Assembly: GCF_006345805.1 (NCBI RefSeq) | Contig: NC_043022.1 | Location: 17,484,001-17,548,000, forward strand | Origin: Octopus sinensis | Lineage: Eukaryota | DNA: 64,000 nucleotides | Reading direction: 5' to 3' | Program-made: the position numbers and the translations under genes | Notes under the pieces: model-generated | The model's input: the letters and a program-made list of their open reading frames with translations, nothing else | Databases searched by the model: none | Told to the model about the DNA's origin: nothing | Shown here: in pieces, positions 1 through 64,000 of the stretch | Numbering within the stretch: position 1 is the stretch's first letter | Layout of the letters: each line of letters begins with the position of its first letter

Positions 1-57
1 CCTGGTTTCATACCCTTAATTGCTTTATCTACCAGGTAGCTGTCTATTCAGATAGTA
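1..57 (-). mobile_element. RTE-type LINE RT fragment, truncated at the window edge
   Basis: Reverse strand reads IDSYLVDKAIKGMKPG, matching the RTE copy at ~8630-8690. Confidence 0.7.
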
Positions 58-311
58 CTTGTTGAAATCAAATTAAACAAATTGGAGGAAACTAAAAAAA
101 AAATTTTTTTTTCCATTTTTTTGTGCATTTTTCAGTAGAACAGATTTTGAATTTAACATTAGTTACATTGGAAACCTTACTTTATGTTCACTACAGCCAT
201 GTTACATATATCACATGACAGGAAATGCATCAAGTTCCTGATAAACATGAAATTTTCTATATTTCAATCAAAATAACAGTATGAACAAACCCTTCTCGTT
301 CTTTCTCTCAC

Positions 312-315
312 TATA

Positions 316-354
<39 letters not shown>

Positions 355-500
355 CATCATCATTTAACAACCATTTTCCATGCTAACATGGGTTGGACAG
401 TTTGAGAGGAGCTGGCTAGGCAGAAGACTGCACCGGCTTCACTAGTAAGAAAGACAAACAGACAGACAGATATGTATGTATGTATATATGCATGCATGCA
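312..500. repeat. (TA)n, a minus-strand RTE 3'-tail fragment, and (GACA)n/(ATGT)n microsatellites
   Basis: Visible simple repeats and the tail motif ttccatgctaacatgggttgga. Confidence 0.8.
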
Positions 501-827
501 TGTCTATCCAGTTGGTTATCTTGGAACCAAAGAGATATGTAGATTATGACAAAGACTTCTTGGAAGCTCAATAAATATTTCCACTTACCATTCTGGACCT
601 AACTTCATTGTTTCTGCCATTTTTCTTGCTTCTGAAAAATCAAAAGGAAATAGAAAAATTCAGGATTAAAATTTGTTTTTTCTTGTATTTAGAAAATTTA
701 GTGTTGAGTCATACAATGTTTAACAAAATTGTTCAGACAAGATCCTTTACAACCAGAAGTTTTAATCAACCGACAGATGATACTGCCTATGGAACTAATA
801 TAAAAAAGAAAATAAAACTGTCAGTTA

Positions 828-1110
828 CGATGACAACTCTTCCAGTTGAGCCAATAAACAAAAGAGCCTACTTGTGCAATTAACATGCAGGCACCTCAGA
901 CACACGCCTTTAATGTAGTTGTCAAGGAGATCCAGCATGACACAGAATGTGACAAAGCTGGTCCTTTCAAATCCAGGTACCACTTCTTTTTGCCAGTTGA
1001 GTAGACTAGAGCAATGTGAAAATAAAGTGTCTTCTTCAAGGACACAACATGCCCCCATGACCTTACAATCATGAGCCAAATACCCTAACTACTCAACCAC
1101 ACACCTTCAC
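828..1110 (-). mobile_element. tRNA-derived SINE, family A
   Basis: Reverse complement starts gaaggtgtgtggttgagtagttagggt and contains tgtgtccttgaagaagacactt. Homologous to 49802-50108. Confidence 0.8.
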
Positions 1111-1649
1111 ATGGAACTTGTTAACAGCCACTTTAAATATGCCTAATCATGTACAAACACAAAAGGAAAAGCCTGCACTTATATTAACATATCAATGATA
1201 TCTACACAATATTCCTAGTAACAGTTTCACATCATCTTTCTGAACGATAAGTGTTTTATACCTCAAACAGACTGAGTTATTCCTCCTAACTATTACTTCA
1301 CTACAAGTGTGATCCTGCCGTTTCATATCATCATCATCATCATCATGGTTGTTTCTCAGGTTCCACTGCTAAAATAGGCATCACCATTACTTTTTCCTCA
1401 CTTAATTCAAGTACCCCGTATCTCGAGTTTAGGCCTTGTAATGACAGCATTGTTATTCCCAGCTTGCATCATACAGTTTCTCTTCTGGTGTTGAAGTATT
1501 ATTCTTTTTATACATCTCCTGATCTGTGGATTAGGAGTTAAACCAAAAGTGCATGGATCTAATGTTACAAGAAACCAGAAAGACATGCTGACATCACCAT
1601 AAGAAGATTAGTATCACTGAATAATAACTGGCTTAAAATGACAAACTTT

Positions 1650-1860
1650 CCTTGCCAGAAAAAGAATACTTTATCCCATTTTAATTGCTTAGATCATCAG
1701 GTGATGTAGCACCGTTTTTGTAAGGAATGAAGCCAATTTCCAGTTGCCAAGAATAAAGATTATTGGAGTGAAATTTGGGAGTGTTGAGCAATAATAACAG
1801 TAACTTCAAAGTTTTGGCCAGCTTCATCTTCAAAGGACTGTAATACATTTGAGTTCATCT
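1650..1860 (-). mobile_element. Very decayed Tc1/mariner-superfamily transposase fragment (rosa/DD41D-like)
   Basis: Reverse strand gives SFEDEAGQNFEV and, in another frame, NGATS, resembling the FFEDE..G..TV and QQDGATSH motifs. Confidence 0.35.
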
Positions 1861-1884
1861 TGACTTCATAAAGTCTCTGGTAAG

Positions 1885-2621
1885 TTTAATTAATGGGCTA
1901 CCATTGTGTACTCTGTCTATCAAGGGCCTCACAACTTTCTCCAATACAACGGTATAGGTAACGTCATTGACTCTTAAGCCCCGTGTAAAACAGTGAGGAG
2001 GCATGACATCTTACTCATTGCTAAAGACTCCTAGAACCATCACAGTTGCTAGGAACTCAGTATAAATGACTGCTGGAACTTCATTCGGGTCTCTGCAGTT
2101 TAGCTTTTAGGTCCTGATTGAAATTTTTCTTATTGGAGAAAAACCAAAGCATCCCAGCCACTTGATGTTTGAACTTGTTTTTGCGTGTCCAGCATAAACT
2201 GACCCTTCTGAATCACATACAACTTGTCTCTGATGTCTTCATGCACAACTCTTCTGATGGTGCATTCTGAAACCTTTGCAATGACTGATTGAGAGTCTGA
2301 GGTTTTTATAAATTATTTCTTGGGCATTTTGTACAAAGTTATGTGTTCTGAAGGAATTAGTACCCTTTGCATGCATTTTGCATTTAGCTGCTGATGTTGG
2401 ATCCCAGTCAGCAGCTTCCAGCTCCTTTCGAACTTTGACAATGAAGGATCATGCAACTTTCAGGAAGTGAGCTATCTCTCTATCTCTATGCTACACTTTT
2501 TAAGACAATGCTGAGTCAACCTGATGCCTGACATTATCTGAAAAGTAAGCTAAAGAAAAACAAAGTTGGAAGAAAGTTAGAGCTCTTGAAAGAGGTGGCC
2601 TCAAAAAACTGATGCACTCTA
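1885..2621 (-). mobile_element. Decayed Tc1/mariner-superfamily (DD37D/maT-like) DNA transposon
   Basis: Reverse-strand pieces: KVSECTIRRVVHEDIR, WFFS.KKNFNQD, TVMVLGVFSNE*DVMPPHCFTRGLRVN...VLEKVVRP. Contains stops and frameshifts, and ends at a TA run. Confidence 0.75.
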
Positions 2622-2761
2622 TATATATACACATATATATTATATACATATATATATATATATATACATATTCATATATACATGTTCATATATATATATA
2701 TATAGACACACATGCATACACATTCATATATATATATTTATATATATATATATATATATAT

Positions 2762-2996
2762 ATCATCGTCATCATTTAGCGTCCGCTTTCCATGCTAGCA
2801 TGGGTTGGACGGTTCAACTGGGGTCTGTGAAGCCAAAAGGTTGCATCAGGCCCAGTCTGATCTGGCAGTGTTCCTACGGCTGGATGCCCTTCCTAACGCC
2901 AACCACTCCGTGAGTGTAGTGGGTGCTTTTTATGTGCCACCCGCACAGGTGCCAGACAGAGCTGGCAAACGGTCACAGAGGGATGGTGCTTTTTAC

Positions 2997-3029
<33 letters not shown>

Positions 3030-3262
3030 CATCGTCATCATTTAGCGTCCGCTTTCCATGCTAGCATGGGTTGGACGGTTCAACTGGGGTCTGTGAAGCC
3101 AAAAGGTTGCATCAGGCCCAGTCTGATCTGGCAGTGTTCCTACGGCTGGATGCCCTTCCTAACGCCAACCACTCCGTGAGTGTAGTGGGTGCTTTTTATG
3201 TGCCACCCGCACAGGTGCCAGACAGAGCTGGCAAACGGTCACAGAGGGATGGTGCTTTTTAC

Positions 3263-3266
<4 letters not shown>
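2762..3266 (-). repeat. Tandem duplication (266-bp period) of an RTE 3'-tail copy, with the copies separated by (TA)n
   Basis: Two apparently identical ~240-bp copies. The ORF track gives the same peptide at 2805 and 3071. Confidence 0.9.
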
Positions 3267-3299
<33 letters not shown>

Positions 3300-3311
3300 T
3301 GCATACACATA

Positions 3312-3575
3312 CATCATCATCATTGTTTAACATCCGCTTTCCATGCAGGCATGGGTTGGACAATTTGACTGGGGACTGGCGAACCAGATGGCTGCGCCAG
3401 GCTCCAATCTGATCTGGCAGAGTTTCTACAGCTGGATGCCCTTCTTAACGCCAACCACTCCGAGAGTGTAGTGGATACTTTTACGTGCCACCAGCACAAG
3501 GGCCTGTTAGACAGTACTGGCAATGGCCACACTCAACTGGTGTTTTTTATGTGCCACCTGCACACAAGCCAGTCC
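3312..3575 (-). mobile_element. RTE LINE 3'-end copy
   Basis: (CAT)n tail, ttccatgcaggcatgggttgg, ggatgcccttcttaacgccaaccact. Confidence 0.8.
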
Positions 3576-3999
3576 ATTACAACAATCTTATTCAGGCTAA
3601 TGCTGAGTCCAAATATCTTGCAGGCTGCAGAAATATGATCCATGAGGATATGCATCGGTTCCGTTCTATGAGCAACTAAGTTGCAATCATCCACACACGG
3701 GAGTCATGAAAAAGAGAGTGAAAAAACTTTCAAAGTGGCAGTAAATTGGTATAAATTAAAAAGAAAACTAGAAGATTGGTTCCTCACATCTATCCCAGAA
3801 GAGCACTCACAGCACAAGCATGAGTTAGAGCAGCAGCAAAATCTCTCTACAGGAATGGGTCCAACGATGCCATCACCAACACTGACCCATGTCAATTATG
3901 AATAGAAAATGACCTAAACAACCAAGTTTGCCAAGTATTTTTCAGAGAAACCCTATTCACAATCAAAAAAAAAATCTGGACAAGATCCATATTTTGCTT

Positions 4000-4540
4000 A
4001 TAACACATCTCTTGCATCTGTCTTGCTGTGAAAATCATATCTCTTGTTCCTCTATCAAAATGGAAGCCACACTGAGATTCAGATGCAATATCATTTACAA
4101 GGTGCTATTCAGAAGGCTAAGAAGAATACTTGCCAGAAGTTGACTAGAACAATACCTCTACAGTTGCCACATTTTATTCTGACTCTCTTTCCTTTATAGA
4201 GAGGAAAAATAATTGCATCCTTCCAGTCCTTGGGGACAGCATTACTCCTCCATACTACACTAAGCTCATGAAGCTCCTGTGTAATATGACCAATGCCAAA
4301 GTCCAAGATCTCAGGGCAAATTCCATCTTTACCAGGTGCTTTACCAAGATACATCTTCCTTATTGCTGTTACCACCTTGTCTATTGCAGGTGCAGAGTTC
4401 AAGGAGGTGATGAGATGTCTTTGCAGTGACAATTACAGCATCATCGACAACTGTCTCATGATTTAGAAGTTCAGAAAAGTGTTCAATACAGTGACTTGTG
4501 ATTTCTGTTATTTAGTAAGAAGGATAGAGGACATTTGTCC
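4000..4540 (-). mobile_element. RTE/BovB-like LINE reverse-transcriptase fragment
   Basis: ORF 4109-4432: AIRKMYLGKAPGKDGICPEIL...VPKDWKDAIIFPLYKGK...CGNCRGI (RT domains 0-1). Confidence 0.85.
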
Positions 4541-4709
4541 TAAGCTGTTTTGACTATTTCTCCTAATTATGGTAGCTACAGTATAAAATAGTGGAACTCA
4601 AGGCAATCTTGAGTTCCACTATTTTAAAGCCTAACAAAGAAGACAGGCTCAATACAACAGATTAGCTCCTGGGAAAGACTCAAGAGGTTAAGACTTTACT
4701 CCCTGAAAT

Positions 4710-5150
4710 GAAGACAGAGAAGATATGCTGTAATATACATCTGGAAGATCTTGGAATGACTTATTCCAAACTTTAGCATAGAAAATTATACTAACATCAG
4801 AACAGTACCATTCCATAGTGTCAAAGATCCCATCCTTGCTATGAAAATAGAGGACCAAATATTGAAATAGTTTGAGATTCAAGAGCTCTCAGCTCTTCAA
4901 TATCTTCCCAAAGGACCTGAGAGCCCTACATAAGATGAATTTAGATATCTTCAAAACAAAACTAGATCTCCTGCTGTCAAGATTCCCAGATAAACCAACT
5001 TCACAGCAGGGAGCACAAATGAGGACAGCAGCATTAAATGTTCTCATTCACCAACTGCCAACTATGAAAGGATTAATGAAGCTGTAGTAACACATACCGG
5101 AGGTGCTCCAGTATGGCCACGGCTCTAAAACTGAAACTAGTAAAAAGAGT
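4710..5150 (+). mobile_element. CR1-like LINE 3' end (ORF2 C-terminus plus tail)
   Basis: QLFNIFPKDLR...DIFKTKLDLLLSRFPDKP resembles the CR1 ORF2 C-terminus. The tail is ggtgctccagtatggccac...ctgaaactagtaaaaaga. Confidence 0.7.
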
Positions 5151-5669
5151 ATACCCATATACACAAACACACACACACACACATATAGGTATCTGTATAC
5201 ATATAGACATATACATATAGCAGCTGTTGACTTGTAAAGGAGTATGACCATCACTACTGACAAGTTATCTTTTCCTCAATGTTAAAGATAATGGGATGTC
5301 AGCAATGTCTATGCCAAAATTTGAAGTAATAACAACTTGCACAACACCTCTAGGACTCTCACCTACAAAGTCATGTTGTCCAGAAACAAAATCTCAGGCT
5401 TTGCAATGAGGTAGGTGTTATTTCAGAATTTTCCTCCCATAGAGAGGGATGTCTAAACAAAGACTAGAGGTCACTCATTCCCAGATGATGGAGAGCCATA
5501 GACCCTACTGAATTTGTCAATCCTTTGACACATTTTCTTTTCATTTTGCAAAATATCCAACCAAAACCACCTTACTTAACAGTGTATTTGTTGACCAATA
5601 TGCCAATTATGGTATTATGGTTCTGAAGATTTGATTGAACAAAAAACTAAGAATAAATTTCTCAGTTTA

Positions 5670-7000
5670 TCAATGCAGAAGACATGCATAGACTGGAGAG
5701 AAATGAAAGTATGCTCTGTTGGATGTGTGACATCAGTGCGCATATACAACAAAGTGCAAATATATTGAGAGAAAAGTTGGGCATAAGAGTAACCAAATGT
5801 AGCATGCAAGAGAGAAGACAACGTTGGTTTGGACATGTGATGTGTATGAATGAGGACAGCTGCATAAAAAAGAGCTAATCACTGAATGTGGATGGTACCC
5901 GTGGAAGAGGGAAACCTAGGAAGACATGGGATGAAGTGGTGAGAACCAATCTCAGCATGTTGGGCGTCACGGAGGAAATTACAATGGACTGAGATGCCTG
6001 GCAATATGAGGTTCTTGAGAAGACCTGTTCATGTCAGCAAAACCGAGTTCTAGAAGTGCTGTGTGTCCCATCCACACTTAATAGGAAAAGTTCTCACACA
6101 CCCTACGACAACAAACATTTCTTCCTCACATTTCATCCTTCATACACTATACCTACCTCTCACTTCCCAATCCTGTCCTCAAGGCCATTTCTCTGTATCA
6201 TTGCTATGTGGTAGAGCCCCTCCCACTCTATATATACCCAGGCTTTTGTCACTCACTTTTCAGTCCCCCTCTACACTATCTAATCACGCTTCTTTCACAA
6301 TATCCTGCCACTTATATTATGACATTTGAACCTCAAGGGTATGGCCTGGCACTTGCCACCATTTATATCTCTCTCTTCCTTTACTCAACCATCCCATTTA
6401 TATTCTGATCCCCATTCCTTGAGAGTATGCTTGGCACTTTGCCACCATCTCTATCCTGCTGTCTCCCACTCTCTCTCTCTCTCTCCTTTGCCTTCTCTTC
6501 CATCAAGCTGGTAACCATGAATCTCCTTTGTAGCGGCATATGTGTTTTTGTCTTCATTCTTGATCTCTCTCCCCCACCTTGTACCTCTTCTACAGTAAGA
6601 CACCTGTCTCTGTCACACAATAACCTTTAATCATCTGACACAAGATCACCTCATCCAATGTCTCCTCCCTTCTCAAAAGAACTTTTTATCTCGCAAGTTA
6701 CCTCGGTGACCCTGTCAGAGCAGGTGTCACTTAAAACATCTAGTCCACACTGAAAAGTGGTTGGCATTTGGAAGGGCATCCAGCTGTAAAAACCCTGCCA
6801 AAACTGACCTCGCCTGTACTTGTGCCACATAAAATGCACTAAGTCTATTCTGCTAAGTGGTTGGTGATAGGAAGGGTATCCAGCTGTAAAAGTCCAGCCA
6901 AAACAGTCACAGACGTCTGGTGCATGCTTCCGCCAGACCAGCTCCTATCAAACCATCCCACCCATGCCAGCATGGAAGATGGTCATTAGATGATGATGAT
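5670..7000 (+). mobile_element. 5'-truncated RTE LINE (ORF C-terminus, CT-rich 3'UTR, (GAT)n tail)
   Basis: RLERNESMLCWMC...LREKLGIR...ERRQRWFGHV, RGRGKPRKTW. The tail ends agatgatgatgat. Confidence 0.85.
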
Positions 7001-7085
7001 ATATGCATACATATAGATATGTGCACATGTATGTAGAAATATATACATACAGATATGTATACACACACACACACACATATATATA

Positions 7086-7923
7086 TACTAGGTCTGATCA
7101 AGTATCTGGACAGGTGCTATAAAAACAAACCTACAATGCATACCAATTTGGCAATTAATCTCCTTCGGAAGCCACACACTTAATCCACCAGTTTCCATTG
7201 ATGGAAGCATTCCTGAAACTTGTTTTCTGCGATAATCAGTAGCAGCCTCGTCGCATTCACTTTGATTTCTTGACGTTCTGAAATCTTCTTCCTTTCAAGC
7301 AGGATTTGATTTTTGGAAAGAGAAACCAGTCGCAAGGGGCAAGATCTGGGGAAATATGGTGGCTGCTGGACTTGAGGAATGCTGTGCCTAGCCAAACACT
7401 GCTGCACAAGCTGCACTGAATAGGCAGGTGCGTTGTCAGCTGAAAGCAGTTTTGGCAAAAACTTGGCATATACACGTTGCATACCTAAATCTTCAGTGAT
7501 AATGGACTGAACCGAACCGTAATGAATCAACTCACAGATGGTGATTTGACAATTTCCCCTCACAGATGCATGCACATCTGCAATGTTTTTCTCAATTCAT
7601 TTGGTTGTGGGTCTCCCAGAACATTCATGAATATCGACATCTTTTCAGCTGATACACTTTCTGCAATCTTGCGTAGGCTTGTGAGTAGGTACCACCAAGC
7701 TTTTGGCAAAATTTGATGCAGGTTCATGGTCAATGCGAGAATCATACGCTACACACATTCCTTCCAAGTACTACTGTTAACAGCAGAAGTGAGCTAGAAT
7801 GTTAAAACTTAGTGCGCATGTACAGCAGAGTTCTAAGTGAATCTATGCCAAGCAGCTTCACTATGCGTGCTTGAGCTTCGTTACTATAGCAATAGTCCAG
7901 ATACTTACTAATCAGACCACGTA
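7086..7923 (-). mobile_element. Internally deleted mariner (DD34D) transposon with both TIRs
   Basis: DNAPAYS...PPY/SPDLAPCDWFLFPKIKSCLKGRRF. Imperfect TIRs tactaggtctgatcaagtatctggac and gtccagatacttactaatcagaccacgta, flanked by TA. Confidence 0.9.
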
Positions 7924-7977
7924 TATGTATAGAGTGTTTGAAGTGGTGTACAGATATTGTATACTGAGAAAAAGAAA

Positions 7978-8099
7978 GCAGTCAGAATTTTGGATAATTC
8001 TTTATTAGCACTTTCATTTGTTTTTCAAACTCATCAAGACAAAATCTTGAATTTGAAAAATGAACAAAAGCGCTAAGAATTATCCAAAATTTTGACTGC
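7978..8099. repeat. Imperfect ~120-bp hairpin (MITE-like)
   Basis: gcagtcagaattttggataattctt (7978-8002) pairs with aagaattatccaaaattttgactgc (8075-8099) at 24/25. Inner arms tttttcaaa/tttgaaaaa and tcaaga/tcttga also pair. Confidence 0.75.
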
Positions 8100-8319
8100 C
8101 TCTTGTTTGAAAAACATATATATATTGTTGAAGCCTTCGTATAACTCAAAGCCTTCAATGAAACAGAAGGGACATAGCATCACATAATGTGGAAGACAAC
8201 TACAGGTTTCTACAGGACAACCTGCTGAGAGCCACTGACCAGATCTGTGGATGGTGCAAAGTCCCCTCTCGACCCAAGGTAACGTGGTGACAGGGCTATT
8301 AGACAAAAGAAACAGGCTT

Positions 8320-10772
8320 GGAAGGACTGGAAGAACAGAGGTAGTAGGGAATTGTATCAGACTACCAGAAGGGAAGCAGATAAGAAAATATTTGCCAATG
8401 TTCTGTGCAGTGAGGAACAAAGACTTGAAGTATTTTGTGTTGCAAGACAGTGTGTGAGAGAGAATCGTGATGCCATAGGAGAGAAATGTGTCCATATGGA
8501 TGATGGTTCACTTGCACTAAACGAGACTGCAGAGAGAGAGGTTTGGAAGATGCCATTATGAAAGGTTGCTCAATAAAAAGAATGAATGGGAGAAAGAGAG
8601 TCTGCTAAATGTCAACCCCACAGAGGAATCAGCTATCTGAATTGACAGTACCTTGGTAGATAAAGCAATCAAGAGTATGAAGGCAGGGAAAGCCCCTGGC
8701 CCATCAGGAATCACTGCAGAGATGCTCAAAATATCTGGCAGTGTTGGCTGTAGCCTAGTCACCCGTATAGTTAACCAGGTGATACACGAAGGAGTCATAC
8801 CCAATGACTGGTGTAGCAGCATAATTGTCAACTGCTACAAAGGTAAAGGTGACCCCCTAGATACAAATAATTATAGAGGTATCAAACTGTTGGATCAGGT
8901 AATGAAGGTCACGGAGAGGGTCATAGCCAAACTAATTAGAGGGAGAGTCAATTTAGATGAGATGCAGTTTGGGTTCGTGCCAGGGAAAAGCACCACTGAT
9001 GCTATATTTCTGGTTAAGACAGCTGCAGGAGAAATACCTAGCCAAAGATAAACATCTGTACCTCGCTTTCATTGACATGGAGAAAGCCTTTGACAGGGTC
9101 CCCGATCCCTTATCTGGTGGTCAATGAGGAAACTAGGGATAGATGAATGGTTAGTGAGAACTGTGTAAGCCATGTACAGGGACAGCATCAGTAAGGTGAG
9201 GGTTGGCAACGAGTACAGTGAAGAATTCCAGGTAGAGGAACACCAAGGTTCAGTCCTCAGCCCCCTCCTATTTATCATAGTTCTTCAGGCAATAACAGAG
9301 GAATTCAAAACAGGATGCCCCTGGGAGCTCGTCTATGCTGATGACATTGCTCTAATTGCGGAGTCACTATCAGAACTAGAGGAGAAGTTTCAGGTGTGGA
9401 AGCAAGGATTAGAATTGAAGGGCCTTAGAGTCAACCTAGCTAAAACCAAAGTCCTAATAAGTAGGAAGGCAGGCAAACCACAAATCTCTTCAGGTAGATG
9501 GCCCTGCTCGATCTGTAGAAGAGGTGTAGGTAGAAACTCTATAAGATGTACCCAGTGTAAGCTATGGACACATAAGAGGTGCAGCAATATCAAAGGAAGG
9601 CTAACTGGGAAGATAGCTTTTGTATGTGGCAGATGCTCGGGTGCAATAAACACTGACAATGCGCAGAGAACAACTTCCGCCACATTCCAGGGAGAAAAAC
9701 TAGAAGTAGTTGATAGCTTCCATTACCTAGGTGACCAAGTCAGAAGTGGGGGGTGGATGCTCTGAGAGTGTAGGTACTAGAATAAGAATAGGCTGGACAA
9801 AGTTCAGAGAGCCGCTACCTCTGCTGGTGACAAAGGGCCTGTTGCTCAGAGTGAAAGGTAGACTGTATGATGCCTGTGTGCGAACAGCCATACTACACAG
9901 CAGTGAAACATGGGCCATGATTGCTGAGGACATGCGTAAGCTCGCAAGGAATGAAGCCAGTATGTTCCGATGGATGTGTAATGTCAGTGTACATACTTGA
10001 CAGAGTGTAATTACCTTGAGAGAAAAGTTAGACCTAAGAAGCATCAGATGTGGTGTGCAAGAGAGACAATTGCACTGGTATGATCATGTGGCGAGAATGT
10101 ATGAAGATAGCTGTGTGAAAAAGTGCCACACCCTAGCGATGGAAGAGGTAGACCCAGGAAAATCTGGGACAAGGTGGTGAAGCACATCCTTCGAACATTA
10201 GGCCTCACCAAGGCAATGACAGGTGACTGAGACCTTTGGAAATATGCTATGCGTGAGAAGACCCAGCAGGACAAGTGAGACCATAACCCATGGTCTTTAC
10301 CAATGATGTAGCCAGCCACCTTATGCATACCTTTCCTTCTTTGGACACAAAAGTCTGCTCGTGAAGACCTGTTGAAGCAAATAAAATCGAAATTTAACCA
10401 AATTCGATGACTGGCACCCATGCCAACCTTCCTTCATTGGACACTAAACTCTGCTTGCGAAGACCTGTTGGGGCAAGTGAAATCGAAATTGAGCCAAATT
10501 CGATGACTGGCACCAGTGATTCCGCCCCATCTGAGTAGAATCACTGCCAGAGCAACTCTCTGGCTTCCGTGCCGGTGGCACATAAAAAGCACCATTTGGG
10601 CGTGATCATTACCAGCGTCGCCTTACTGGCACTTGTGCCATCAGCACGTGAACAAAACATTCGAGCGAGGTAATTGCCAGTGTCGCTGGACTGACTCCTA
10701 TGCAGGTGACACGTAAAAAGCACTATTTGGACATGGCTATTGCCAGTACCACCAAACTGGCCCTCGAGCCGG
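8320..10772 (+). mobile_element. Large 5'-truncated RTE-type LINE with a disrupted RT ORF, an internal PHD-like finger and a tandem-repeat 3'UTR
   Basis: ORF pieces 8653-9051, 9172-9765 and 9731-10000: GKAPGPSGI, NYRGIKLL, QFGFVPGKSTTDAIF, HQGSVLSPLLF, LVYADD, FHYLG. Frameshifts and stops are present. Confidence 0.95.
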
Positions 10773-10774
10773 AA

Positions 10775-11115
10775 TCTGTTTTCTGAGTATCTGTGGTGTC
10801 TATTGCCCATGTGCATCTGTCGCACATGAAAGCTATCTTCTCAATTAATTTTCCTCTGATGTTGCTGCACCTCTTATGTGTCCATAGCTTACACTGGGTA
10901 CATCTTATGGAGTTTCTACATACACCTTTTCTACAGATCGAGCAGGGCCACCTACCTGAGGGGGGGGGGGGTGATGTGGTGGTTCAGTAAACTATGTGAC
11001 ATCTAACTTTGGCCTTTGCTACATTTACTCTAAGGACTTTTGATTCTAAACCTAGCTTCCACACCCGAAATTTCTTTTCTAATTCTGGTAGTGATTCTGC
11101 TATGAGGGCCAGGTG
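10775..11115 (-). mobile_element. RTE RT fragment (PHD-like region)
   Basis: Reverse strand reads GRWPCSICRKGVCRNSIRCTQCKLWTHKRC. Confidence 0.85.
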
Positions 11116-11721
11116 TTAATTGTGAAATTTTGAAAGGACCTATGTTTATTTAGCTTAAAGTTAGCGGTAGATCCCTACAGGTAAAAACTAATAGTGTATC
11201 AGAAGAGTATCAGATGTAAACACCAATTAAATATCAAAGCATGTTGAAGAACAGTTGAGATAAATGGGCCGTGGTGGTTCAGTAAGCTATGTGACATCTA
11301 TGGCCTTGGTCCATCTACTGTTTGTGATATGTAAATGGGACAAAATAGTGAAATTTTATGCAGTGATTTGAAAAAGTAAATGACCATCAGAAAAACTATG
11401 GAAGACAGTAGGAGTACTGATTATGATCAAGTGATAATGGAATGATTTCAATAACATTAGAATGATGGAAGGGATTACAGCAGGTTAGAACAGGATAAGT
11501 TGTTTCATAAAATTAGAATATGAGCTTCACTTGTTAAGGTTATGTCTACAGATATTCTATAGAAACTAAAGCCGGTAGTGATTTTGTTACATTTTGTATC
11601 TGTAAACAAGATTGAAGATGAAAAATGGATAATGGGCATGTAATGAAATATGGTGACCCTGCAGGTCACTAATAGAACATGAATGTGCTTCAAGAATAAA
11701 CGTGTAGAGAAAAGCAGTCTG

Positions 11722-11939
11722 TATATTATATATACATACATACATATATATATATATATACACACACACATATATATATATACATATATATATACATATA
11801 CACACACATATATATATATACATACATATATATATACATATATATACATATATATATACATACATATATATATACAAATACATACATATATATATACAAA
11901 TACATACATATATATATACATATATATATATATACACAC

Positions 11940-11984
<45 letters not shown>

Positions 11985-12423
11985 CACACATATATATATA
12001 CACACATATATATACATATACATACACATATATATATACATACACATATATATATACATACATACACATATATATATATACATACACATATATATATATA
12101 TACATACACATATATATATATACATACATACACATATATATATATACATACACATATATATATACACATATATATATACACATATATATATATACATATA
12201 TATATACATATATATATATACATACATATATATATACATATATATATACATATATATATACATACATATATACATACATATATATATATACATACATATA
12301 TATATATACATACATATATATATATACACATATATACATATATACATACATACATATATACATACATACATATATATATATATACATACATATATATATA
12401 TATATATTATATATACACATATA

Positions 12424-12478
<55 letters not shown>

Positions 12479-12672
12479 ACATATATATACATACATATAT
12501 ATATATACATATATATACATACATATATATTATACATATATACACATATATATATATACATATATACACAATATATATATACATATATATATATACACAT
12601 ATATATACATACATATATACATACTATATATACATACATATATATATATATACATATATACACATACATATA

Positions 12673-12722
<50 letters not shown>

Positions 12723-12753
12723 CATACATACATATATACATACATACATACAT

Positions 12754-12787
<34 letters not shown>

Positions 12788-12826
12788 ATACATACATACA
12801 TACATATATCTATATATATACATACA
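11722..12826. repeat. ~1.1-kb compound (TA)n/(TACA)n/(CA)n microsatellite
   Basis: Directly visible. It generates the spurious Y/I/M/C/V/H ORFs in the track. Confidence 0.97.
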
Positions 12827-13161
12827 TGCCGGTGGCATGTTAAGCACACCATTCGAGCGTGATCGTTACCGCGTCACCTTACTACCACTTGTGCTGGTGG
12901 CACATGAAACATTCGAGCAAGGATGTCGCCAGTGCTGCTGGACTGGCTCCTGTGCCGGCGGCACGTAAAAACCACTATTTGGACATGGCTATTGCCAGTA
13001 CCACCAAACTGGCCCTCGTGCCGGTGGCACGTAAAAGCACCTGCTACACTCTCGGAGTGATTGGCATTAGGAAGGGCATCCAGCTGTAGAAACTCTGCCA
13101 GATCAGATTGTAGTCTGGTCCAACCCATGCTAGCATGGAAAGTGGACATTAAATGATGATA
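12827..13161 (+). mobile_element. RTE LINE 3'UTR/tail copy
   Basis: Repeated gccggtggcacgtaaaa units, ccatgctagcatgg and a tgatgat tail. Confidence 0.85.
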
Positions 13162-13223
13162 CATATATATACATATATTTATATATTGCATACATATATA
13201 TATATATATACATTATATATTGC

Positions 13224-13265
<42 letters not shown>

Positions 13266-13380
13266 TATATATTGCGTACATATATATATATACATATATA
13301 CTTATATTGCATACATATACATATATATACACACACACATATATATATGTATATATAGAGAAAGAGAGGGGGGGAGAGAT
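13162..13380. repeat. (TA)n-rich microsatellite
   Basis: Directly visible. Confidence 0.9.
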
Positions 13381-14530
13381 TAGTACTAACAAGGACTAAA
13401 TGGTTATCTCTGAGTATAACATACCGTTTTCACTTAGGCAAGCTTTGTTTTCCTTTCAGGTTCACAAAAGAATGACATCAATAACAATTTGCTCGAGTAA
13501 AAATAATTGAAGTAAAGAAATTGTCCATATGTAACAAGAGTTTTTGGTCAATATTTGATCACAACCAGATTCATATGTAGAATTTAAACCAAACCTAAGT
13601 ACAAGCTGGTCCTGTTTCAATCAACTGCTCATAAGTCAATATGGGCAACACTTGACTTATAATTGATGTTTATGTGCATTATTTACTAATATATGTACAT
13701 AATACATTTTACATTATATTTTTAATACCATTAGTGATGTTTTATTTTATATTTTCCTTCTTTAATTTCGTAACTAGTATTTCACAGATATTATTTTATA
13801 AATAAGGAAAATATTTAAAAAAAGATTAGTTGCTTAATACATATTAAGGCAGTGCACAACACATTAAAAAAAAAACTAAATCAAAAATAGTTAATTAATT
13901 TATAAATCTTTAAATTGGACACATACTCTCACACCTATTATTTTTAGCTTGGATTTGTATTTAGAGTGTCTGATAAAATTTAATGCTTTATAATAGAAAA
14001 TCTTAATCCTTTAACTTTTATCAATTTATAAATTATAGATTCAAAACTATTTTTGTCATTCTCGGAAGGCACGGAGTTATATATAATGGTGAAGAAGGGA
14101 GTCGACTGCGGTGTGAAGTATCCAGGGGTTTGCTCGCTGGATTAAGGTGAAGGCTGTTGGACGAGGAAGAGTTCCTGTGTTTTTGAAAAAGACGCTGGAT
14201 TTCGTTTGAATCGCTTCTTTTAATTCTTGCATGTTTCACGATACTAACTTATTGCTTCCTCAATATTTTTATCGACCTTGGCCAATTATTTGACGTTCTA
14301 GTTCATGATTTCCACCAGGCCAGAACTTGCTAAATATCATTCTTTGTTTTATTACTAATTCCTCTAAAGTTTCAATAAACAACTTATCAACTTTCGTTGC
14401 TTCTATTACTCAGATATTTTTTTTTCTTTTTGAAGCACCTCAACCAGCTCTTGCTTGAAAAGTTCTTATAATCAGCTCCTTTTTTTCAAAGTCTAAAAAG
14501 CAGCTTGGCTTGAATTGGTAATAAGCTTAC

Positions 14531-14620
14531 AAATACATTTGGTTTTCCATCCAGAGTATCATTTTCGCCTCCAATTCGTAAATTCCTTGTCGCTTTCTCT
14601 ATTACTATCATGGACGGCAT
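14531..14620 (-). CDS. Putative first coding exon of an unidentified minus-strand gene (MPSMIVIEKATRNLRIGGENDTLDGKPNVF), which probably continues leftward
   Basis: GCCGCCATG Kozak context and 30 open codons ending exactly at a GTAAGC donor (phase 0). Upstream acceptor ctacag with the exon starting at 14693. Lies in CpG-rich unique sequence. Confidence 0.6.
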
Positions 14621-14699
14621 GGCGGCCGAAACTTGTAACTGCGTCCAAGATTACCTTGTTATAAAAAATAGTGGAGATCGTTGAAAGGAATAACTGTAG

Positions 14700-16100
14700 A
14701 TCACAAGAGATTGCATTTACTTTCCCCTTTCTTCAGTCGTAATTGTAGGTGGCCTAAGGAGAAGGTAAAGCGCCGCCTTATGTAGGGGAGTATCTTTCAC
14801 ATTATAAAGAATCAACTTCTAGTTGTAAACAGACACAAAAATGACAACTAGTGGTCAAAGATAACTGACAATTAGTGCTTGTTTGCAAATTGAAAATTAA
14901 TGGTGGAAGAAAATAAAAAAAGAGCGAAAACTAATAAATTTACTAATAGAAAGTGAAAACGGTACGCTATGCTCAAAGATCGCCAAGCTATACGTCTCTG
15001 CACTCAATCCTTATATGAAGACACGAAGTTTTTCTTTTTTTCGCATAGAATGTCAAAAATCAGTGGGTGAGTGATCGTTCCAATAAAAATATAGGGAAAA
15101 AGAATTAGTCGACAATAACGAATGACATAGTTATTATTTCATTTAAACACAAAATTATCGATATACTCTACACGTGCTGTTCAATTTGCCGCGTGTCCTT
15201 GTATATGCGCGTGCGCGCGATGTGTAGCGGATATTGCCATATACGAACTAGAAACTGGGAAGTAAAATCAACAATCTTTAATCAAAATGAAACTCTACGA
15301 AAATATGAAATTCTATCGTGTCATCGTTCAAATCAATGGCAATATACATACACATAATATATTTCGCTATGAAAATGGAATTTTCATTATATAACAATGA
15401 TTTCTCACATTAGCACAAGGCCATAGTAGTTGTAAAATATAAAAAACACTTCAGAATGCCTGAGCTGCGTCATACAAACTTCAGTAAACACCCACAGTCA
15501 AAAAAACCAACTCCATTACACTAAGATAATAACCAATAACGATAAGAAATTAAACACCTTTACTTACACCAGTATATCGAGTATATATATATATACACAC
15601 ACACTGAGTATATATATATACGCAGAGATTAACAAAAAATAAAATAAAACCTGGTTGAAAGAAAGTCTTTCTCTCTCTAAGGGAGTTAATGCTGGGGATT
15701 TTCCACCAGTCACCGATTTTAGACAGCCATACTTAACGGTGTCTACCGGAAAGATGTTGTCAGTGAATAAAATACACCAGACGCGTGGCTGGACAAGAAG
15801 CGAGTAGAAGTAAACATGAATAGAACTATAAAGATTGCGAAAATAAAAACATAATAATGATGATCGTGTGTCTGAAACAACACAAAATAACGATGGTTAA
15901 AAATAAATAAAAATTTTACATTCGTATTAAAAATTGTATCAATCAAATGCATCATTCGTTTATTTATAAATTTACTGCAGTCTTTTCGTGTCACGAATGG
16001 ATTGTTAAGGAGTCATCTTAAGTTACACTTAAATATACACTAATTAAAACAGCAAGAAATGGGAGGAGGGTGAACACCAAGTTACAAATGCGACGTTATA
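14700..16100 (-). promoter_or_regulatory. CpG-rich, TE-free promoter/5' region with a candidate non-coding exon at 15650-15568
   Basis: CpG visibly retained relative to the flanks. Motifs: kappaB-type GGGGATTTTCC (15694-15704), E-box CACGTG (~15171), NRF1-like tgcgcgtgcgcg (~15206). Minus-strand acceptor ttcaaccag and donor gtaagt. Confidence 0.5.
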
Positions 16101-16782
16101 TATATATATGTGTGTGTGTGTGTGTAAAAAAAAAAAAATATTAGGGTGAATTCAATTGTGCATCTTTTTTTAAAAAATTATCGATATGACTACCGAAATA
16201 TATCAGAAGACAAGTTCAGGTATTTTGTCAAACACATCCAAGAAAGAAATTAAGTGTCATGCTAAACACAAATATGAATAAAATACCAAAAGAAAACATA
16301 TTTTAAATATTTATTAGTGGTGAAGTTCATACTTTTCGGAAAAACAGCAGTTATTTGCAGTAAACTGACTTCAGCGAGTAATCGAAAATATTTCGTGGAA
16401 TCTACTCTCTAGGTCTTTCCCACATGTACACAAGTCAATAACAACTGCAGTAGTAATAATCTTCCTACACAGGCATAATATCCGATACTACGAGAAGTTT
16501 AGAGAAATTGTGCTGTTCGTGATTTTCCAAAATGCATTAGCAACATGAATGAAAAAAGAATTTAAACAAAAACTGGATCACGACTTGGTTCACTGAATTT
16601 ACCACTCGTCTACAAAACTCTCAAACGCCGAATGTCATAAACTTTGGGCACATATGGAAATTTTAGTTAATAATTATTTTTTTTTTTTTATGCATATTAT
16701 ATTCATAGGCTTTCACAAACACTATTACAGTATTTTAAAGCTTTAATACTCGAACACATTCACAAGTCGAATATGAAAACTA

Positions 16783-17520
16783 ATCTTTCTACTATAGGCA
16801 CAAGGACAGAAGTTTTGGGGGAGGGGTCTAATCTATTACATCGACAGAGTGTTCGACTGGTACTGATTTCATCAACTCCGAAATAATAAAAGACACAAGT
16901 GGACCTCGACGGAATTTGAACTCAAAACGTAAAGAACCATAAGAAATGCTTCTAAGTCTTTTGTCCGGTGTGCTAACAGTTCTGCCAGTTCGCTGCCTTT
17001 CCTAATAATTGTTTATAAAGTAGGCCATTATGAGGGAGTTCGTCCTCAGTACTGTCTTGATACTTTATTTAGTCAAACCAGGGGGCGAGGGGGAGATGCA
17101 GGGCAAAGTTTTGAAAATGCCTGAATACTGTAAGCATTATTTCCTATGCTCAACGATTCTGCCAGCACATCATTTTCAAATAATACTCCTAGTACAAACG
17201 CAAGACCTGAAATTTGAATGGGTTTAGACATCTATAAAAATTCCAACACTTGATGGATAGAAAGCAAGATGGCCTCGGATGGATAGAAAGCAAAGATGGC
17301 CTCGGATCTGAACTCAGAATGTAGAGAGATGTAATTGTTTCTAATATAAAACACAAGACAAGAAATTTTGGAGGGAAAGAAACAGTCAATTATAGTGACA
17401 CCATCTCATCAATAAAATATTGATGAGATGGAAGGACAAATCTGATCTTGTAGGACATGAACTCAGAATGTAGAGCTTAGAGATGTGTCAATTTTGCCCA
17501 ACAGAAATACCAAAAGAATG
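16783..17520 (-). mobile_element. Cluster of 3-4 SINE family C copies
   Basis: Repeated ggcacaagg...gaatttgaactcagaa...ttctgccag...gcctt, homologous to 45755-45968. Confidence 0.75.
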
Positions 17521-18769
17521 ACTAAACGAAGTATCAGTTTAGTATTGAAGTTGATCTAATGGCTGGTTTTGGGCCTACTTTATAAACAATCAAAACAGTG
17601 ACACAACTAAATAGCGCAAAGCACTTTGATCAATGCCCTAATGATTCTGCTTTTCCACCATCTAAACAAGTTATACACGAATGAAGCTTGAAGACTTCTA
17701 GAAAGGAATAGATATAGTGAAAATTAGGAAGCTTGGGTTTGAAACCAATACATAGTACATCAGGCATGTGTCTTGTAGTCTCTTGTTGACCAATGCCTAA
17801 TGGTAGAATTTGAGAGACAGAAATTGTGTGGAAGCTTGTCATTTATTTATGTTTGAATGTCAGCATTTTTTGTATTGTTTCATCTCTCAACAACAGTTAA
17901 CTGAGCCACACAAGAACTAGAGCTACATGAAATATATACCAGACAGAAATAGGTGTCTGATCAATATGATCAACTAAAACCCTTGTAAGTTGTCCCTCCC
18001 CATCACCAGAGTACAATGACTGGAAGCAGTAAATGAGAAAGTATAACCCTTATGTGATTGCAGGCATTGAATCATCATCATCATCATCATCGTTAGAATT
18101 AAAAAGCAAAAACAAAATAAAAATAGAGATTTGATTAGAAATGTATTTGGAAAATTTACCATAAACATTTTTGTCATAAAGGAGACACACAAGAAAACTG
18201 TAAACTAGATAACTCATTTTAAAGAAATTAGCTTTCTTTGGTAAATTGACAAAGTTGTCATTTTAAAAAAACAACCGATTTTTTGGCACAATTTTTTTTT
18301 ATGGCAAAATTTCCTAAAACCAATTAGAGCCAGAGATTGGTAGCATTGTTAGAATGCGCAAGACATTTAGATAGAGCCCTTAACATTCAGAGTTCAAATT
18401 GTGCTGAGGCTAACTCTACCTTTCAATCCTTTCAGGGTCAATAAGTGCCAGCAACAAGACTGATTTAGTATTCCTGTAAAGCATTCAAGATGTGGAGGAA
18501 GTTGTAATAGAAAAGGATGAAATCCCACCCCTACATCATACAAGCAACTGTCTAGCCATTAGGAAACAGGTGAGAGTTGGCAACAGGAAAGGCACCCAGT
18601 CTCAGTGAATTCTGTCTGACTCTTGCAAGTATGGAAAAGTCTATTTTAAAATGATGATGATCATTATTTCTCACTTGTTTCCAAACATTTCCTAATGGCC
18701 AGACAGTGATGCTTATTTACAACTCTTACAACATAATGTCAAGACAAGGAGGGGCAAACACATACATAT

Positions 18770-18932
18770 GCAATCAGCTTCTTTTAATTACCATCGATCA
18801 AATTCACTCACTAGGCTTTGGTCAGCTTGAGGTTAAGATAGAAGACACTTGCCCAAAGTGCTATACAGTGGAGCTGAACCCAAAACCACATGGTTGGAGA
18901 GTCAACGTCTTAACCACACAGCCACATTTTTG
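18770..18932 (-). mobile_element. tRNA-derived CORE-like SINE, family B (5' part)
   Basis: Reverse complement reads tggctgtgtggttaagacg...ggttcagctcc...ttgggcaagtgtcttcta. Confidence 0.75.
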
Positions 18933-18939
18933 CATATGC

Positions 18940-19992
18940 ACAAGAACAATAAACACAAAAAACATAAAGGAAATAGATTCCCTCAAATGCCCAGGAGGAT
19001 CCTTAGAGGTGGTGGATAGTTTCTATTGCCTAAGTCACCAAATTAGCGGTGGAGGAGGATGCTCTGAAAACATAGTCATTAGAATAAAACCTGGCTGGAG
19101 AAAGTTCAGAGCTATTCCGTCTGTTGGTAATGAAAGGATTTCCTGTCAGAATAAAAGGCAGATTGTATGATGCTTGTATACAAAGAGCAATGTTATTTGG
19201 TAGTGAAACATGGGCTGTGAATGTAGAGAACATATGAAGGCTTAAAAGGACTGAAGCTAGCATGTTCTGCTGGATGTGCACTGTCTGTGTGCATGTACAA
19301 CAAAGTGCAAATGTGTTGAGAGAAAATTTGGGAATGAGAGGACAGCTGCATAACATAGTGCTGACTGTTAAATGTAGGTGGAACCTATGGAAGAGGGAGA
19401 TCCTGCAAGACATGGGATGAAGTAGTGAAGAATAACCTCCAGATATTAAGGGGATGACAAAAGACCAAAGAGGATTGGAATTTTGCTCAAGAAGACGTGT
19501 CCTAAGCAAAAATGAGGTCTTATAAATATATCACTTATGTCTAAACCCCTGCAACCAATTTGGTCCTTAACCAACCTCCCTGTCACATCCCATCTTTCAA
19601 ACACCCACCCTTCCATCATTCAGAATCCCCTTTCCTGAAACTTAAAGATATGCCTTGACACTTCTTTCCTTTTTAAGTGGGATAACTAACCATGTATCAC
19701 TGCTACAGCAAAAGACCTGTTTCTGTCCCTCTATCATAATTTAAATTCTCATCACTTGGCATAAAGCCACCTCCCTACACCTTGTCAAGCAAATTACATG
19801 GTGACCTCACTAGTGCCTGTGCCACATAAAAAGCACTCAGTACATTGTAAAATACCTGGCATTAAGAATGGCATCCAGCCATTGAAACCATGCCAAAGCA
19901 GACACTGGAGCCTGGTGCAGTCCTGTGGCTCACCAGCTCCTGTCAAACCATCCAGCACATGCTAGCATGGAAAATGGACTCACATGATGATT
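18940..19992 (+). mobile_element. 5'-truncated RTE LINE with 3' tail
   Basis: LEVVDSFYCL...GGGCSENIVIRIKPGWRKF, GSETWAV. The tail is catgctagcatggaaaat...atgatga. Confidence 0.85.
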
Positions 19993-21229
19993 ATATACAT
20001 ATATATATAAATACAAGCATCTAATATAATCATCTAACTCATGCAAGCATGGAAAAACATGTAAAAACAAAATCAGTAAATATGTTTATATAATTCATAT
20101 ACACAGCAAGCAAGAGACAGAAGGAGAAAGGGATCTGAGCAAACAAATTTCATTCTTGAAACTATAAGACAGTCAAACAGAATTACTGGTATTTCTGATT
20201 ATTTATGTGAAGATCTGTATATGCATGTTCATTTTTATAAGTGTATGTGTATTGAGCATCTGTGTCTTTCATATGAATGTTTCAGTGTCAAAATCCTGCA
20301 TGTATGTGTTCATGTATCTTAGGGATGTCTTGTCACTAAGTGCTGCGTGTATGTGTGTGTGTATACATATGTGAGCCTCTTCATATGTAGGTTCTTTTCA
20401 ATTTCTTTGTCATTCAGAACTGGCAGATGCTTTCACTAACATGTTTCAAGGGACAAGTGGTCAGATTTCATGACAATCTTTTTAGGCAAAAGGACATATC
20501 GAAGAGTACACAAATCAAAACATTTTAGAGTAAGAATACAGTGTTTAGTCTAAAAATCAAGAAATACAAAATTTAAATCTTAGTTATTAAAAACATGTTA
20601 ACAGCAATGGCAAAATTAAAAATCTATTCCACTCAATTCTAAAATAACATCAGAAACTGCCACCATTAATATACTTAATCATTTCTTGGTAAATGAATCA
20701 ATGGTAAATTTATATAACACTACAATTAATTATCAGGAAGCCTGGACAGCAGCATTATCAATTTACTCACATCTTTCTGTGCTTACATAGTCATAGAGGT
20801 TATTCCCAGCACAGCCATCTTGCCCCTTATTGCAATCCTGTTGTCATCTTTGTGTTTCAGCTTTTACCAATTCACCCCATGTCTTCCCTGATCATTCTCT
20901 TTCACAAGTTTTCCTACCACTTTGATCATATGGTCTTTCTTTACTCACCACACAAGTACAGTCTTCTCCATTGCATCTCTCAGTTGTACTCTGTCATTTA
21001 TACAAACAAACATTACACATCCAGCAGAAGAGGCTCTCCTCCTCATTTCTTTCCCTCTGATGCATATCTGCATTTCAAGGCCCCTGTTTCACTGCAACAT
21101 GCATGCAAGTATCATACAAGCTTCCCTTTACTTGCACAAAGAATCCCTTCCTTCCTGAACCTTCACATAACCCATTATTTTACTGGTTACTATGCTTACA
21201 GAACACCCACTTACACTGATAATTAGGTC

Positions 21230-22090
21230 ACACAGAAGCTATCAGCTATTTCTAGTGAGTAAACAAAGTTGAAAGTATTCCAAGAAAGCTCTTGCTGTTA
21301 ACTATCCCTGTGCATCTTCCTTCTCAACCTGCCCGTCATCCCACTACACCTCTTGTATGCCTATAGTTTACATTGTGTGCCAGATAGAATTCCTACTAAC
21401 TCCTTTGCTTTATATCCAGATGACAGTATAGCGTCCAGTCTTATTTCTTGTTAATTAAAACTTTTGTCATTAAAAGGTTTACTTTGAAACTATTCAATTC
21501 TTTTCTTGTCTGAAATTTTTGCTCAAACAGATTCTACTCAGAGAACCAGGTTACCATTATAAAGGAGTTTGCATGGACAGTTGCTCTTAAACTCTTGTTA
21601 TTAGGCTAGAGAATCATAATAAATAGTAGACAGCAAAGGATCAAGCCTTGATGAAAACCTACCTGCATGTTAAATTCTTTGCTGAACTCATGGCTAACAG
21701 TGACTTGCTGACAGCAACTAAGCACATGGTTGTTCGGGTTCTTACATCCAGTAATCTGTACATTGTTTTTTATTACCAAGCACAGCATCCTGTCAAAGGT
21801 TTTCTATAAATGCTAGGTATAGTAGTTTGCTCTTAACTACGAACTTCTGTAGTTGTTTCATTAGGAAATGGGAATTGGTTGTACACCATCCTAACACAAA
21901 CCTGATTTGCATCTCATCAAAGGCAATTCCCTTCCAAATCAACTGCAATGCAATTCTTACTTTCACTTTGTCCATCAGTTTGATGCTCTTGTGATTGCTT
22001 GTAATTGCTTCTTCCAAAAACATTTCTTCTGTCTTTGTAGCAACTGATGATGGTACTGCTATGCCAGTTATTAGGTGTGACACCTCATAC
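21230..22090 (-). mobile_element. Decayed RTE RT fragment
   Basis: DEMQIRFVLG, LYLAFI, EFNMQVGFHQGLILCCLLFIMIL. Confidence 0.75.
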
Positions 22091-23364
22091 TACGAACGTA
22101 ATCACTAAGCATTTCCCAATATTCATCGAAGAACATTGCTTCGTGTACAATATTGTGTGTTTATCATCATCATCACTTCATGTCCATTTTCCATGTTGAC
22201 ATAGGTTGGACGATTTGACAGAAGCTAGCAAGCTGGAGAGCTGCATCAGACTCCAATGTCTGTTTTGGCTTGGTTTCTATGATTGGATGCCCTTTCTAAC
22301 ATCAACCACTTTACAGAGAGTGCTAGACGCTTTTTTTACAGGTTTACTAATCTATTAAAAAGAAACTACCACACATGCAAAGCTGAAACCACCCATAATT
22401 ATAATTTTCACTAGTTTAGAGTAACAGACTGCTAAAGCTAAACTACTAATTAATTACAAGAATTGTCAGAAAAGAAACAAACAGTCCTTAGGAACTCAGT
22501 TTTGAATTTTTTGTCAGTCTACTTTTAGCATTTTTTAGAAGGCAGACAGATTATTTCGTTTCTAGAAGGAAATATTACCATGGAAAGAGTTGAATTCATC
22601 ACAAGCAATACATGTAATACCAACATGATGTAAAAAGAAGGCAACTGTTGAGATAATGTTAGTCAAAGACACATCAGAACAGGGTTAACATGATTCAAAG
22701 TGTTGACGTCTGTCACCTGGAAATCAACACTTTAATACACACAATTGTTCCTACCAAAAAGCGAGTTTCTATATGCCTTTAGGCCGATTTGTTAAAAATA
22801 GCAGCCCAATATCTTTCAAATCACATGACTATTTTCAAAAAGATGTGAGACATTGTAATGTTAAACATACAAAAAGAAGGCACAGTCACAAATGGAATAC
22901 TTTTCGTCTTAGACTTGCTCAATCGCTGCTCATGTCTAAGACACTTTTCACACTCGGGACACACTGTACAATTAGTATTGCAAATGCCAAACTCCCTCCT
23001 ACTGCATCCACTAACCAATGCCTCTGATGCCAAGCTACCTTAAGCCATTCTTGTAATTAAACATTGCACATTCATTCAATGAATCGCAATTTCTTCTTCA
23101 CACAACTTCCTGCATATGCAATCATAATCAAGCACTTCACATTGCAATACTATCAGGGCACTATATTATAATACTGCTTCCTGTAATCACATAGCAAGTA
23201 TCTATAAGGCAACAAGGTAACATAGCCACACAATAGTAACATAACAGGAAAAAAGAAAAAAAACAAGAGACCTATTAGAGAATGAAGTAGTAGAATGTCT
23301 ATGAAGATGAGATATCAATGAAGGTGTGGTGAGAATTCCTGTTACCAAATTATACAAATAGATG

Positions 23365-23866
23365 CAGGCAGAGCTGCTGCGGGATTAAGCAATTCAGTTC
23401 ACAATTAAATGGTTGAGTTCGATTCCATTGCTTGGCACCTGGGTAAATGTCTTCTGCAGCAGCCTCAGATGGACAAATGTCTTCTATGAAGAATTTGATG
23501 AACAAAATCTGTGTGAAACACCCTCATATACAAATCTTTCTTTCTCTCCATCATGTATGTGTGTGAATATATATGTCGGTGCATGGCTTAGTGGTTAGGG
23601 TGTTGCACTCACGATTGCGAGATCATGGGTTTGATTCCCAGACCAAGTGTTGCATTATGTTCTTGAGCAAAGCACTTCATTCACGTTACTCTGCAATCAT
23701 TTCATCATGTGACATGTGGAACATGGTGCACCTGTACAGGTAATGTGGATTTGATGAAGGGAGTGAGCTTATGTCTACACAAACATTTGATCACCATAAA
23801 CAAATCATCTGTGTTGTTTGTCAAGAAATTGCCAAACCCTCATATGTCTAACAACAGGAGAGTTCA
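23365..23866 (+). mobile_element. SINE family B fragment followed by a SINE family A copy (from ~23578)
   Basis: A/B-box-like heads gagttcgattcc and tggcttagtggttaggg...ggtttgattccc. Confidence 0.75.
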
Positions 23867-23954
23867 TTATTTCATATAAATATATATACACACACATGTA
23901 ATGTACATATTGACATATGGACAAATACATGTATACAAATATGCATTTGTGTTG

Positions 23955-24230
23955 TCATTGCCATTTAACATCTGCTTTCCATGCTGGCATGGGTTGGATG
24001 GTTTGACTGAAAACTGGTAAGCCAGGGAGCTGTGCCTGGTTCCAATCTGATTAGGCATGGTTTCTATGGTTGGATACCCTTCCTGACGCCAACCACTCCA
24101 AGAGTGTAGTGGGTGCATTTTACATGCCACCAGCATGGGTGCCATTGACATGACACCGGCCACAACTGTGATTTCACTTGGCTTGACAGGCCTTCACAAA
24201 CACAATATATCGCCAAAGGTCTCAGTCACC
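23955..24230 (-). mobile_element. RTE LINE 3'-end copy
   Basis: ttccatgctggcatgggttggatgg tail motif. Confidence 0.8.
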
Positions 24231-24232
24231 TG

Positions 24233-24267
<35 letters not shown>

Positions 24268-24299
24268 GTGTATATATATATGTGTGTGTGTGTGTGTGT

Positions 24300-24790
24300 G
24301 GAGGCACAATGATCCAGTGGTTAGGGCAGCAGACTCGCAGTCGTAGGATCGCGGTTTCGATTCCCAGACTGGGCATTGTGAGTGTTTATTGAGCGAAAAC
24401 ACCTAAAACTCCACGAGGCTCCAGCAGGGGGTGGTGGTGAACCCTGCTGTACTCTTTCACTCTTTCTTCCTGTTTCTGTCATATCTGTATTTCAAAGGGC
24501 CAGCCTTGTCACAGTCTGTGTCACGCTTAATCTGCCCCAGAATTACGTTAAGGGTACACGTATCTGTGGAGTGCTCAGCCACTTGCACGTTAATAAATGA
24601 GCTGCGACGTCACTGGTGCCAAGCTGTATCAGCCATTGCCTTTCCCTTGGATAACATCGGTGGCGTGGAGAGGGGAGGCTGGTATGCATGGGCGACTGCT
24701 GGTCTTCCATAAACAACCTTGCCCAGACTTGTGTCTCGGAGGGTAACTTTCTAGGTGCAATCCCATGGTCATTCATAACCAAAGGGGGTC

Positions 24791-24792
<2 letters not shown>
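24300..24792 (+). mobile_element. Relatively intact tRNA-derived SINE (family A-related) inserted in microsatellite
   Basis: Head tgatccagtggttaggg (A box) and gtttcgattcc (B box). Shares the body ccagccttgtcac...gtggagtgctcagccacttgcac with 49802-50108. Confidence 0.75.
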
Positions 24793-24867
<75 letters not shown>

Positions 24868-25245
24868 AGTAAGATAGGGATTATGGGTGTAACCCACTAT
24901 GGTATAGCATTTATCCAATATACTGTTGGTAAAGTACCCAGATTCTTAATATATAAATGTTTATAATTGCAATTTAATTAACTCGATGATGATGATGATG
25001 ATTTATTGTATTAAACAGGTGAAGGTAAAGAAATATTTTACCGTAAATTTATAATACAAATAAGAAAATGGTGTTCATATTATGACTTTTATAATTTGTA
25101 TTCTTATCTTATATGTATTGAATTATAAGATATATATGTATGCTATTGAGGTTCGCATTTTGTTGAATGAATAAATAATCCAACATTATAATATCCGAAA
25201 GTTGATGAACAAACTAAATTTGTTTCTCCATTTTCTTATTTGTAT

Positions 25246-25283
<38 letters not shown>

Positions 25284-25439
25284 ATATATGTATATATAGA
25301 TAGCTAGATATATATATATATATATATATAGGTTAAGAAATTTGCTTCCCAACCATGTGGTTTCCAGTAAATGAATGATGCCAATGGACTGAAGAACATG
25401 TTTTTTTGCATCATAATGCTTCATCATCAACAGATAATT

Positions 25440-26100
25440 TATCCATAGTCCATAAGAAGTGTCATTCTTATGTGTTCTTATTCTTTTCAGCATTGATTCT
25501 GCAGCCAGTGGTTGAACCTCTTCATCTTGATGGATGTGAAAGGAGGTGGTGCCAGAGGTGGCTGCTCAGGCCAAGGATGGTATAGAAGAGCCAGGAGGCA
25601 TTTATCGAAGGAGAGAGTTGTTGGGGAGCGAGGAAGTGCAAGTTGCTCTTTGCCTCTCGATGCCTGTTATTTTCTGTCAGATCTGTTTCCTTGACAATAA
25701 CATACCACCACTTTGGGCAATCCTTGGTAATTGTATCCCAGGTATTTGGTTCAAAGAACAGCAGAGGAGAGTGACCTTGAGCTCATTTCAGAAACAAAAT
25801 TTAGGGGGCTCTGAAGGAGTTGACAGGGGAGGTACTTTTGAGGCATACATATGATGTATCCCAACCAGCGAAGGTGGTGCCATGCTACAATGGCTTCATT
25901 TCTGGGCAGTCCAAGCTGGAGCAAAAGCTCTTCATTGGTAGTATAGTCCTTCCAGCAAGTCCCCATGATTACAAATTCTGTGCTGTTGGAAACGTTTGAT
26001 TTTCTTCAAGTTTCATCAATGCAACACCCACATCTCACAGCCGTAAAGAAGTGTGGAAAGGACAACAGCTCAGAATACCATTCTTGTCTGTAAACAGCAA
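25440..26100 (-). mobile_element. RTE/BovB-like LINE ORF C-terminal fragment
   Basis: AVVLSTLLYGCEMW, WKDYTTNEELL, HLRWLGYIICMP. Confidence 0.8.
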
Positions 26101-26119
26101 AGAATAAAGTTGCCAATTT

Positions 26120-28920
26120 GGAATAAGTTGGATGGTTTAACAGGATCTGACAAGTAAAGGATCTGCATCATGCTCTAATGTATACTCTGGCAGGATTTCT
26201 ACATCTGGATGTCCTTCCTAACAGCAAGTATTTCACAGTGTACTGAGTGTTTTCTTCATGGCACCAGCACTAGTGAAGATCACCTCCTAACTTACAAGAC
26301 AAGGAGTCTAAAGTGCCCTCTACATGAGGCATAATAGGAAAGAGATCGGGTGATGATTCTTGGATGAGGAATGGTAAGAAGAGAAGGTGGAGGAATATGG
26401 CAAGAAGAGAGGAAAGAGGTTAGAAAACAGGGGCTACTGAAAAAAAAGGGTGGGTATAGTTGGAAGGTGACAGAGTGGTCTAGAGCTACCCAACATTTTA
26501 AGAGAAGCATAAGGACAGAAAGTCTGAGGTATAAGAAGGGAACAGACAGGGGTGGATAGGAATTCCAAAAGAGTAATTAAAAGAAAATGAGGAGAGGAAG
26601 TTGTGCAGGTACATCAGAGAAGGAAGATAAGGGGTGTTGAGGATAAGTAGCAGGTAAGGGACAGTGGGTAAGTGCAGTAAAAGCAATGAGAGATATTTGA
26701 CAGAAAGGGGAGAGCAAAGTGCAAGTACCACAAAAGCATCCCTGATGTGAAGGCAGTGGTGAGGCTGGAGAGAGGAGGAGGAGGAAGTTATAGGTGGATG
26801 CAGTAAAAAAGAGACTAGAAGGCATCCTGGAAGTGTAAGAGCAAACATATGTACAAAAAAACCGTATGTATACATGAGCACACATGACTTTGCAGTCCAA
26901 AGCAAGAATCCACAGGTGTCACAAAGATAGTCTGTCGTATAGATTGAGGTGGACACTGCCCAGTAACATCTGTCTTTTGCAGCAGCAAGGCAGTGTTGCC
27001 AGTCCTCTTCAAAGACAGCTGCAGCTTATAAGGTGAAAGACCTCTACACTGATCTGTCTGTGGCAAAAGCTTCAAGTTTGCATGGACTAATGCCACTCCA
27101 TTTGAGGTTGATTTTCAGAGTGTCCTTGTATCTAATGCCTTTTTGTTTGCATGAACCCTACACAAGCTCACCACACAACAGTTGTTTGGGTACACAGCTG
27201 TCAGTCATTCTGATGATGTGGCCAGAAAGGTTCAATGGTTGTTGAACCAGATCTGTTCAGTACTTCTTGGTTTGTCACTCTGTCCTACCAGAGAATGCCC
27301 GTGATCCTGCACAGTGCCATTATCAGAAACTGTTCCACCAGTTTGATGTGCCAGTAGTATGCGGTTCATGTTTCACACTCACTGAGTAGAATTGAGGCAA
27401 CTACGGCCTTGTAAGCCTTGAGCTTTGTTGACAGTCTGATGCCTTTCTGCTAGAAGACTTTCACTTTCAGTCTTCCAAGTGCTTGGCTGGCCTTGTGGAT
27501 TCTGGATGAGATTTTGCTGTCCAGTGGTCCATCAGCTGAGATTGTGCTGCCAAGGTATCTGAAGCTCTCCACACACTTCAGCTGGACTCCTTCAGTGGTG
27601 ATTCTCACTACATTCCCCTCTACTCAATCACCTATTCTCATGAACTTACCTGCCTACTCACCCTGTCCAATCCTCTGTACCACTTATATACATCTCCCTA
27701 TAACTTCAGGGTACACTCAATACATCTTCACCAAATTTCTCGCTCTCTCTCTCTTTTTGCAGCTGAGATAATCATGTATCTTGTCTAAAGAAAGACATCT
27801 GTTCTTGTCCCTCTACCATACTTGAACCTCACATCAACTAGCACAAAACCACCTCCCTCAATACTACTCCCCTCTCAAATTGGGGACTTTGCCTTGCAAG
27901 TTATTTGGTGACCTTGCTGGTGCAGGTGCAATGTAAAAAAAAAAAAACACTCAGTTCACTCTGTAAAGTGGTTGATGTTAAGAAGGACATCCAACTGTAG
28001 AAACAAATGCCAAAGTAGACAGTGGAGCTTAATGCAGTCTTCTGGCTTACCAGCTCCTGTCAAACCATCCAACCACTGCCAGTGTGGAAAGACAATGATA
28101 TATATATATATATATATACATATATATACACACACATCATCATTTAACATCCATGTTCTATGCTAGCATGGGTTGGACATTTTGATAAAATGTGTCCAGG
28201 GACTGCATCATTATCCAATGTCTGCTTTTGGCATGATTTCTCATTGGATGTTCTTCCTAACTCTAACCACTTTACAGGGTGTTTTCGTGTGACACAAGCA
28301 CTAATGAGGTTACCATACAACTTGCAAGATTAAGATTCCCTTCAACTAAGTGGAGCTTCAGTAGAAAGAGAGGTGGCTTTATGCAGGGAGATGAGAGAAG
28401 GGAACAGAATAGGTTTCTTGCAGTAGAGGAGTTACATGGCTACTCACGTAATAGGAGAGAGGATGGAGAGGGAAAAGATAAAAGTGTGGTGATGAGAACT
28501 CTCAAGGTAAAAGGTGAGTAAAGAATGGAGAGGAGGGGATGATAGCAATCATAGCAGTGTATAGGAGAGTGAGGAGAGACTATAATGAAGAAGAGGTTTT
28601 GAAGTATAAGGGAAGAGTAGGTGATAACTGTAGAAAATGAGTAGAATTGAGGGGTGGATGGTAACACATGATACATAGGAGTTGGGATGTGGGCAAGAAT
28701 AGGAAATTGTTGACAGTGTAGAAAAAGGTAGAATGAAGAGGTACAGTATAGTAATAATGGAGATGAGGGAAGAATGAGCGCTAAAGTGAGTGACACAGAG
28801 ATGATGTGTGGTTAAGGCTAATCAAAGATGGGCAGAGAGTATTCAGAATGAAGGATGCATAACAAGGAAAATGGTTCTGGGTAGTAAGAATGATAAGTGA
28901 TAACAATGGAAAGTTAGTGA
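26120..28920. mobile_element. Nest of RTE 3'UTR/tail copies in both orientations around an RTE/BovB C-terminal fragment (26890-27605, minus strand)
   Basis: Tail motifs at 26130, 28075 and 28155, with purine/pyrimidine-skewed 3'UTR tracts. Reverse strand gives VESFRYLGSTIS, YKAVVASILL and YLCDTCG. Confidence 0.75.
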
Positions 28921-29084
28921 AGCATATAGTTCTGCCTGTATATTATAACAGCTGCAAAATACTGCAGTTAGAGCAATGTTGGGTAGTGGGAATGTTTTCA
29001 GGAGGAAATTGAGCATGAAGGGCCCAGTTATGCACAAATATATATATATATACACACACACACATTGTGCTTCCAGAATCTGTT

Positions 29085-30860
29085 TCACAAAGCTGGCAGT
29101 TTTCTCAAGAACCACACGTCACCAGTCATCCTAGTCCTTCGACATCTCTGTGCTATTCAAGGTCCCAAGATCAACTTTCACCTCTTTGTGCTGTCTTTCT
29201 GGGTCTCCTTCCACATCAAGTGATTAGTACTTCTTTATACAGCTGTCCTCATCCACATGCTTCCCATCTCCACATCAGTATAGTTTTCTTTTGTTGTTCA
29301 TCCAATAGAGCATTCCAGCTTCATTTCTTTCCAGTTTTCTTAAGTCCTCTCCATTTAAGGCCCATGTCTCACCAACATACAGCATTGCAGTTCTAACACA
29401 AATGTTATACATTCTGCTCTTCACTCTGAGGGAAAAGCCTATTTTGTTAGTAGCAGTCCTCTAAATCTTCTCCAACCTCTTCTTACCCTGGATACTACAC
29501 TTTCAGAGCAACCACTTCTCCTGCTAATTACATCTTGGTAATAAAAACTATTAGCTACTTCTAGTCAGCCATCCTAAGAGTTAAGAGACTCTATATCCAG
29601 TGTAATCATAGTACAGACTACTGCTCCAGTCTAACTGTCACTAAAGAATCTTCCTTTCTCTTAATCTACCTCTGATTCTCCAACATCTTTTGGGTGTCCA
29701 CACCTTATAGTGGGTACAGAGTATAGAGTTCATACCTATTCCTTTTCTAAGCAAGAGCATTTCCCTGAAGATACAAGGGTTTTGACTTCTATTTTTCTTA
29801 ATAAAGTCTTAGTTTTTGCTAAGTTTACCTTGAGGTCCCTTAATTATAGGTTTAGCTTCCATGGCTAGAATTTCCAATTTAATTCTACTAAAGATTTAGC
29901 TAAGAGAATTAGATACTCAGCATGCAGGGGTTACCATAGACGCCATGATGCTCTGTAAGACTATGATGACAAGAGGACTAAGCCTTGATGGACAGCCCGG
30001 TGAATGTTTCCCTGTACACTTAAATCATCACTATACTTATGGCTCTCACCCAACTGACAGCACCCCTGCACATGGCTTGTATGGCTCTCACAAACCAGTC
30101 TACCCCTAGTTTCCTCAGAGACCACAATATCACAGAGCAAAGGACTCTGTTGAAGGCTTTCTCATGCATCTTTAAACAGCTTGTACAGCCCTCACAAGCC
30201 ATTCATCTACACCTACTTTCGTACTACATGCACTACCTTGTCAAATGCCACAAATAGTGGTTTACTCTCAGCTAAGTATTTCACTCGGAAGACTGCATCC
30301 GTGGTATCTCAAGGTACAAAGCCAAGCTGTATCTCATCAAGGTCTTCTCTGTCAGAAATTGTGCTATGACTCTCTATGTGACCTTCATTACCTGATCCAG
30401 TAGTTTGACTTCTCAATAGATTCACCTAAGTCATCCCTTTGCCTCTGTAGCTGTTTATGATGATACTTCTATGCCAGACATTGAGTGTAATACCTTCCTT
30501 TATAACACGATTTAAATATCCATGCGATAATCATCTATCTTAATACAGTTGATATTTTGAAAATCTCAGCAACTATTCCTGATGGACCTGCAGCTTTCTC
30601 TCTCTTCATGTCCTTATTCACTCCATGCAGCTGTCATCTTGAACTGCTAGTTCCTCTGTAGGGTCAGCAGAAGGTGTCCCCTCTATATCCCATGTAGTCT
30701 CCACGTTCAGGAGCCTCTTACAATAGCACTTCCACGCTACATTCTTGTCTTCCAGATTGATGACAAGTATGCTTTTATCCTTCTGAATGCACTTCTCACC
30801 AATGACGTCTCAGTTCTCTTACAGTCTCACAATCCTGGACACTTCACGCTTCTGATCCAA
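29085..30860 (-). mobile_element. Decayed RTE-type LINE RT region
   Basis: EKAFNRV...WSLRKLGVDWFVRAIQAM, DEIQLGFVP and KAAGPSGIVAE, collinear with 8320-10270. Confidence 0.85.
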
Positions 30861-30874
30861 ACACACACACATGC

Positions 30875-30922
<48 letters not shown>

Positions 30923-31288
30923 ACGATAGACATGTATACATGTACACGCACATTTAATATAAAAAAAACATCCCCATATATACACACATATACATCGTAT
31001 TATATAGTCATATAACTACACACGCATATATATGTGCGCGCACGCACATACACATACATTTATATATGTCCGTGTGCTACAATGCGTTTTGGTATGTGGA
31101 AACTAATAAAACAAATAAAATATGGATCTTGTATCAAAATCATAGATATACAGGTTATTCAATGAATTCACTGAAACAATCACCAGCCGAGATAAACACA
31201 CGTATAAATAATGAAATCAATTAACAGCATTTTGTTTTGTTGGTTTTTTTTTACACAGCCAGATAACTGACAATTTGATTGCTGATAA

Positions 31289-31292
<4 letters not shown>

Positions 31293-31324
<32 letters not shown>

Positions 31325-31367
31325 TATATATATATATAGATATATATATATATATATAGATATATAT

Positions 31368-31450
<83 letters not shown>
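31293..31450. repeat. (TA)n-(GA)n microsatellite
   Basis: Directly visible. Confidence 0.95.
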
Positions 31451-31451
<1 letters not shown>

Positions 31452-31871
31452 TATTAGATAGATTTACTGTACAGAAATGTGTTGTGTGTACAAGTTAGTA
31501 TATACATCGTACAGATATGTATACATACATATAAATATATGTATCGTATTTAGTGTGTGTATGATAAATAAATATATGTAATTTATTTATACATATATAT
31601 ATATATGTACACACACTCAGAGAAAATTCATATGGTAAGCTATGCTGCCAAGACGAGCGAATATAGAGTAGAAGAGTGTAATGAGTTTAATGTATAAACA
31701 GAGTTGAAGCAAAGAGATACAGCAGTTTAGGAAAGGTAATAGGAGACGGGAGAGTAGAGGACGTATCTGTTGTATTTCTAGCATTTCAATAGTTTAGGAG
31801 ACTGTGTTATTTGGTTGTTACTGTTCTAGTGTGGTTGCTGATGAGTGTATTTGCGATAATTAGTGATTTAC

Positions 31872-32045
31872 CTGCCTGTGAAATACGTCAGAACCAAATA
31901 CCACCACAAGAAGAAAAACTGGAAACCAATTCGCAAAGATGGGTTCCGTCGGAGTCACGTGACCGAGTCAACGTTTCCGGAAGTTTGTCTTCGACGTTGG
32001 AAGAAACGTCGAACGGGCGCGATGGTTCGTTGCGAGAGGAAGACG
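31872..32045 (-). promoter_or_regulatory. CpG-dense promoter-like island with a candidate minus-strand first exon (donor CAG|GTAAAT after 31872)
   Basis: Palindromic GTCACGTGAC (31954-31963), TTCCGGAAGT ETS-type site (31975-31984), CCAAT (~31926), and the densest CpG cluster seen in the window. Confidence 0.65.
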
Positions 32046-32239
32046 GCAAATATTTATTAAAATCATTAGATACCATGCAGGAAGGAGCGTGTTTGCATAT
32101 ATATATATTATATATTTTAAAACAAACTAGCGTATGTATATATATATATATACATAAACACATTTGTATGTGTGTATATATATATATGTGTATATATTTG
32201 TGTGTGTATAGACACACACAGCATATTTATATATCATAA

Positions 32240-32480
32240 TCATCATCATCACTGAAAGTTCACTTTTCCATGCTAGCATGGGTCAGACGGAGATTATTTT
32301 AGGCGGATTTGTCTACGACCGGGTGCCTCTTCCTATCGCCAACCCTCACCTCCTTACAAACACGGTAATATTTCTCCATGGTTAAACATACTTGCGCAGA
32401 ATTTTGGAAATGAATGACATTGCTTGCATAACAGTGACACTCATTTACAACTATCATGCAATGTCAAGACAAGGAGGCAA
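32240..32480 (-). mobile_element. Short interspersed repeat carrying the RTE-type 3' tail (another copy at 40165-40392, + strand)
   Basis: (CAT)n plus ttttccatgctagcatggg followed by a distinct body, acaactatcatgcaatgtcaagacaagg. Confidence 0.65.
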
Positions 32481-32538
32481 AAACACACACATTACCTGTA
32501 TGTGTTTGTATATATATACATATATATATATATATATC

Positions 32539-32765
32539 ATAAAGTGTTAATCAAATACAGAGAGTAATATGGAATTGAATAAATGACAAAGGAACAGAAA
32601 ATTATATACAATGAACCACATTAGCTTATAGCTTTTTCTGCTAGATGATGCAATGTTAAGTGCTAGTGCATGAACTGATACCTTCCCCAAAACTCTGCAT
32701 AGTCTCCTGTTCCTTTGTCACTTATTTAATTTCATATCATGCTTTGTACTTGACAAACAGTTTAT
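32539..32765. repeat. Decayed ~225-bp inverted repeat (MITE-like)
   Basis: tgacaaaggaacag (32584-32597) pairs with ctgttcctttgtca (32707-32720), with imperfect pairing extending outward. Confidence 0.65.
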
Positions 32766-34161
32766 TCTGAAACATATCTATATTCAATTCTAACACCAAG
32801 TTATTAGTATCACTATGCCTGATTAAAACATGACCAGAGATTTAGAGATGTTCTAAGTGAAGCATTTGATGAGGGGAAGATATAGAAACATATAGCAAAG
32901 AGGATGATAGGGAGTTCTTACAGGATAACTTACTAAGGGTGATAGACCAAATCTGTGGCAGGAGCAAAGCTTGTCAGATTACACATGACATGGTGGGGAA
33001 CAGTGAGGTAGACAGGGCCATAAGAGAGAAGAGATGAGTTATTGAAAAAGTGGCAAAATGAAGGTAGCAAAAGCAACTATGCTGTAATGCTAAAAGGGAA
33101 GCTAGGCAACAGGTTTATCTGACAAGAAAAATGGAGGAGATTTACCAATGTCTTACAACAAAGATCAGAGGAGAGAGGCATTCCAAATTGCTAGACGAGG
33201 CTCAGTTCTCAGTACTTTTCTATTTACTATTGTCCTCTAAGCCACATCAGAAGAATTCAAAACTGGCTACTCCTGGAAAGTATTAGATGCTAATGATCTC
33301 CATCTTATAGTGGAATCTTTAACAAAATTTTAAAAGTAATTCCAGGTGTGGAAGCAAAACTTGAAATTGAAGGGCTTTAAAGTTAACTAACTCTCTTTTC
33401 TACTACCACTCTCAATGTCTTCTCATCATCCTCCACTTAATAAAGGCCCTTATGTACTCCTATATATCCACGCCTCCATTGCTCCTACACTTTGTAAATC
33501 ACCAACTACTTTTTGATCTAGTCTCCTTCTTGGACCAGTGGAAAACAAAATGCTGCCAGTCCATGTTGTGAAGTGGTTGGCATTTGGAAGGACATCCAGC
33601 CATACAAACCATGCTAAAGCTGAGAGTGGAGCTTGGCCAGTATGTGTGTATGTGTTCTCGTAGTAGTAATCCACAGATAGAGATAGAGTGATGTAAGAGA
33701 AAAGAAATTGAGCGTGTAAAAGTTATAGAGTCGAGGGAAGTTGTGTCCCATTGTTGGCTGATTATAACTTTCTTTCTCCTACTGACCATTTGTCTTTAGT
33801 AACTGCCCGCTTGTGACCATGATTCTAGTTGTCCGTTCACTAACTGATGGTCACTCTCACTAACTTGGGTTCTCACTAACTGACTTTTGCTTGGGGGTTC
33901 CTGTTTTTATAACTATCAAGAAGGATAGACATATTGTTGAGAACAATAGATTTTGTTGGAAGGTCTGTGATATTCTAGCTATTGGTGAAATAGAAGAGGT
34001 TAGAAGGGTCAAGTGGCAAAGACATTATTTTGCTTAGCTAAGGCATCTGGCAAATGTAACTACTATCACTCAAAAAAACTATTGTTTTACCGTGAGAAAA
34101 GTGCTGTTGAAGTGTTAATTGAAATTTGGTTATCAAGGATCCATGCCATACCTGCAAGATC

Positions 34162-34192
<31 letters not shown>

Positions 34193-34193
34193 A

Positions 34194-34560
34194 GCACAGG
34201 TATGGCTGTGTGGTAAGAAACTTGCTTCTCAACCATGTGGTTCTAAGTTCAGAAGACATTTGGATAAGTATCTTCTACTATAGTTTTGGGTCAACCAAAG
34301 CCTTGTGAGTAGAATTGGTAGACAGAAACTGAAAGAAACCTGTCGCATGCGCGTGTGCATGTGTGTGTGTACGTGTATGTGCACATGTGTGTGTGTATAT
34401 CTTTGTGTCTGTAATTGTTTCCTCATCACTGCTTGACAACTGGTGTTGGTGTGTTTATGTCCCCATAACTTAGCAGTTCAGCAAAAGAGACCAATAGAAT
34501 AAGTACCAGGTTTAAAAACAAATAATAAGCCCTCGGGTCAATTTGTTTGACCAAAAATCC
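34194..34560 (+). mobile_element. SINE family B
   Basis: gcacaggtatggctgtgtggtaagaaac...accaaagccttgtgagt...agacagaaactgaaagaa. Confidence 0.85.
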
Positions 34561-34561
34561 T

Positions 34562-35700
34562 GAGAGGAGACGCACAACTTTACAGAAGCTTTTGTAGTTT
34601 AGGACAAATTTGTCAAAATCTTGAACCAAAATCCCTGAACTAGGTCCAGACCACCTGTCTTCCAATTACTCATTTTATCAACTCCTGCTTGAGTATCTTC
34701 CATCATGATGATAATGTCCTCTTGTATCTCCATGCCACTGAATTCTCATTCCACTTCATAAGGCTAAGGGGTCCTGTTGTATTTGGCTTCTTCTGATCAG
34801 ATCTTGTTTCAAAATGAAGTTGCTTAGAATCGTTTCTGATTTGTTCTGAAACAGTTTTGTTTGAACTGTAGGCACCTTTCCTTGTTTCTTTGGATCTTAA
34901 CTGCACCTACTTTTGTCTTTTCTTTCAATATATCTGATATGGACAGAATGCTCTTATCCATCAGGTGGTATTTCTTATTTATGTGGTTCAGTTCACTTTG
35001 ACTGAGCTGCATACTTCCTTGGTCTTACTTAAATCCCTTTGCCATGTATTGATGCTTTCTTTTACTCTCCTTTTCCAGAATGGTATTTTGCTTCTCTCTA
35101 AACATTCCCATCTCTTTATGACATAAGCAGTAATGTACATCAAGGAATTTAACTCTGCAATGTCCTTAATTGGAATTCTTCATGACCACTTCATTTGCTT
35201 TCCTGAGTTTTGATTTTAGCTTTTCCTTATCATATGACTTCAATGGTGGTAAGCTTTTCCTTTCCTCAAGAAACATCATTTTCAGAATTCTGTCATTGAG
35301 CGATTCTAGTTCTGGGCTAATTTCTTCTGGTCACTCACTAGTTTGAGATACACTAAGGGCCTCTACAACTGATACATTTCCACCTTTCATGTCCAAGTTC
35401 TTCTGATTCTCTTGTTCAACAGGTATTTCTTCTGGAAATGTAGTCCCCTGCCATTGTAATTCCTTCTTGTTCAATCTTTTCCTTCTTAACCTTAATTTGT
35501 CTAATTTGATCAGCTTATCTTTGTTCATTCACATATTTCAGCTCAGCATGTTGGTCATATTTTCTCTCCAAATGTTCTCTTTTATCCATATTAATCTCCT
35601 TTACTGTCGTGGGTCAGTAGTTGCTCGATTACAACTGAGCCCACACTGCTTATTTTCAGAAAACAGCCCTGAAAGTGGTTTATGACTCATTCAATTGCAT
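34562..35700 (-). mobile_element. R4/Dong-clade non-LTR retrotransposon fragment (region N-terminal to RT)
   Basis: Reverse strand reads LPPLKSYDKEKLK, ELNSLMY, KKYHL...ILKEK...KIQR...QFKQN.FRTNQKRF and KMSNWKTGGLDLVQGFWFK, which resemble R4/Dong ORFs. Confidence 0.7.
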
Positions 35701-36909
35701 GGCTATTAACTCCAGTGAGTTCATCTACTCTTTAACAGATCACCAAATAATTTACAAGACAAAACCCATTAACAGAGTGGGGCTGTACTGCTGAGGGAGG
35801 TGAATTTGTGTCAGGTGTTGAGAAGCTAAAGTATGATAGGACAGGCTCAGGTATCTTGCTGTATAAAAGATACATGACTACTCCAACTGGAAAGAAAGGA
35901 AACATGGTGGTGATGAGGTGACATACTCTCAAGATACAAGAAGATGGACAAAAAGAATATAGAGAGAGTACTGAGGATAGCTGGATGGGGAGGTTTATGG
36001 GAGTGTGAGAGAAGCATGAGAGGTGAATGCAGTGAATGGTAAACATAGGTGAAGGTATGGGAGTAGTGAGTTTCATTCTGGGGGAAGGTAGAAAGAAATT
36101 GAAGTGGGTTAGGTAGAAAAAGGTGATGGGTGGGTAATACAAAAAAAAGGGCTGAGAGAGGTAGAGATCAACAGTATATGACAGAGATGGAGGTCAGAGG
36201 TGCATAGGGTGAATATAGTGAATGACGAAAAAAGGTAGTGGGGAATTGGCAAATATGAGAGGAAGTTCAAGGGAAAAGAGTATTGTGGAAAATGAAGTGG
36301 TAAGGGATGATGTTGAAAGTGTGAGATGGTTGACAAGGGAAGCAGTTCCCAGGGGAGGGACAACTAATAGCACAAAAGGGGGAATGGAATACATAGAGTT
36401 CTGCTCACATATAATTACAGCAGATAAGGAAATGGCTCCTTCGAAGGATGAAGGAAGGATAGGTATTATGAAGATGAATTGACAGGAACAGATTGGGTGT
36501 GGGAGCATAGACATTAGCAATACTTTTAGGATGGATGAGTTATCTTGAGCATAAGAAATCACCCATCATCTACTCCATATATGTATGTATGCCAGTGCAA
36601 TTTGGAAAAAGAAACCCTGCATACTGGTAAGCAGGTTCTATTCCGTTTGTGAAAACTGTTGGCTATGAAAAGTCTAGAGAATTTTGTTTCATTTCCTCAT
36701 GTAAGAGGTGGAGAGCAGTATTTGTTTCTTTGCATTCTCATCAAAATAGAGTTACTTATGGAAAGACAAAAAAAAAGGGGTTAAATAAACTCTACTTGTT
36801 AAACTCTTTCTACTGTCTTCGTCCTTCAGAGTTGTCTACTGTCTATTACTGCTTTGACTCTCATAGCTACCATTGTCTGGTCACAATGCACCTTGTATCA
36901 TTTTAGCTT

Positions 36910-37116
36910 TTAAATGATGCCACCCCACTGCTGGCCAAGATTCCCCCTAATTGGAAGGCTAATTATCACAGGGTTACCCATGTACAGCTAAGTGGACTAG
37001 AGAAACATGAAATGAAATATTTCAATCAAAAACACAATGTGCCACTTGGTCGGGGAACTGAACCACGATCGTGATTGTGAGTGCAGCACCCTCACTACTA
37101 GGCCATGCACCTTCAC
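36910..37116 (-). mobile_element. SINE family A
   Basis: Reverse complement starts gaaggtgcatggcctagtagtgagggtg. Confidence 0.75.
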
Positions 37117-37639
37117 CATAACCATAATAAATAACAGAAGCAGTGACTGCTGCAGCTACATTCGCTGAAATACTACATTTGTGGGCTGTGGCTAACAGTC
37201 CTGCTCATTTGCGATTGGTTGCAGACTTGACAACTGCCAACATCAACGACAATGATTTCCCCTTTGATCATCAGGGATTCAGGATTGTCATCAGTCTAAA
37301 TTGCTGGTTGGTGTGAAGGATGAGGATGTAGGGTGGTGTGTGTGAAGTAGACACAATATTTATAAGTGGGGACGACATAGATACTTCTGTCGGTGCATTG
37401 GAACAAATGAATGAGCTTTTGTTAGTGCTAATTGCTCCTAAAGATGATGATGCAGACACTTCTCTTGATAATAACCTATTCTGTGTAGACTGTTATTGAT
37501 TAAAAAGTGAATTGCCAATTTGTGGATCAATTTCCAAGTCATACAGATACCACAAATATAAGACATGAGGTATTTGTTTCAGGGCTGGAAAAATGAAAGA
37601 AGTGAACTCAAAGCCAGCTGTAAAGAACAAAGAGATCAT

Positions 37640-38640
37640 AGGTTTGATGTGATGGAATTTGCAACCATGTTACGACCCAAGCAAGTAAGTAAGCTTAAGG
37701 CAGTCCATCTTGACAGATCACAACATTGTCTTTGATCCTTAGGGGTTGTCTTCATGGCATTGGCAGGCCCTCTCGTGGTTAAAATGGTCAATTCTGGAGG
37801 CACATGTCCGATTATACTGAGAGCAGTGAAGAGGGCTCTGACAAAGATGAGCTCATCTAGGATTTTGCTGAAATTCGTTGAGCTGTCTCCGCTTTCCTTC
37901 GTGAAGTCTAGTCCGCTCATTCTCAAAATGCAGTGTACCAGTTTTGACTGTACCCCTCCAGGTAGTACGGTCTGTGGCCAGTGTTTCAAGTTCACCAGGA
38001 GGGATGTTGCAGAGCTTCAGGGATTTCTTGAGATGATCTTTATATTGCTTCTTTGGACCTCCGTGAGGTTAGTTACCCTCTGCTAACTCCCCCAAAAGGA
38101 CAATTTTGGGTATACAGTTTTCTGGCATCCTGATAATATGTCTCACCTAGTGCAGTTGACATTTAAGGATCATGCATTGGATGCTGGTCAGTTTCGCTCA
38201 TCTCAGAATCTCCATATGTGGGATCTTGGCCTTCCATTCCAGGTCAGATGAAGAATGCACTGGAGTCAGTGGATATGAAAGGCTTCGAAGAGTTTGACAT
38301 GATGACGATAAAGTGACGAGGTTTCTGAGGCAAACAGAAGCATGGAAACCAAAACAGCATGATAAACCTCAACTTTCGTGGAGAGATTCAAATCATGATT
38401 AAGGAAGACCCAATCCTTGAGACGTCCAAAAGCGGAGGAGGCAAGGTGGATGCGATTCTGAATTTCGTGGTCAATGTCCCCATTGCTTGAGATGCTGCTA
38501 CCCAAATAGGTGAATTTGTGTTCTTTAGCCGGTTGTTTTGGATCGAAAGAGTCACAGGGCGTGAACCATTTTTGGAGCGTTGAAGGATCTCTGTTTGCTT
38601 GGTGTTGACCTGGAGTCCAGCACACAACATCTAGGTTCTG
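37640..38640 (-). mobile_element. RTE/BovB-like LINE 3' portion
   Basis: GLQVNTKQTEIL, FTYLGSSISSNGDIDHEIQNRIHLASSAFGRL...TKVEVYHAVLVSMLLFASE. Confidence 0.88.
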
Positions 38641-38710
38641 CTGACGTTTAAGTATACATTGGAATTATATTTCACTGTGGTGTTCATCATTTAATATCTG
38701 TCTCCATGCT

Positions 38711-39007
38711 CTGGAACTCAGAACATAAGAACAAATGAAATGCTGCTAAACATTTTGCCTGGTGTGCTAACAATTCTGTCACCTTGAGAATAATATAGAT
38801 GTTTTCGATCTAGTTTGAATTCTTTGCAATCAAATTTGAATTTTTCAATTGGTGCTCAAGCCTTGAAAAAAAAGAGAGTTAAACTGCATCAGCCGTAAGG
38901 CAATACATGTCTATCTTATCTAACTTGTTCAGTAGAGCCCACCAATTGATATCTGAAAAGTTCGATGAAATATCTAATGAACACTGCCATAGCTTCTACC
39001 AAAAGAT
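38711..39007 (-). repeat. Inverted duplicate of 40819-41114 (most of the right arm of the foldback element plus ~83 bp of its flank)
   Basis: Reverse-complement match with only about six differences counted by eye. Confidence 0.92.
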
Positions 39008-39344
39008 TCCTTCCACTGTGTGAGAGTGGCACATCTTCACACAGCTCTCTTCATCCATCTGTAGTACATGACCATATCAACACAAACATCTCTCTTGCAC
39101 ACAACATCCGATGCTTCTTATGTCCAACAATTCTCTCAGGGTGCTTACACTCTGTCGCGTGTGCACAGACATTACACATCCAGCGGATCATGCTAGCTTC
39201 ACCTGCATTGTACATCAGTGCCAGAGATTATTTACATGAGTTAACACGTGCTATTTGAATTTTTCCTTAATAGAACGGTCGAATTACACAAATCCGGATT
39301 TTTCTAGTTTAATTACAATTAGTCGAAACTCAAACTTTAACAAT

Positions 39345-39650
39345 TACTCACATTTATAAACTACGAAGTGGAAAATGGAGGCTTTGAGACGAGTAAAAAG
39401 GTAACTGGATATGAAATGAAAGAAGAGAGGAGTAAATAATAATTTATTCTAACGGTTATGCGAGACGAATAAAAAGACGACAGCTTCCCAGATTAGATTA
39501 AACGATTAATTGTGATTAGGAGGTGAAAAGAGACGAAATCAAACCGGAAGTATAAATAGACAAGCGATAGGAAGTTAAATCTTCTGACAAAAGAGAGAGA
39601 ATGAGATGAATTTATTTACTATTGTTTACCGCCAGATGTCGCTGTAAGTA
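39345..39650. promoter_or_regulatory. Probable promoter and non-coding first exon (~39581-39643) of the JmjC gene, possibly bidirectional
   Basis: CCGGAAGT ETS site (39544-39551) abutting TATAAATA (39551-39558). CTCF-like CCGCCAGATGTCGCT (39629-39643). Plus-strand donor GTAAGT at 39644 and minus-strand donor GTGAGT at 39351. CpG is retained. Confidence 0.6.
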
Positions 39651-40485
39651 TTGTTTTTGTTGAGAAGTGAAAGTGAAATTAACGTTGCTTGACTGTATTC
39701 GAGTTTATAACATTTTGATAGTACAGCATGGAGAAGATTGGACAGGTTTCGTTCGCTTACATTAGACAATCAAGGGATCTTCCTGGTTTAGTCGTTTATT
39801 TACATCTCTCATACACACACGCATATATACATGCGGTAGGATCGAAGCAGGAATAACATGGTTGCGAAGACAACTTATATCCTTGTCTGTGTGGCCAACA
39901 TGGTCCTATCTATCTTCATTTAAAAAGCCAAGCTGTGCAAAAATTATACATGTGTGCGTGCGTGTGAGAAAGAAGAGACTCCTATAAAACACAAGCTCAA
40001 TACTCAGTCAATGTACCTCTCTGTTTCGAATCACATCACGTAAAAACTATTATGCATAACAAAACAAACGTTTATATAAATTTACACATGGCTGAATAAA
40101 CCGTGTGTGTGTGTATGCACACATATATATATTTGTGCATGTGTATATGTGTATATGTGTATCTACATTTCCTTGACATCACGTTATAGCTGTAAATGAA
40201 GCTCATCATCATACAAGCAGCGTTATTCATTTTCATTCTTCTGTAGGAATCCTGTCTAGCGGCAGGAAATTTTGCACTGCTTAGACACAGGTGATGGTTG
40301 ACAACAGGAATGGTAACTGGCCATAAAAAATCTTCCTCAATTATTTTTGTGTGACCCATACAAACATGGAAAAGTAGATGTTAAAAGATGATGCCAATGA
40401 AAGTATGTCATTATGTATTATTGTGGCTTGCTCACCAATATCATTGATGCACCCTATTGAATACAATTCATCTATCATTATCTAT

Positions 40486-41031
40486 TATAGATGTTTTCGA
40501 TCCAATTTGGATTCTTTGCCATCAAATTTGAATTCTTTGCAATCAAATTTGAATTTTTCAATTGGTGCTCAAGCCTTGAAAAGAAAGAGAGTTAAACTAC
40601 ATCAGCTGTAAGGGAATACATGTCTATCTTATCTAACTTGTCCAGTAGAGCCCACCAATTGATATCTGAAAAGTTCGATGAAATAACTCATGAACATTGC
40701 CATAGCTTCTACCAAAAGATGCTCCATTAGGTCGATCGGTCTGAACAAGGGGAGATAATAAACGAATGATTATGTTTCTATTATCTCCCCTTGTTCAGAC
40801 TGGTCGACCTAATGGAGCATCTTTTGGTAGAAGCTATGGCAGTGTTCATGAGATATTTCATCGAACTTTTCTGATATCAATTGGTGGGCTCTACTGGACA
40901 AGTTAGATAAGATAGACATGTATTGCCTTACAGCTGATGCAGTTTAACTCTCTTTTTTTTAAGGCTTGAGCACCAATTGAAAAATTCAAATTTGATTGCA
41001 AAGAATTCAAACTAGATCAAAAACATCTATA
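40486..41031. mobile_element. Foldback/MITE element: near-perfect palindrome with 250-275-bp arms and an 18-nt loop
   Basis: Left arm 40486-40760, loop 40761-40778, right arm 40779-41031. Termini ta|tagatgtttt...aaaacatcta|ta. Confidence 0.92.
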
Positions 41032-41039
41032 TTATTCTC

Positions 41040-41245
41040 AAGGTGACAGAATTGTTAGCACACCAGGCAAAATGTTTAGCAGCATTTCATTTGTTCTTAT
41101 GTTCTGAGTTCCAGTTCTTCCGAGATATTCTTTACCTTTCATCCTTTCAGATTTGATAAAATAAGTGCTAGTTGTGCACTGGGGTCGATGAAATCAACTT
41201 ATCCCTCCCCAGAAATTGCTGGCCTTGTGCCAAAATTTTAAACTA
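41040..41245 (+). mobile_element. SINE family C
   Basis: gacagaattgttagcacaccaggcaaaatg...ttctgagtt...cctttcatcctttc...ggccttgtgccaaaattt. Confidence 0.85.
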
Positions 41246-41361
41246 TTATCTATTTGGATGCTATTTTAAAATTCCTCTTTTTTTCTCCTTCCTTTTGTTT
41301 TTCAGCTGGTGGCAAGAACTAAGTAAACTAATATGAAAGAAGCATTACCACCTGAGAAACG

Positions 41362-41627
41362 ATGAAGATTAATTTGGTTGTATTTTCACTATTTTATTTA
41401 CATTGTTTATTTTTTCCTTGTTGTCTTCTTGGCTCTTGTCCACCAGACAGTGTACATGGCGAACAGTTATCTTTCATAGATGGAATTTATTCTCTTCCTT
41501 TTAATGAGAGGCTGGAGGAGAGAAAGCAGAATTTGCAAAAATATTCTTTTGAGCACAATGTAAATAGTATTGACCGTCGGAGTGGTCTTTCCCAAGATGA
41601 GTTTAACCAGGTCTATGATGGAAAGTG
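41362..41627 (+). CDS. JmjC-domain 2OG/Fe(II) oxygenase (JMJD6/JMJD4/JMJD8 group), coding exon 1 of 8, containing the signal peptide; full CDS is 376 aa
   Basis: MKINLVVFSLFYLHCLFFPCCLLG hydrophobic leader, then IDRRSGLSQDEFNQVYDGK. Acceptor ttcag before 41306 and donor TG|GTAAGT (phase 2). Confidence 0.9.
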
Positions 41628-41998
41628 GTAAGTAATTGAATCCTGAGAATTCATTAATCAGTATCTTTCTCAAACATAAAATGGTTGCTAAAAAAGGGCA
41701 AAATATTGAGAAGATGGAATCACTTTCATGACAATGGATTGTGAACTGAAGGATTTGAGGGATAAGATGCCGTAACTGATATGACTTTCTCTTGAAGCTT
41801 GTCACCAAACAACTAATTGTTAGAAACACTTGTAACACTGTATTTATACATGTGTGTGTATATACTTTTATTTATTTCGCTAAGTGATACTAATAACCTA
41901 CTTTTAGAACTCAATATACATATTCAACTCTTTGAGGATTCAAACTCAAACTGGATAGTAACAAAATTAAACATTATCAAGCATCTTAATTTGCTGTG

Positions 41999-42250
41999 AT
42001 GGTGCACGGCTTAGTAGTTACGGTGTTGGATTCTTGGTCCTAAGACTGTGGTTTTGATTCCTGGAGCAGGCAATGCATTGTGTTCTTGAGTAAAACAATT
42101 TGTTTCACATTAGTCTAGTTGACTCAGATGGCAAAAACGAGTAATCCTGTGACAGACTCTGGCTTCCCATCCAGTGGGGAATATATATACGAAGGAAATT
42201 GAGAAACTGGCCCTATGAGTCTATATGACTCGAGAAGTATCTTTATCCTA
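41999..42250 (+). mobile_element. SINE family A (intronic)
   Basis: ggtgcacggcttagtagttacgg...ggttttgattcc...tgtgttcttgagtaaaaca. Confidence 0.7.
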
Positions 42251-42780
42251 TCTTTTATCCCTTCTTTGAATTTGCTGCTCTATATTTCATGGCAATTAGC
42301 AATTCTTTCTTTCTTTTAAGAAGATTATCTCTAGAAGCATTGGTAGCATAAAATCAAGAAGAAAGGTACTAGTGACTATGTCTAACATCATTCTTTAAGC
42401 TGTCTTTCTCTGATTCCTTCTCTGTTCACATATTCCAATATGAAACATCAGTTTTTTGTTTTGCAAACACAGCCAACATTTTATGGGAAGAATTATTGCC
42501 ATATAAATTGATGCTGTTACTTCATTTCTTGATATGCATTGGCCTTTTTGTACTATTGGGATATATTTTTGTGATCAAGAGGCATGAAAATTTCACCTAA
42601 ACAGGATTTGACTTCAAATCAGAAGTCCTGGCACTGTTTTTCTTTTCAGCAAAGCCTAATTTCCAATATGCTGTTAAACATAAATAATCCATCTTGTCCT
42701 TGCTTGAAGGAATGTAAGCAAAAACAAAGCTGTTAAACATTCACAGTAACCTTTTCCAATAATTTAACTATATTCCTTGG

Positions 42781-43155
42781 CTCAGGCATGACTATGTGGT
42801 AAGAAGTTTGCTTCCCAACTACATGGTTCCAGGTTCAATCTCACTGCATGGCACCTTGTGCAAGTGTCTTCTAAATTCTGAGGCTGACCAAAGCTTTTTG
42901 AGTGGATTTGGTAAATGGAAACTGAAAGAAGCCTATTGTATATGTGTGTGTTTTTCCCTGCCCCACTCTGCCTGACAACCAGTGTTGGTGTGTTTATGTC
43001 CCCATAATTTATAGATTTGTCAAAAGAGACCAATAGAATAAGTACCTGGTTTTAAAAAAAACTTAAGTAATGGGGTCAATCCATTCAACTAAAATCGTTC
43101 AAGCTGGTGCTTGAGCAGTCCAATGATTGAAACAAATGAAAAATAAAAGATAAGG
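42781..43155 (+). mobile_element. SINE family B (intronic)
   Basis: caggcatgactatgtggtaagaagtttgcttccc...gcaccttgtgcaagtgtcttct...tgattgaaacaa. Confidence 0.85.
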
Positions 43156-44469
43156 ATATAGGGGTTCTACAAGAGCAGAGATTCTTCCATCCTTTTCTTT
43201 CCTGTCTACTGAAGACTGGTTGTGCTGATAATCTTTGCTGACCTTCCTGGATTAATGCAGTTCATCCAATTAATATCGAGTGTGAACTTTTACAGATGAT
43301 TGATCAATGAGAAACCCTGGACAAAAAGAAAGGGTTAGGGTTGCAATTCTGCAAATGAAGGATTGAAAACAGTAATTTGTATAATTAAAGAGCATTTCAT
43401 TAGCTTGTTAGCGTAAATTTTGCATCTTCCAAATAGCAAGAATCTGTGTCTAATTGTTACTCAAGAGAAATGGTGTCCCTCAACTACTTAATACCATGAA
43501 TATAAAGACAAAATGTGTTTCCTAAACTATGAAGAACAGTGTCTTATGCAGTTAGATAGATAAAAGATGAATGTTCTCCTGGGTAAAGTAGCAGTCTATC
43601 TAGGAGTAGTCTTTGATGATTTCTGTCACTATTCCTGACAGTTAAATGAAACGAAGAATGTTTAACTTTATATTATGAAAGATAAGAAGCCCAACATGTC
43701 TCACCTGTTTTATAGAAGACAAGCCAAAGAGGATGCCTCTCCAAAGTAGCAACACAATCACACCCAAATTACACTTTACCCTAGAAAAAGGAAGACAACT
43801 GGATGACATAGGGGTAGATACACTGTACTAGGGGCCAAACTGCCTTGGTTCATAGTTAAGGCTGTCCTTGGACTGCACAGGATAGGCTTTTAATAGCAGG
43901 TGAGATACACTAGGATTTTGTGATAGTCCTATTGTCTATGTCTTGTGATAGTTCTAGTGAAGGCGCATGACCTAGTGGTTAGGGTGTTGCACTCACAATC
44001 ACCAGATCGTAGGTTCAATTCCTAGACCAGGCAGCATGTGTTCTTGATCAAAACACTTCATTTCACACTGCTCTACTGCTATGTAGGAACCTGCATGTCA
44101 AAGAATAGAGTCAATATTTCCTCTGTGTCATAAAAGGCAAGTAAAAGAGGTTGAGGCAGGATTTGCACTCCAACCTCATAAAAACCCCCTCAGCAGCAAT
44201 AGCTACACAAATAGACCCATGGGTCAGAGGGTTGTCACATCAGTGGTGCAGAATTGTAATCCATCAGGAGTAGAGAATCATGGACAAATGGTGGATGCAA
44301 CGATGTGCTGTTACAGTGCATTCTCCCATACAACTACCACTACTACTACTATTGTCTGTCTGAAATTGTAAATCAGCCTCATTTATTACAAGACTTTATC
44401 TAAAATAAAGGATCGCATGATTGACCAGGCAATCAAAATTCTGGCTCACGTTGTTTTAGATGTTGATAG

Positions 44470-44685
44470 ATGCCACCCTGATGGCTAGGTAAGTAGGCCA
44501 ACATTCCCCCTAATCGGAAGGCTTGTCCATCACAGGGTTAGCTATTTACAGCTGAGTGGACTGGAGCAGCATGAAAGGATTTGTTTTGCTTAAGAACATA
44601 ACACACAGCTCAGTTCAGGAATTGAACTTACAATCACTAGATCATGAGTGCAATACCCTAATCACTAGTCCATACATTTTCACAG
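44470..44685 (-). mobile_element. SINE family A (intronic)
   Basis: Homologous to 36910-37116. Confidence 0.75.
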
Positions 44686-44905
44686 AATAAATGAATAAGT
44701 AAGTCAAAATATAATATCTTCTTATTTTTTGTTGTTTTTGATTTCATGACAGGCAGCCTAATAAAATATTGAGTAAATTGAAACAAATATCTAAGGTTTT
44801 GGTCTTGAAATACATAATTGTAGCATTTATTAAGGGTTTTAAAGAAAAGAAGCAGACACTGGGAGATTTCAGTTTCTTCTTAGCAAACATTCGGTTATGT
44901 TGCAG

Positions 44906-45014
44906 GCCTGTCATTCTCACCGACGTCATTACTAAGTGGCCAGCATTCAACTGGACTAAAGAGTTTTTACAAACAAATTATGGACATGCAAAAGTTACAG
45001 TGAAGATATCTAAG
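44906..45014 (+). CDS. JmjC oxygenase, coding exon 2
   Basis: (W)PVILTDVITKWPAFNWTKEFLQTNYGHAKVTVKISK. Acceptor tgcag and donor AAG|GTATGT; the phase joins exon 1. Confidence 0.92.
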
Positions 45015-45754
45015 GTATGTTGTAACATTGTGTCCCCAAAGAGAGGCGATTTGCAAGTGAAAGTTTTCCGAGTATAATAAACCTCCTTTCCAACTTCCAG
45101 TGAAATTCTAACGTACAATTTAGTTGTATCTTCATCATCATCATCATTATTATTGTTATGAAGAGCATTGAAAGGTAGAGTTGGTGTAGCAGTGAGCAAA
45201 ATGCATTGTGATACTTAGTTACATCCCTTTGCATTCTGAGTTCAAAGTTTGTTGAAGTGAACTTTCATTGTTCCAAGGTTGAGAAAATAAGAATCAGGCA
45301 AGTTGAGATTCTTCATTACACGTCTTATACTTTTCAAAAACAAAAAAAAACAAAGGGTAGTGACTTGTAGAAACACCAACTGGTAGAAGGAGTGACTGAT
45401 AGAAACAGTGGGGTATCATACAAAATGTCTTGAATTATTTACATATCTTTATGTTTAAGTTCAAATTTTTCTGATGGTATTAATAAAATGAGAGCCAAAT
45501 TATTGAACTTGTGATGTCATTCCATCAATGTAGGAACGTTGGTTGCCCTCATTCAAATTTTGGATTTGAATTTCTATATATCACTTTTCATTTTGAACTC
45601 AACAAAGACAGGCAAGCTGTTGAAATATCGTTCAACCAATAAAATATCTCTTGCAATCATGTCACACTCTTTGTATTGTCTATTTACCTTTGTGAAGAGT
45701 TACATCAATCCTTTTCAAATATTATCATCATCATCAATAATAATAATAATAATA

Positions 45755-45968
45755 ATCCTTTCTACTATTGGCACAAGGCCTAATATTTTGTGGGAGGGGA
45801 CTAGTTGATTACATTGACCCGTTTTTGCTGGTACTTAATCTATTGACCCCAAAAGGATGAAAGGCAAAGTCGACCTTGACAGAATTTGAACTCAGAACCA
45901 TAGTGACAGGCAAAATACTGCTAAGCATATCGCCTGGCACGCTAACAATCCTGCCAGCTTGCTGCCTT
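45755..45968 (-). mobile_element. SINE family C (intronic)
   Basis: Reverse complement reads aaggcagcaagctggcaggattgttagc...gtcgactttgcctttcatcctttt. Confidence 0.85.
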
Positions 45969-46462
45969 AAATAATAATCATCATTATCATCATTTAATGT
46001 CCACTTTCCATGAGGACTGGCAAGCCAGGAGGCTGCACCAGGCTCCAATCTGATCTGATTATTTTTTTGTGTTACAAAAAAAAATGAAGTGTGACATAAA
46101 TTCCACCAAAGTATCAAGGAAAGAATTCATGTTTAGTTCAGGTTCCTTGGAATTTAACAGAAAAGATTGTAAACTATTTCAGATGTAGAACTTATTCTCA
46201 GTAACTAAGTAAATGGGGGAAACATACAGTTTTAGAATTTAACCCAAACAGCTGTTAAAATATATTCAGAGAAATTGAATTCAGCATCTGTGGTCTGGAA
46301 GCATAAAATCCAATTCCTTTTTAGCTATTTGGCATCTGCAGAACGACTAAACACAATGGCTGATTGTAAACTGATAATTATTTTTAATAACCTTTTTATA
46401 TCTCTACTCTCATGGCCTCACATTTTTGTTTCTTTCCTTTTTTTTTTTTTTGTCTGTTTCAG

Positions 46463-46606
46463 GGTTCTGAGTCATTTGGATCTGTAGAGCAGCTTCAGCA
46501 CATGATACCCCTTCTCAGCTCCAGTGAACTGAAACAATGGTTCTATATTGAAGATGAGCTCTTCCTTAACTTGCATCCAACTCTTTTGAAAGATATTGGC
46601 AGCACA
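46463..46606 (+). CDS. JmjC oxygenase, coding exon 3
   Basis: GSESFGSVEQLQHMIPLLSSSELKQWFYIEDELFLNLHPTLLKDIGST. Long poly-T tract plus cag acceptor, GTAAGT donor, 144 nt. Confidence 0.9.
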
Positions 46607-46874
46607 GTAAGTACATGTGGTTGTTTAGGGAATTGATTTGGTGTGTGAACTATTAACCCATTTGCTTAGATATCAGATCATTTTTGTGGCGTTTCAGTCT
46701 TTGCCAGTTGTCTATAAGAATTATTGCGTTGAGTCAAAGAGTTTTGCAATATTTTGGTAACTTATTTGCTTTATTTGTCGAGTTCCAGCAAAAGCAGTGA
46801 AGCATTCAAAGTAGAGGCCATTGTGTTGCCCCCTTTTCTGCCAGTTCTTTAATCCCATGCTGATACCAGTTCTT

Positions 46875-47485
46875 GTCGTTTGAGGGGAAGAACTCCTTCA
46901 CTGAAACATCCACCTCTTCTCAGTTGATGAAGTGTCTTGAGGCAGGAAGTGAGCCAGGAATCAGAACAAGTTATAATCTGAAGGAGATATTTTCCTGCAA
47001 TCCTAACATGTATAAGCAGTGGTTAAGCAAGAGCCATATTCAGGAACTTGTCTCCAAACATGGAAGTCTCAGACACAAGGGGATGCTCTGTATCTGGTGG
47101 AATTATGAGGAGTTCATTCTGGATGGTCAAACCATCAATATCAACCTGTAATCTGAACAGCTGGAGTGGATGTATGCCACTGTGCAGCAACAATACCCAG
47201 CATTGGTTAGGGTTAGAAAATGAACTCTTCTGCAGCAAGACAATGCAAGACCTCATACCATTTGAATGACCCAGAATATACTCCAGGAACTTGAGGGAAT
47301 TGAACTGATGCCACACCCAGCATATTGTCTGGATCTAGCTCCTTTGGATTATTGGATTGTTCCACTCCATGTCTCACTTCTTGCACTTGTGATACTTCAT
47401 CAACCGAGAAGACGTGGAAACTGCAGTGAATGAGTTCTTCTTCTCAAAGGACAAAAACTGGTATCAACATGAGATCGAACTATCT
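46875..47485 (+). mobile_element. Decayed mariner transposase fragment (intronic)
   Basis: KGMLCIWWNYE, LLQQDNARPHT, ELMPHPAYCLDLAPLDY (variant of the YSPDLAPxD motif). Confidence 0.85.
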
Positions 47486-47921
47486 TATTGTTCTGTGTCT
47501 TCTCATTTCCTTTTCCTGTTTCTTTTCTCTTTTCTACTTTTGTCATCATCAATGCCACTCTTTTGGTCATTGTCATAGTTGTACTTCAATTCTCCGCACA
47601 ACCTTCCCTCATTTTCTCCTCTTCTAGTCTCTTGAAAATGGAAATTATTACAGCCAACTGTTCTATTTGCTGAGATTCTTGGATAAAAGAAATACAATTT
47701 GATTGTAAAAAATAGACATAGTGCTTGGTTTGTTACCAAGGATATGTCCTGATCGATCAACTTTAATTCCTGTACACTTTCTGAAGCAAGCTTATACTTC
47801 TTGTTCGGTTGTTCATTTGAGGAAACCCCATTCTAGCCGTTCAAACTGCTTGTTAATCTACTTGACATTTTCTTCTTTCCTTTCACTGAAATAATGCAAA
47901 AGGCTTTTTTGTAATTTTCAG

Positions 47922-48083
47922 CCACTGCTGACCGAAGACTTCTTTTCTCTGTTTCCTGAGGAAATTCGACCATGGAATTCCATGCTACTTTGGGGTGGGG
48001 CCCACTCCAGGTCTCCACTACATATAGACCCCTACAATTGGACTGGAACAAATGCAGTATTGAAAGGGACCAAAAAATGGAAA
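47922..48083 (+). CDS. JmjC oxygenase, coding exon 4 (HxD motif); absent from the ORF track
   Basis: PLLTEDFFSLFPEEIRPWNSMLLWGGAHSRSPLHIDPYNWTGTNAVLKGTKKWK. Acceptor ttttcag, donor GTAAGT, 162 nt. Confidence 0.95.
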
Positions 48084-48377
48084 GTAAGTCTCTCTTTTTT
48101 TTAAACTTTCAGTCATCATCATCATCTTTTGCATCAACATCAGCAGTTTTCCCATGTCTCCATCTGCAGTCTATAGAACTTATTTTAAAGAAATTACCTT
48201 TCTCTAATTGATAAGTTGATGAAGTTGCCATTTTAAGAAAACAGCTTATCTCTTTTTTTCTCCCCCAATTTGTTGTTTTTTATGGTGAATTTCTCTGTGG
48301 CAAAAATGTTTATGGTGAAATTTCCTATAACCCAATGGCTGTGCCCTGATGTTAATTATGGTTTAATTCTATTTCAG

Positions 48378-48463
48378 TTGTTTCCTCCTGGTCAGGATGA
48401 TTTACTGTATGTCATTCCTGAACAGAGGTGTGGCTTCCCTTTGGAGTGTCGGAAATATAACAG
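48378..48463 (+). CDS. JmjC oxygenase, coding exon 5 (predicted GC donor)
   Basis: LFPPGQDDLLYVIPEQRCGFPLECRKYN(S). Acceptor atttcag. The donor AG|GCAAGA gives the phase 2 needed by exon 6; an alternative GT donor lies after 48427. Confidence 0.8.
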
Positions 48464-48679
48464 GCAAGAACCACCATTGTCCTTGTTCTTCTCATCACTG
48501 TTATTTTTATTTTGACTTTAGTCAAAACTGAATGTTACTGGTACCTATTTCATCAACCACCACAGTTAAGGAAGACAAAGTTAGTTAACAAGCAGAAGGA
48601 TTTGAAATCAGAATAAGCAAAACTGAAACTAATTACTATAATTACTAATAAACACTCCTGCATTCCTTTGATCTGACTG

Positions 48680-49432
48680 CCATTTCTCTCTCTCTCTCTG
48701 TCTCCTTCCCCACTATTCCACTCCACACATTGACTCCCTATTTTTCATGTCCAGTTTTATTATACAGCTGCTCTCCGCCCTTCCTATATTGCCACTTATT
48801 TCCCCCTCCCCTCTGATCTGCCACTCCTCTATATTTTAGTCCACTCTCCCTATTGATATTTACCATTGATTCCCCCAACCCCCATCTTCTTCCTTGTTCA
48901 TCATTCACTGCAATCACCTCTACCTAATCATCTCTTATCCTTTCTGATTCTCTTTCCATATTCTCTCCATACACTCTCCTCCTCCTTGTATCTTGACAGT
49001 CTCTCCTCACGCCTCCTCATCACCACCCTCTCTATCTCTCTTTTCAGATACTCTCACACTCACTTCTTTATATGGTGCAGCATAGCCATTGTATCTCCTC
49101 TACAGCCAAACAGCTCAGCTTGTCCCTCTACCATACTTTAACCTCTCTCCATAAATTGACTGCCATTCCTTTTAACCCTAACCCCACTCACACAACTTAA
49201 TCAAGGGGTATTTTTGTTTATCTTGCAAGTCACTTGGTGACTCTGCTAGCACTGGTGCCATGTGAAAAGCACCAAATACATTCTGTAAATTGGTTGGCAT
49301 TAGGAAGTGCATGCTGGCTGTAGAAACTGTACCAAATCAGACACTGGAGCTCAGCACTGCTCTCTGGCTTGTTGGATCCCAATGAAACATCCAACCTATG
49401 CCAGCATGAAAGAGCGACATTAAAATGATGAT
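48680..49432 (+). mobile_element. RTE LINE CT-rich 3'UTR and tail
   Basis: Pyrimidine-rich tract, then tcttgcaagtcacttggtgac...ccaacctatgccagcatg...atgatga. Confidence 0.75.
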
Positions 49433-49801
49433 AGTGGCGGCGGCGATGGCAACATTGTAGCAGAAGCAGCAGCAGCAGCCGACTAAAGACGATGCAGGGT
49501 TTTCTTTTGAATTTTTTTCATTCTGAGTTGAAATCCCTGCCCGGCCAATTCTATATTTCAGCCATTCAGAGTTGATTAATAAGAACCAGTTTCATATAAG
49601 AGTTGCTTCACTTGACTATTCTCTTCCTCTACTAAATTAGCCGTTTAAGAAATCAGTTTTATTTGGTAGAAATAATAGAGTCCAAGAGTAGAGTACCTTA
49701 AAGTACTGCTTGTTCTGAGTTGATTAAAGTAAATGACCAGCATGTATGATTAACTGTATGTCAATAGGATTGATGGTTGTTTAACAGATCTTTATTCAGC
49801 T

Positions 49802-50385
49802 TGAAGGCACGTGGCTTAGTGGTCAGAGTCTTCGGCTCACAGCTATAAGGTTGTGAGTTTGATTCCTGCTGGTACTTTTTGTCCTTGAACAAGATGCTTC
49901 ATTTCATGTTGCCTCAGTCCACTCAGCCGGCAGAAATGAGTTCTACCTGTATTTCAAAGGACTTGCCTTGTCACACTCTTTGTCATGCTGAATCTCCCTG
50001 AGTACATGTCTGTGGAGTGCTCAGCCACTTGCACATTAATTCCATGAGTGGGCTGTTCTGTTGATTGGATTAACTGGAACCCTCATCATCATAACCGATG
50101 GAGTGCCCATCATTTGAATTGAAGTGAGGTGGGAGATGAGTTGTCAGTAGGACTAGAATGATAGATGAAATACCTTGCAATATTTAGTTTCATCAAGGGT
50201 ATCAAGGTGGCAAGCTGAGAGAATTGTTATGGTGCCAGGCAAATGCTTAGCAATACTTCATCCATCTTTACCTCCTGAGTTCATCTTTTCAGGGTCGATA
50301 AAATAAGTAACAGTTGTGTACTGAGATTGATGTAATCACTTACCCCTCCCCAACATTGCTGGCCTTGTGGATAATTCGAAAGCAA
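49802..50385 (+). mobile_element. SINE family A (49802-50108) and family C (50203-50385)
   Basis: gaaggcacgtggcttagtggtcagag...gagtttgattcc, and aaggtggcaagctgagagaattgtt. Confidence 0.8.
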
Positions 50386-50675
50386 TATTTAGTTTCATCC
50401 CTCTACTTTAAAATCTAGTTTTATGTAGGGACAAAAAAAAAGGGTGAGGGGGCAATATTTATAACATGAGTAATTAGAACCATACAATCAGAAATAATTT
50501 ACTGCTAAACTGTGTCTGTTTGGTTTTTGTTTGGTGCTATTTCCCTCCACTTCATCTTTGCATATTATTTATTCTTGGTCAGGGGATGATCTGACTCACT
50601 CAAGGGCCAAATCACTTGGTCAAGAGCTGCAAATGAGTATCATTTGCAGCATCCAGTTGATTAACCAACATTCTG

Positions 50676-51355
50676 TCATCATCATCATCATTTAATGTCC
50701 ATTGTCCATGCTGGGTATGGGTTGGATGGTTTGACCAGAGCTTGCCAGCTCTGGTCAGCTGCACCAGATTCCAGTCTGATTTGGCATGGTTTGCTATGGT
50801 TCGACACCCTTCCTCACACCAACCACACAGCAGGGTGTGTACTGGATGCTCTCTACATGGCACCACCACAGGGGGCTTTATGTAGCACTGCCACAGGTGC
50901 TTTGCACCACTACAGGGACTGGTCTTAACACTTCTGCTGTGGAGCATGGGTTTTCTTGAGTATAGTAAGGTGCCACGCATCTTGGTCCTTTGTCATCTCA
51001 CCTGAAAGGTTCAGCATCCTGAGGTCGTTCTTCAGTACTTCATCCTATGTCTTCCTGGGTGTTCCACTTTCACGTGTTCCATCTACTATAAGAGGTCGGC
51101 ACTTCTTTATAGAGCTATCAGCATCCATCCACATCACACCAAACCAACGCAGTCTTCTCTCTTGCACACAGCAACTAATTCCTCTTAGGCCTAACTTCTC
51201 TCTCTCTCTAAACAATAGCACCCTGATGAAGAACATGTAACCTTACATAACACATCCAGTGGAGCATACTAGCCTCATTCCTTTCTAATCTTCACATGTC
51301 CTCTGCTTTCAGGGCCCATGTCTCACTACCATGTGGAATTGCTGTCCATATACAT
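50676..51355 (-). mobile_element. 5'-truncated RTE LINE
   Basis: REKLGLRGISCCVQERRLRWFGV...GTPRKT, with a (CAT)n tail at 50676. Confidence 0.85.
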
Positions 51356-51377
51356 ATATGGCTCTTAAGATCATTTT

Positions 51378-51600
51378 AGGCACAAGCATGGCTGTATTAG
51401 TAAGACGCTAGCTTCCCAACCACGTGGTTCCAGGTTCAGTCCCACTGCATGATACCATGGGCAAGTCTTTTCAACTATAACCTTGTGAGTGGATTTGGTA
51501 GACAAATTGACATAAACCCGCTGTGTGTGTGTGTGTTTGTCCTCCATCACCACTTGACAGCTGGCATTGGTGTGTTTATGTCCCTATAACTTAGTGGTAT
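51378..51600 (+). mobile_element. SINE family B
   Basis: aggcacaagcatggctgtattagtaagacg...ggttcagtcccactgc. Confidence 0.8.
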
Positions 51601-51738
51601 GGTATTTTCTCTTTCCTTCTTACTTTCTCTTAATTCATATCCATTTCTTTCAACTGTCTTCTTTTCATTTCTCTAATTCTTCTCTCTCTCTATACCCTTC
51701 TAATATAAAACACTTCTATTCATCTCTGTAATATAGCG

Positions 51739-51963
51739 CAGTGGCTCTCAACCAGTGGTTCTCAACCTTATGACCATTAGAGGTCCATTTGACCATTAGA
51801 GAGTCCTTGGTTATGCTTCTAAAATACACAATTTTTTAAAATACAATTCCTAATAATATTCAATTATAAAAACATAATAGGAGTTCTTTTATGTTGAATG
51901 GATATTGGGATCCTAAAATAGGAATCAAAAGTGGGGCCAAAGGGAAAGAAAAGAGTACCACTG
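51739..51963. mobile_element. hAT-type MITE
   Basis: Termini cagtggctctcaacc/cagtggttctcaacc and gagtaccactg. Imperfect 8-bp TSD atatagcg / atatagta. Confidence 0.7.
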
Positions 51964-52069
51964 ATATAGTACCACTTTCTCCTAAGGCACCAGACCAAAC
52001 TGATATAGAATATTGACAAATAATTTTTCTTTTTTTCTTTTTTATGCTCTGTATTTTTTTTTATTCCAG

Positions 52070-52190
52070 CAAAGTTGATGCTTTTACTCCTAACCTTTTG
52101 AATTATCCAATGTTCCAAATGGCTAAATCCATTGATTTTGAGCAAAAATCAGGTGAACTTCTAATAATTCCGACTGGCTGGTATCATCAG
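52070..52190 (+). CDS. JmjC oxygenase, coding exon 6 (distal His)
   Basis: (S)KVDAFTPNLLNYPMFQMAKSIDFEQKSGELLIIPTGWYHQ contains the QxxGExxxxPxGWxH motif. Acceptor ttccag, donor CAG|GTGTGT. Confidence 0.95.
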
Positions 52191-53446
52191 GTGTGTATAG
52201 TAGACTTTTTCATAAATCTTAGTATTTTGTGATATTTTTATCCCTTTAGCATTCAAATGTTGCTAACCTGACCACCTTAAAAAAAAAAAACTATTTATTC
52301 CAAGTAACCATATCCAGCTGCCTTTGAATCTATCTTTCCATCACAGATAAAGTCATTTATTTCTTAGTTTCCCTGTTTCATTATTTTGATATGACATCAA
52401 CATTTCAATGTCAAAGGCTGACACATTTTAGAGGGATTCTGTAATGGAAGTAGAAATGAGTTTCTATAAGCCAAGTCCATGTTCTTGTTGTTATACTTTA
52501 TTTTTATATCAAATATTGTCCTTGAGAAAGTTATGTACACCATACAATCTTAATCCTTTTAAACGAGCTGTCTACTGTCAGATGTATCCATGAATGGGTG
52601 ATCAATAGTACAGCTCTTCAGACAATTTTTCCAACTTAATCTTAGTTTGTAGAATGGACACACTATATTCCTGCATGTTGTAAGAGGTAGCCAAGGGAGT
52701 TGGTGACAGGAAAAGTATTCAGTCAGAAAACACTGCCTTAAAAAGTCTCATACAACCCTTGCCAGCATAGGCATGCAGACATGAAAATGATGATGATAAT
52801 AACTAGCACTGGTGCGGGTGCCACGTAAAAGTATTTGTGCGGGAGCCACATAAAAAGCTCACATGCTAGTAGCATGTAAAAGCACCCAATACGCTTTGTA
52901 AAGTGGTCGGTGTTAGGGAGAGCATCTAGCTGTAGAAACCACGCCAAAACAATGGAATTTATTTGATACAGCTCCTGGACTTGCCACTTCCTGTCCAACC
53001 ATCCAACACATTCCAGTTTGGAAGACGACATTAAATGATAATTATGATGATTATTGTATTTTGATAGGTTTATTCTCTGATTATCATTAGGTGTCTTATT
53101 TCTGGGTGTGCAAATAGTACCAAACTGAATTAAAGCAGGAACCATGTTTCTAAACTAAGAGGAGTAGCATTGTTATCCACAACTCCACTGATATCTGTAA
53201 CTGAGTTGGACAGAAATGTTATTTGGTACACATCTAAGAATGCGATATATGAGGATGGCCAAACTAGGAATGCAGCATATGATGATGGCCCAAACTCAAA
53301 GCTATCAAAACAAATGTAGATGCAAATATCAAAATATTCTCATCTGTAATGATGAGGCTAATGATTTGAAATATTCCATTCTACTCTAGGCACAAGGCCT
53401 AAAATTTTGGGTATATTGAGCTTTGTACATTTGTATGCCAATATCT

Positions 53447-54077
53447 CTTTGATGGCATGCACTGCTCTCTCACTCAATCACAATAATAATGATGATAATA
53501 GTAATGATAATAATAATAATCTTGCCCTGATGTAGTCCCAGACATTGGCTCTCATGGCTTCTGATCTTAACTGATTGGAAGTGTTATTGTGTACATTGTT
53601 TTGTTTTGGTATAAAAGATGGGTTACAGCAAATATTCTGCTCAATACCACAGATTTGCTTGTCACTTGTTTGACCATAACCAATTGACCATGTCCGTAGG
53701 TGGCTGACGATATGTGCATTTCTGATCATGAACAGATGTAGTGGGGGAGCATCATAGTCATGTGTTGAGAGGGATTCTTTGGCGCTTGGATAATTCACCA
53801 TTGGAAACATGGGTGTTTCGTTCAAACTCCTTAAACAATCCTTATTCAAGGACCATTTGAGTGGTATGGGCTACTCAACCTGAAGAAAATTTTAAATGGG
53901 CCCCACCTGTGAGGTCATGCGCTGTTTACCTTGATATGAGATCACCATGTCATGCACATATGGTTGTGATGCATGTGCCTGGTCTATTCTCATCAGACGG
54001 GTAGTCATGATGGCTATACTGGGCTTTGTATATTTTACCCCAGTGTCACTTTGATAGCATGCACTGCTCTCTCATTC

Positions 54078-54123
<46 letters not shown>

Positions 54124-54125
54124 GT
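53447..54125 (+). mobile_element. Two tandem 3' ends of an element terminating in (AAT)n (Dong/R4-like target preference)
   Basis: ctttgatggcatgcactgctctctcactcaat at 53447 and ctttgatagcatgcactgctctctcattcaat at 54050, each followed by (AAT)n. Confidence 0.6.
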
Positions 54126-54287
54126 ACTAATCTGAAATATCGTATTCTTATTTCAGACATTTTGACATTTAATCATGATTGCTAAGTGTTCCAGAGTTGC
54201 AACTGGAAATATGGCTCTGTTTGAAGTGTCTGCTGTTTCTTCTCTCCATTGTATTATTCTAATATACTTCATTTTCATGGATTTCAG

Positions 54288-54437
54288 GCTTATAATTCGG
54301 AAGAAACTCTTGCTATTTCTAGTCAAATAATGAACTCCATGAACTATTTGGCTATTATGGAAGAAATTATTAAAGTTGGTAATTTACAGAAACATACCCT
54401 ACCAGACAATTTTGGAAGACTTTCAATAAAAGAACAG
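54288..54437 (+). CDS. JmjC oxygenase, coding exon 7
   Basis: AYNSEETLAISSQIMNSMNYLAIMEEIIKVGNLQKHTLPDNFGRLSIKEQ. Acceptor tttcag, donor CAG|GTTTGT, 150 nt. Confidence 0.92.
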
Positions 54438-55249
54438 GTTTGTTATCATCTGCATTTTATATTTTTTAAGTGAAGTCAAGAGGGCAGTAAAAGTTATAGA
54501 AATGATTGTGTGCTGAGCTAAATGCATTTTTGCTAAGAATGGGTCTTCAGATTTCACCAGTTTTGTATTTCTTCTGTCCAGAGTCAATAAAGAAACTACC
54601 AACTATATATACTGGCACCAATTTATATTTCTTGCCTAAAAAATTGTACCTTTTTCTTTTTATATCTTTTATCTATTACTTTTTTCTGTTGTTAGACTGT
54701 GGCCATACTGAGGCACACGGGGGGACTGAACCTGCAAATATGTGATGGGGAAGCAAACTTCTTACCACACAATCACACCTGATTATATAATTCCAACATT
54801 TCATTCTTTCCTTTTGATTTAAGCAATCAATGCCGAGGGAATTGAAGAAAGTGAAGACTCATAATTCTAATTAACAGATGTGCTGACACTGTTGATTAGA
54901 TCTGATTTGACTAATGATTGACATCAAAGATTGATCTCTCTATTTGTTCAGTCATTATGTTTCCCAAATTAGAAATAAAAAGATCAAACAGACAAAGTAA
55001 ACAATTAATCCATAAATTATTAGTTTCAATCTGTTTCAGAGATTTTGTCACCTCTTCATTTTATATTGATACAATTAGAATTAGTCCCATGTCATCTACA
55101 AATATCAATGTAATTGACCGGTGTTCTGTCCAAAGAGAGACTTATTCTTCATATACTTCACAGAATAGGGAAAGTTCTCATTTGTAAGTAGTATCAATAT
55201 AAAAATTGACATATGGTAAAATGTCTTGTAGTGCAGAATTGAGCTCCTG

Positions 55250-56571
55250 TTCTGAGGGAGATGGCCCTGCTCAATGTGTAGAAAAGGTGCAGGTAGAAAC
55301 TCCATAAGATGCACCCAGTATAAGCTTTGGACACATAAAAGGTGTAACAACATCAAAGGAAGGTTAACAGAGAAACAAACTTTTGTATGTGAAAGATGCA
55401 CAGGTACAATAAACACTGAAATGTGCAGAAAATAGACTCCATCAATTGCCAGGGGTACAAGCTAAAGGGAGTAGATAGCATCCATTATCTAGGTTAGTAG
55501 TGGAGGTGGATGCTCTGAGAGCGTAGCTGTGAGAATAAGATTAGGCTGAGTAAAATTCAGAGAGCTCCTACCCCTGCTGGCAACAAAGAGCCTCTCTCTC
55601 AGAGTGAAAGGCAGATTGTTTGATGCCTGTGTGTGAACAGCCACACTACATGGCACTGAAACATGGGCTGTGACAGCTGAGGACATGCGTAAGGTTTGAA
55701 GGAAATGAAGCCAATATGCTTCACTGGATGTGCAATGTCAGTGTGCATGTTTGACAGAGTATAAGTATCTTGAGAGAAAAGTCAGGCATAAGAGGCATCA
55801 GATGTGGTGTGCAAGAGAGACAACTGCACTGGTAAGGTCATGTGATACATATGGATGAGGACAGCTGTGTAAAGAAGTGCTGATGTCTAACTGTGGAGGG
55901 AACCTGTGGTAGAGGTAGACCCAGTAAGACATAGGACGAAATAATGAAGCATGATCTTTGAACTTTGAGCTTCACAGAGGCAATGACTAGTGACTGAGAT
56001 CTATGGCATGATGCTGTACTTGAGAAGACCCGTCAAGCCAAGTGCACTCATGCTGGTGGCATGTAAGGGACATCTTTCAAGTGTCGGACCTCACAGAGGC
56101 AAAGTGGCTGAGTTCCTTTTGAGTATTAGGCCTCATGGAGGCAAAATTGTTGACATCCTCTTGAGTGTTGGGCCTCACAGAAGCAAGGTGACTGAGTTCC
56201 TTTCGAGTGTTGGGCCTCACGGAGGCAATGACCAAGACCTTTGGCATTATGTCGTGCTTGAGAAGAAGAAGACCCATGAAGCCAAGCAAAATCACAGTTG
56301 TGTCAGGTACCAGTGTCATGCAACTAGGCACCTGTGTTGGTGGCACATAAACGCACCATGATGTCATGCAAATGCCACCCATGCCAGTGGAACATAAAAG
56401 CACCCATTACACTCTCAGAGTGGTTGGTTTTAGGAAGGGCATCCAGCCATAGAAAACCATACCAAATCAGACTGGATTCTGGTGCAGCCTTCCAGCCTTG
56501 CCAGCCCAGTCAAGCCGCCCAACCGATGTGTGTTACAACGGATGTTAAATTATGATGATGATGATGATGAT
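55250..56571 (+). mobile_element. 5'-truncated RTE LINE with the PHD-like region, a 42-bp tandem array (~56075-56230) and a (GAT)n tail
   Basis: GRWPCSMCRKGAGRNSIRC, GTETWAVTAEDMRK, RGRGRPSKT. The tail ends tgatgatgatgatga. Confidence 0.9.
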
Positions 56572-57279
56572 AAGCTCCACCTGGCTGATTTGGTCTCAAT
56601 ATAACACAGAGAGAGAGACAGACAGACAGACTCTTCAGTATTGCCTCTGTTACCAAATGGGTTGAGGGATTCATTAGTATTATTCAGTCCTTGTTAAGTG
56701 TAATATTTCTATTTATATATAAATATACCCATGCCAGTATGGAAGGCAAATGTTAAACAATGATGGTGATGAGGACGACGATGGGATTAAGTTTTATCTC
56801 AAACTTTCGATTTTATCAAGGCTTTTTCAATGTTCTTATTCATTTCAATACAGTCTCTTCACCTGAAGGTTTTCAGGAATATATCCATTTCATATAAGTG
56901 GCTATTGAACCAGGTTGCACTAAATGTAATTAGGCCAATTTGAGCATATTACTCTTTTGTGCCCTTAAAAACACAGTGAAGGAATTGCACTTCTTTCTGA
57001 TGAGTGTGCACTTTTCAGAAGTAATTACCGATCATTAATCTACTATAAGGCTTATAGGAAGCCTTTGTGATAGCTTATATCCAGCTAGTGTAAATGGGCT
57101 GTAGAGGCAACCATTTCCGTCATGAAACAGTGCTATATGAGTTACAAGATACAAACTGTGAAACTTTTATCCTGAAATTGTTCTATTGTCTTCCATTAAA
57201 TTTGATCCTGGCTTTATATAACACCAGTTGGAACTGTTATAACAACTGAACAAGAGCAAGCAACAAAACAGGCACAACA

Positions 57280-57720
57280 TTTCTAAACTACATCTGACCA
57301 GATAAAGCTGCTGATCTTTATCCAACAGAATATGCTCTTCACATCAAGATTATGCCCTTCATTTGAGGTCAAGAATGTCATCAAATCCATGAAAACTAGT
57401 AAAGCACTGGGCATTGACTTCCTCTGTGTAGAAATGATCAAAAACAGTCCTTGTTCCTGCGATACCAGAGTCACTTGATCTTTATGGAATCATCAGGGAG
57501 AGTGACAACCATTGCAAGTAACCTAAGGGACTAATTGTGAAACTTTCCCCAGAAAGGAAACTGATAAAGGAGCTGCAATAATTAGCTTGGTATGATGATC
57601 CTCTCTGTCGTTAGCAAGAATTCTTCTCCAAAAGATTGACTAAAAGCTGAGAGAAGAGCAGACAGAATTCAGGAAAGGTAGTGGGGGGGGGCATACAACG
57701 AGATTTTTGCATTGAAGAAC
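57280..57720 (+). mobile_element. Decayed LINE RT fragment; ~100 bp of it (57580-57681) is duplicated at 58221-58341
   Basis: EVKNVIKSMKTSKALGIDFLCVEMIK, LREEQTEFRKG. Direct repeat attagcttggtat...ttcaggaaaggtag. Confidence 0.65.
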
Positions 57721-58507
57721 AGTGGAATGTACTGTTTAATATCGAATACACAGGAAACACTGCAGAGTATTATAGTGAACATTATTGTATTTTGATAGTG
57801 TAAGAGATAATCTCTTGCCAAATTGAGTCTTTTATCTAGGTTTGGTTCTTGGCAAAACTATTTCATTGAGTCACTATCATCCACTCCCATTCCATCTCCT
57901 GAAGCCAAGAGGGCTAAGAACCAGTTAATAGTCAACAAGTTGAAACTTGAATGCTATGTAGGATACAAAGAGATATTTATTCTTTATCTTTTACTTGCTT
58001 CAGTCATTAGACGGCAGCAATACTGGGACACCACCTTCAAGAATTTCTAATCTAATCAATTGCCCCCCCCCCCCACTACTTTTTTTTATTCATATATTTT
58101 TCTCTTTATAACTGATGTAGATGATATGAATTAGAAATAAAATTGAAGGGTACTAGTTACATATCTGAACCCTTAAAATCCTAATGAAAATTGTGTAAAT
58201 CAAAAGCCCAGAACTGAAATGATTCTTTTACAGAACTGAGATTAGCTTGGTATTATGTTCCTCTTTGTCCTTAGCAAGAATTATTCTCCAAAAGATTGAC
58301 TAAAAGCTGAGAGAAGAACAAACAGGATTCAGGAAAGGTAGAGGACGCATTAATGAGATTGTATAGGGAAGGGATTAGGGTTTCCACCCTTACCTTAAAC
58401 AGTTCCTTACTTTCTTCAAACTCTGTGGGAACAATTATACTAGTATACTTCATGTGTTATTATGCATTTCAGGACTGGCTGAAATATACAGGAATTTAAG
58501 AATTAAA

Positions 58508-58892
58508 TACAGGCATTGTTGTGTGGTAAAAAACTTGTTCCCCAACCACATGGTTCTGGGTTCAATCTCACTTCATGGCACCTTGGACAAGTGTCTTATA
58601 CTATATCCTCAGACTGACCAAAGCCTTGTGAGTGGATTTAGTACATAGAAACTGAAAGAAGCCTGTCATATACATGTGTGTGTGTGTTTGTCCCCCACTA
58701 CCGCTTGAAAAGTGGTGTTGGTATGTTTATGTCCTTGTAACTTAGCAGTTCAGCAAAAGAGACTGATAGACTAAATACCAAGTTTAAAAACAAAAAATAA
58801 GTACTAGGGTTGATTCGTTCAACTAAAAGTCTTCAAGACACTGCCCCAGCTTGGGCACAATCTAATGACTGAAACAAGTAAGAGATAAAATT
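58508..58892 (+). mobile_element. SINE family B, near full length
   Basis: caggcattgttgtgtggtaaaaaac...ggttcaatctc...accttggacaagtgtctt...ctaatgactgaaacaagtaagagata. Confidence 0.85.
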
Positions 58893-59009
58893 AAATATGC
58901 TACACATGAGATACAGAGAGGGGAACATAAAAAATGTAATTAATATTCCACTCTATAATTAACAATCCACTCTACTAATTTGTTTCTTTTTTTTATCTTC
59001 CTTTTAAAG

Positions 59010-59102
59010 GTTCGGTCTCTCATCAAATCATTACCTTACCAAATTTTACTACAAGGCCGTCGAGTTGTTGACACTTACCAAAGAACAAGAGAAGAACTCT
59101 AG
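59010..59102 (+). CDS. JmjC oxygenase, terminal coding exon ending in REEL-stop; absent from the ORF track
   Basis: Long pyrimidine tract plus aag acceptor, phase 0. Reads VRSLIKSLPYQILLQGRRVVDTYQRTREEL*. Confidence 0.8.
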   Translation, partial: VRSLIKSLPYQILLQGRRVVDTYQRTREEL

Positions 59103-59280
59103 CTTGGAAGAAATTCTTTTCATGTTATCAATTCTGAAAATTATTAATTGTTCATAAACGTTTTTCTTCAAGACACCACCATATTTTATTCACATTGAGA
59201 AGGCGTCTAAAAATGAAATGCCATTTAATATAATCGGAGACATTTTAGTGTTTTATGAAGTCAGTATATCATCATGTTCT

Positions 59281-59286
59281 AATAAA
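59281..59286 (+). terminator. Candidate polyadenylation signal of the JmjC gene
   Basis: First AATAAA after the stop codon, just before repeats resume at ~59335. Confidence 0.5.
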
Positions 59287-59334
59287 TTATTGTCTTCTTA
59301 AGTTGGAATCAAGTATTCCTTTGAACCACAGCAC

Positions 59335-59575
59335 TGTTGGTAACAAAGGGCCTCTTCCTCAGAGTGAAAGGCAGTGAAACATGGGCTGTGACTGTCGAGG
59401 GCATGCGTAGGCTTGAAAGAAATGAAGCTGGTATGCATCACTGGATGTGCAGTGTCAGTGTGCATACACAACATAGTGCAAACGTCTTGAGAGAAAAGTT
59501 GGGCATAAGAGACATCAGGTGTGGTGTGCAAGAGAGATGACTGCACTGGTATGGTCATGTGATGCACATGCATGT
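59335..59575 (+). mobile_element. RTE RT C-terminal fragment
   Basis: VTKGLFLRVKGSETWAVTVEGMRRLERNEAGM. Confidence 0.85.
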
Positions 59576-59594
59576 GGGCATTGTTTCTACATGT

Positions 59595-60363
59595 AGAAAT
59601 TTAAACCCTGAGTGTAAAGATGGACAAAATGCTGCTAAGCATTTTGCCCAGCATGCCATCGATTCTGCCAGCTTGCCATCTTGAATGAAATAATAATAAT
59701 AATAACAATAATAATGATGATGATGATGATTTCAAATTTGGGCACAAGGCCAGCAATTTTGGGGACGAGTATAAGTTAATTGCATCAACACCAACACTGA
59801 ACTGGTCCTTATTTTACTGACTTCAAAAGGATGAAAGGTAAAGTCAACTAAAACCGAAAACGTAAATGTGAATGATATGCTGCTAAGCGTTTTGTCCGGT
59901 GTGCGAATGATTCTGCTAGCTTGCTACCTTTGATAATAATGGTAATGGTTTCAAATTTTGCCACAAGGGCCACAGTTTTGGTGGAGGGGATGAGTCAATT
60001 ACATCAACTCCGGTCTTCAACTGGTACTTATTTTACTGACCCTGAAAGGATGAAAGGAAAAGTCAACTCAGAACGTAGCGACAGACGAAATACTGTTCAG
60101 CAATTCACCTGGCATGCTAATGGTTCTGCCAGCTCACCACCTGAATGATAATAATCTTTTCTACTCTAGGCACAAGGCCCAAAACTTTTGGAGAGGGGAA
60201 GTCGTTTAGATCACCCCAGTACATAACTGGTACTTAATTTATCAATCCCGAATGGATGAAAGGCAAAGTTGACCTTGGTGGAATTTGAACTCAGAATGTG
60301 AAGACAGAGAAGATGCCGCTAAGCATTTCGCCCAGCATGCTAACAATTCTGCCAGCTCACCAC
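59595..60363 (-). mobile_element. Head-to-tail array of four SINE family C copies
   Basis: Repeated ggcacaaggcc...aaaggatgaaagg...ttctgccagctc, with short (AAT)/(GAT) spacers. Confidence 0.85.
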
Positions 60364-60980
60364 CAGGCATCCAGCTGTAGAAACATTGCCAGATCAGATT
60401 GGAGCCGGGTGCAGCCGCTGGCTTGCCAGACCTCAGTCAAACCATCCAACCCATGCCAGCATGGAAAATGGATGTTAAACAATGATGATGATGATGACGA
60501 CAATATAGTGTCAGACAAGTAACAAAATTGTCATAAGAATTCAAAGTCCGTGGGGATGGAACATCTGAAGTTAATGGTGATGTTGAAAAGGGCTTAGTAA
60601 TGTCAGGCATACAGATGAGGATTAACTCCCGAAAGATTATAATGAGAAAGTAGTTTTCTTTTAGCATATATGGGCAAGAAAGAACTGGGCTAATTAAAGA
60701 TGTAAATTATCGTCTGGCACCTGTGTCGGTGGCACATAAAAAACACCATCCGAGCGTGGCTGTTCGCCAGCCTCGTCTGGCACCTGTGTCGGTGGCACAT
60801 AAAATCACCCACTATACTCTCGTAGTGGTTGGCGTTAGGAAGGGCATCCAGCTGTAGAAACACTGCCAGATCTGACTGGCCTGGTGCAGCCTTCGGGCTC
60901 CCCAGACCCCAGTTGAACCGTCCAACCCATGCTAGCATGGAAAGCGGACGTTAAACGATGATGATGATGATGATGATGAT
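60364..60980 (+). mobile_element. Two RTE 3'-tail copies (60364-60500 and 60712-60980; the second is young and retains CpG)
   Basis: ccaacccatgctagcatggaaagcggacgttaaacgatgatgatgat. Confidence 0.85.
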
Positions 60981-63900
60981 ATCAAGCACAGAGATATAGC
61001 AACTGCTCTGTTAACATCACAAAAATAAATCCTAGTAATACTATGAACCTATAACTTGCAAATAAAAATTGGAAAGTTCCAAAAAGAGATACTCAGATGC
61101 ATATTTTCCATGGGGGAAAAATCTTGACATTTGAGGAACAAGAAAGACCTTGGTCAGAAAATATTGCAGCAATGAAGGATCTACTGAAGAAGAGTAACCA
61201 AACTGAGACATGAAATAAGGTTAATTTTTTGGTTTTGAATAGAACAAAATCTCTTAAACAAACCTAAAATATTCAAGCAACTTACATATACCTGTTCATA
61301 ACTGCGCACTTCTTTTTAGGGCTTTAAGTGGAAAGAAAAATGAGCAGGTGATATCATATAAAACAAGTGGTATAATATCAAGCCAGGTGTGGGGACCAAG
61401 TGCAGTTGCAGTGCATTGCTGCATTCACCAGTTGTTGGTATATTCCAAGTCCCTCTATTGAGCAGTAAAAGGACGTATCTCTGTGTCTGTGTAGAGTCAT
61501 TGGTTGAATATGAAATCCAACCAATGATAGTCCATAATCCTACAAAGCATCTGATCAAACAAATTGCATTTATTGGAATTACCAAGAATAGATAAACTGG
61601 TAAATGTCTTTCATTAGTCAGTCAAACCAAAGAAGCACTTTTCCCTCTAAATTGCATATTTAAATCAAAATTCCCTGCAACTATAGTCTCTGCATTAAAT
61701 ATTTACACTTATAACATTTTCCTTTACACAAATTTGTTGGGTGTGAAAAATTCTTTTCTTTTTTGTGATGAAAATTCTGCCAGGATTGCAAGGAAAGACT
61801 TCAAGTAAATAAAGCAGCCCTAGTGAATTGTTTTGCCAAACCCAAATATTATAATTTAAGCTGTAGAATGGTTTGACTTTTGTAAGTTCTTGACTATATA
61901 TATAATCTAAAATTTATTATTTGTCAGAATTTATTAAATTTACATGGTATTTGCAAGCTATCATGTGAATTTGGAGGGCTAGACTTTTCCTTAATCAAAC
62001 TTAAGAAACCCTTGACTCAGAAAGAATCATCACCAGCATCATCATCAGCAACAACATTCCAAGAGGTAAATATTTCAAAAGTACAAAGCTTTTCTCACGT
62101 CACCAGTGTTTCCTTTCCTCAAAAGCATTTGAAGAGTTAGGACACTTCAGGCATTTGGGCACAGGAGGATTATTTCACTCCAGAAACTCTAATTTATATC
62201 AAATAAGCGCACATTATATCAATGCTAGAGGGGAAGAGATTTATCTGATTTGTGAATGTTCAATAAATAAACCACATAGTAATAATTATTAATTCATTAG
62301 ACATCTAAAACGATTGATATTAGGCTTGTCTTTGCCAGGGTAAGAGCAAAGTGCAGTAACCAGACAAACTATGATACAGGTGTAATTCTTAAGATTGGCC
62401 AACGATTACACCTGTATCAAGTCTTCAAAATGAGATAGCAATTCCTGTTTTTAAACGAAGCACATTATAATGTACAGTTTACTGATAGTTGTGAAACACT
62501 TGCAGAATATAAACTCTTCTACAGAGAATATAGTGAGAGAATTACATGGCATTTATGGTAGCTTGTTATCTTGTGCTGGACAAATAATATACAGACATGC
62601 ATTACAAACTTGAATAGGTTCCATTTATATTTGGTAACAGAATCAACTAAACTCTACATTGTAAGTCCAAATGTTTTTGTATAATGGATGAGTGTGTGTG
62701 TGTGTGTGTGCAAGTATTAGACAGGTGAAGGCAGTTTCTGTTTGTGCACATAGGAATGTATGTTGCACAAATGTTGTCTGCACTTGATTCTAAATACATA
62801 GGGTCAAGTACTCCAATCTTAATATATCTTGATAATTAAAGATTTCCAAGCAGAATACTACCTGCTCTCATTGAAATTAGAACTTTTTCTTTGGAATTAA
62901 TGAAATCTGTGAAACCTGCATATGTCAATGCTACCATATTAAAATAAGGAGCTTCAAGATTACCTAATGATATATATGCCAAACTTCTTATGAGGGTTAA
63001 AAAAACCTCTTATAAGATCACAAAAGCAAAGGGTAGACTCATGAACACATTCAACCTATCTCTACTTCTGTTGCTCAATGAAGACTAGACTTTGCTTGCC
63101 ATTGCCATTGTACCAAACACCAGACCATGTCAGGTTATATATTCTGCAGATTTCTGCACCCTAATAAAAGACAAGGACCACTCAACTGCACTGACGCTAT
63201 TGGTTGAGACAAATCATAAGACTGAGGCCCTATCAATGCAGATGGGAAACAAAGATTGCTGGTATAGATATATCACAGTTGCTGCTACTTTAAGAAGAAT
63301 CAACAAATGAATGGATGGGAAAAGAGTAAAGAAAATTTGAGTGAAAACTCGAAGTCTCCATTGCTAAGATTCAGAGAGGTACATTCTAAATATTTGCATA
63401 AAGATTGTGCATAGAGGATAGAATACTTGAGTCTTACAGAGGAATAAGACTTGTGATTTGAGCACTGGTAGGTTAGTGGTGTGAGGATCCAGGCTGGATA
63501 GAAGTCCACTTATAGAGGAAATAGAATAAAACTATTCTTGTCATTTTCACAAAAGGGGTAGCTTTTGGAGGGAAAAGGATGACAAAAATTACTGCTTTGA
63601 TCTCTGTAAGTAGTCCAAGATGGTCTCTTGAATTTCTACCCTCACAGACCCTATTCTTTAGCATAGCTGGTCATTATGTAAGCCCCTAAAGACAATGTGA
63701 AAACTTTGTCAAGAATTTTCATATTTGTAGTCAATTTCTGAATTGAATAATCTATTTTTTTAAGGTTAAGTGGTATTAAAGTAGTTGCATTAAAACAAAT
63801 TTTGCTTGATACAAAACGTATGCATGCTGTTGACAAATTTATTTCACCTTGTTTACAGGCCATTGAGGAATCATCTGGCCAGTTATAAATCTCACACCAT

Positions 63901-64000
63901 AACTATCTTCAAAAAGTGAGGACACATTCAATTATGTAAATATAGAATACAGGAATCCTCCCCTCACCAGTTATGAATATTGCTGTTAGAACTGAGTTTG

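What the first reader, a model, noticed from the sequence alone, without database searches (positions are those of the whole stretch)
39601..41365. Chain of three uORFs, each coupled by an ATGA stop-start overlap, leading into the JmjC start codon
Seen, if the donor at 39643 joins the acceptor at 41306: uORF1 MR* (39601-39609) stops on the ATG at 39606. uORF2 MNLFTIVYRQMSL|WWQELSKLI* crosses the intron and stops at 41334-41336, on the ATG at 41333. uORF3 MKEALPPEKR* stops at 41363-41365, on the main ATG at 41362. Each link is the same -1 ATGA overlap. A second candidate first exon (ATG 39375, MEALRRVK, donor at 39401) enters the same frame as uORF2. Known: AUGA overlaps mediate translational coupling in bacteria and termination-reinitiation in some RNA viruses, and uORFs gate stress-responsive mRNAs such as ATF4. 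Inference: a reinitiation relay or stress-gated leader controlling an ER enzyme. Caveat: ATGA is common in AT-rich DNA, and only the last link is independent of the assumed splice.
Basis: partly seen in the sequence, partly recalled or inferred. Interest (0 to 1): 0.7.

Follow-up and report, generated by a model that had tools for sequence, protein, structure and literature searches.

The report
Three overlapping uORFs on octopus gene
In the predicted spliced leader of an octopus JmjC oxygenase gene, three short upstream reading frames each end on the next start codon, a rare pattern but one expected a few times per genome by chance, and they likely just damp the protein's output rather than relay ribosomes to it.

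Summary
The ATGA chain is in the sequence once 39643 is joined to 41306. That splice is well supported: a predicted Octopus vulgaris protein crosses it, and contigs of 3 of 4 probable RNA runs stop matching the genome exactly at 41306. An ETS site, TATA box and CpG-rich zone put the likely start near 39581, upstream of uORF1 (motif evidence only). Triple chains precede 6 of 19,456 ATGs in neighbouring DNA (3e-4): rare per gene, several expected per genome. The last link looks lineage-restricted: Argonauta has Thr at the Octopus Met, and most decapodiform-like starts read ATGG. There is no UGGGA ribosome tether. In the cellular cases I read (plant AdoMetDC, SLAMF1), stop-start overlap hides the next AUG rather than feeding it. 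Best reading: an ordinary repressive multi-uORF leader on a JMJD6-related, probably ER-luminal oxygenase, reached by leaky scanning and delayed reinitiation. A relay is unlikely (about 6%); stress gating is untested.

The parts
39544..39558 (+). ETS-type site (CCGGAAGT) abutting a TATA box (TATAAATA, first T 39551); predicted transcription start near 39581
   Evidence: CCGGAAGT 7 times in 928 kb of both strands; 29 of 1,440 background donors have TATAAAWR 60-150 nt upstream; CpG o/e 1.57. The 30-nt TATA-to-start rule and the motif names are recalled.
39581..39643 (+). predicted first exon (5' end inferred, donor GCT|GTAAGT at 39644)
   Evidence: P0001 crosses this junction; contigs leave the genome at 41306
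39601..39609 (+). uORF1, 2 codons, in frame with the main ORF; stop overlaps ATG 39606
   Evidence: sequence
39606..41336 (+). uORF2, 22 codons across intron 1, with an inner ATG at 39636; stop overlaps ATG 41333. Same frame as the N-terminus of the annotated signal-less isoform
39644..41305 (+). intron 1, holding a palindromic repeat (40483-41114)
41323..41446 (+). 124-nt inner intron of annotated isoform P0001; removes uORF2's stop, uORF3, the main ATG and the hydrophobic N-terminus; weak donor TAA|GTAAAC; no such joint in 4 of 4 runs laid
41333..41365 (+). uORF3, 10 codons, stop overlaps the main ATG (out-of-frame overlapping uORF)
   Evidence: sequence; covered without differences in 4 of 4 runs
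41362..59102 (+). main ORF, 376 aa in 8 coding exons: JmjC/Cupin_8 oxygenase, hydrophobic N-terminus, H207-x-D209...H295, C-terminal REEL
   Evidence: argues weakly against it (its last two letters would have extended the match to 41304)

Best explanation
The predicted leader carries four upstream ATGs in three short frames that likely lower translation of a JMJD6-related, probably ER-luminal oxygenase, and the three identical overlaps are likely a coincidence of a young, A-rich leader. Shown: the frames, the overlaps, the gene model. Supported indirectly: the splice. Inferred: a ribosome that finishes a uORF has not yet regained initiator tRNA when it sits over the overlapped ATG, so each overlap hides the next start instead of feeding it. 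The main ATG would be reached by leaky scanning, or by reinitiation after uORF1 (90 nt away) or less often after uORF2 (25 nt away, having skipped uORF3). Ribosomes that start at uORF3 would be lost to the main ORF. The net effect would be constitutive damping.
For: Background rate 6 of 19,456 ATGs, which over an assumed 20,000-30,000 genes gives roughly 6-9 chance cases before selection against uATGs; the looser class of any stop-start overlap gives 66 of 19,456. ATGA at the start is common in the family anyway: 39 of 112 Met-starting homologues must have it, 15 more may. Argonauta aligns Thr on the Octopus Met with the frame open upstream, and its two in-frame Mets are followed by C and T; P0002, P0106, P0107 and P0003 start Met-Glu. 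No chain in 9 of 9 distant transcript-like loci with a start, of 10 examined. No UGGGA in any of six leader forms. Reviews: overlapping uORF and main ORF are mutually exclusive (PMC10275272, passages); the plant AdoMetDC tiny uORF occludes the overlapped AUG (PMC2811004, passages); a 1-nt overlap likely precludes normal reinitiation in SLAMF1 (PMC5972666 section 16).
Against: Per gene the pattern is rare (3e-4; about 1e-3 in shuffles), and real leaders are depleted of uATGs (PMC7889888, passages), so the chance count is an overestimate. Promoter motifs favour a start that includes all three uORFs. Conservation was judged from proteins only; no leader DNA of another octopod was obtained, and one start (P0114, Met-Ile) allows ATGA. 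The distant loci are weak controls (three of them appear to be one gene, two have leaders under 10 nt). No translation data exist here.
Confidence: 0.6

Rival explanations
1. Regulated occlusion switch (AdoMetDC- or ATF4-like): uORF1 hides uORF2's first ATG and permits reinitiation; when ternary complex is scarce, ribosomes would pass uORF3 and start at the main ATG, raising an ER enzyme under stress.
For: uORF1 is 2 codons, uORF3 overlaps the main ATG out of frame; tiny-uORF occlusion is documented (PMC2811004); the product has ER-type ends.
Against: Only 29 nt separate the two landing sites (61 and 90 nt), against 199 and 350 nt in GCN4 (PMC10275272); the last link is not seen in Argonauta; uORF1's ATG would lie about 20 nt from the cap.
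Confidence: 0.2
2. The uORF2 frame matters as coding sequence: removing the 124-nt inner intron fuses it to the main ORF and gives a signal-less, cytosolic isoform, and the 'chain' is a by-product of this splice choice.
For: P0001 is exactly this isoform and lacks the hydrophobic stretch (best 15-residue hydropathy 0.8 against 2.03); both candidate first exons enter this frame.
Against: No such joint in 4 of 4 runs (contigs drop rare forms); weakest donor of those scored in the gene, 5 of 9 against 6-7; it is an automated prediction; none of the other cephalopod proteins retrieved has this N-terminus.
Confidence: 0.14
3. True termination-reinitiation relay: one ribosome would translate uORF1, 2, 3 and the main ORF in turn, restarting at each ATGA.
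For: Three identical overlaps, 3e-4 by chance; AUGA is a known restart geometry in viruses and a few cellular mRNAs couple without a tether (PMC5972666).
Against: No UGGGA; no unusual fold (z -0.87 and -0.09); single viral restarts run at 3-20% (PMC10275272), so three in series would yield under 1%; last link not conserved; the inner ATG 39636 offers an entry outside the chain.
Confidence: 0.06

Closest known systems
Plant AdoMetDC (SAMDC) tiny and small uORF pair (PMC2811004, passages)
   Same: A 2-3-codon uORF whose stop overlaps the ATG of the next uORF, upstream of the main ORF.
   Different: Overlap is 1 nt there, 4 nt here; one link, not three; conserved across land plants with a conserved inhibitory peptide; here no conservation shown.
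Human SLAMF1 long-isoform leader (PMC5972666, section 16)
   Same: Several uORFs, the last with its stop overlapping the main start.
   Different: UGAUG overlap and a TURBS-like motif there; ATGA and no UGGGA here; only the last uORF is said to overlap there.
ATF4/GCN4 delayed reinitiation (PMC5972666, PMC10275272, passages)
   Same: Very short first uORF and a later out-of-frame uORF overlapping the main start.
   Different: Spacing here is much shorter (61 and 90 nt); stress response untested; not conserved.
Calicivirus and influenza B termination-reinitiation (PMC10275272, passages)
   Same: AUGA stop-start geometry.
   Different: Long upstream ORF and a TURBS tether there; 2-22-codon uORFs and no UGGGA here.
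JMJD6-related invertebrate JmjC-only family named 'F-box protein At1g78280-like' by NCBI
   Same: The main ORF is a member: 44-56% identity to most full-length mollusc, cnidarian and deuterostome homologues; nearest solved structure JMJD6, E 2e-19.
   Different: No F-box found; cephalopod members have a short N-terminus and REEL/RDDL ends, most others a longer basic N-terminus before the hydrophobic stretch. Orthology to JMJD8 (ER JmjC protein, PMC5684140, search listing only) was not tested.

Membership tests
[quoted passage not shown] | uAUG in the mRNA leader whose out-of-frame stop lies inside the main ORF | tested here: met
   uORF3 41333-41365, covered by contigs of 4 of 4 probable RNA runs
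[quoted passage not shown] | uORF is translated and represses the main ORF | not testable with these tools
   needs ribosome profiling or reporters
TURBS-type termination-reinitiation | stop and start within about 20 nt, e.g. AUGA | tested here: met
TURBS-type termination-reinitiation | UGGGA motif complementary to 18S rRNA upstream of the overlap | tested here: not met
   absent in six leader forms and in 39250-39660
TURBS-type termination-reinitiation | structured element presenting the motif | tested here: inconclusive
   the two leader exons were folded separately, z -0.87 and -0.09; the spliced leader was not folded
ATF4/GCN4-type delayed reinitiation | short permissive first uORF plus downstream inhibitory uORF | tested here: inconclusive
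   geometry present if the start site is upstream of 39601 (motifs only); roles not measured
ATF4/GCN4-type delayed reinitiation | induction by eIF2-alpha phosphorylation | not testable with these tools
   no data
ATF4/GCN4-type delayed reinitiation | uORF layout conserved across related species | tested here: inconclusive
   protein-level test excludes the last link in Argonauta and 4 of 5 decapodiform-like starts; no leader DNA from other octopods
AdoMetDC tiny/small uORF occlusion | tiny uORF stop overlapping the next uORF's AUG | tested here: met
   uORF1 over ATG 39606, 4-nt rather than 1-nt overlap
AdoMetDC tiny/small uORF occlusion | conserved, sequence-dependent inhibitory second uORF | not testable with these tools
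   no orthologous leader DNA obtained
JmjC 2-oxoglutarate oxygenase (main ORF) | Cupin_8/JmjC domain with HxD...H triad | tested here: met
   PF13621 84.3 bits, PF02373 43.2 bits; H207, D209, H295 align with the JMJD6 motifs; their role as iron ligands is recalled

The most novel reading that the evidence does not exclude
A cellular animal mRNA uses a selected cascade of three ATGA overlaps, as a ribosome relay or an alternating occlusion ladder, to set or stress-gate an ER oxygenase, with a splice that turns the middle uORF into the start of a cytosolic isoform; octopods may use ATGA-overlap uORFs more widely.
Probability: 0.08. Interest if true: 0.75.

Novelty: new member of a known kind. 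Interest (0 to 1): 0.2.

Why it matters
If ordinary, it is one more multi-uORF leader and shows that such chains arise by chance a few times per large genome. If the cascade were selected and functional, it would be a cellular, tether-free serial stop-restart element, and a compact 120-nt test bed for whether short-uORF overlaps feed or hide the next AUG, a question the reviews read leave open for SLAMF1.

Tried and rejected
No listed run is on record as RNA (18 holders in 6 studies, kind guessed); 4 of 24 were laid, on exon 2 and its flanks only, so exon 1 and the start site were not seen in reads. Repeat-derived rows filled the loose-end table, so the letters upstream of 41306 were not shown. 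The idea that the signal peptide is only a translated polypyrimidine tract was rejected: the stretch is in the contigs of 4 of 4 runs and homologues carry a hydrophobic stretch there. A micro-exon reading (acceptor at 39636) would leave 10 shared letters, not the 7 or 14 seen; unsupported. P0001 starting at 39636 rather than 39606 was weighed as a sign of a later start site, but 5'-truncated models explain it equally well. RNA editing of the overlaps: no other letters in exon 2 in 4 of 4 runs (contigs drop rare variants). Search for exon-sized octopod homologues found nothing; the representative search added no cephalopod N-terminus that I could use. Pfam found nothing in 11 of 11 other ORFs tried for a neighbouring gene. 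PMC10193022's 'AUGA' hits are a codon label, not relevant. Paper searches listed no report of a triple ATGA chain or of cephalopod uORF work; one search returned 0 papers with all five terms; these searches are not exhaustive and no supplements were opened.

Full report
Setting. The window lies on a 25.5-Mb contig of a 2.7-Gb genome, and the exon-2 region has one match. Eight exons from 41362 to 59102 translate exactly into P0104, a 376-aa protein deposited for Octopus sinensis (three accessions) and O. vulgaris. It has Cupin_8 and JmjC domains and no F-box, JMJD6 as nearest solved structure, a hydrophobic stretch at residues 5-19 and a C-terminal REEL. An ER-luminal location is predicted from these two features; no signal-peptide predictor was run, and reading REEL as a KDEL-type signal is recalled knowledge.

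The observation. A fourth upstream ATG at 39636 lies in frame in uORF2 and is followed by T. The splice has two supports. The predicted O. vulgaris protein P0001 is reproduced exactly by exons that include this junction. In 3 of the 4 runs laid (of 24 listed; RNA is the tool's guess), the contig over exon 2 stops matching at 41306 with 0, 14 and 7 letters left; in the fourth it runs into the intron to 41214. The leftover letters were not shown; that the match does not extend to 41304 fits donor 39644 better than 39401, which is inference. Exon 2, with links 2 and 3, is covered without differences in 4 of 4 runs. The start site was not seen. An ETS-type site at 39544 abuts a TATA box at 39551 in a CpG-rich zone, which by the usual spacing (recalled) gives a start near 39581 and a leader of about 120 nt containing all three uORFs. 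P0001 begins at 39636, not 39606, which could mean a later start or only a truncated model. Other leader forms give chains of 1 or 2.

Chance. In 464 kb of this contig, both strands, 6 of 19,456 ATGs have a triple ATGA chain within 130 nt, 80 a double and 1,075 a single link; any kind of stop-start overlap gives 66 triples. Shuffles of the leader with the main ATGA fixed give about 0.001. With the real exon 2 fixed, 15 of 1,461 random first exons complete a triple. The pattern is therefore rare for one gene but expected several times in a genome of 20,000-30,000 genes (gene number assumed), and this one was picked because it showed the pattern. Against this, leaders are depleted of uATGs in general (PMC7889888, 12 of 29 passages), so the true chance count is lower.

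Conservation. Only proteins were available. The Argonauta N-terminus aligns without gaps to the window with Thr on the Octopus Met (core distance matched by 2 of 63,961 window positions), its frame is open upstream where Octopus has three stops, and its two in-frame Mets are followed by Pro and Cys. The six codons upstream of the Thr do not match better than chance on their own (13% of positions), so the idea that an older start lay at 41344 is a guess. Four unnamed proteins, three of them clustering with a cuttlefish protein, start Met-Glu; one, P0114, starts Met-Ile and allows ATGA. So the last link is excluded in Argonauta and in 4 of 5 decapodiform-like starts. ATGA at the start is itself common in the family (39 of 112 certain). 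Ten of 57 metagenome loci with long matches were examined; 9 had a start and none a chain, a weak control.

Mechanism. Viral AUGA restarts need a TURBS tether and run at 3-20% (PMC10275272, 12 of 22 passages); UGGGA is absent here and neither leader exon folds better than shuffles. For short uORFs the same review calls an overlapping uORF and the main ORF mutually exclusive; the plant AdoMetDC tiny uORF occludes the AUG it overlaps (PMC2811004, 7 of 7 passages); and a 1-nt overlap in SLAMF1 is thought to preclude normal reinitiation, though coupling there is left open and a few human mRNAs couple without a tether (PMC5972666, passages and section 16). The likeliest working is therefore damping with occlusion: uORF1 hides ATG 39606 and releases ribosomes 26, 61 and 90 nt from the next three starts; uORF2 hides uORF3 and ends 25 nt before the main ATG; uORF3 is a sink (for distances). 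All of this is inferred; no translation was measured.

A second layer. P0001 uses a 124-nt inner intron (41323-41446) that removes uORF2's stop, uORF3, the main ATG and the hydrophobic stretch, making the uORF2 frame the start of a signal-less protein. Its donor is the weakest scored in the gene and no run showed the joint, so it is at most a minor isoform or a prediction artefact.

Verdict. Observation confirmed, with the start site unproven; relay unlikely; a new member of a known kind, the repressive multi-uORF leader with an overlapping last uORF. Interest 0.2. Two earlier scan notes on single ATGA-overlap uORFs (octopus protocadherins, ADGRB1) are untested leads and were not used as support.

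Noticed in passing
window 59088-59102; P0002, P0003, P0004, P0105, P0116: All 12 cephalopod-like sequences with a complete C-terminus end in REEL or RDDL, while only a handful of about 100 other homologues have KDEL-like ends: cephalopods may have turned a membrane-anchored JmjC oxygenase into a soluble ER-retained one.
   Followed up: partly
window 48464-52069: GC-AG intron (donor CAG|GCAAGA) in the coding region, needed to reproduce P0104.
   Followed up: yes
window 40483-41114 and 38711-39007: Palindromic repeat in intron 1 (182-nt arms, 96%, 18-nt loop) and an inverted partial copy upstream, so promoter and exon 1 sit between arms that are 97-99% complementary; a young MITE-like element and a possible editing substrate.
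   Followed up: partly
window 39352-39359, minus strand: A second TATA-like box pointing away from the gene, within the CpG-rich zone; no partner gene found by Pfam in 11 ORFs tried.
   Followed up: partly
window 41214-41305: One run's contig reads through the last 92 nt of intron 1 while spliced downstream: retained intron or an alternative leader with only the last link.
   Followed up: no
window 41308-41340: Octopus leader read in the main frame shares short motifs with the Argonauta N-terminal extension, separated by a 15-nt insertion with two stops: the leader may be decayed coding sequence.
   Followed up: partly
P0115, P0116: Two Argonauta records on different contigs carry the same N-terminus.
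   Followed up: no

Follow-up and report, generated by a model that had tools for sequence, protein, structure and literature searches.

Enzymes of the JmjC group are generally treated as nuclear or cytosolic, and a predicted octopus protein that joins a hydrophobic N-terminal leader to a JmjC domain and a C-terminal REEL raises the question of where such an enzyme works and on what substrate. The gene lies on the forward strand of a 64,000-nt stretch of Octopus sinensis DNA (the window, to which all positions refer). The reading preferred here, that of a luminal JmjC oxygenase of its own family, which is retained by its REEL end and hydroxylates secretory proteins, is moderately probable as a whole, and its parts differ in strength.

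Gene structure and catalytic domain

Eight exons join in phase into 1131 nt, encoding 376 amino acids and a stop codon. Exon 1, the first coding exon (41306–41627; 5′ UTR 41306–41361, ATG at 41362, and coding part 41362–41627 in the spliced translation), encodes residues 1–88, exon 2 (44906–45014) encodes residues 89–125, where the extended Cupin_8/JmjC fold begins and the NWT at 104 lies, and exon 3 (46463–46606) encodes residues 126–173 with the invariant W151-x-Y153-x-x-D156-E157. Exon 4 (47922–48083; residues 174–227) carries S204, the iron ligands H207 (codon 48021–48023) and D209 (48027–48029), the invariant PYNWT, N217, and K224 (48072–48074). Exon 5 (48378–48463; residues 228–255) contains C245-G-F-P-L-x-C251 and is followed by a GC donor, exon 6 (52070–52190; residues 256–296) supplies the third iron ligand H295 (52185–52187), and exon 7 (54288–54437; residues 297–346) holds S307 and N299 of the HxxxN motif; exon 7 is also where the family-specific C-terminal helices begin. 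The coding part of exon 8 (59010–59102; residues 347–376) contains the REEL (59088–59099) and the TAG stop, and the 3′ UTR (59103–59286), into which a contig reaches as far as 59265, includes an AATAAA at 59281–59286. Six introns are GT-AG and intron 5 (48464–52069) is GC-AG, a donor that the initial annotation does not mention.

Splicing was judged from exon–exon joints in contigs of public runs, which are presumed to derive from RNA, although none is listed as such. Introns 1, 3, 4, 5, 6, and 7 each have a joint that matches the predicted length exactly in all four runs (four studies), that of intron 5 measuring 3606 nt, and intron 2, which is not among the joints listed, is crossed by a contig (X6, record 11) that extends from 41306 to 59265 and whose pieces abut there. 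Exon 1 is covered without a break from 41306 to 41626 in runs X4 and X6 and from 41241 to 41628 in X12. The eight-exon model of the initial annotation and all seven of its junctions are borne out by these spliced contigs, and the leader, S204-x2-H207-I-D209, T216-N217-A, G222-x-K224-x-W226, G292-W-Y-H295, the NWT sequences at 104 and 212, and the terminal REEL are all found in the translation. The frame of exon 4 is open for 69 amino acids and that of exon 8 for fewer than 60. The product is identical, letter for letter, to protein P0248, an NCBI entry for Octopus named 'F-box protein At1g78280', and the genome holds a single copy of the gene (one match each in a protein search and a pattern search).

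Profile searches with the spliced protein return Pfam Cupin_8 (84.3 bits) and JmjC (43.2 bits) above cut-off, and a Pfam scan at E 0.01 finds no F-box. The predicted structure (pLDDT 84, pTM 0.82) is matched best by JMJD5 (Z 23.8, rmsd 2.6, 229 residues aligned) and also by JMJD6 (Z 21.8, rmsd 3.8, 250 aligned). JMJD6 is the top PDB sequence match (E 8.5e-19), as expected for the JMJD6-like sequence type first assigned, with HxD, K, and H in register and H207, D209, and H295 aligned with its His187, Asp189, and His273. Among 93 near-full-length members of the family, the iron ligands are kept in 92 (H207), 93 (D209), and 92 (H295), and the residues that we take to be the counterparts of the JMJD6 2OG residues are kept in 93 (K224), 92 (S204), 91 (S307), and 81 (N217), so that the claim of an intact JmjC active site holds. 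Further conservation is seen at N299 (92/93), D156 (92/93), and E157 (93/93) and at the invariant aromatics W151, Y153, W197, Y211, W213, F247, and Y254. A candidate disulfide between C245 and C251 is not strictly conserved, C251 being present in 90/93 members and C245 in 57/93. The two NWT sequons initially listed in support are weak evidence, N104 occurring in 48/93 members, and N212 lies three residues past the iron-binding Asp, with Glu in many wider relatives. Judged from its sequence, the octopus protein is very probably a catalytically active Fe(II)/2OG oxygenase of the JmjC fold.

Proposed reaction and substrate

In the preferred reading, the leader would import the octopus protein into the ER lumen, with cleavage near G24/S25, REEL would hold it there through KDEL receptors, and the enzyme would hydroxylate a side chain, most likely of Lys or Arg, on proteins in the secretory pathway. 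Elsewhere among animals, an uncleaved type II anchor would in most cases tether this domain; in cephalopods and, separately, in some protist lineages, a leader and a KDEL-like tail would take its place. By analogy, a protein substrate is slightly favoured, and a basic residue is a more tentative suggestion, made because the nearest characterised enzymes (JMJD6, JMJD4, and JMJD5) act on basic residues. JMJD6 hydroxylates Lys at C-5 and JMJD4 at C-4 (PMC4543633), and JMJD5 is named an arginyl hydroxylase in the PDB match; the specificity of JmjC enzymes cannot be predicted from sequence (PMC2453528). Other 2OG oxygenases, namely P4H, P3H, PLOD, and ASPH, reside in the ER and act on secretory proteins (PMC4543633), and human P3H3, an ER 2OG oxygenase, itself ends in REEL (PMC8263409). 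The ER collagen hydroxylases and ASPH differ from the octopus protein in lying outside the JmjC subfamily, and the analogy with them is functional only. As a membrane protein, ASPH has type II topology.

It is also conceivable, though unlikely, that a luminal 2OG oxygenase of this kind acts on a glycan, a glycolipid, or another membrane lipid and not on a protein side chain. Glycosyltransferase 61, a family of luminal enzymes, is fused to the distant relative P0151 (four cluster members), a fusion seen in one lineage, with a second non-cupin domain in 0/40 other distant or long proteins scanned. Such a fusion supports a luminal location in either reading and would suit a glycan substrate, but its transferase could just as well add a sugar to a hydroxylated amino acid. 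Similarly, most members are likely membrane-anchored like the glycosylation enzymes of the Golgi and ER, yet the anchor is dispensed with in cephalopods, and while many invariant aromatics could bind sugar, the closest characterised JmjC-only enzymes have protein substrates.

Targeting of the catalytic domain

Targeting was judged from hydropathy and charge. Residues 1–24 of the octopus protein (41362–41433) form a hydrophobic leader, likely a signal peptide, with a 17-residue hydropathy of 2.08 at residue 6, and the proposed cleavage near G24 or S25 is inferred from (−3,−1) candidates. A hydrophobic 17-residue segment (mean ≥1.7) is present in 76 of the 83 members with an N-terminal region versus 5 of 43 outgroup proteins, which supports the secretory-pathway location that the initial annotation had called probable. 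The usual design in the family is a basic tail with one hydrophobic segment and without xxEL, likely a type II anchor. The N-tails are net positive in 63/67 (mean +5.5) and the stems negative (mean −2.5), matching expectation for N-in/C-out anchors, and within 15-residue flanks the N-terminal side is the more positive in 49 of 76 anchors (11 ties, 16 opposite). Sequon enrichment proved uninformative as a topology test, since sequons are more numerous than in shuffled sequences both in the tail (50 vs 34) and in the stem (54 vs 27) and so do not show the orientation of the anchor.

The expectation that orthologues keep both a leader and an xxEL end is true only of cephalopods, with 0/67 late-segment members ending in xx[ED]L. 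REEL or RDDL ends are found in P0002–P0004, P0250, and P0251 as well as in the octopus, and xx[ED]L ends occur in 6/93 members versus 1.3 expected from composition. They close 6 of 20 early-leader proteins (the other 14 lack xxEL) versus 1 of 79 late-segment proteins, with four changes on the tree, and the combination of leader and xxEL reappears in distant protist relatives. On independent pairs, the link between leader and xxEL is not significant (8 pairs, median p 1) and never opposite, in a test from which 28/127 rows, three of them with xxEL ends, were dropped. Both designs, the leader with xxEL and the anchor, point to a luminal catalytic domain, and a luminal location of the octopus protein is probable on these sequence features.

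A cytosolic catalytic domain, resulting from a reversed anchor or a leader-less isoform and leaving REEL incidental, is improbable. It would agree with database model P0001, in which a 124-nt GT-AG stretch of exon 1 (41323–41446) is spliced out and the leader lost; the first codons of this model would come from a candidate upstream exon end (39636–39643), the only place upstream of 41300 where the required codon pattern is matched. However, the leader is retained in contigs of X4, X6, and X12, unlike in P0001, and in one of them splicing runs from the leader exon through to the last exon; the 124-nt intron is not among the contig joints listed, and the 376-residue form stands under several NCBI accessions. 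The acceptor at 41305/41306 opens the first coding exon and implies at least one 5′ exon upstream of 40300. Two ATGs precede the main ATG, which would also fit a leader-less product, and a 10-codon upstream ORF read from the sequence (41333–41365) has a stop that overlaps the main ATG (ATGA). The absence of xxEL from most animal members and the lack of an obligatory disulfide would likewise be in keeping with the cytosol, but positive N-tails favour a luminal C-terminus and separate lineages repeatedly combine xxEL ends with leaders.

Family relationships and significance

The octopus gene belongs to a discrete, ancient family, distinct from JMJD4, JMJD6, JMJD8, and the secreted JMJD5-like proteins. 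Its animal members come from groups as far apart as placozoans, corals, and amphioxus, and none of the matches bears the name of a vertebrate, arthropod, or nematode. The initial annotation had suggested an invertebrate subfamily distinct from JMJD8; the distinctness stands, and the restriction to invertebrates is contradicted by dinoflagellate and other protist-like relatives. A quick tree of 67 rows was built, and a careful tree of 35 rows was used for AU tests, with partial rows for this genome's JMJD4, JMJD6, and secreted JMJD5-like proteins. Core family support is 100/99, and FIH-type rows fall on a branch of their own (100/99). The AU test rejects joining with JMJD6 (p 0.0003), with JMJD4 (p 0.025, the row being partial and long-branched), and with secreted JMJD5-like proteins (p 0.039, rows likewise partial and long-branched), and it rejects nesting of the cephalopod pair with JMJD8 (p 0.0004). 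The family therefore separates from JMJD4, JMJD6, and JMJD8 in the phylogeny, and a sister relation to JMJD8 remains compatible (p 0.11). Orthology with JMJD8, which would have lowered the novelty of the gene, is also contradicted by a separate JMJD8 gene in the genome (L036, HFH motif), beside separate JMJD6 (on C24) and JMJD4 genes and a secreted JMJD5-like gene with a leader and GHLKKFG. None of 21 pattern matches in viral contigs was confirmed as a viral relative; the top feature match in the Atlas is a mostly Nucleocytoviricota cluster. A lead to a further member is Perna pvir_s00373g141, which matches At1g78280 over 141–373 (33%), a span different from that over which the Mytilus member P0080 matches plant look-alikes (92–353, 28%).

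The family shares with JMJD6 the HIDP motif, the mid-strand Asn, the Lys, HxxxN, an Arg before strand 1, and the JmjC-only architecture, but identity is ∼25–27%, and the family forms a separate clade with a leader or anchor, an invariant PYNWT loop, and C-terminal helices of its own. The features of Table 1 of Iyer et al. (2010) are kept (R189 in 78/93, N217 in 81/93, and N299 in 92/93 members), and the family thus fits the wider histone-demethylase/JMJD6 clade. JMJD6 is mainly nuclear (PMC4543633). JMJD8 is a JmjC-only protein of the ER lumen whose N-terminal signal is reportedly kept as an anchor (PMC5684140), and the octopus protein resembles it in architecture and, judged by hydropathy, has a candidate N-terminal signal sequence. 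JMJD8 has HxH in contrast to HxD in the family (His at that column in 0/93), and cephalopod JMJD8 is 22% identical over 120 residues (E 0.67) and, unlike the octopus protein, has no xxEL end. The strand 8 motif of JMJD4, N[HR]NWhN, occurs in 0/93 members.

Luminal JmjC proteins as such are already known, and JMJD8, initially given as the main secretory exception, is not the only one, a secreted JMJD5-like family of animals, likewise secretory JmjC enzymes and represented in octopus, having been described by Iyer et al. (2010). This family belongs to the FIH/JMJD5 clade, carries GHxxxhG and disulfide cysteines, was lost in vertebrates, arthropods, and nematodes, and is predicted to hydroxylate cell-surface proteins (PMC2938197); GHxxxhG occurs in the first 130 residues of 0/93 members of the octopus family. 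The database name of the octopus protein comes from F-box-JmjC proteins (At1g78280 type; Dictyostelium JcdH/JcdI), which carry an F-box that the octopus protein lacks. Unnamed look-alikes of the At1g78280 type are ∼31% identical over the domain, and metazoa reportedly lack the plant and protist F-box-JmjC groups (PMC9485057). An annelid jmjd6l clade, distinct from jmjd6 and represented by a single gene in each of Owenia, Capitella, and Dimorphilus, is listed among histone demethylases in a preprint whose text mentions no signal peptide or transmembrane segment (PMC12153100). The octopus family also has one match in each of these annelids (P0069, P0048, and P0034), and jmjd6l, compared by description, may belong to it or could be JMJD4 or JMJD8, neither of which the preprint names. 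A description of the family's targeting was not found in the openly accessible main texts covered, and the supplements of PMC2938197 and PMC12153100 may list family members. A reading of the gene as plain JMJD8, or as a duplicated JMJD6 with nuclear demethylase or hydroxylase activity, is very improbable and largely refuted, for although automatic database names include JMJD6-like, jmjd6l is listed with histone demethylases, JMJD6 is the best PDB sequence match, and a JMJD8 sister relation is compatible with the AU test, both placements are rejected by AU tests, the genome has its own JMJD8, JMJD6, and JMJD4, identity to JMJD8 is low, and almost all members of the family have a leader or anchor.

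In surveys of invertebrate chromatin, JMJD6-like genes are placed among the histone demethylases, and the family assignment corrects misleading names such as 'F-box' and 'JMJD6'. Being soluble, the octopus form is the most convenient member for expression and assay, and the family offers a tangible candidate, one that can be expressed, for hydroxylations of secreted invertebrate proteins to which the part of the literature covered assigns no enzyme. A more speculative and rather unlikely extension is that an ancient eukaryotic family of secretory JmjC hydroxylases, overlooked through its loss from vertebrates, flies, and nematodes and through its 'F-box' or 'JMJD6' names, makes orphan hydroxy-Arg or hydroxy-Lys marks on secreted invertebrate proteins, 4-hydroxyarginine in mussel adhesive proteins being an example, coupled in some lineages to glycosylation of the new hydroxyl. 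If the preferred reading is true, this single-copy and strongly conserved family would join JMJD8 and the secreted JMJD5-like proteins as a third JmjC lineage of the lumen, and secreted molecules of corals, molluscs, annelids, echinoderms, and amphioxus would bear a modification that has gone unrecognised.

Structure and annotation of the octopus gene

The motifs claimed in the initial annotation of the octopus JmjC gene were all recovered at their positions on the forward strand by six-frame translation of the window, and splice-site reading with joining by coordinates confirmed that eight coding exons (41362-41627, 44906-45014, 46463-46606, 47922-48083, 48378-48463, 52070-52190, 54288-54437, and 59010-59102) splice in phase into a protein of 376 aa ending in REEL. 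Introns 1, 3, 4, 5, 6, and 7 appeared as joints of the predicted length in 4/4 public sequencing runs from four studies, whose RNA nature is a guess, and intron 2 was spanned by a single contig extending from 41306 to 59265. Intron 5 (48464-52069), with its 3606-nt joint in 4/4 runs, is of the GC-AG type. The predicted product is identical to the stored protein P0248, named "F-box protein At1g78280" or hypothetical in NCBI Octopus entries; Pfam matched Cupin_8 and JmjC in the spliced protein and detected no F-box. A database model (P0001) places a 124-nt intron within exon 1 that takes out the leader, but the leader is retained in contigs of runs X4, X6, and X12, and the alternative joint of P0001 was absent among the joints listed. 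The gene, single copy in the octopus genome by protein and pattern searches, is real and already annotated.

A 10-codon upstream open reading frame (41333-41365) has a stop that overlaps the main ATG, and a second upstream ATG would open a 12-codon frame (39636-41338) if the candidate exon at 39636 is used without the intron internal to exon 1; one or the other may modulate how the leader form is translated. Elsewhere in the window, a broken retroelement ORF (8641-9762, + strand) scores RVT_1 and a PHD-like finger, three others on the reverse strand (4112-4432, 7183-7596, and 37639-38664) have no Pfam match and are presumably LINE or mariner remnants, and a TA/CA microsatellite of ∼1.3 kb (11500-12870) carries long spurious open frames.

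The catalytic core and its separation from related JmjC families

The exon 4 query gave 73 relatives among 79 candidates and a profile search, in which scores fell sharply past the family, recovered 112 among 5450; a library search at 50% identity brought in distant members. In the 93 near-full-length members (profile score of at least 440), the iron-ligand positions H207 (92/93), D209 (93/93), and H295 (92/93) are kept, as are K224 (93/93), S204 (92/93), and N299 (92/93), and next to no variation is seen in the loop D-P-Y-N-W-T or the pair D156/E157. Such conservation is what strong selection on a working enzyme would leave, and from it we infer activity. The NWT sequons listed in the initial annotation add little: N104 occurs in 48/93 members and N212 adjoins an iron ligand and is replaced by Glu in many of the wider relatives. 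The P0248 AlphaFold model (pLDDT 84, pTM 0.82; residues 11-43 low) has JMJD5 as its top structural match (Z 23.8, rmsd 2.6, 229 aligned) and JMJD6 as a further best match (Z 21.8, rmsd 3.8, 250 aligned). By sequence, the solved protein most similar to P0004, a close homologue, is JMJD6 (E 8.5e-19), with HxD, Lys, and the distal His in register; the JMJD6 ligands are His187, Asp189, and His273 (PMC5352680).

The core family forms one branch with support of 100/99 in a tree of 35 rows, some of whose outgroup rows are partial and long-branched, and larger trees give the same separation. A sister position of the entire family to JMJD8 was not rejected (AU p 0.11), whereas grouping of the core family with secreted JMJD5-like rows (AU p 0.039), JMJD4 (AU p 0.025), or JMJD6 (AU p 0.0003) was rejected, as was nesting of the cephalopod pair with JMJD8 (AU p 0.0004). 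The octopus protein is not the JMJD8 orthologue, in line with the initial annotation, which had proposed a subfamily possibly distinct from JMJD8; a separate JMJD8 gene with an HFH motif, located on C6 by motif and confirmed by matches named JMJD8 from Argonauta and Sepia, is present in the genome. The octopus protein shares 22% of residues with cephalopod JMJD8 across 120 aa (E 0.67), and the octopus has its own JMJD6 gene on C24 and JMJD4 gene on C22. The secreted JMJD5-like animal family, reported as lost in vertebrates, arthropods, and nematodes, carries GHxxxhG (Iyer et al., 2010, PMC2938197), whereas this motif occurs in 0/93 members here.

Two other octopus loci, L048 (C9, about 17030500-17031000, + strand; leader and GHLKKFG) and L051-L052 (C3, − strand), fit the secreted JMJD5-like family. 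A JMJD5-like match without introns and with stops on its flanks lies on C9076 (L003, 87683-88024, − strand), and an intact-looking JMJD5 is on C17. On C12600, two near-identical JmjC gene copies (L004/L010 and L005/L009), which we take to be HSPBAP1-like, stand ∼24 kb apart, reflecting duplication or an assembly artefact, and a similar gene is on C3. Proteins P0220 and P0242 form a separate, unnamed JmjC group outside the family with leader-like N-termini, P0220 ending in QAEL.

Two probable secretory designs and their distribution

Targeting was counted in the 83/93 members, and 43/66 outgroup proteins, that begin with Met and have 30 or more residues ahead of the domain. A 17-residue segment of hydrophobicity at least 1.7 occurs in 76/83 members vs 5/43 outgroup proteins, and in 67 of the 76 it sits behind a tail. 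These N-tails are net positive in 63/67 (mean +5.5) and the stems negative (mean −2.5), charges fitting type II anchors that would place the domain in the lumen; the immediate flanks agree with this orientation in only 49/76, and sequons are enriched on either side of the anchor. The expectation that orthologues keep both leader and xxEL holds for cephalopods, which have a leader plus REEL or RDDL, but not for members with a tail-preceded segment, where 0/67 have xx[ED]L ends. In the wider clade, xx[ED]L ends occur in 6/20 early-leader vs 1/79 late-segment proteins, with 28/127 rows dropped (three with xx[ED]L ends) and the lone late-segment case being an Argonauta protein of uncertain start; this distribution requires four changes on the tree, and the independent-pairs test was not significant. 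REEL also ends human P3H3 (PMC8263409, table), and JMJD8 is a luminal precedent with its signal retained (PMC5684140); a JmjC protein in the lumen is in itself no novelty.

The non-cephalopod members P0047, P0043, P0078, P0091, and P0094 end in HEEF, LKEF, KEYF, KQEL, or KSEL, which may represent additional retention-like tails. An anchored distant relative of 952 aa (P0151, four cluster members) is fused to Glycosyltransferase 61, possibly an enzyme that hydroxylates and then glycosylates; no extra non-cupin domain was found in 40 other distant or long proteins scanned.

Source names include Trichoplax, corals, Nematostella, all main mollusc groups, annelids, nemerteans, Lingula, Priapulus, echinoderms, hemichordates, and amphioxus, with dinoflagellates among the wider relatives. 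No vertebrate, tunicate, arthropod, or nematode names occurred among the matches, and because many matches are unnamed, loss of the family in these groups is likely rather than shown.

Proposed chemistry, substrates, and standing of the family

The leader would direct import of the octopus protein into the ER, most likely being cut near G24/S25. Fe(II) would be held by H207/D209/H295 and 2OG by K224 with S204/N217/S307, and O2-dependent ferryl chemistry would hydroxylate a luminal substrate; REEL would return the enzyme from the Golgi, a role that the anchor would serve in other animals. By analogy, the favoured substrate would be a Lys or Arg side chain of secreted proteins, because lysine is the residue hydroxylated by JMJD6 and JMJD4 (PMC4543633) and JMJD5 is named as an arginyl hydroxylase, and because an invariant acidic pair occupies the place of the JMJD6 YIFDS strand. 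The chief alternative is that the substrate is a glycan or a lipid, and specificity is described as not readable from sequence (PMC2453528).

Beside the favoured Lys or Arg side chain stands a lead from mussels, whose adhesive proteins contain many 4-hydroxyarginines (PMC4938201). A green-mussel gene with At1g78280 as its best Swiss-Prot match is foot-specific, at 28 TPM in foot vs 0-0.03 in six other tissues (PMC7971044). Because animals are reported to lack the F-box-JmjC groups (PMC9485057), the present family is a reasonable candidate for the identity of this gene, the alignment span of which is unlike that of Mytilus members.

A single-copy annelid "jmjd6l" clade, named among histone demethylases (PMC12153100), may be the same family, and no description of the family's leader, anchor, or retention signal was found in searches of open full texts. 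The octopus gene belongs to a separate, ancient, and apparently uncharacterised lineage that has kept its chemistry intact and has two alternative, probably secretory designs.
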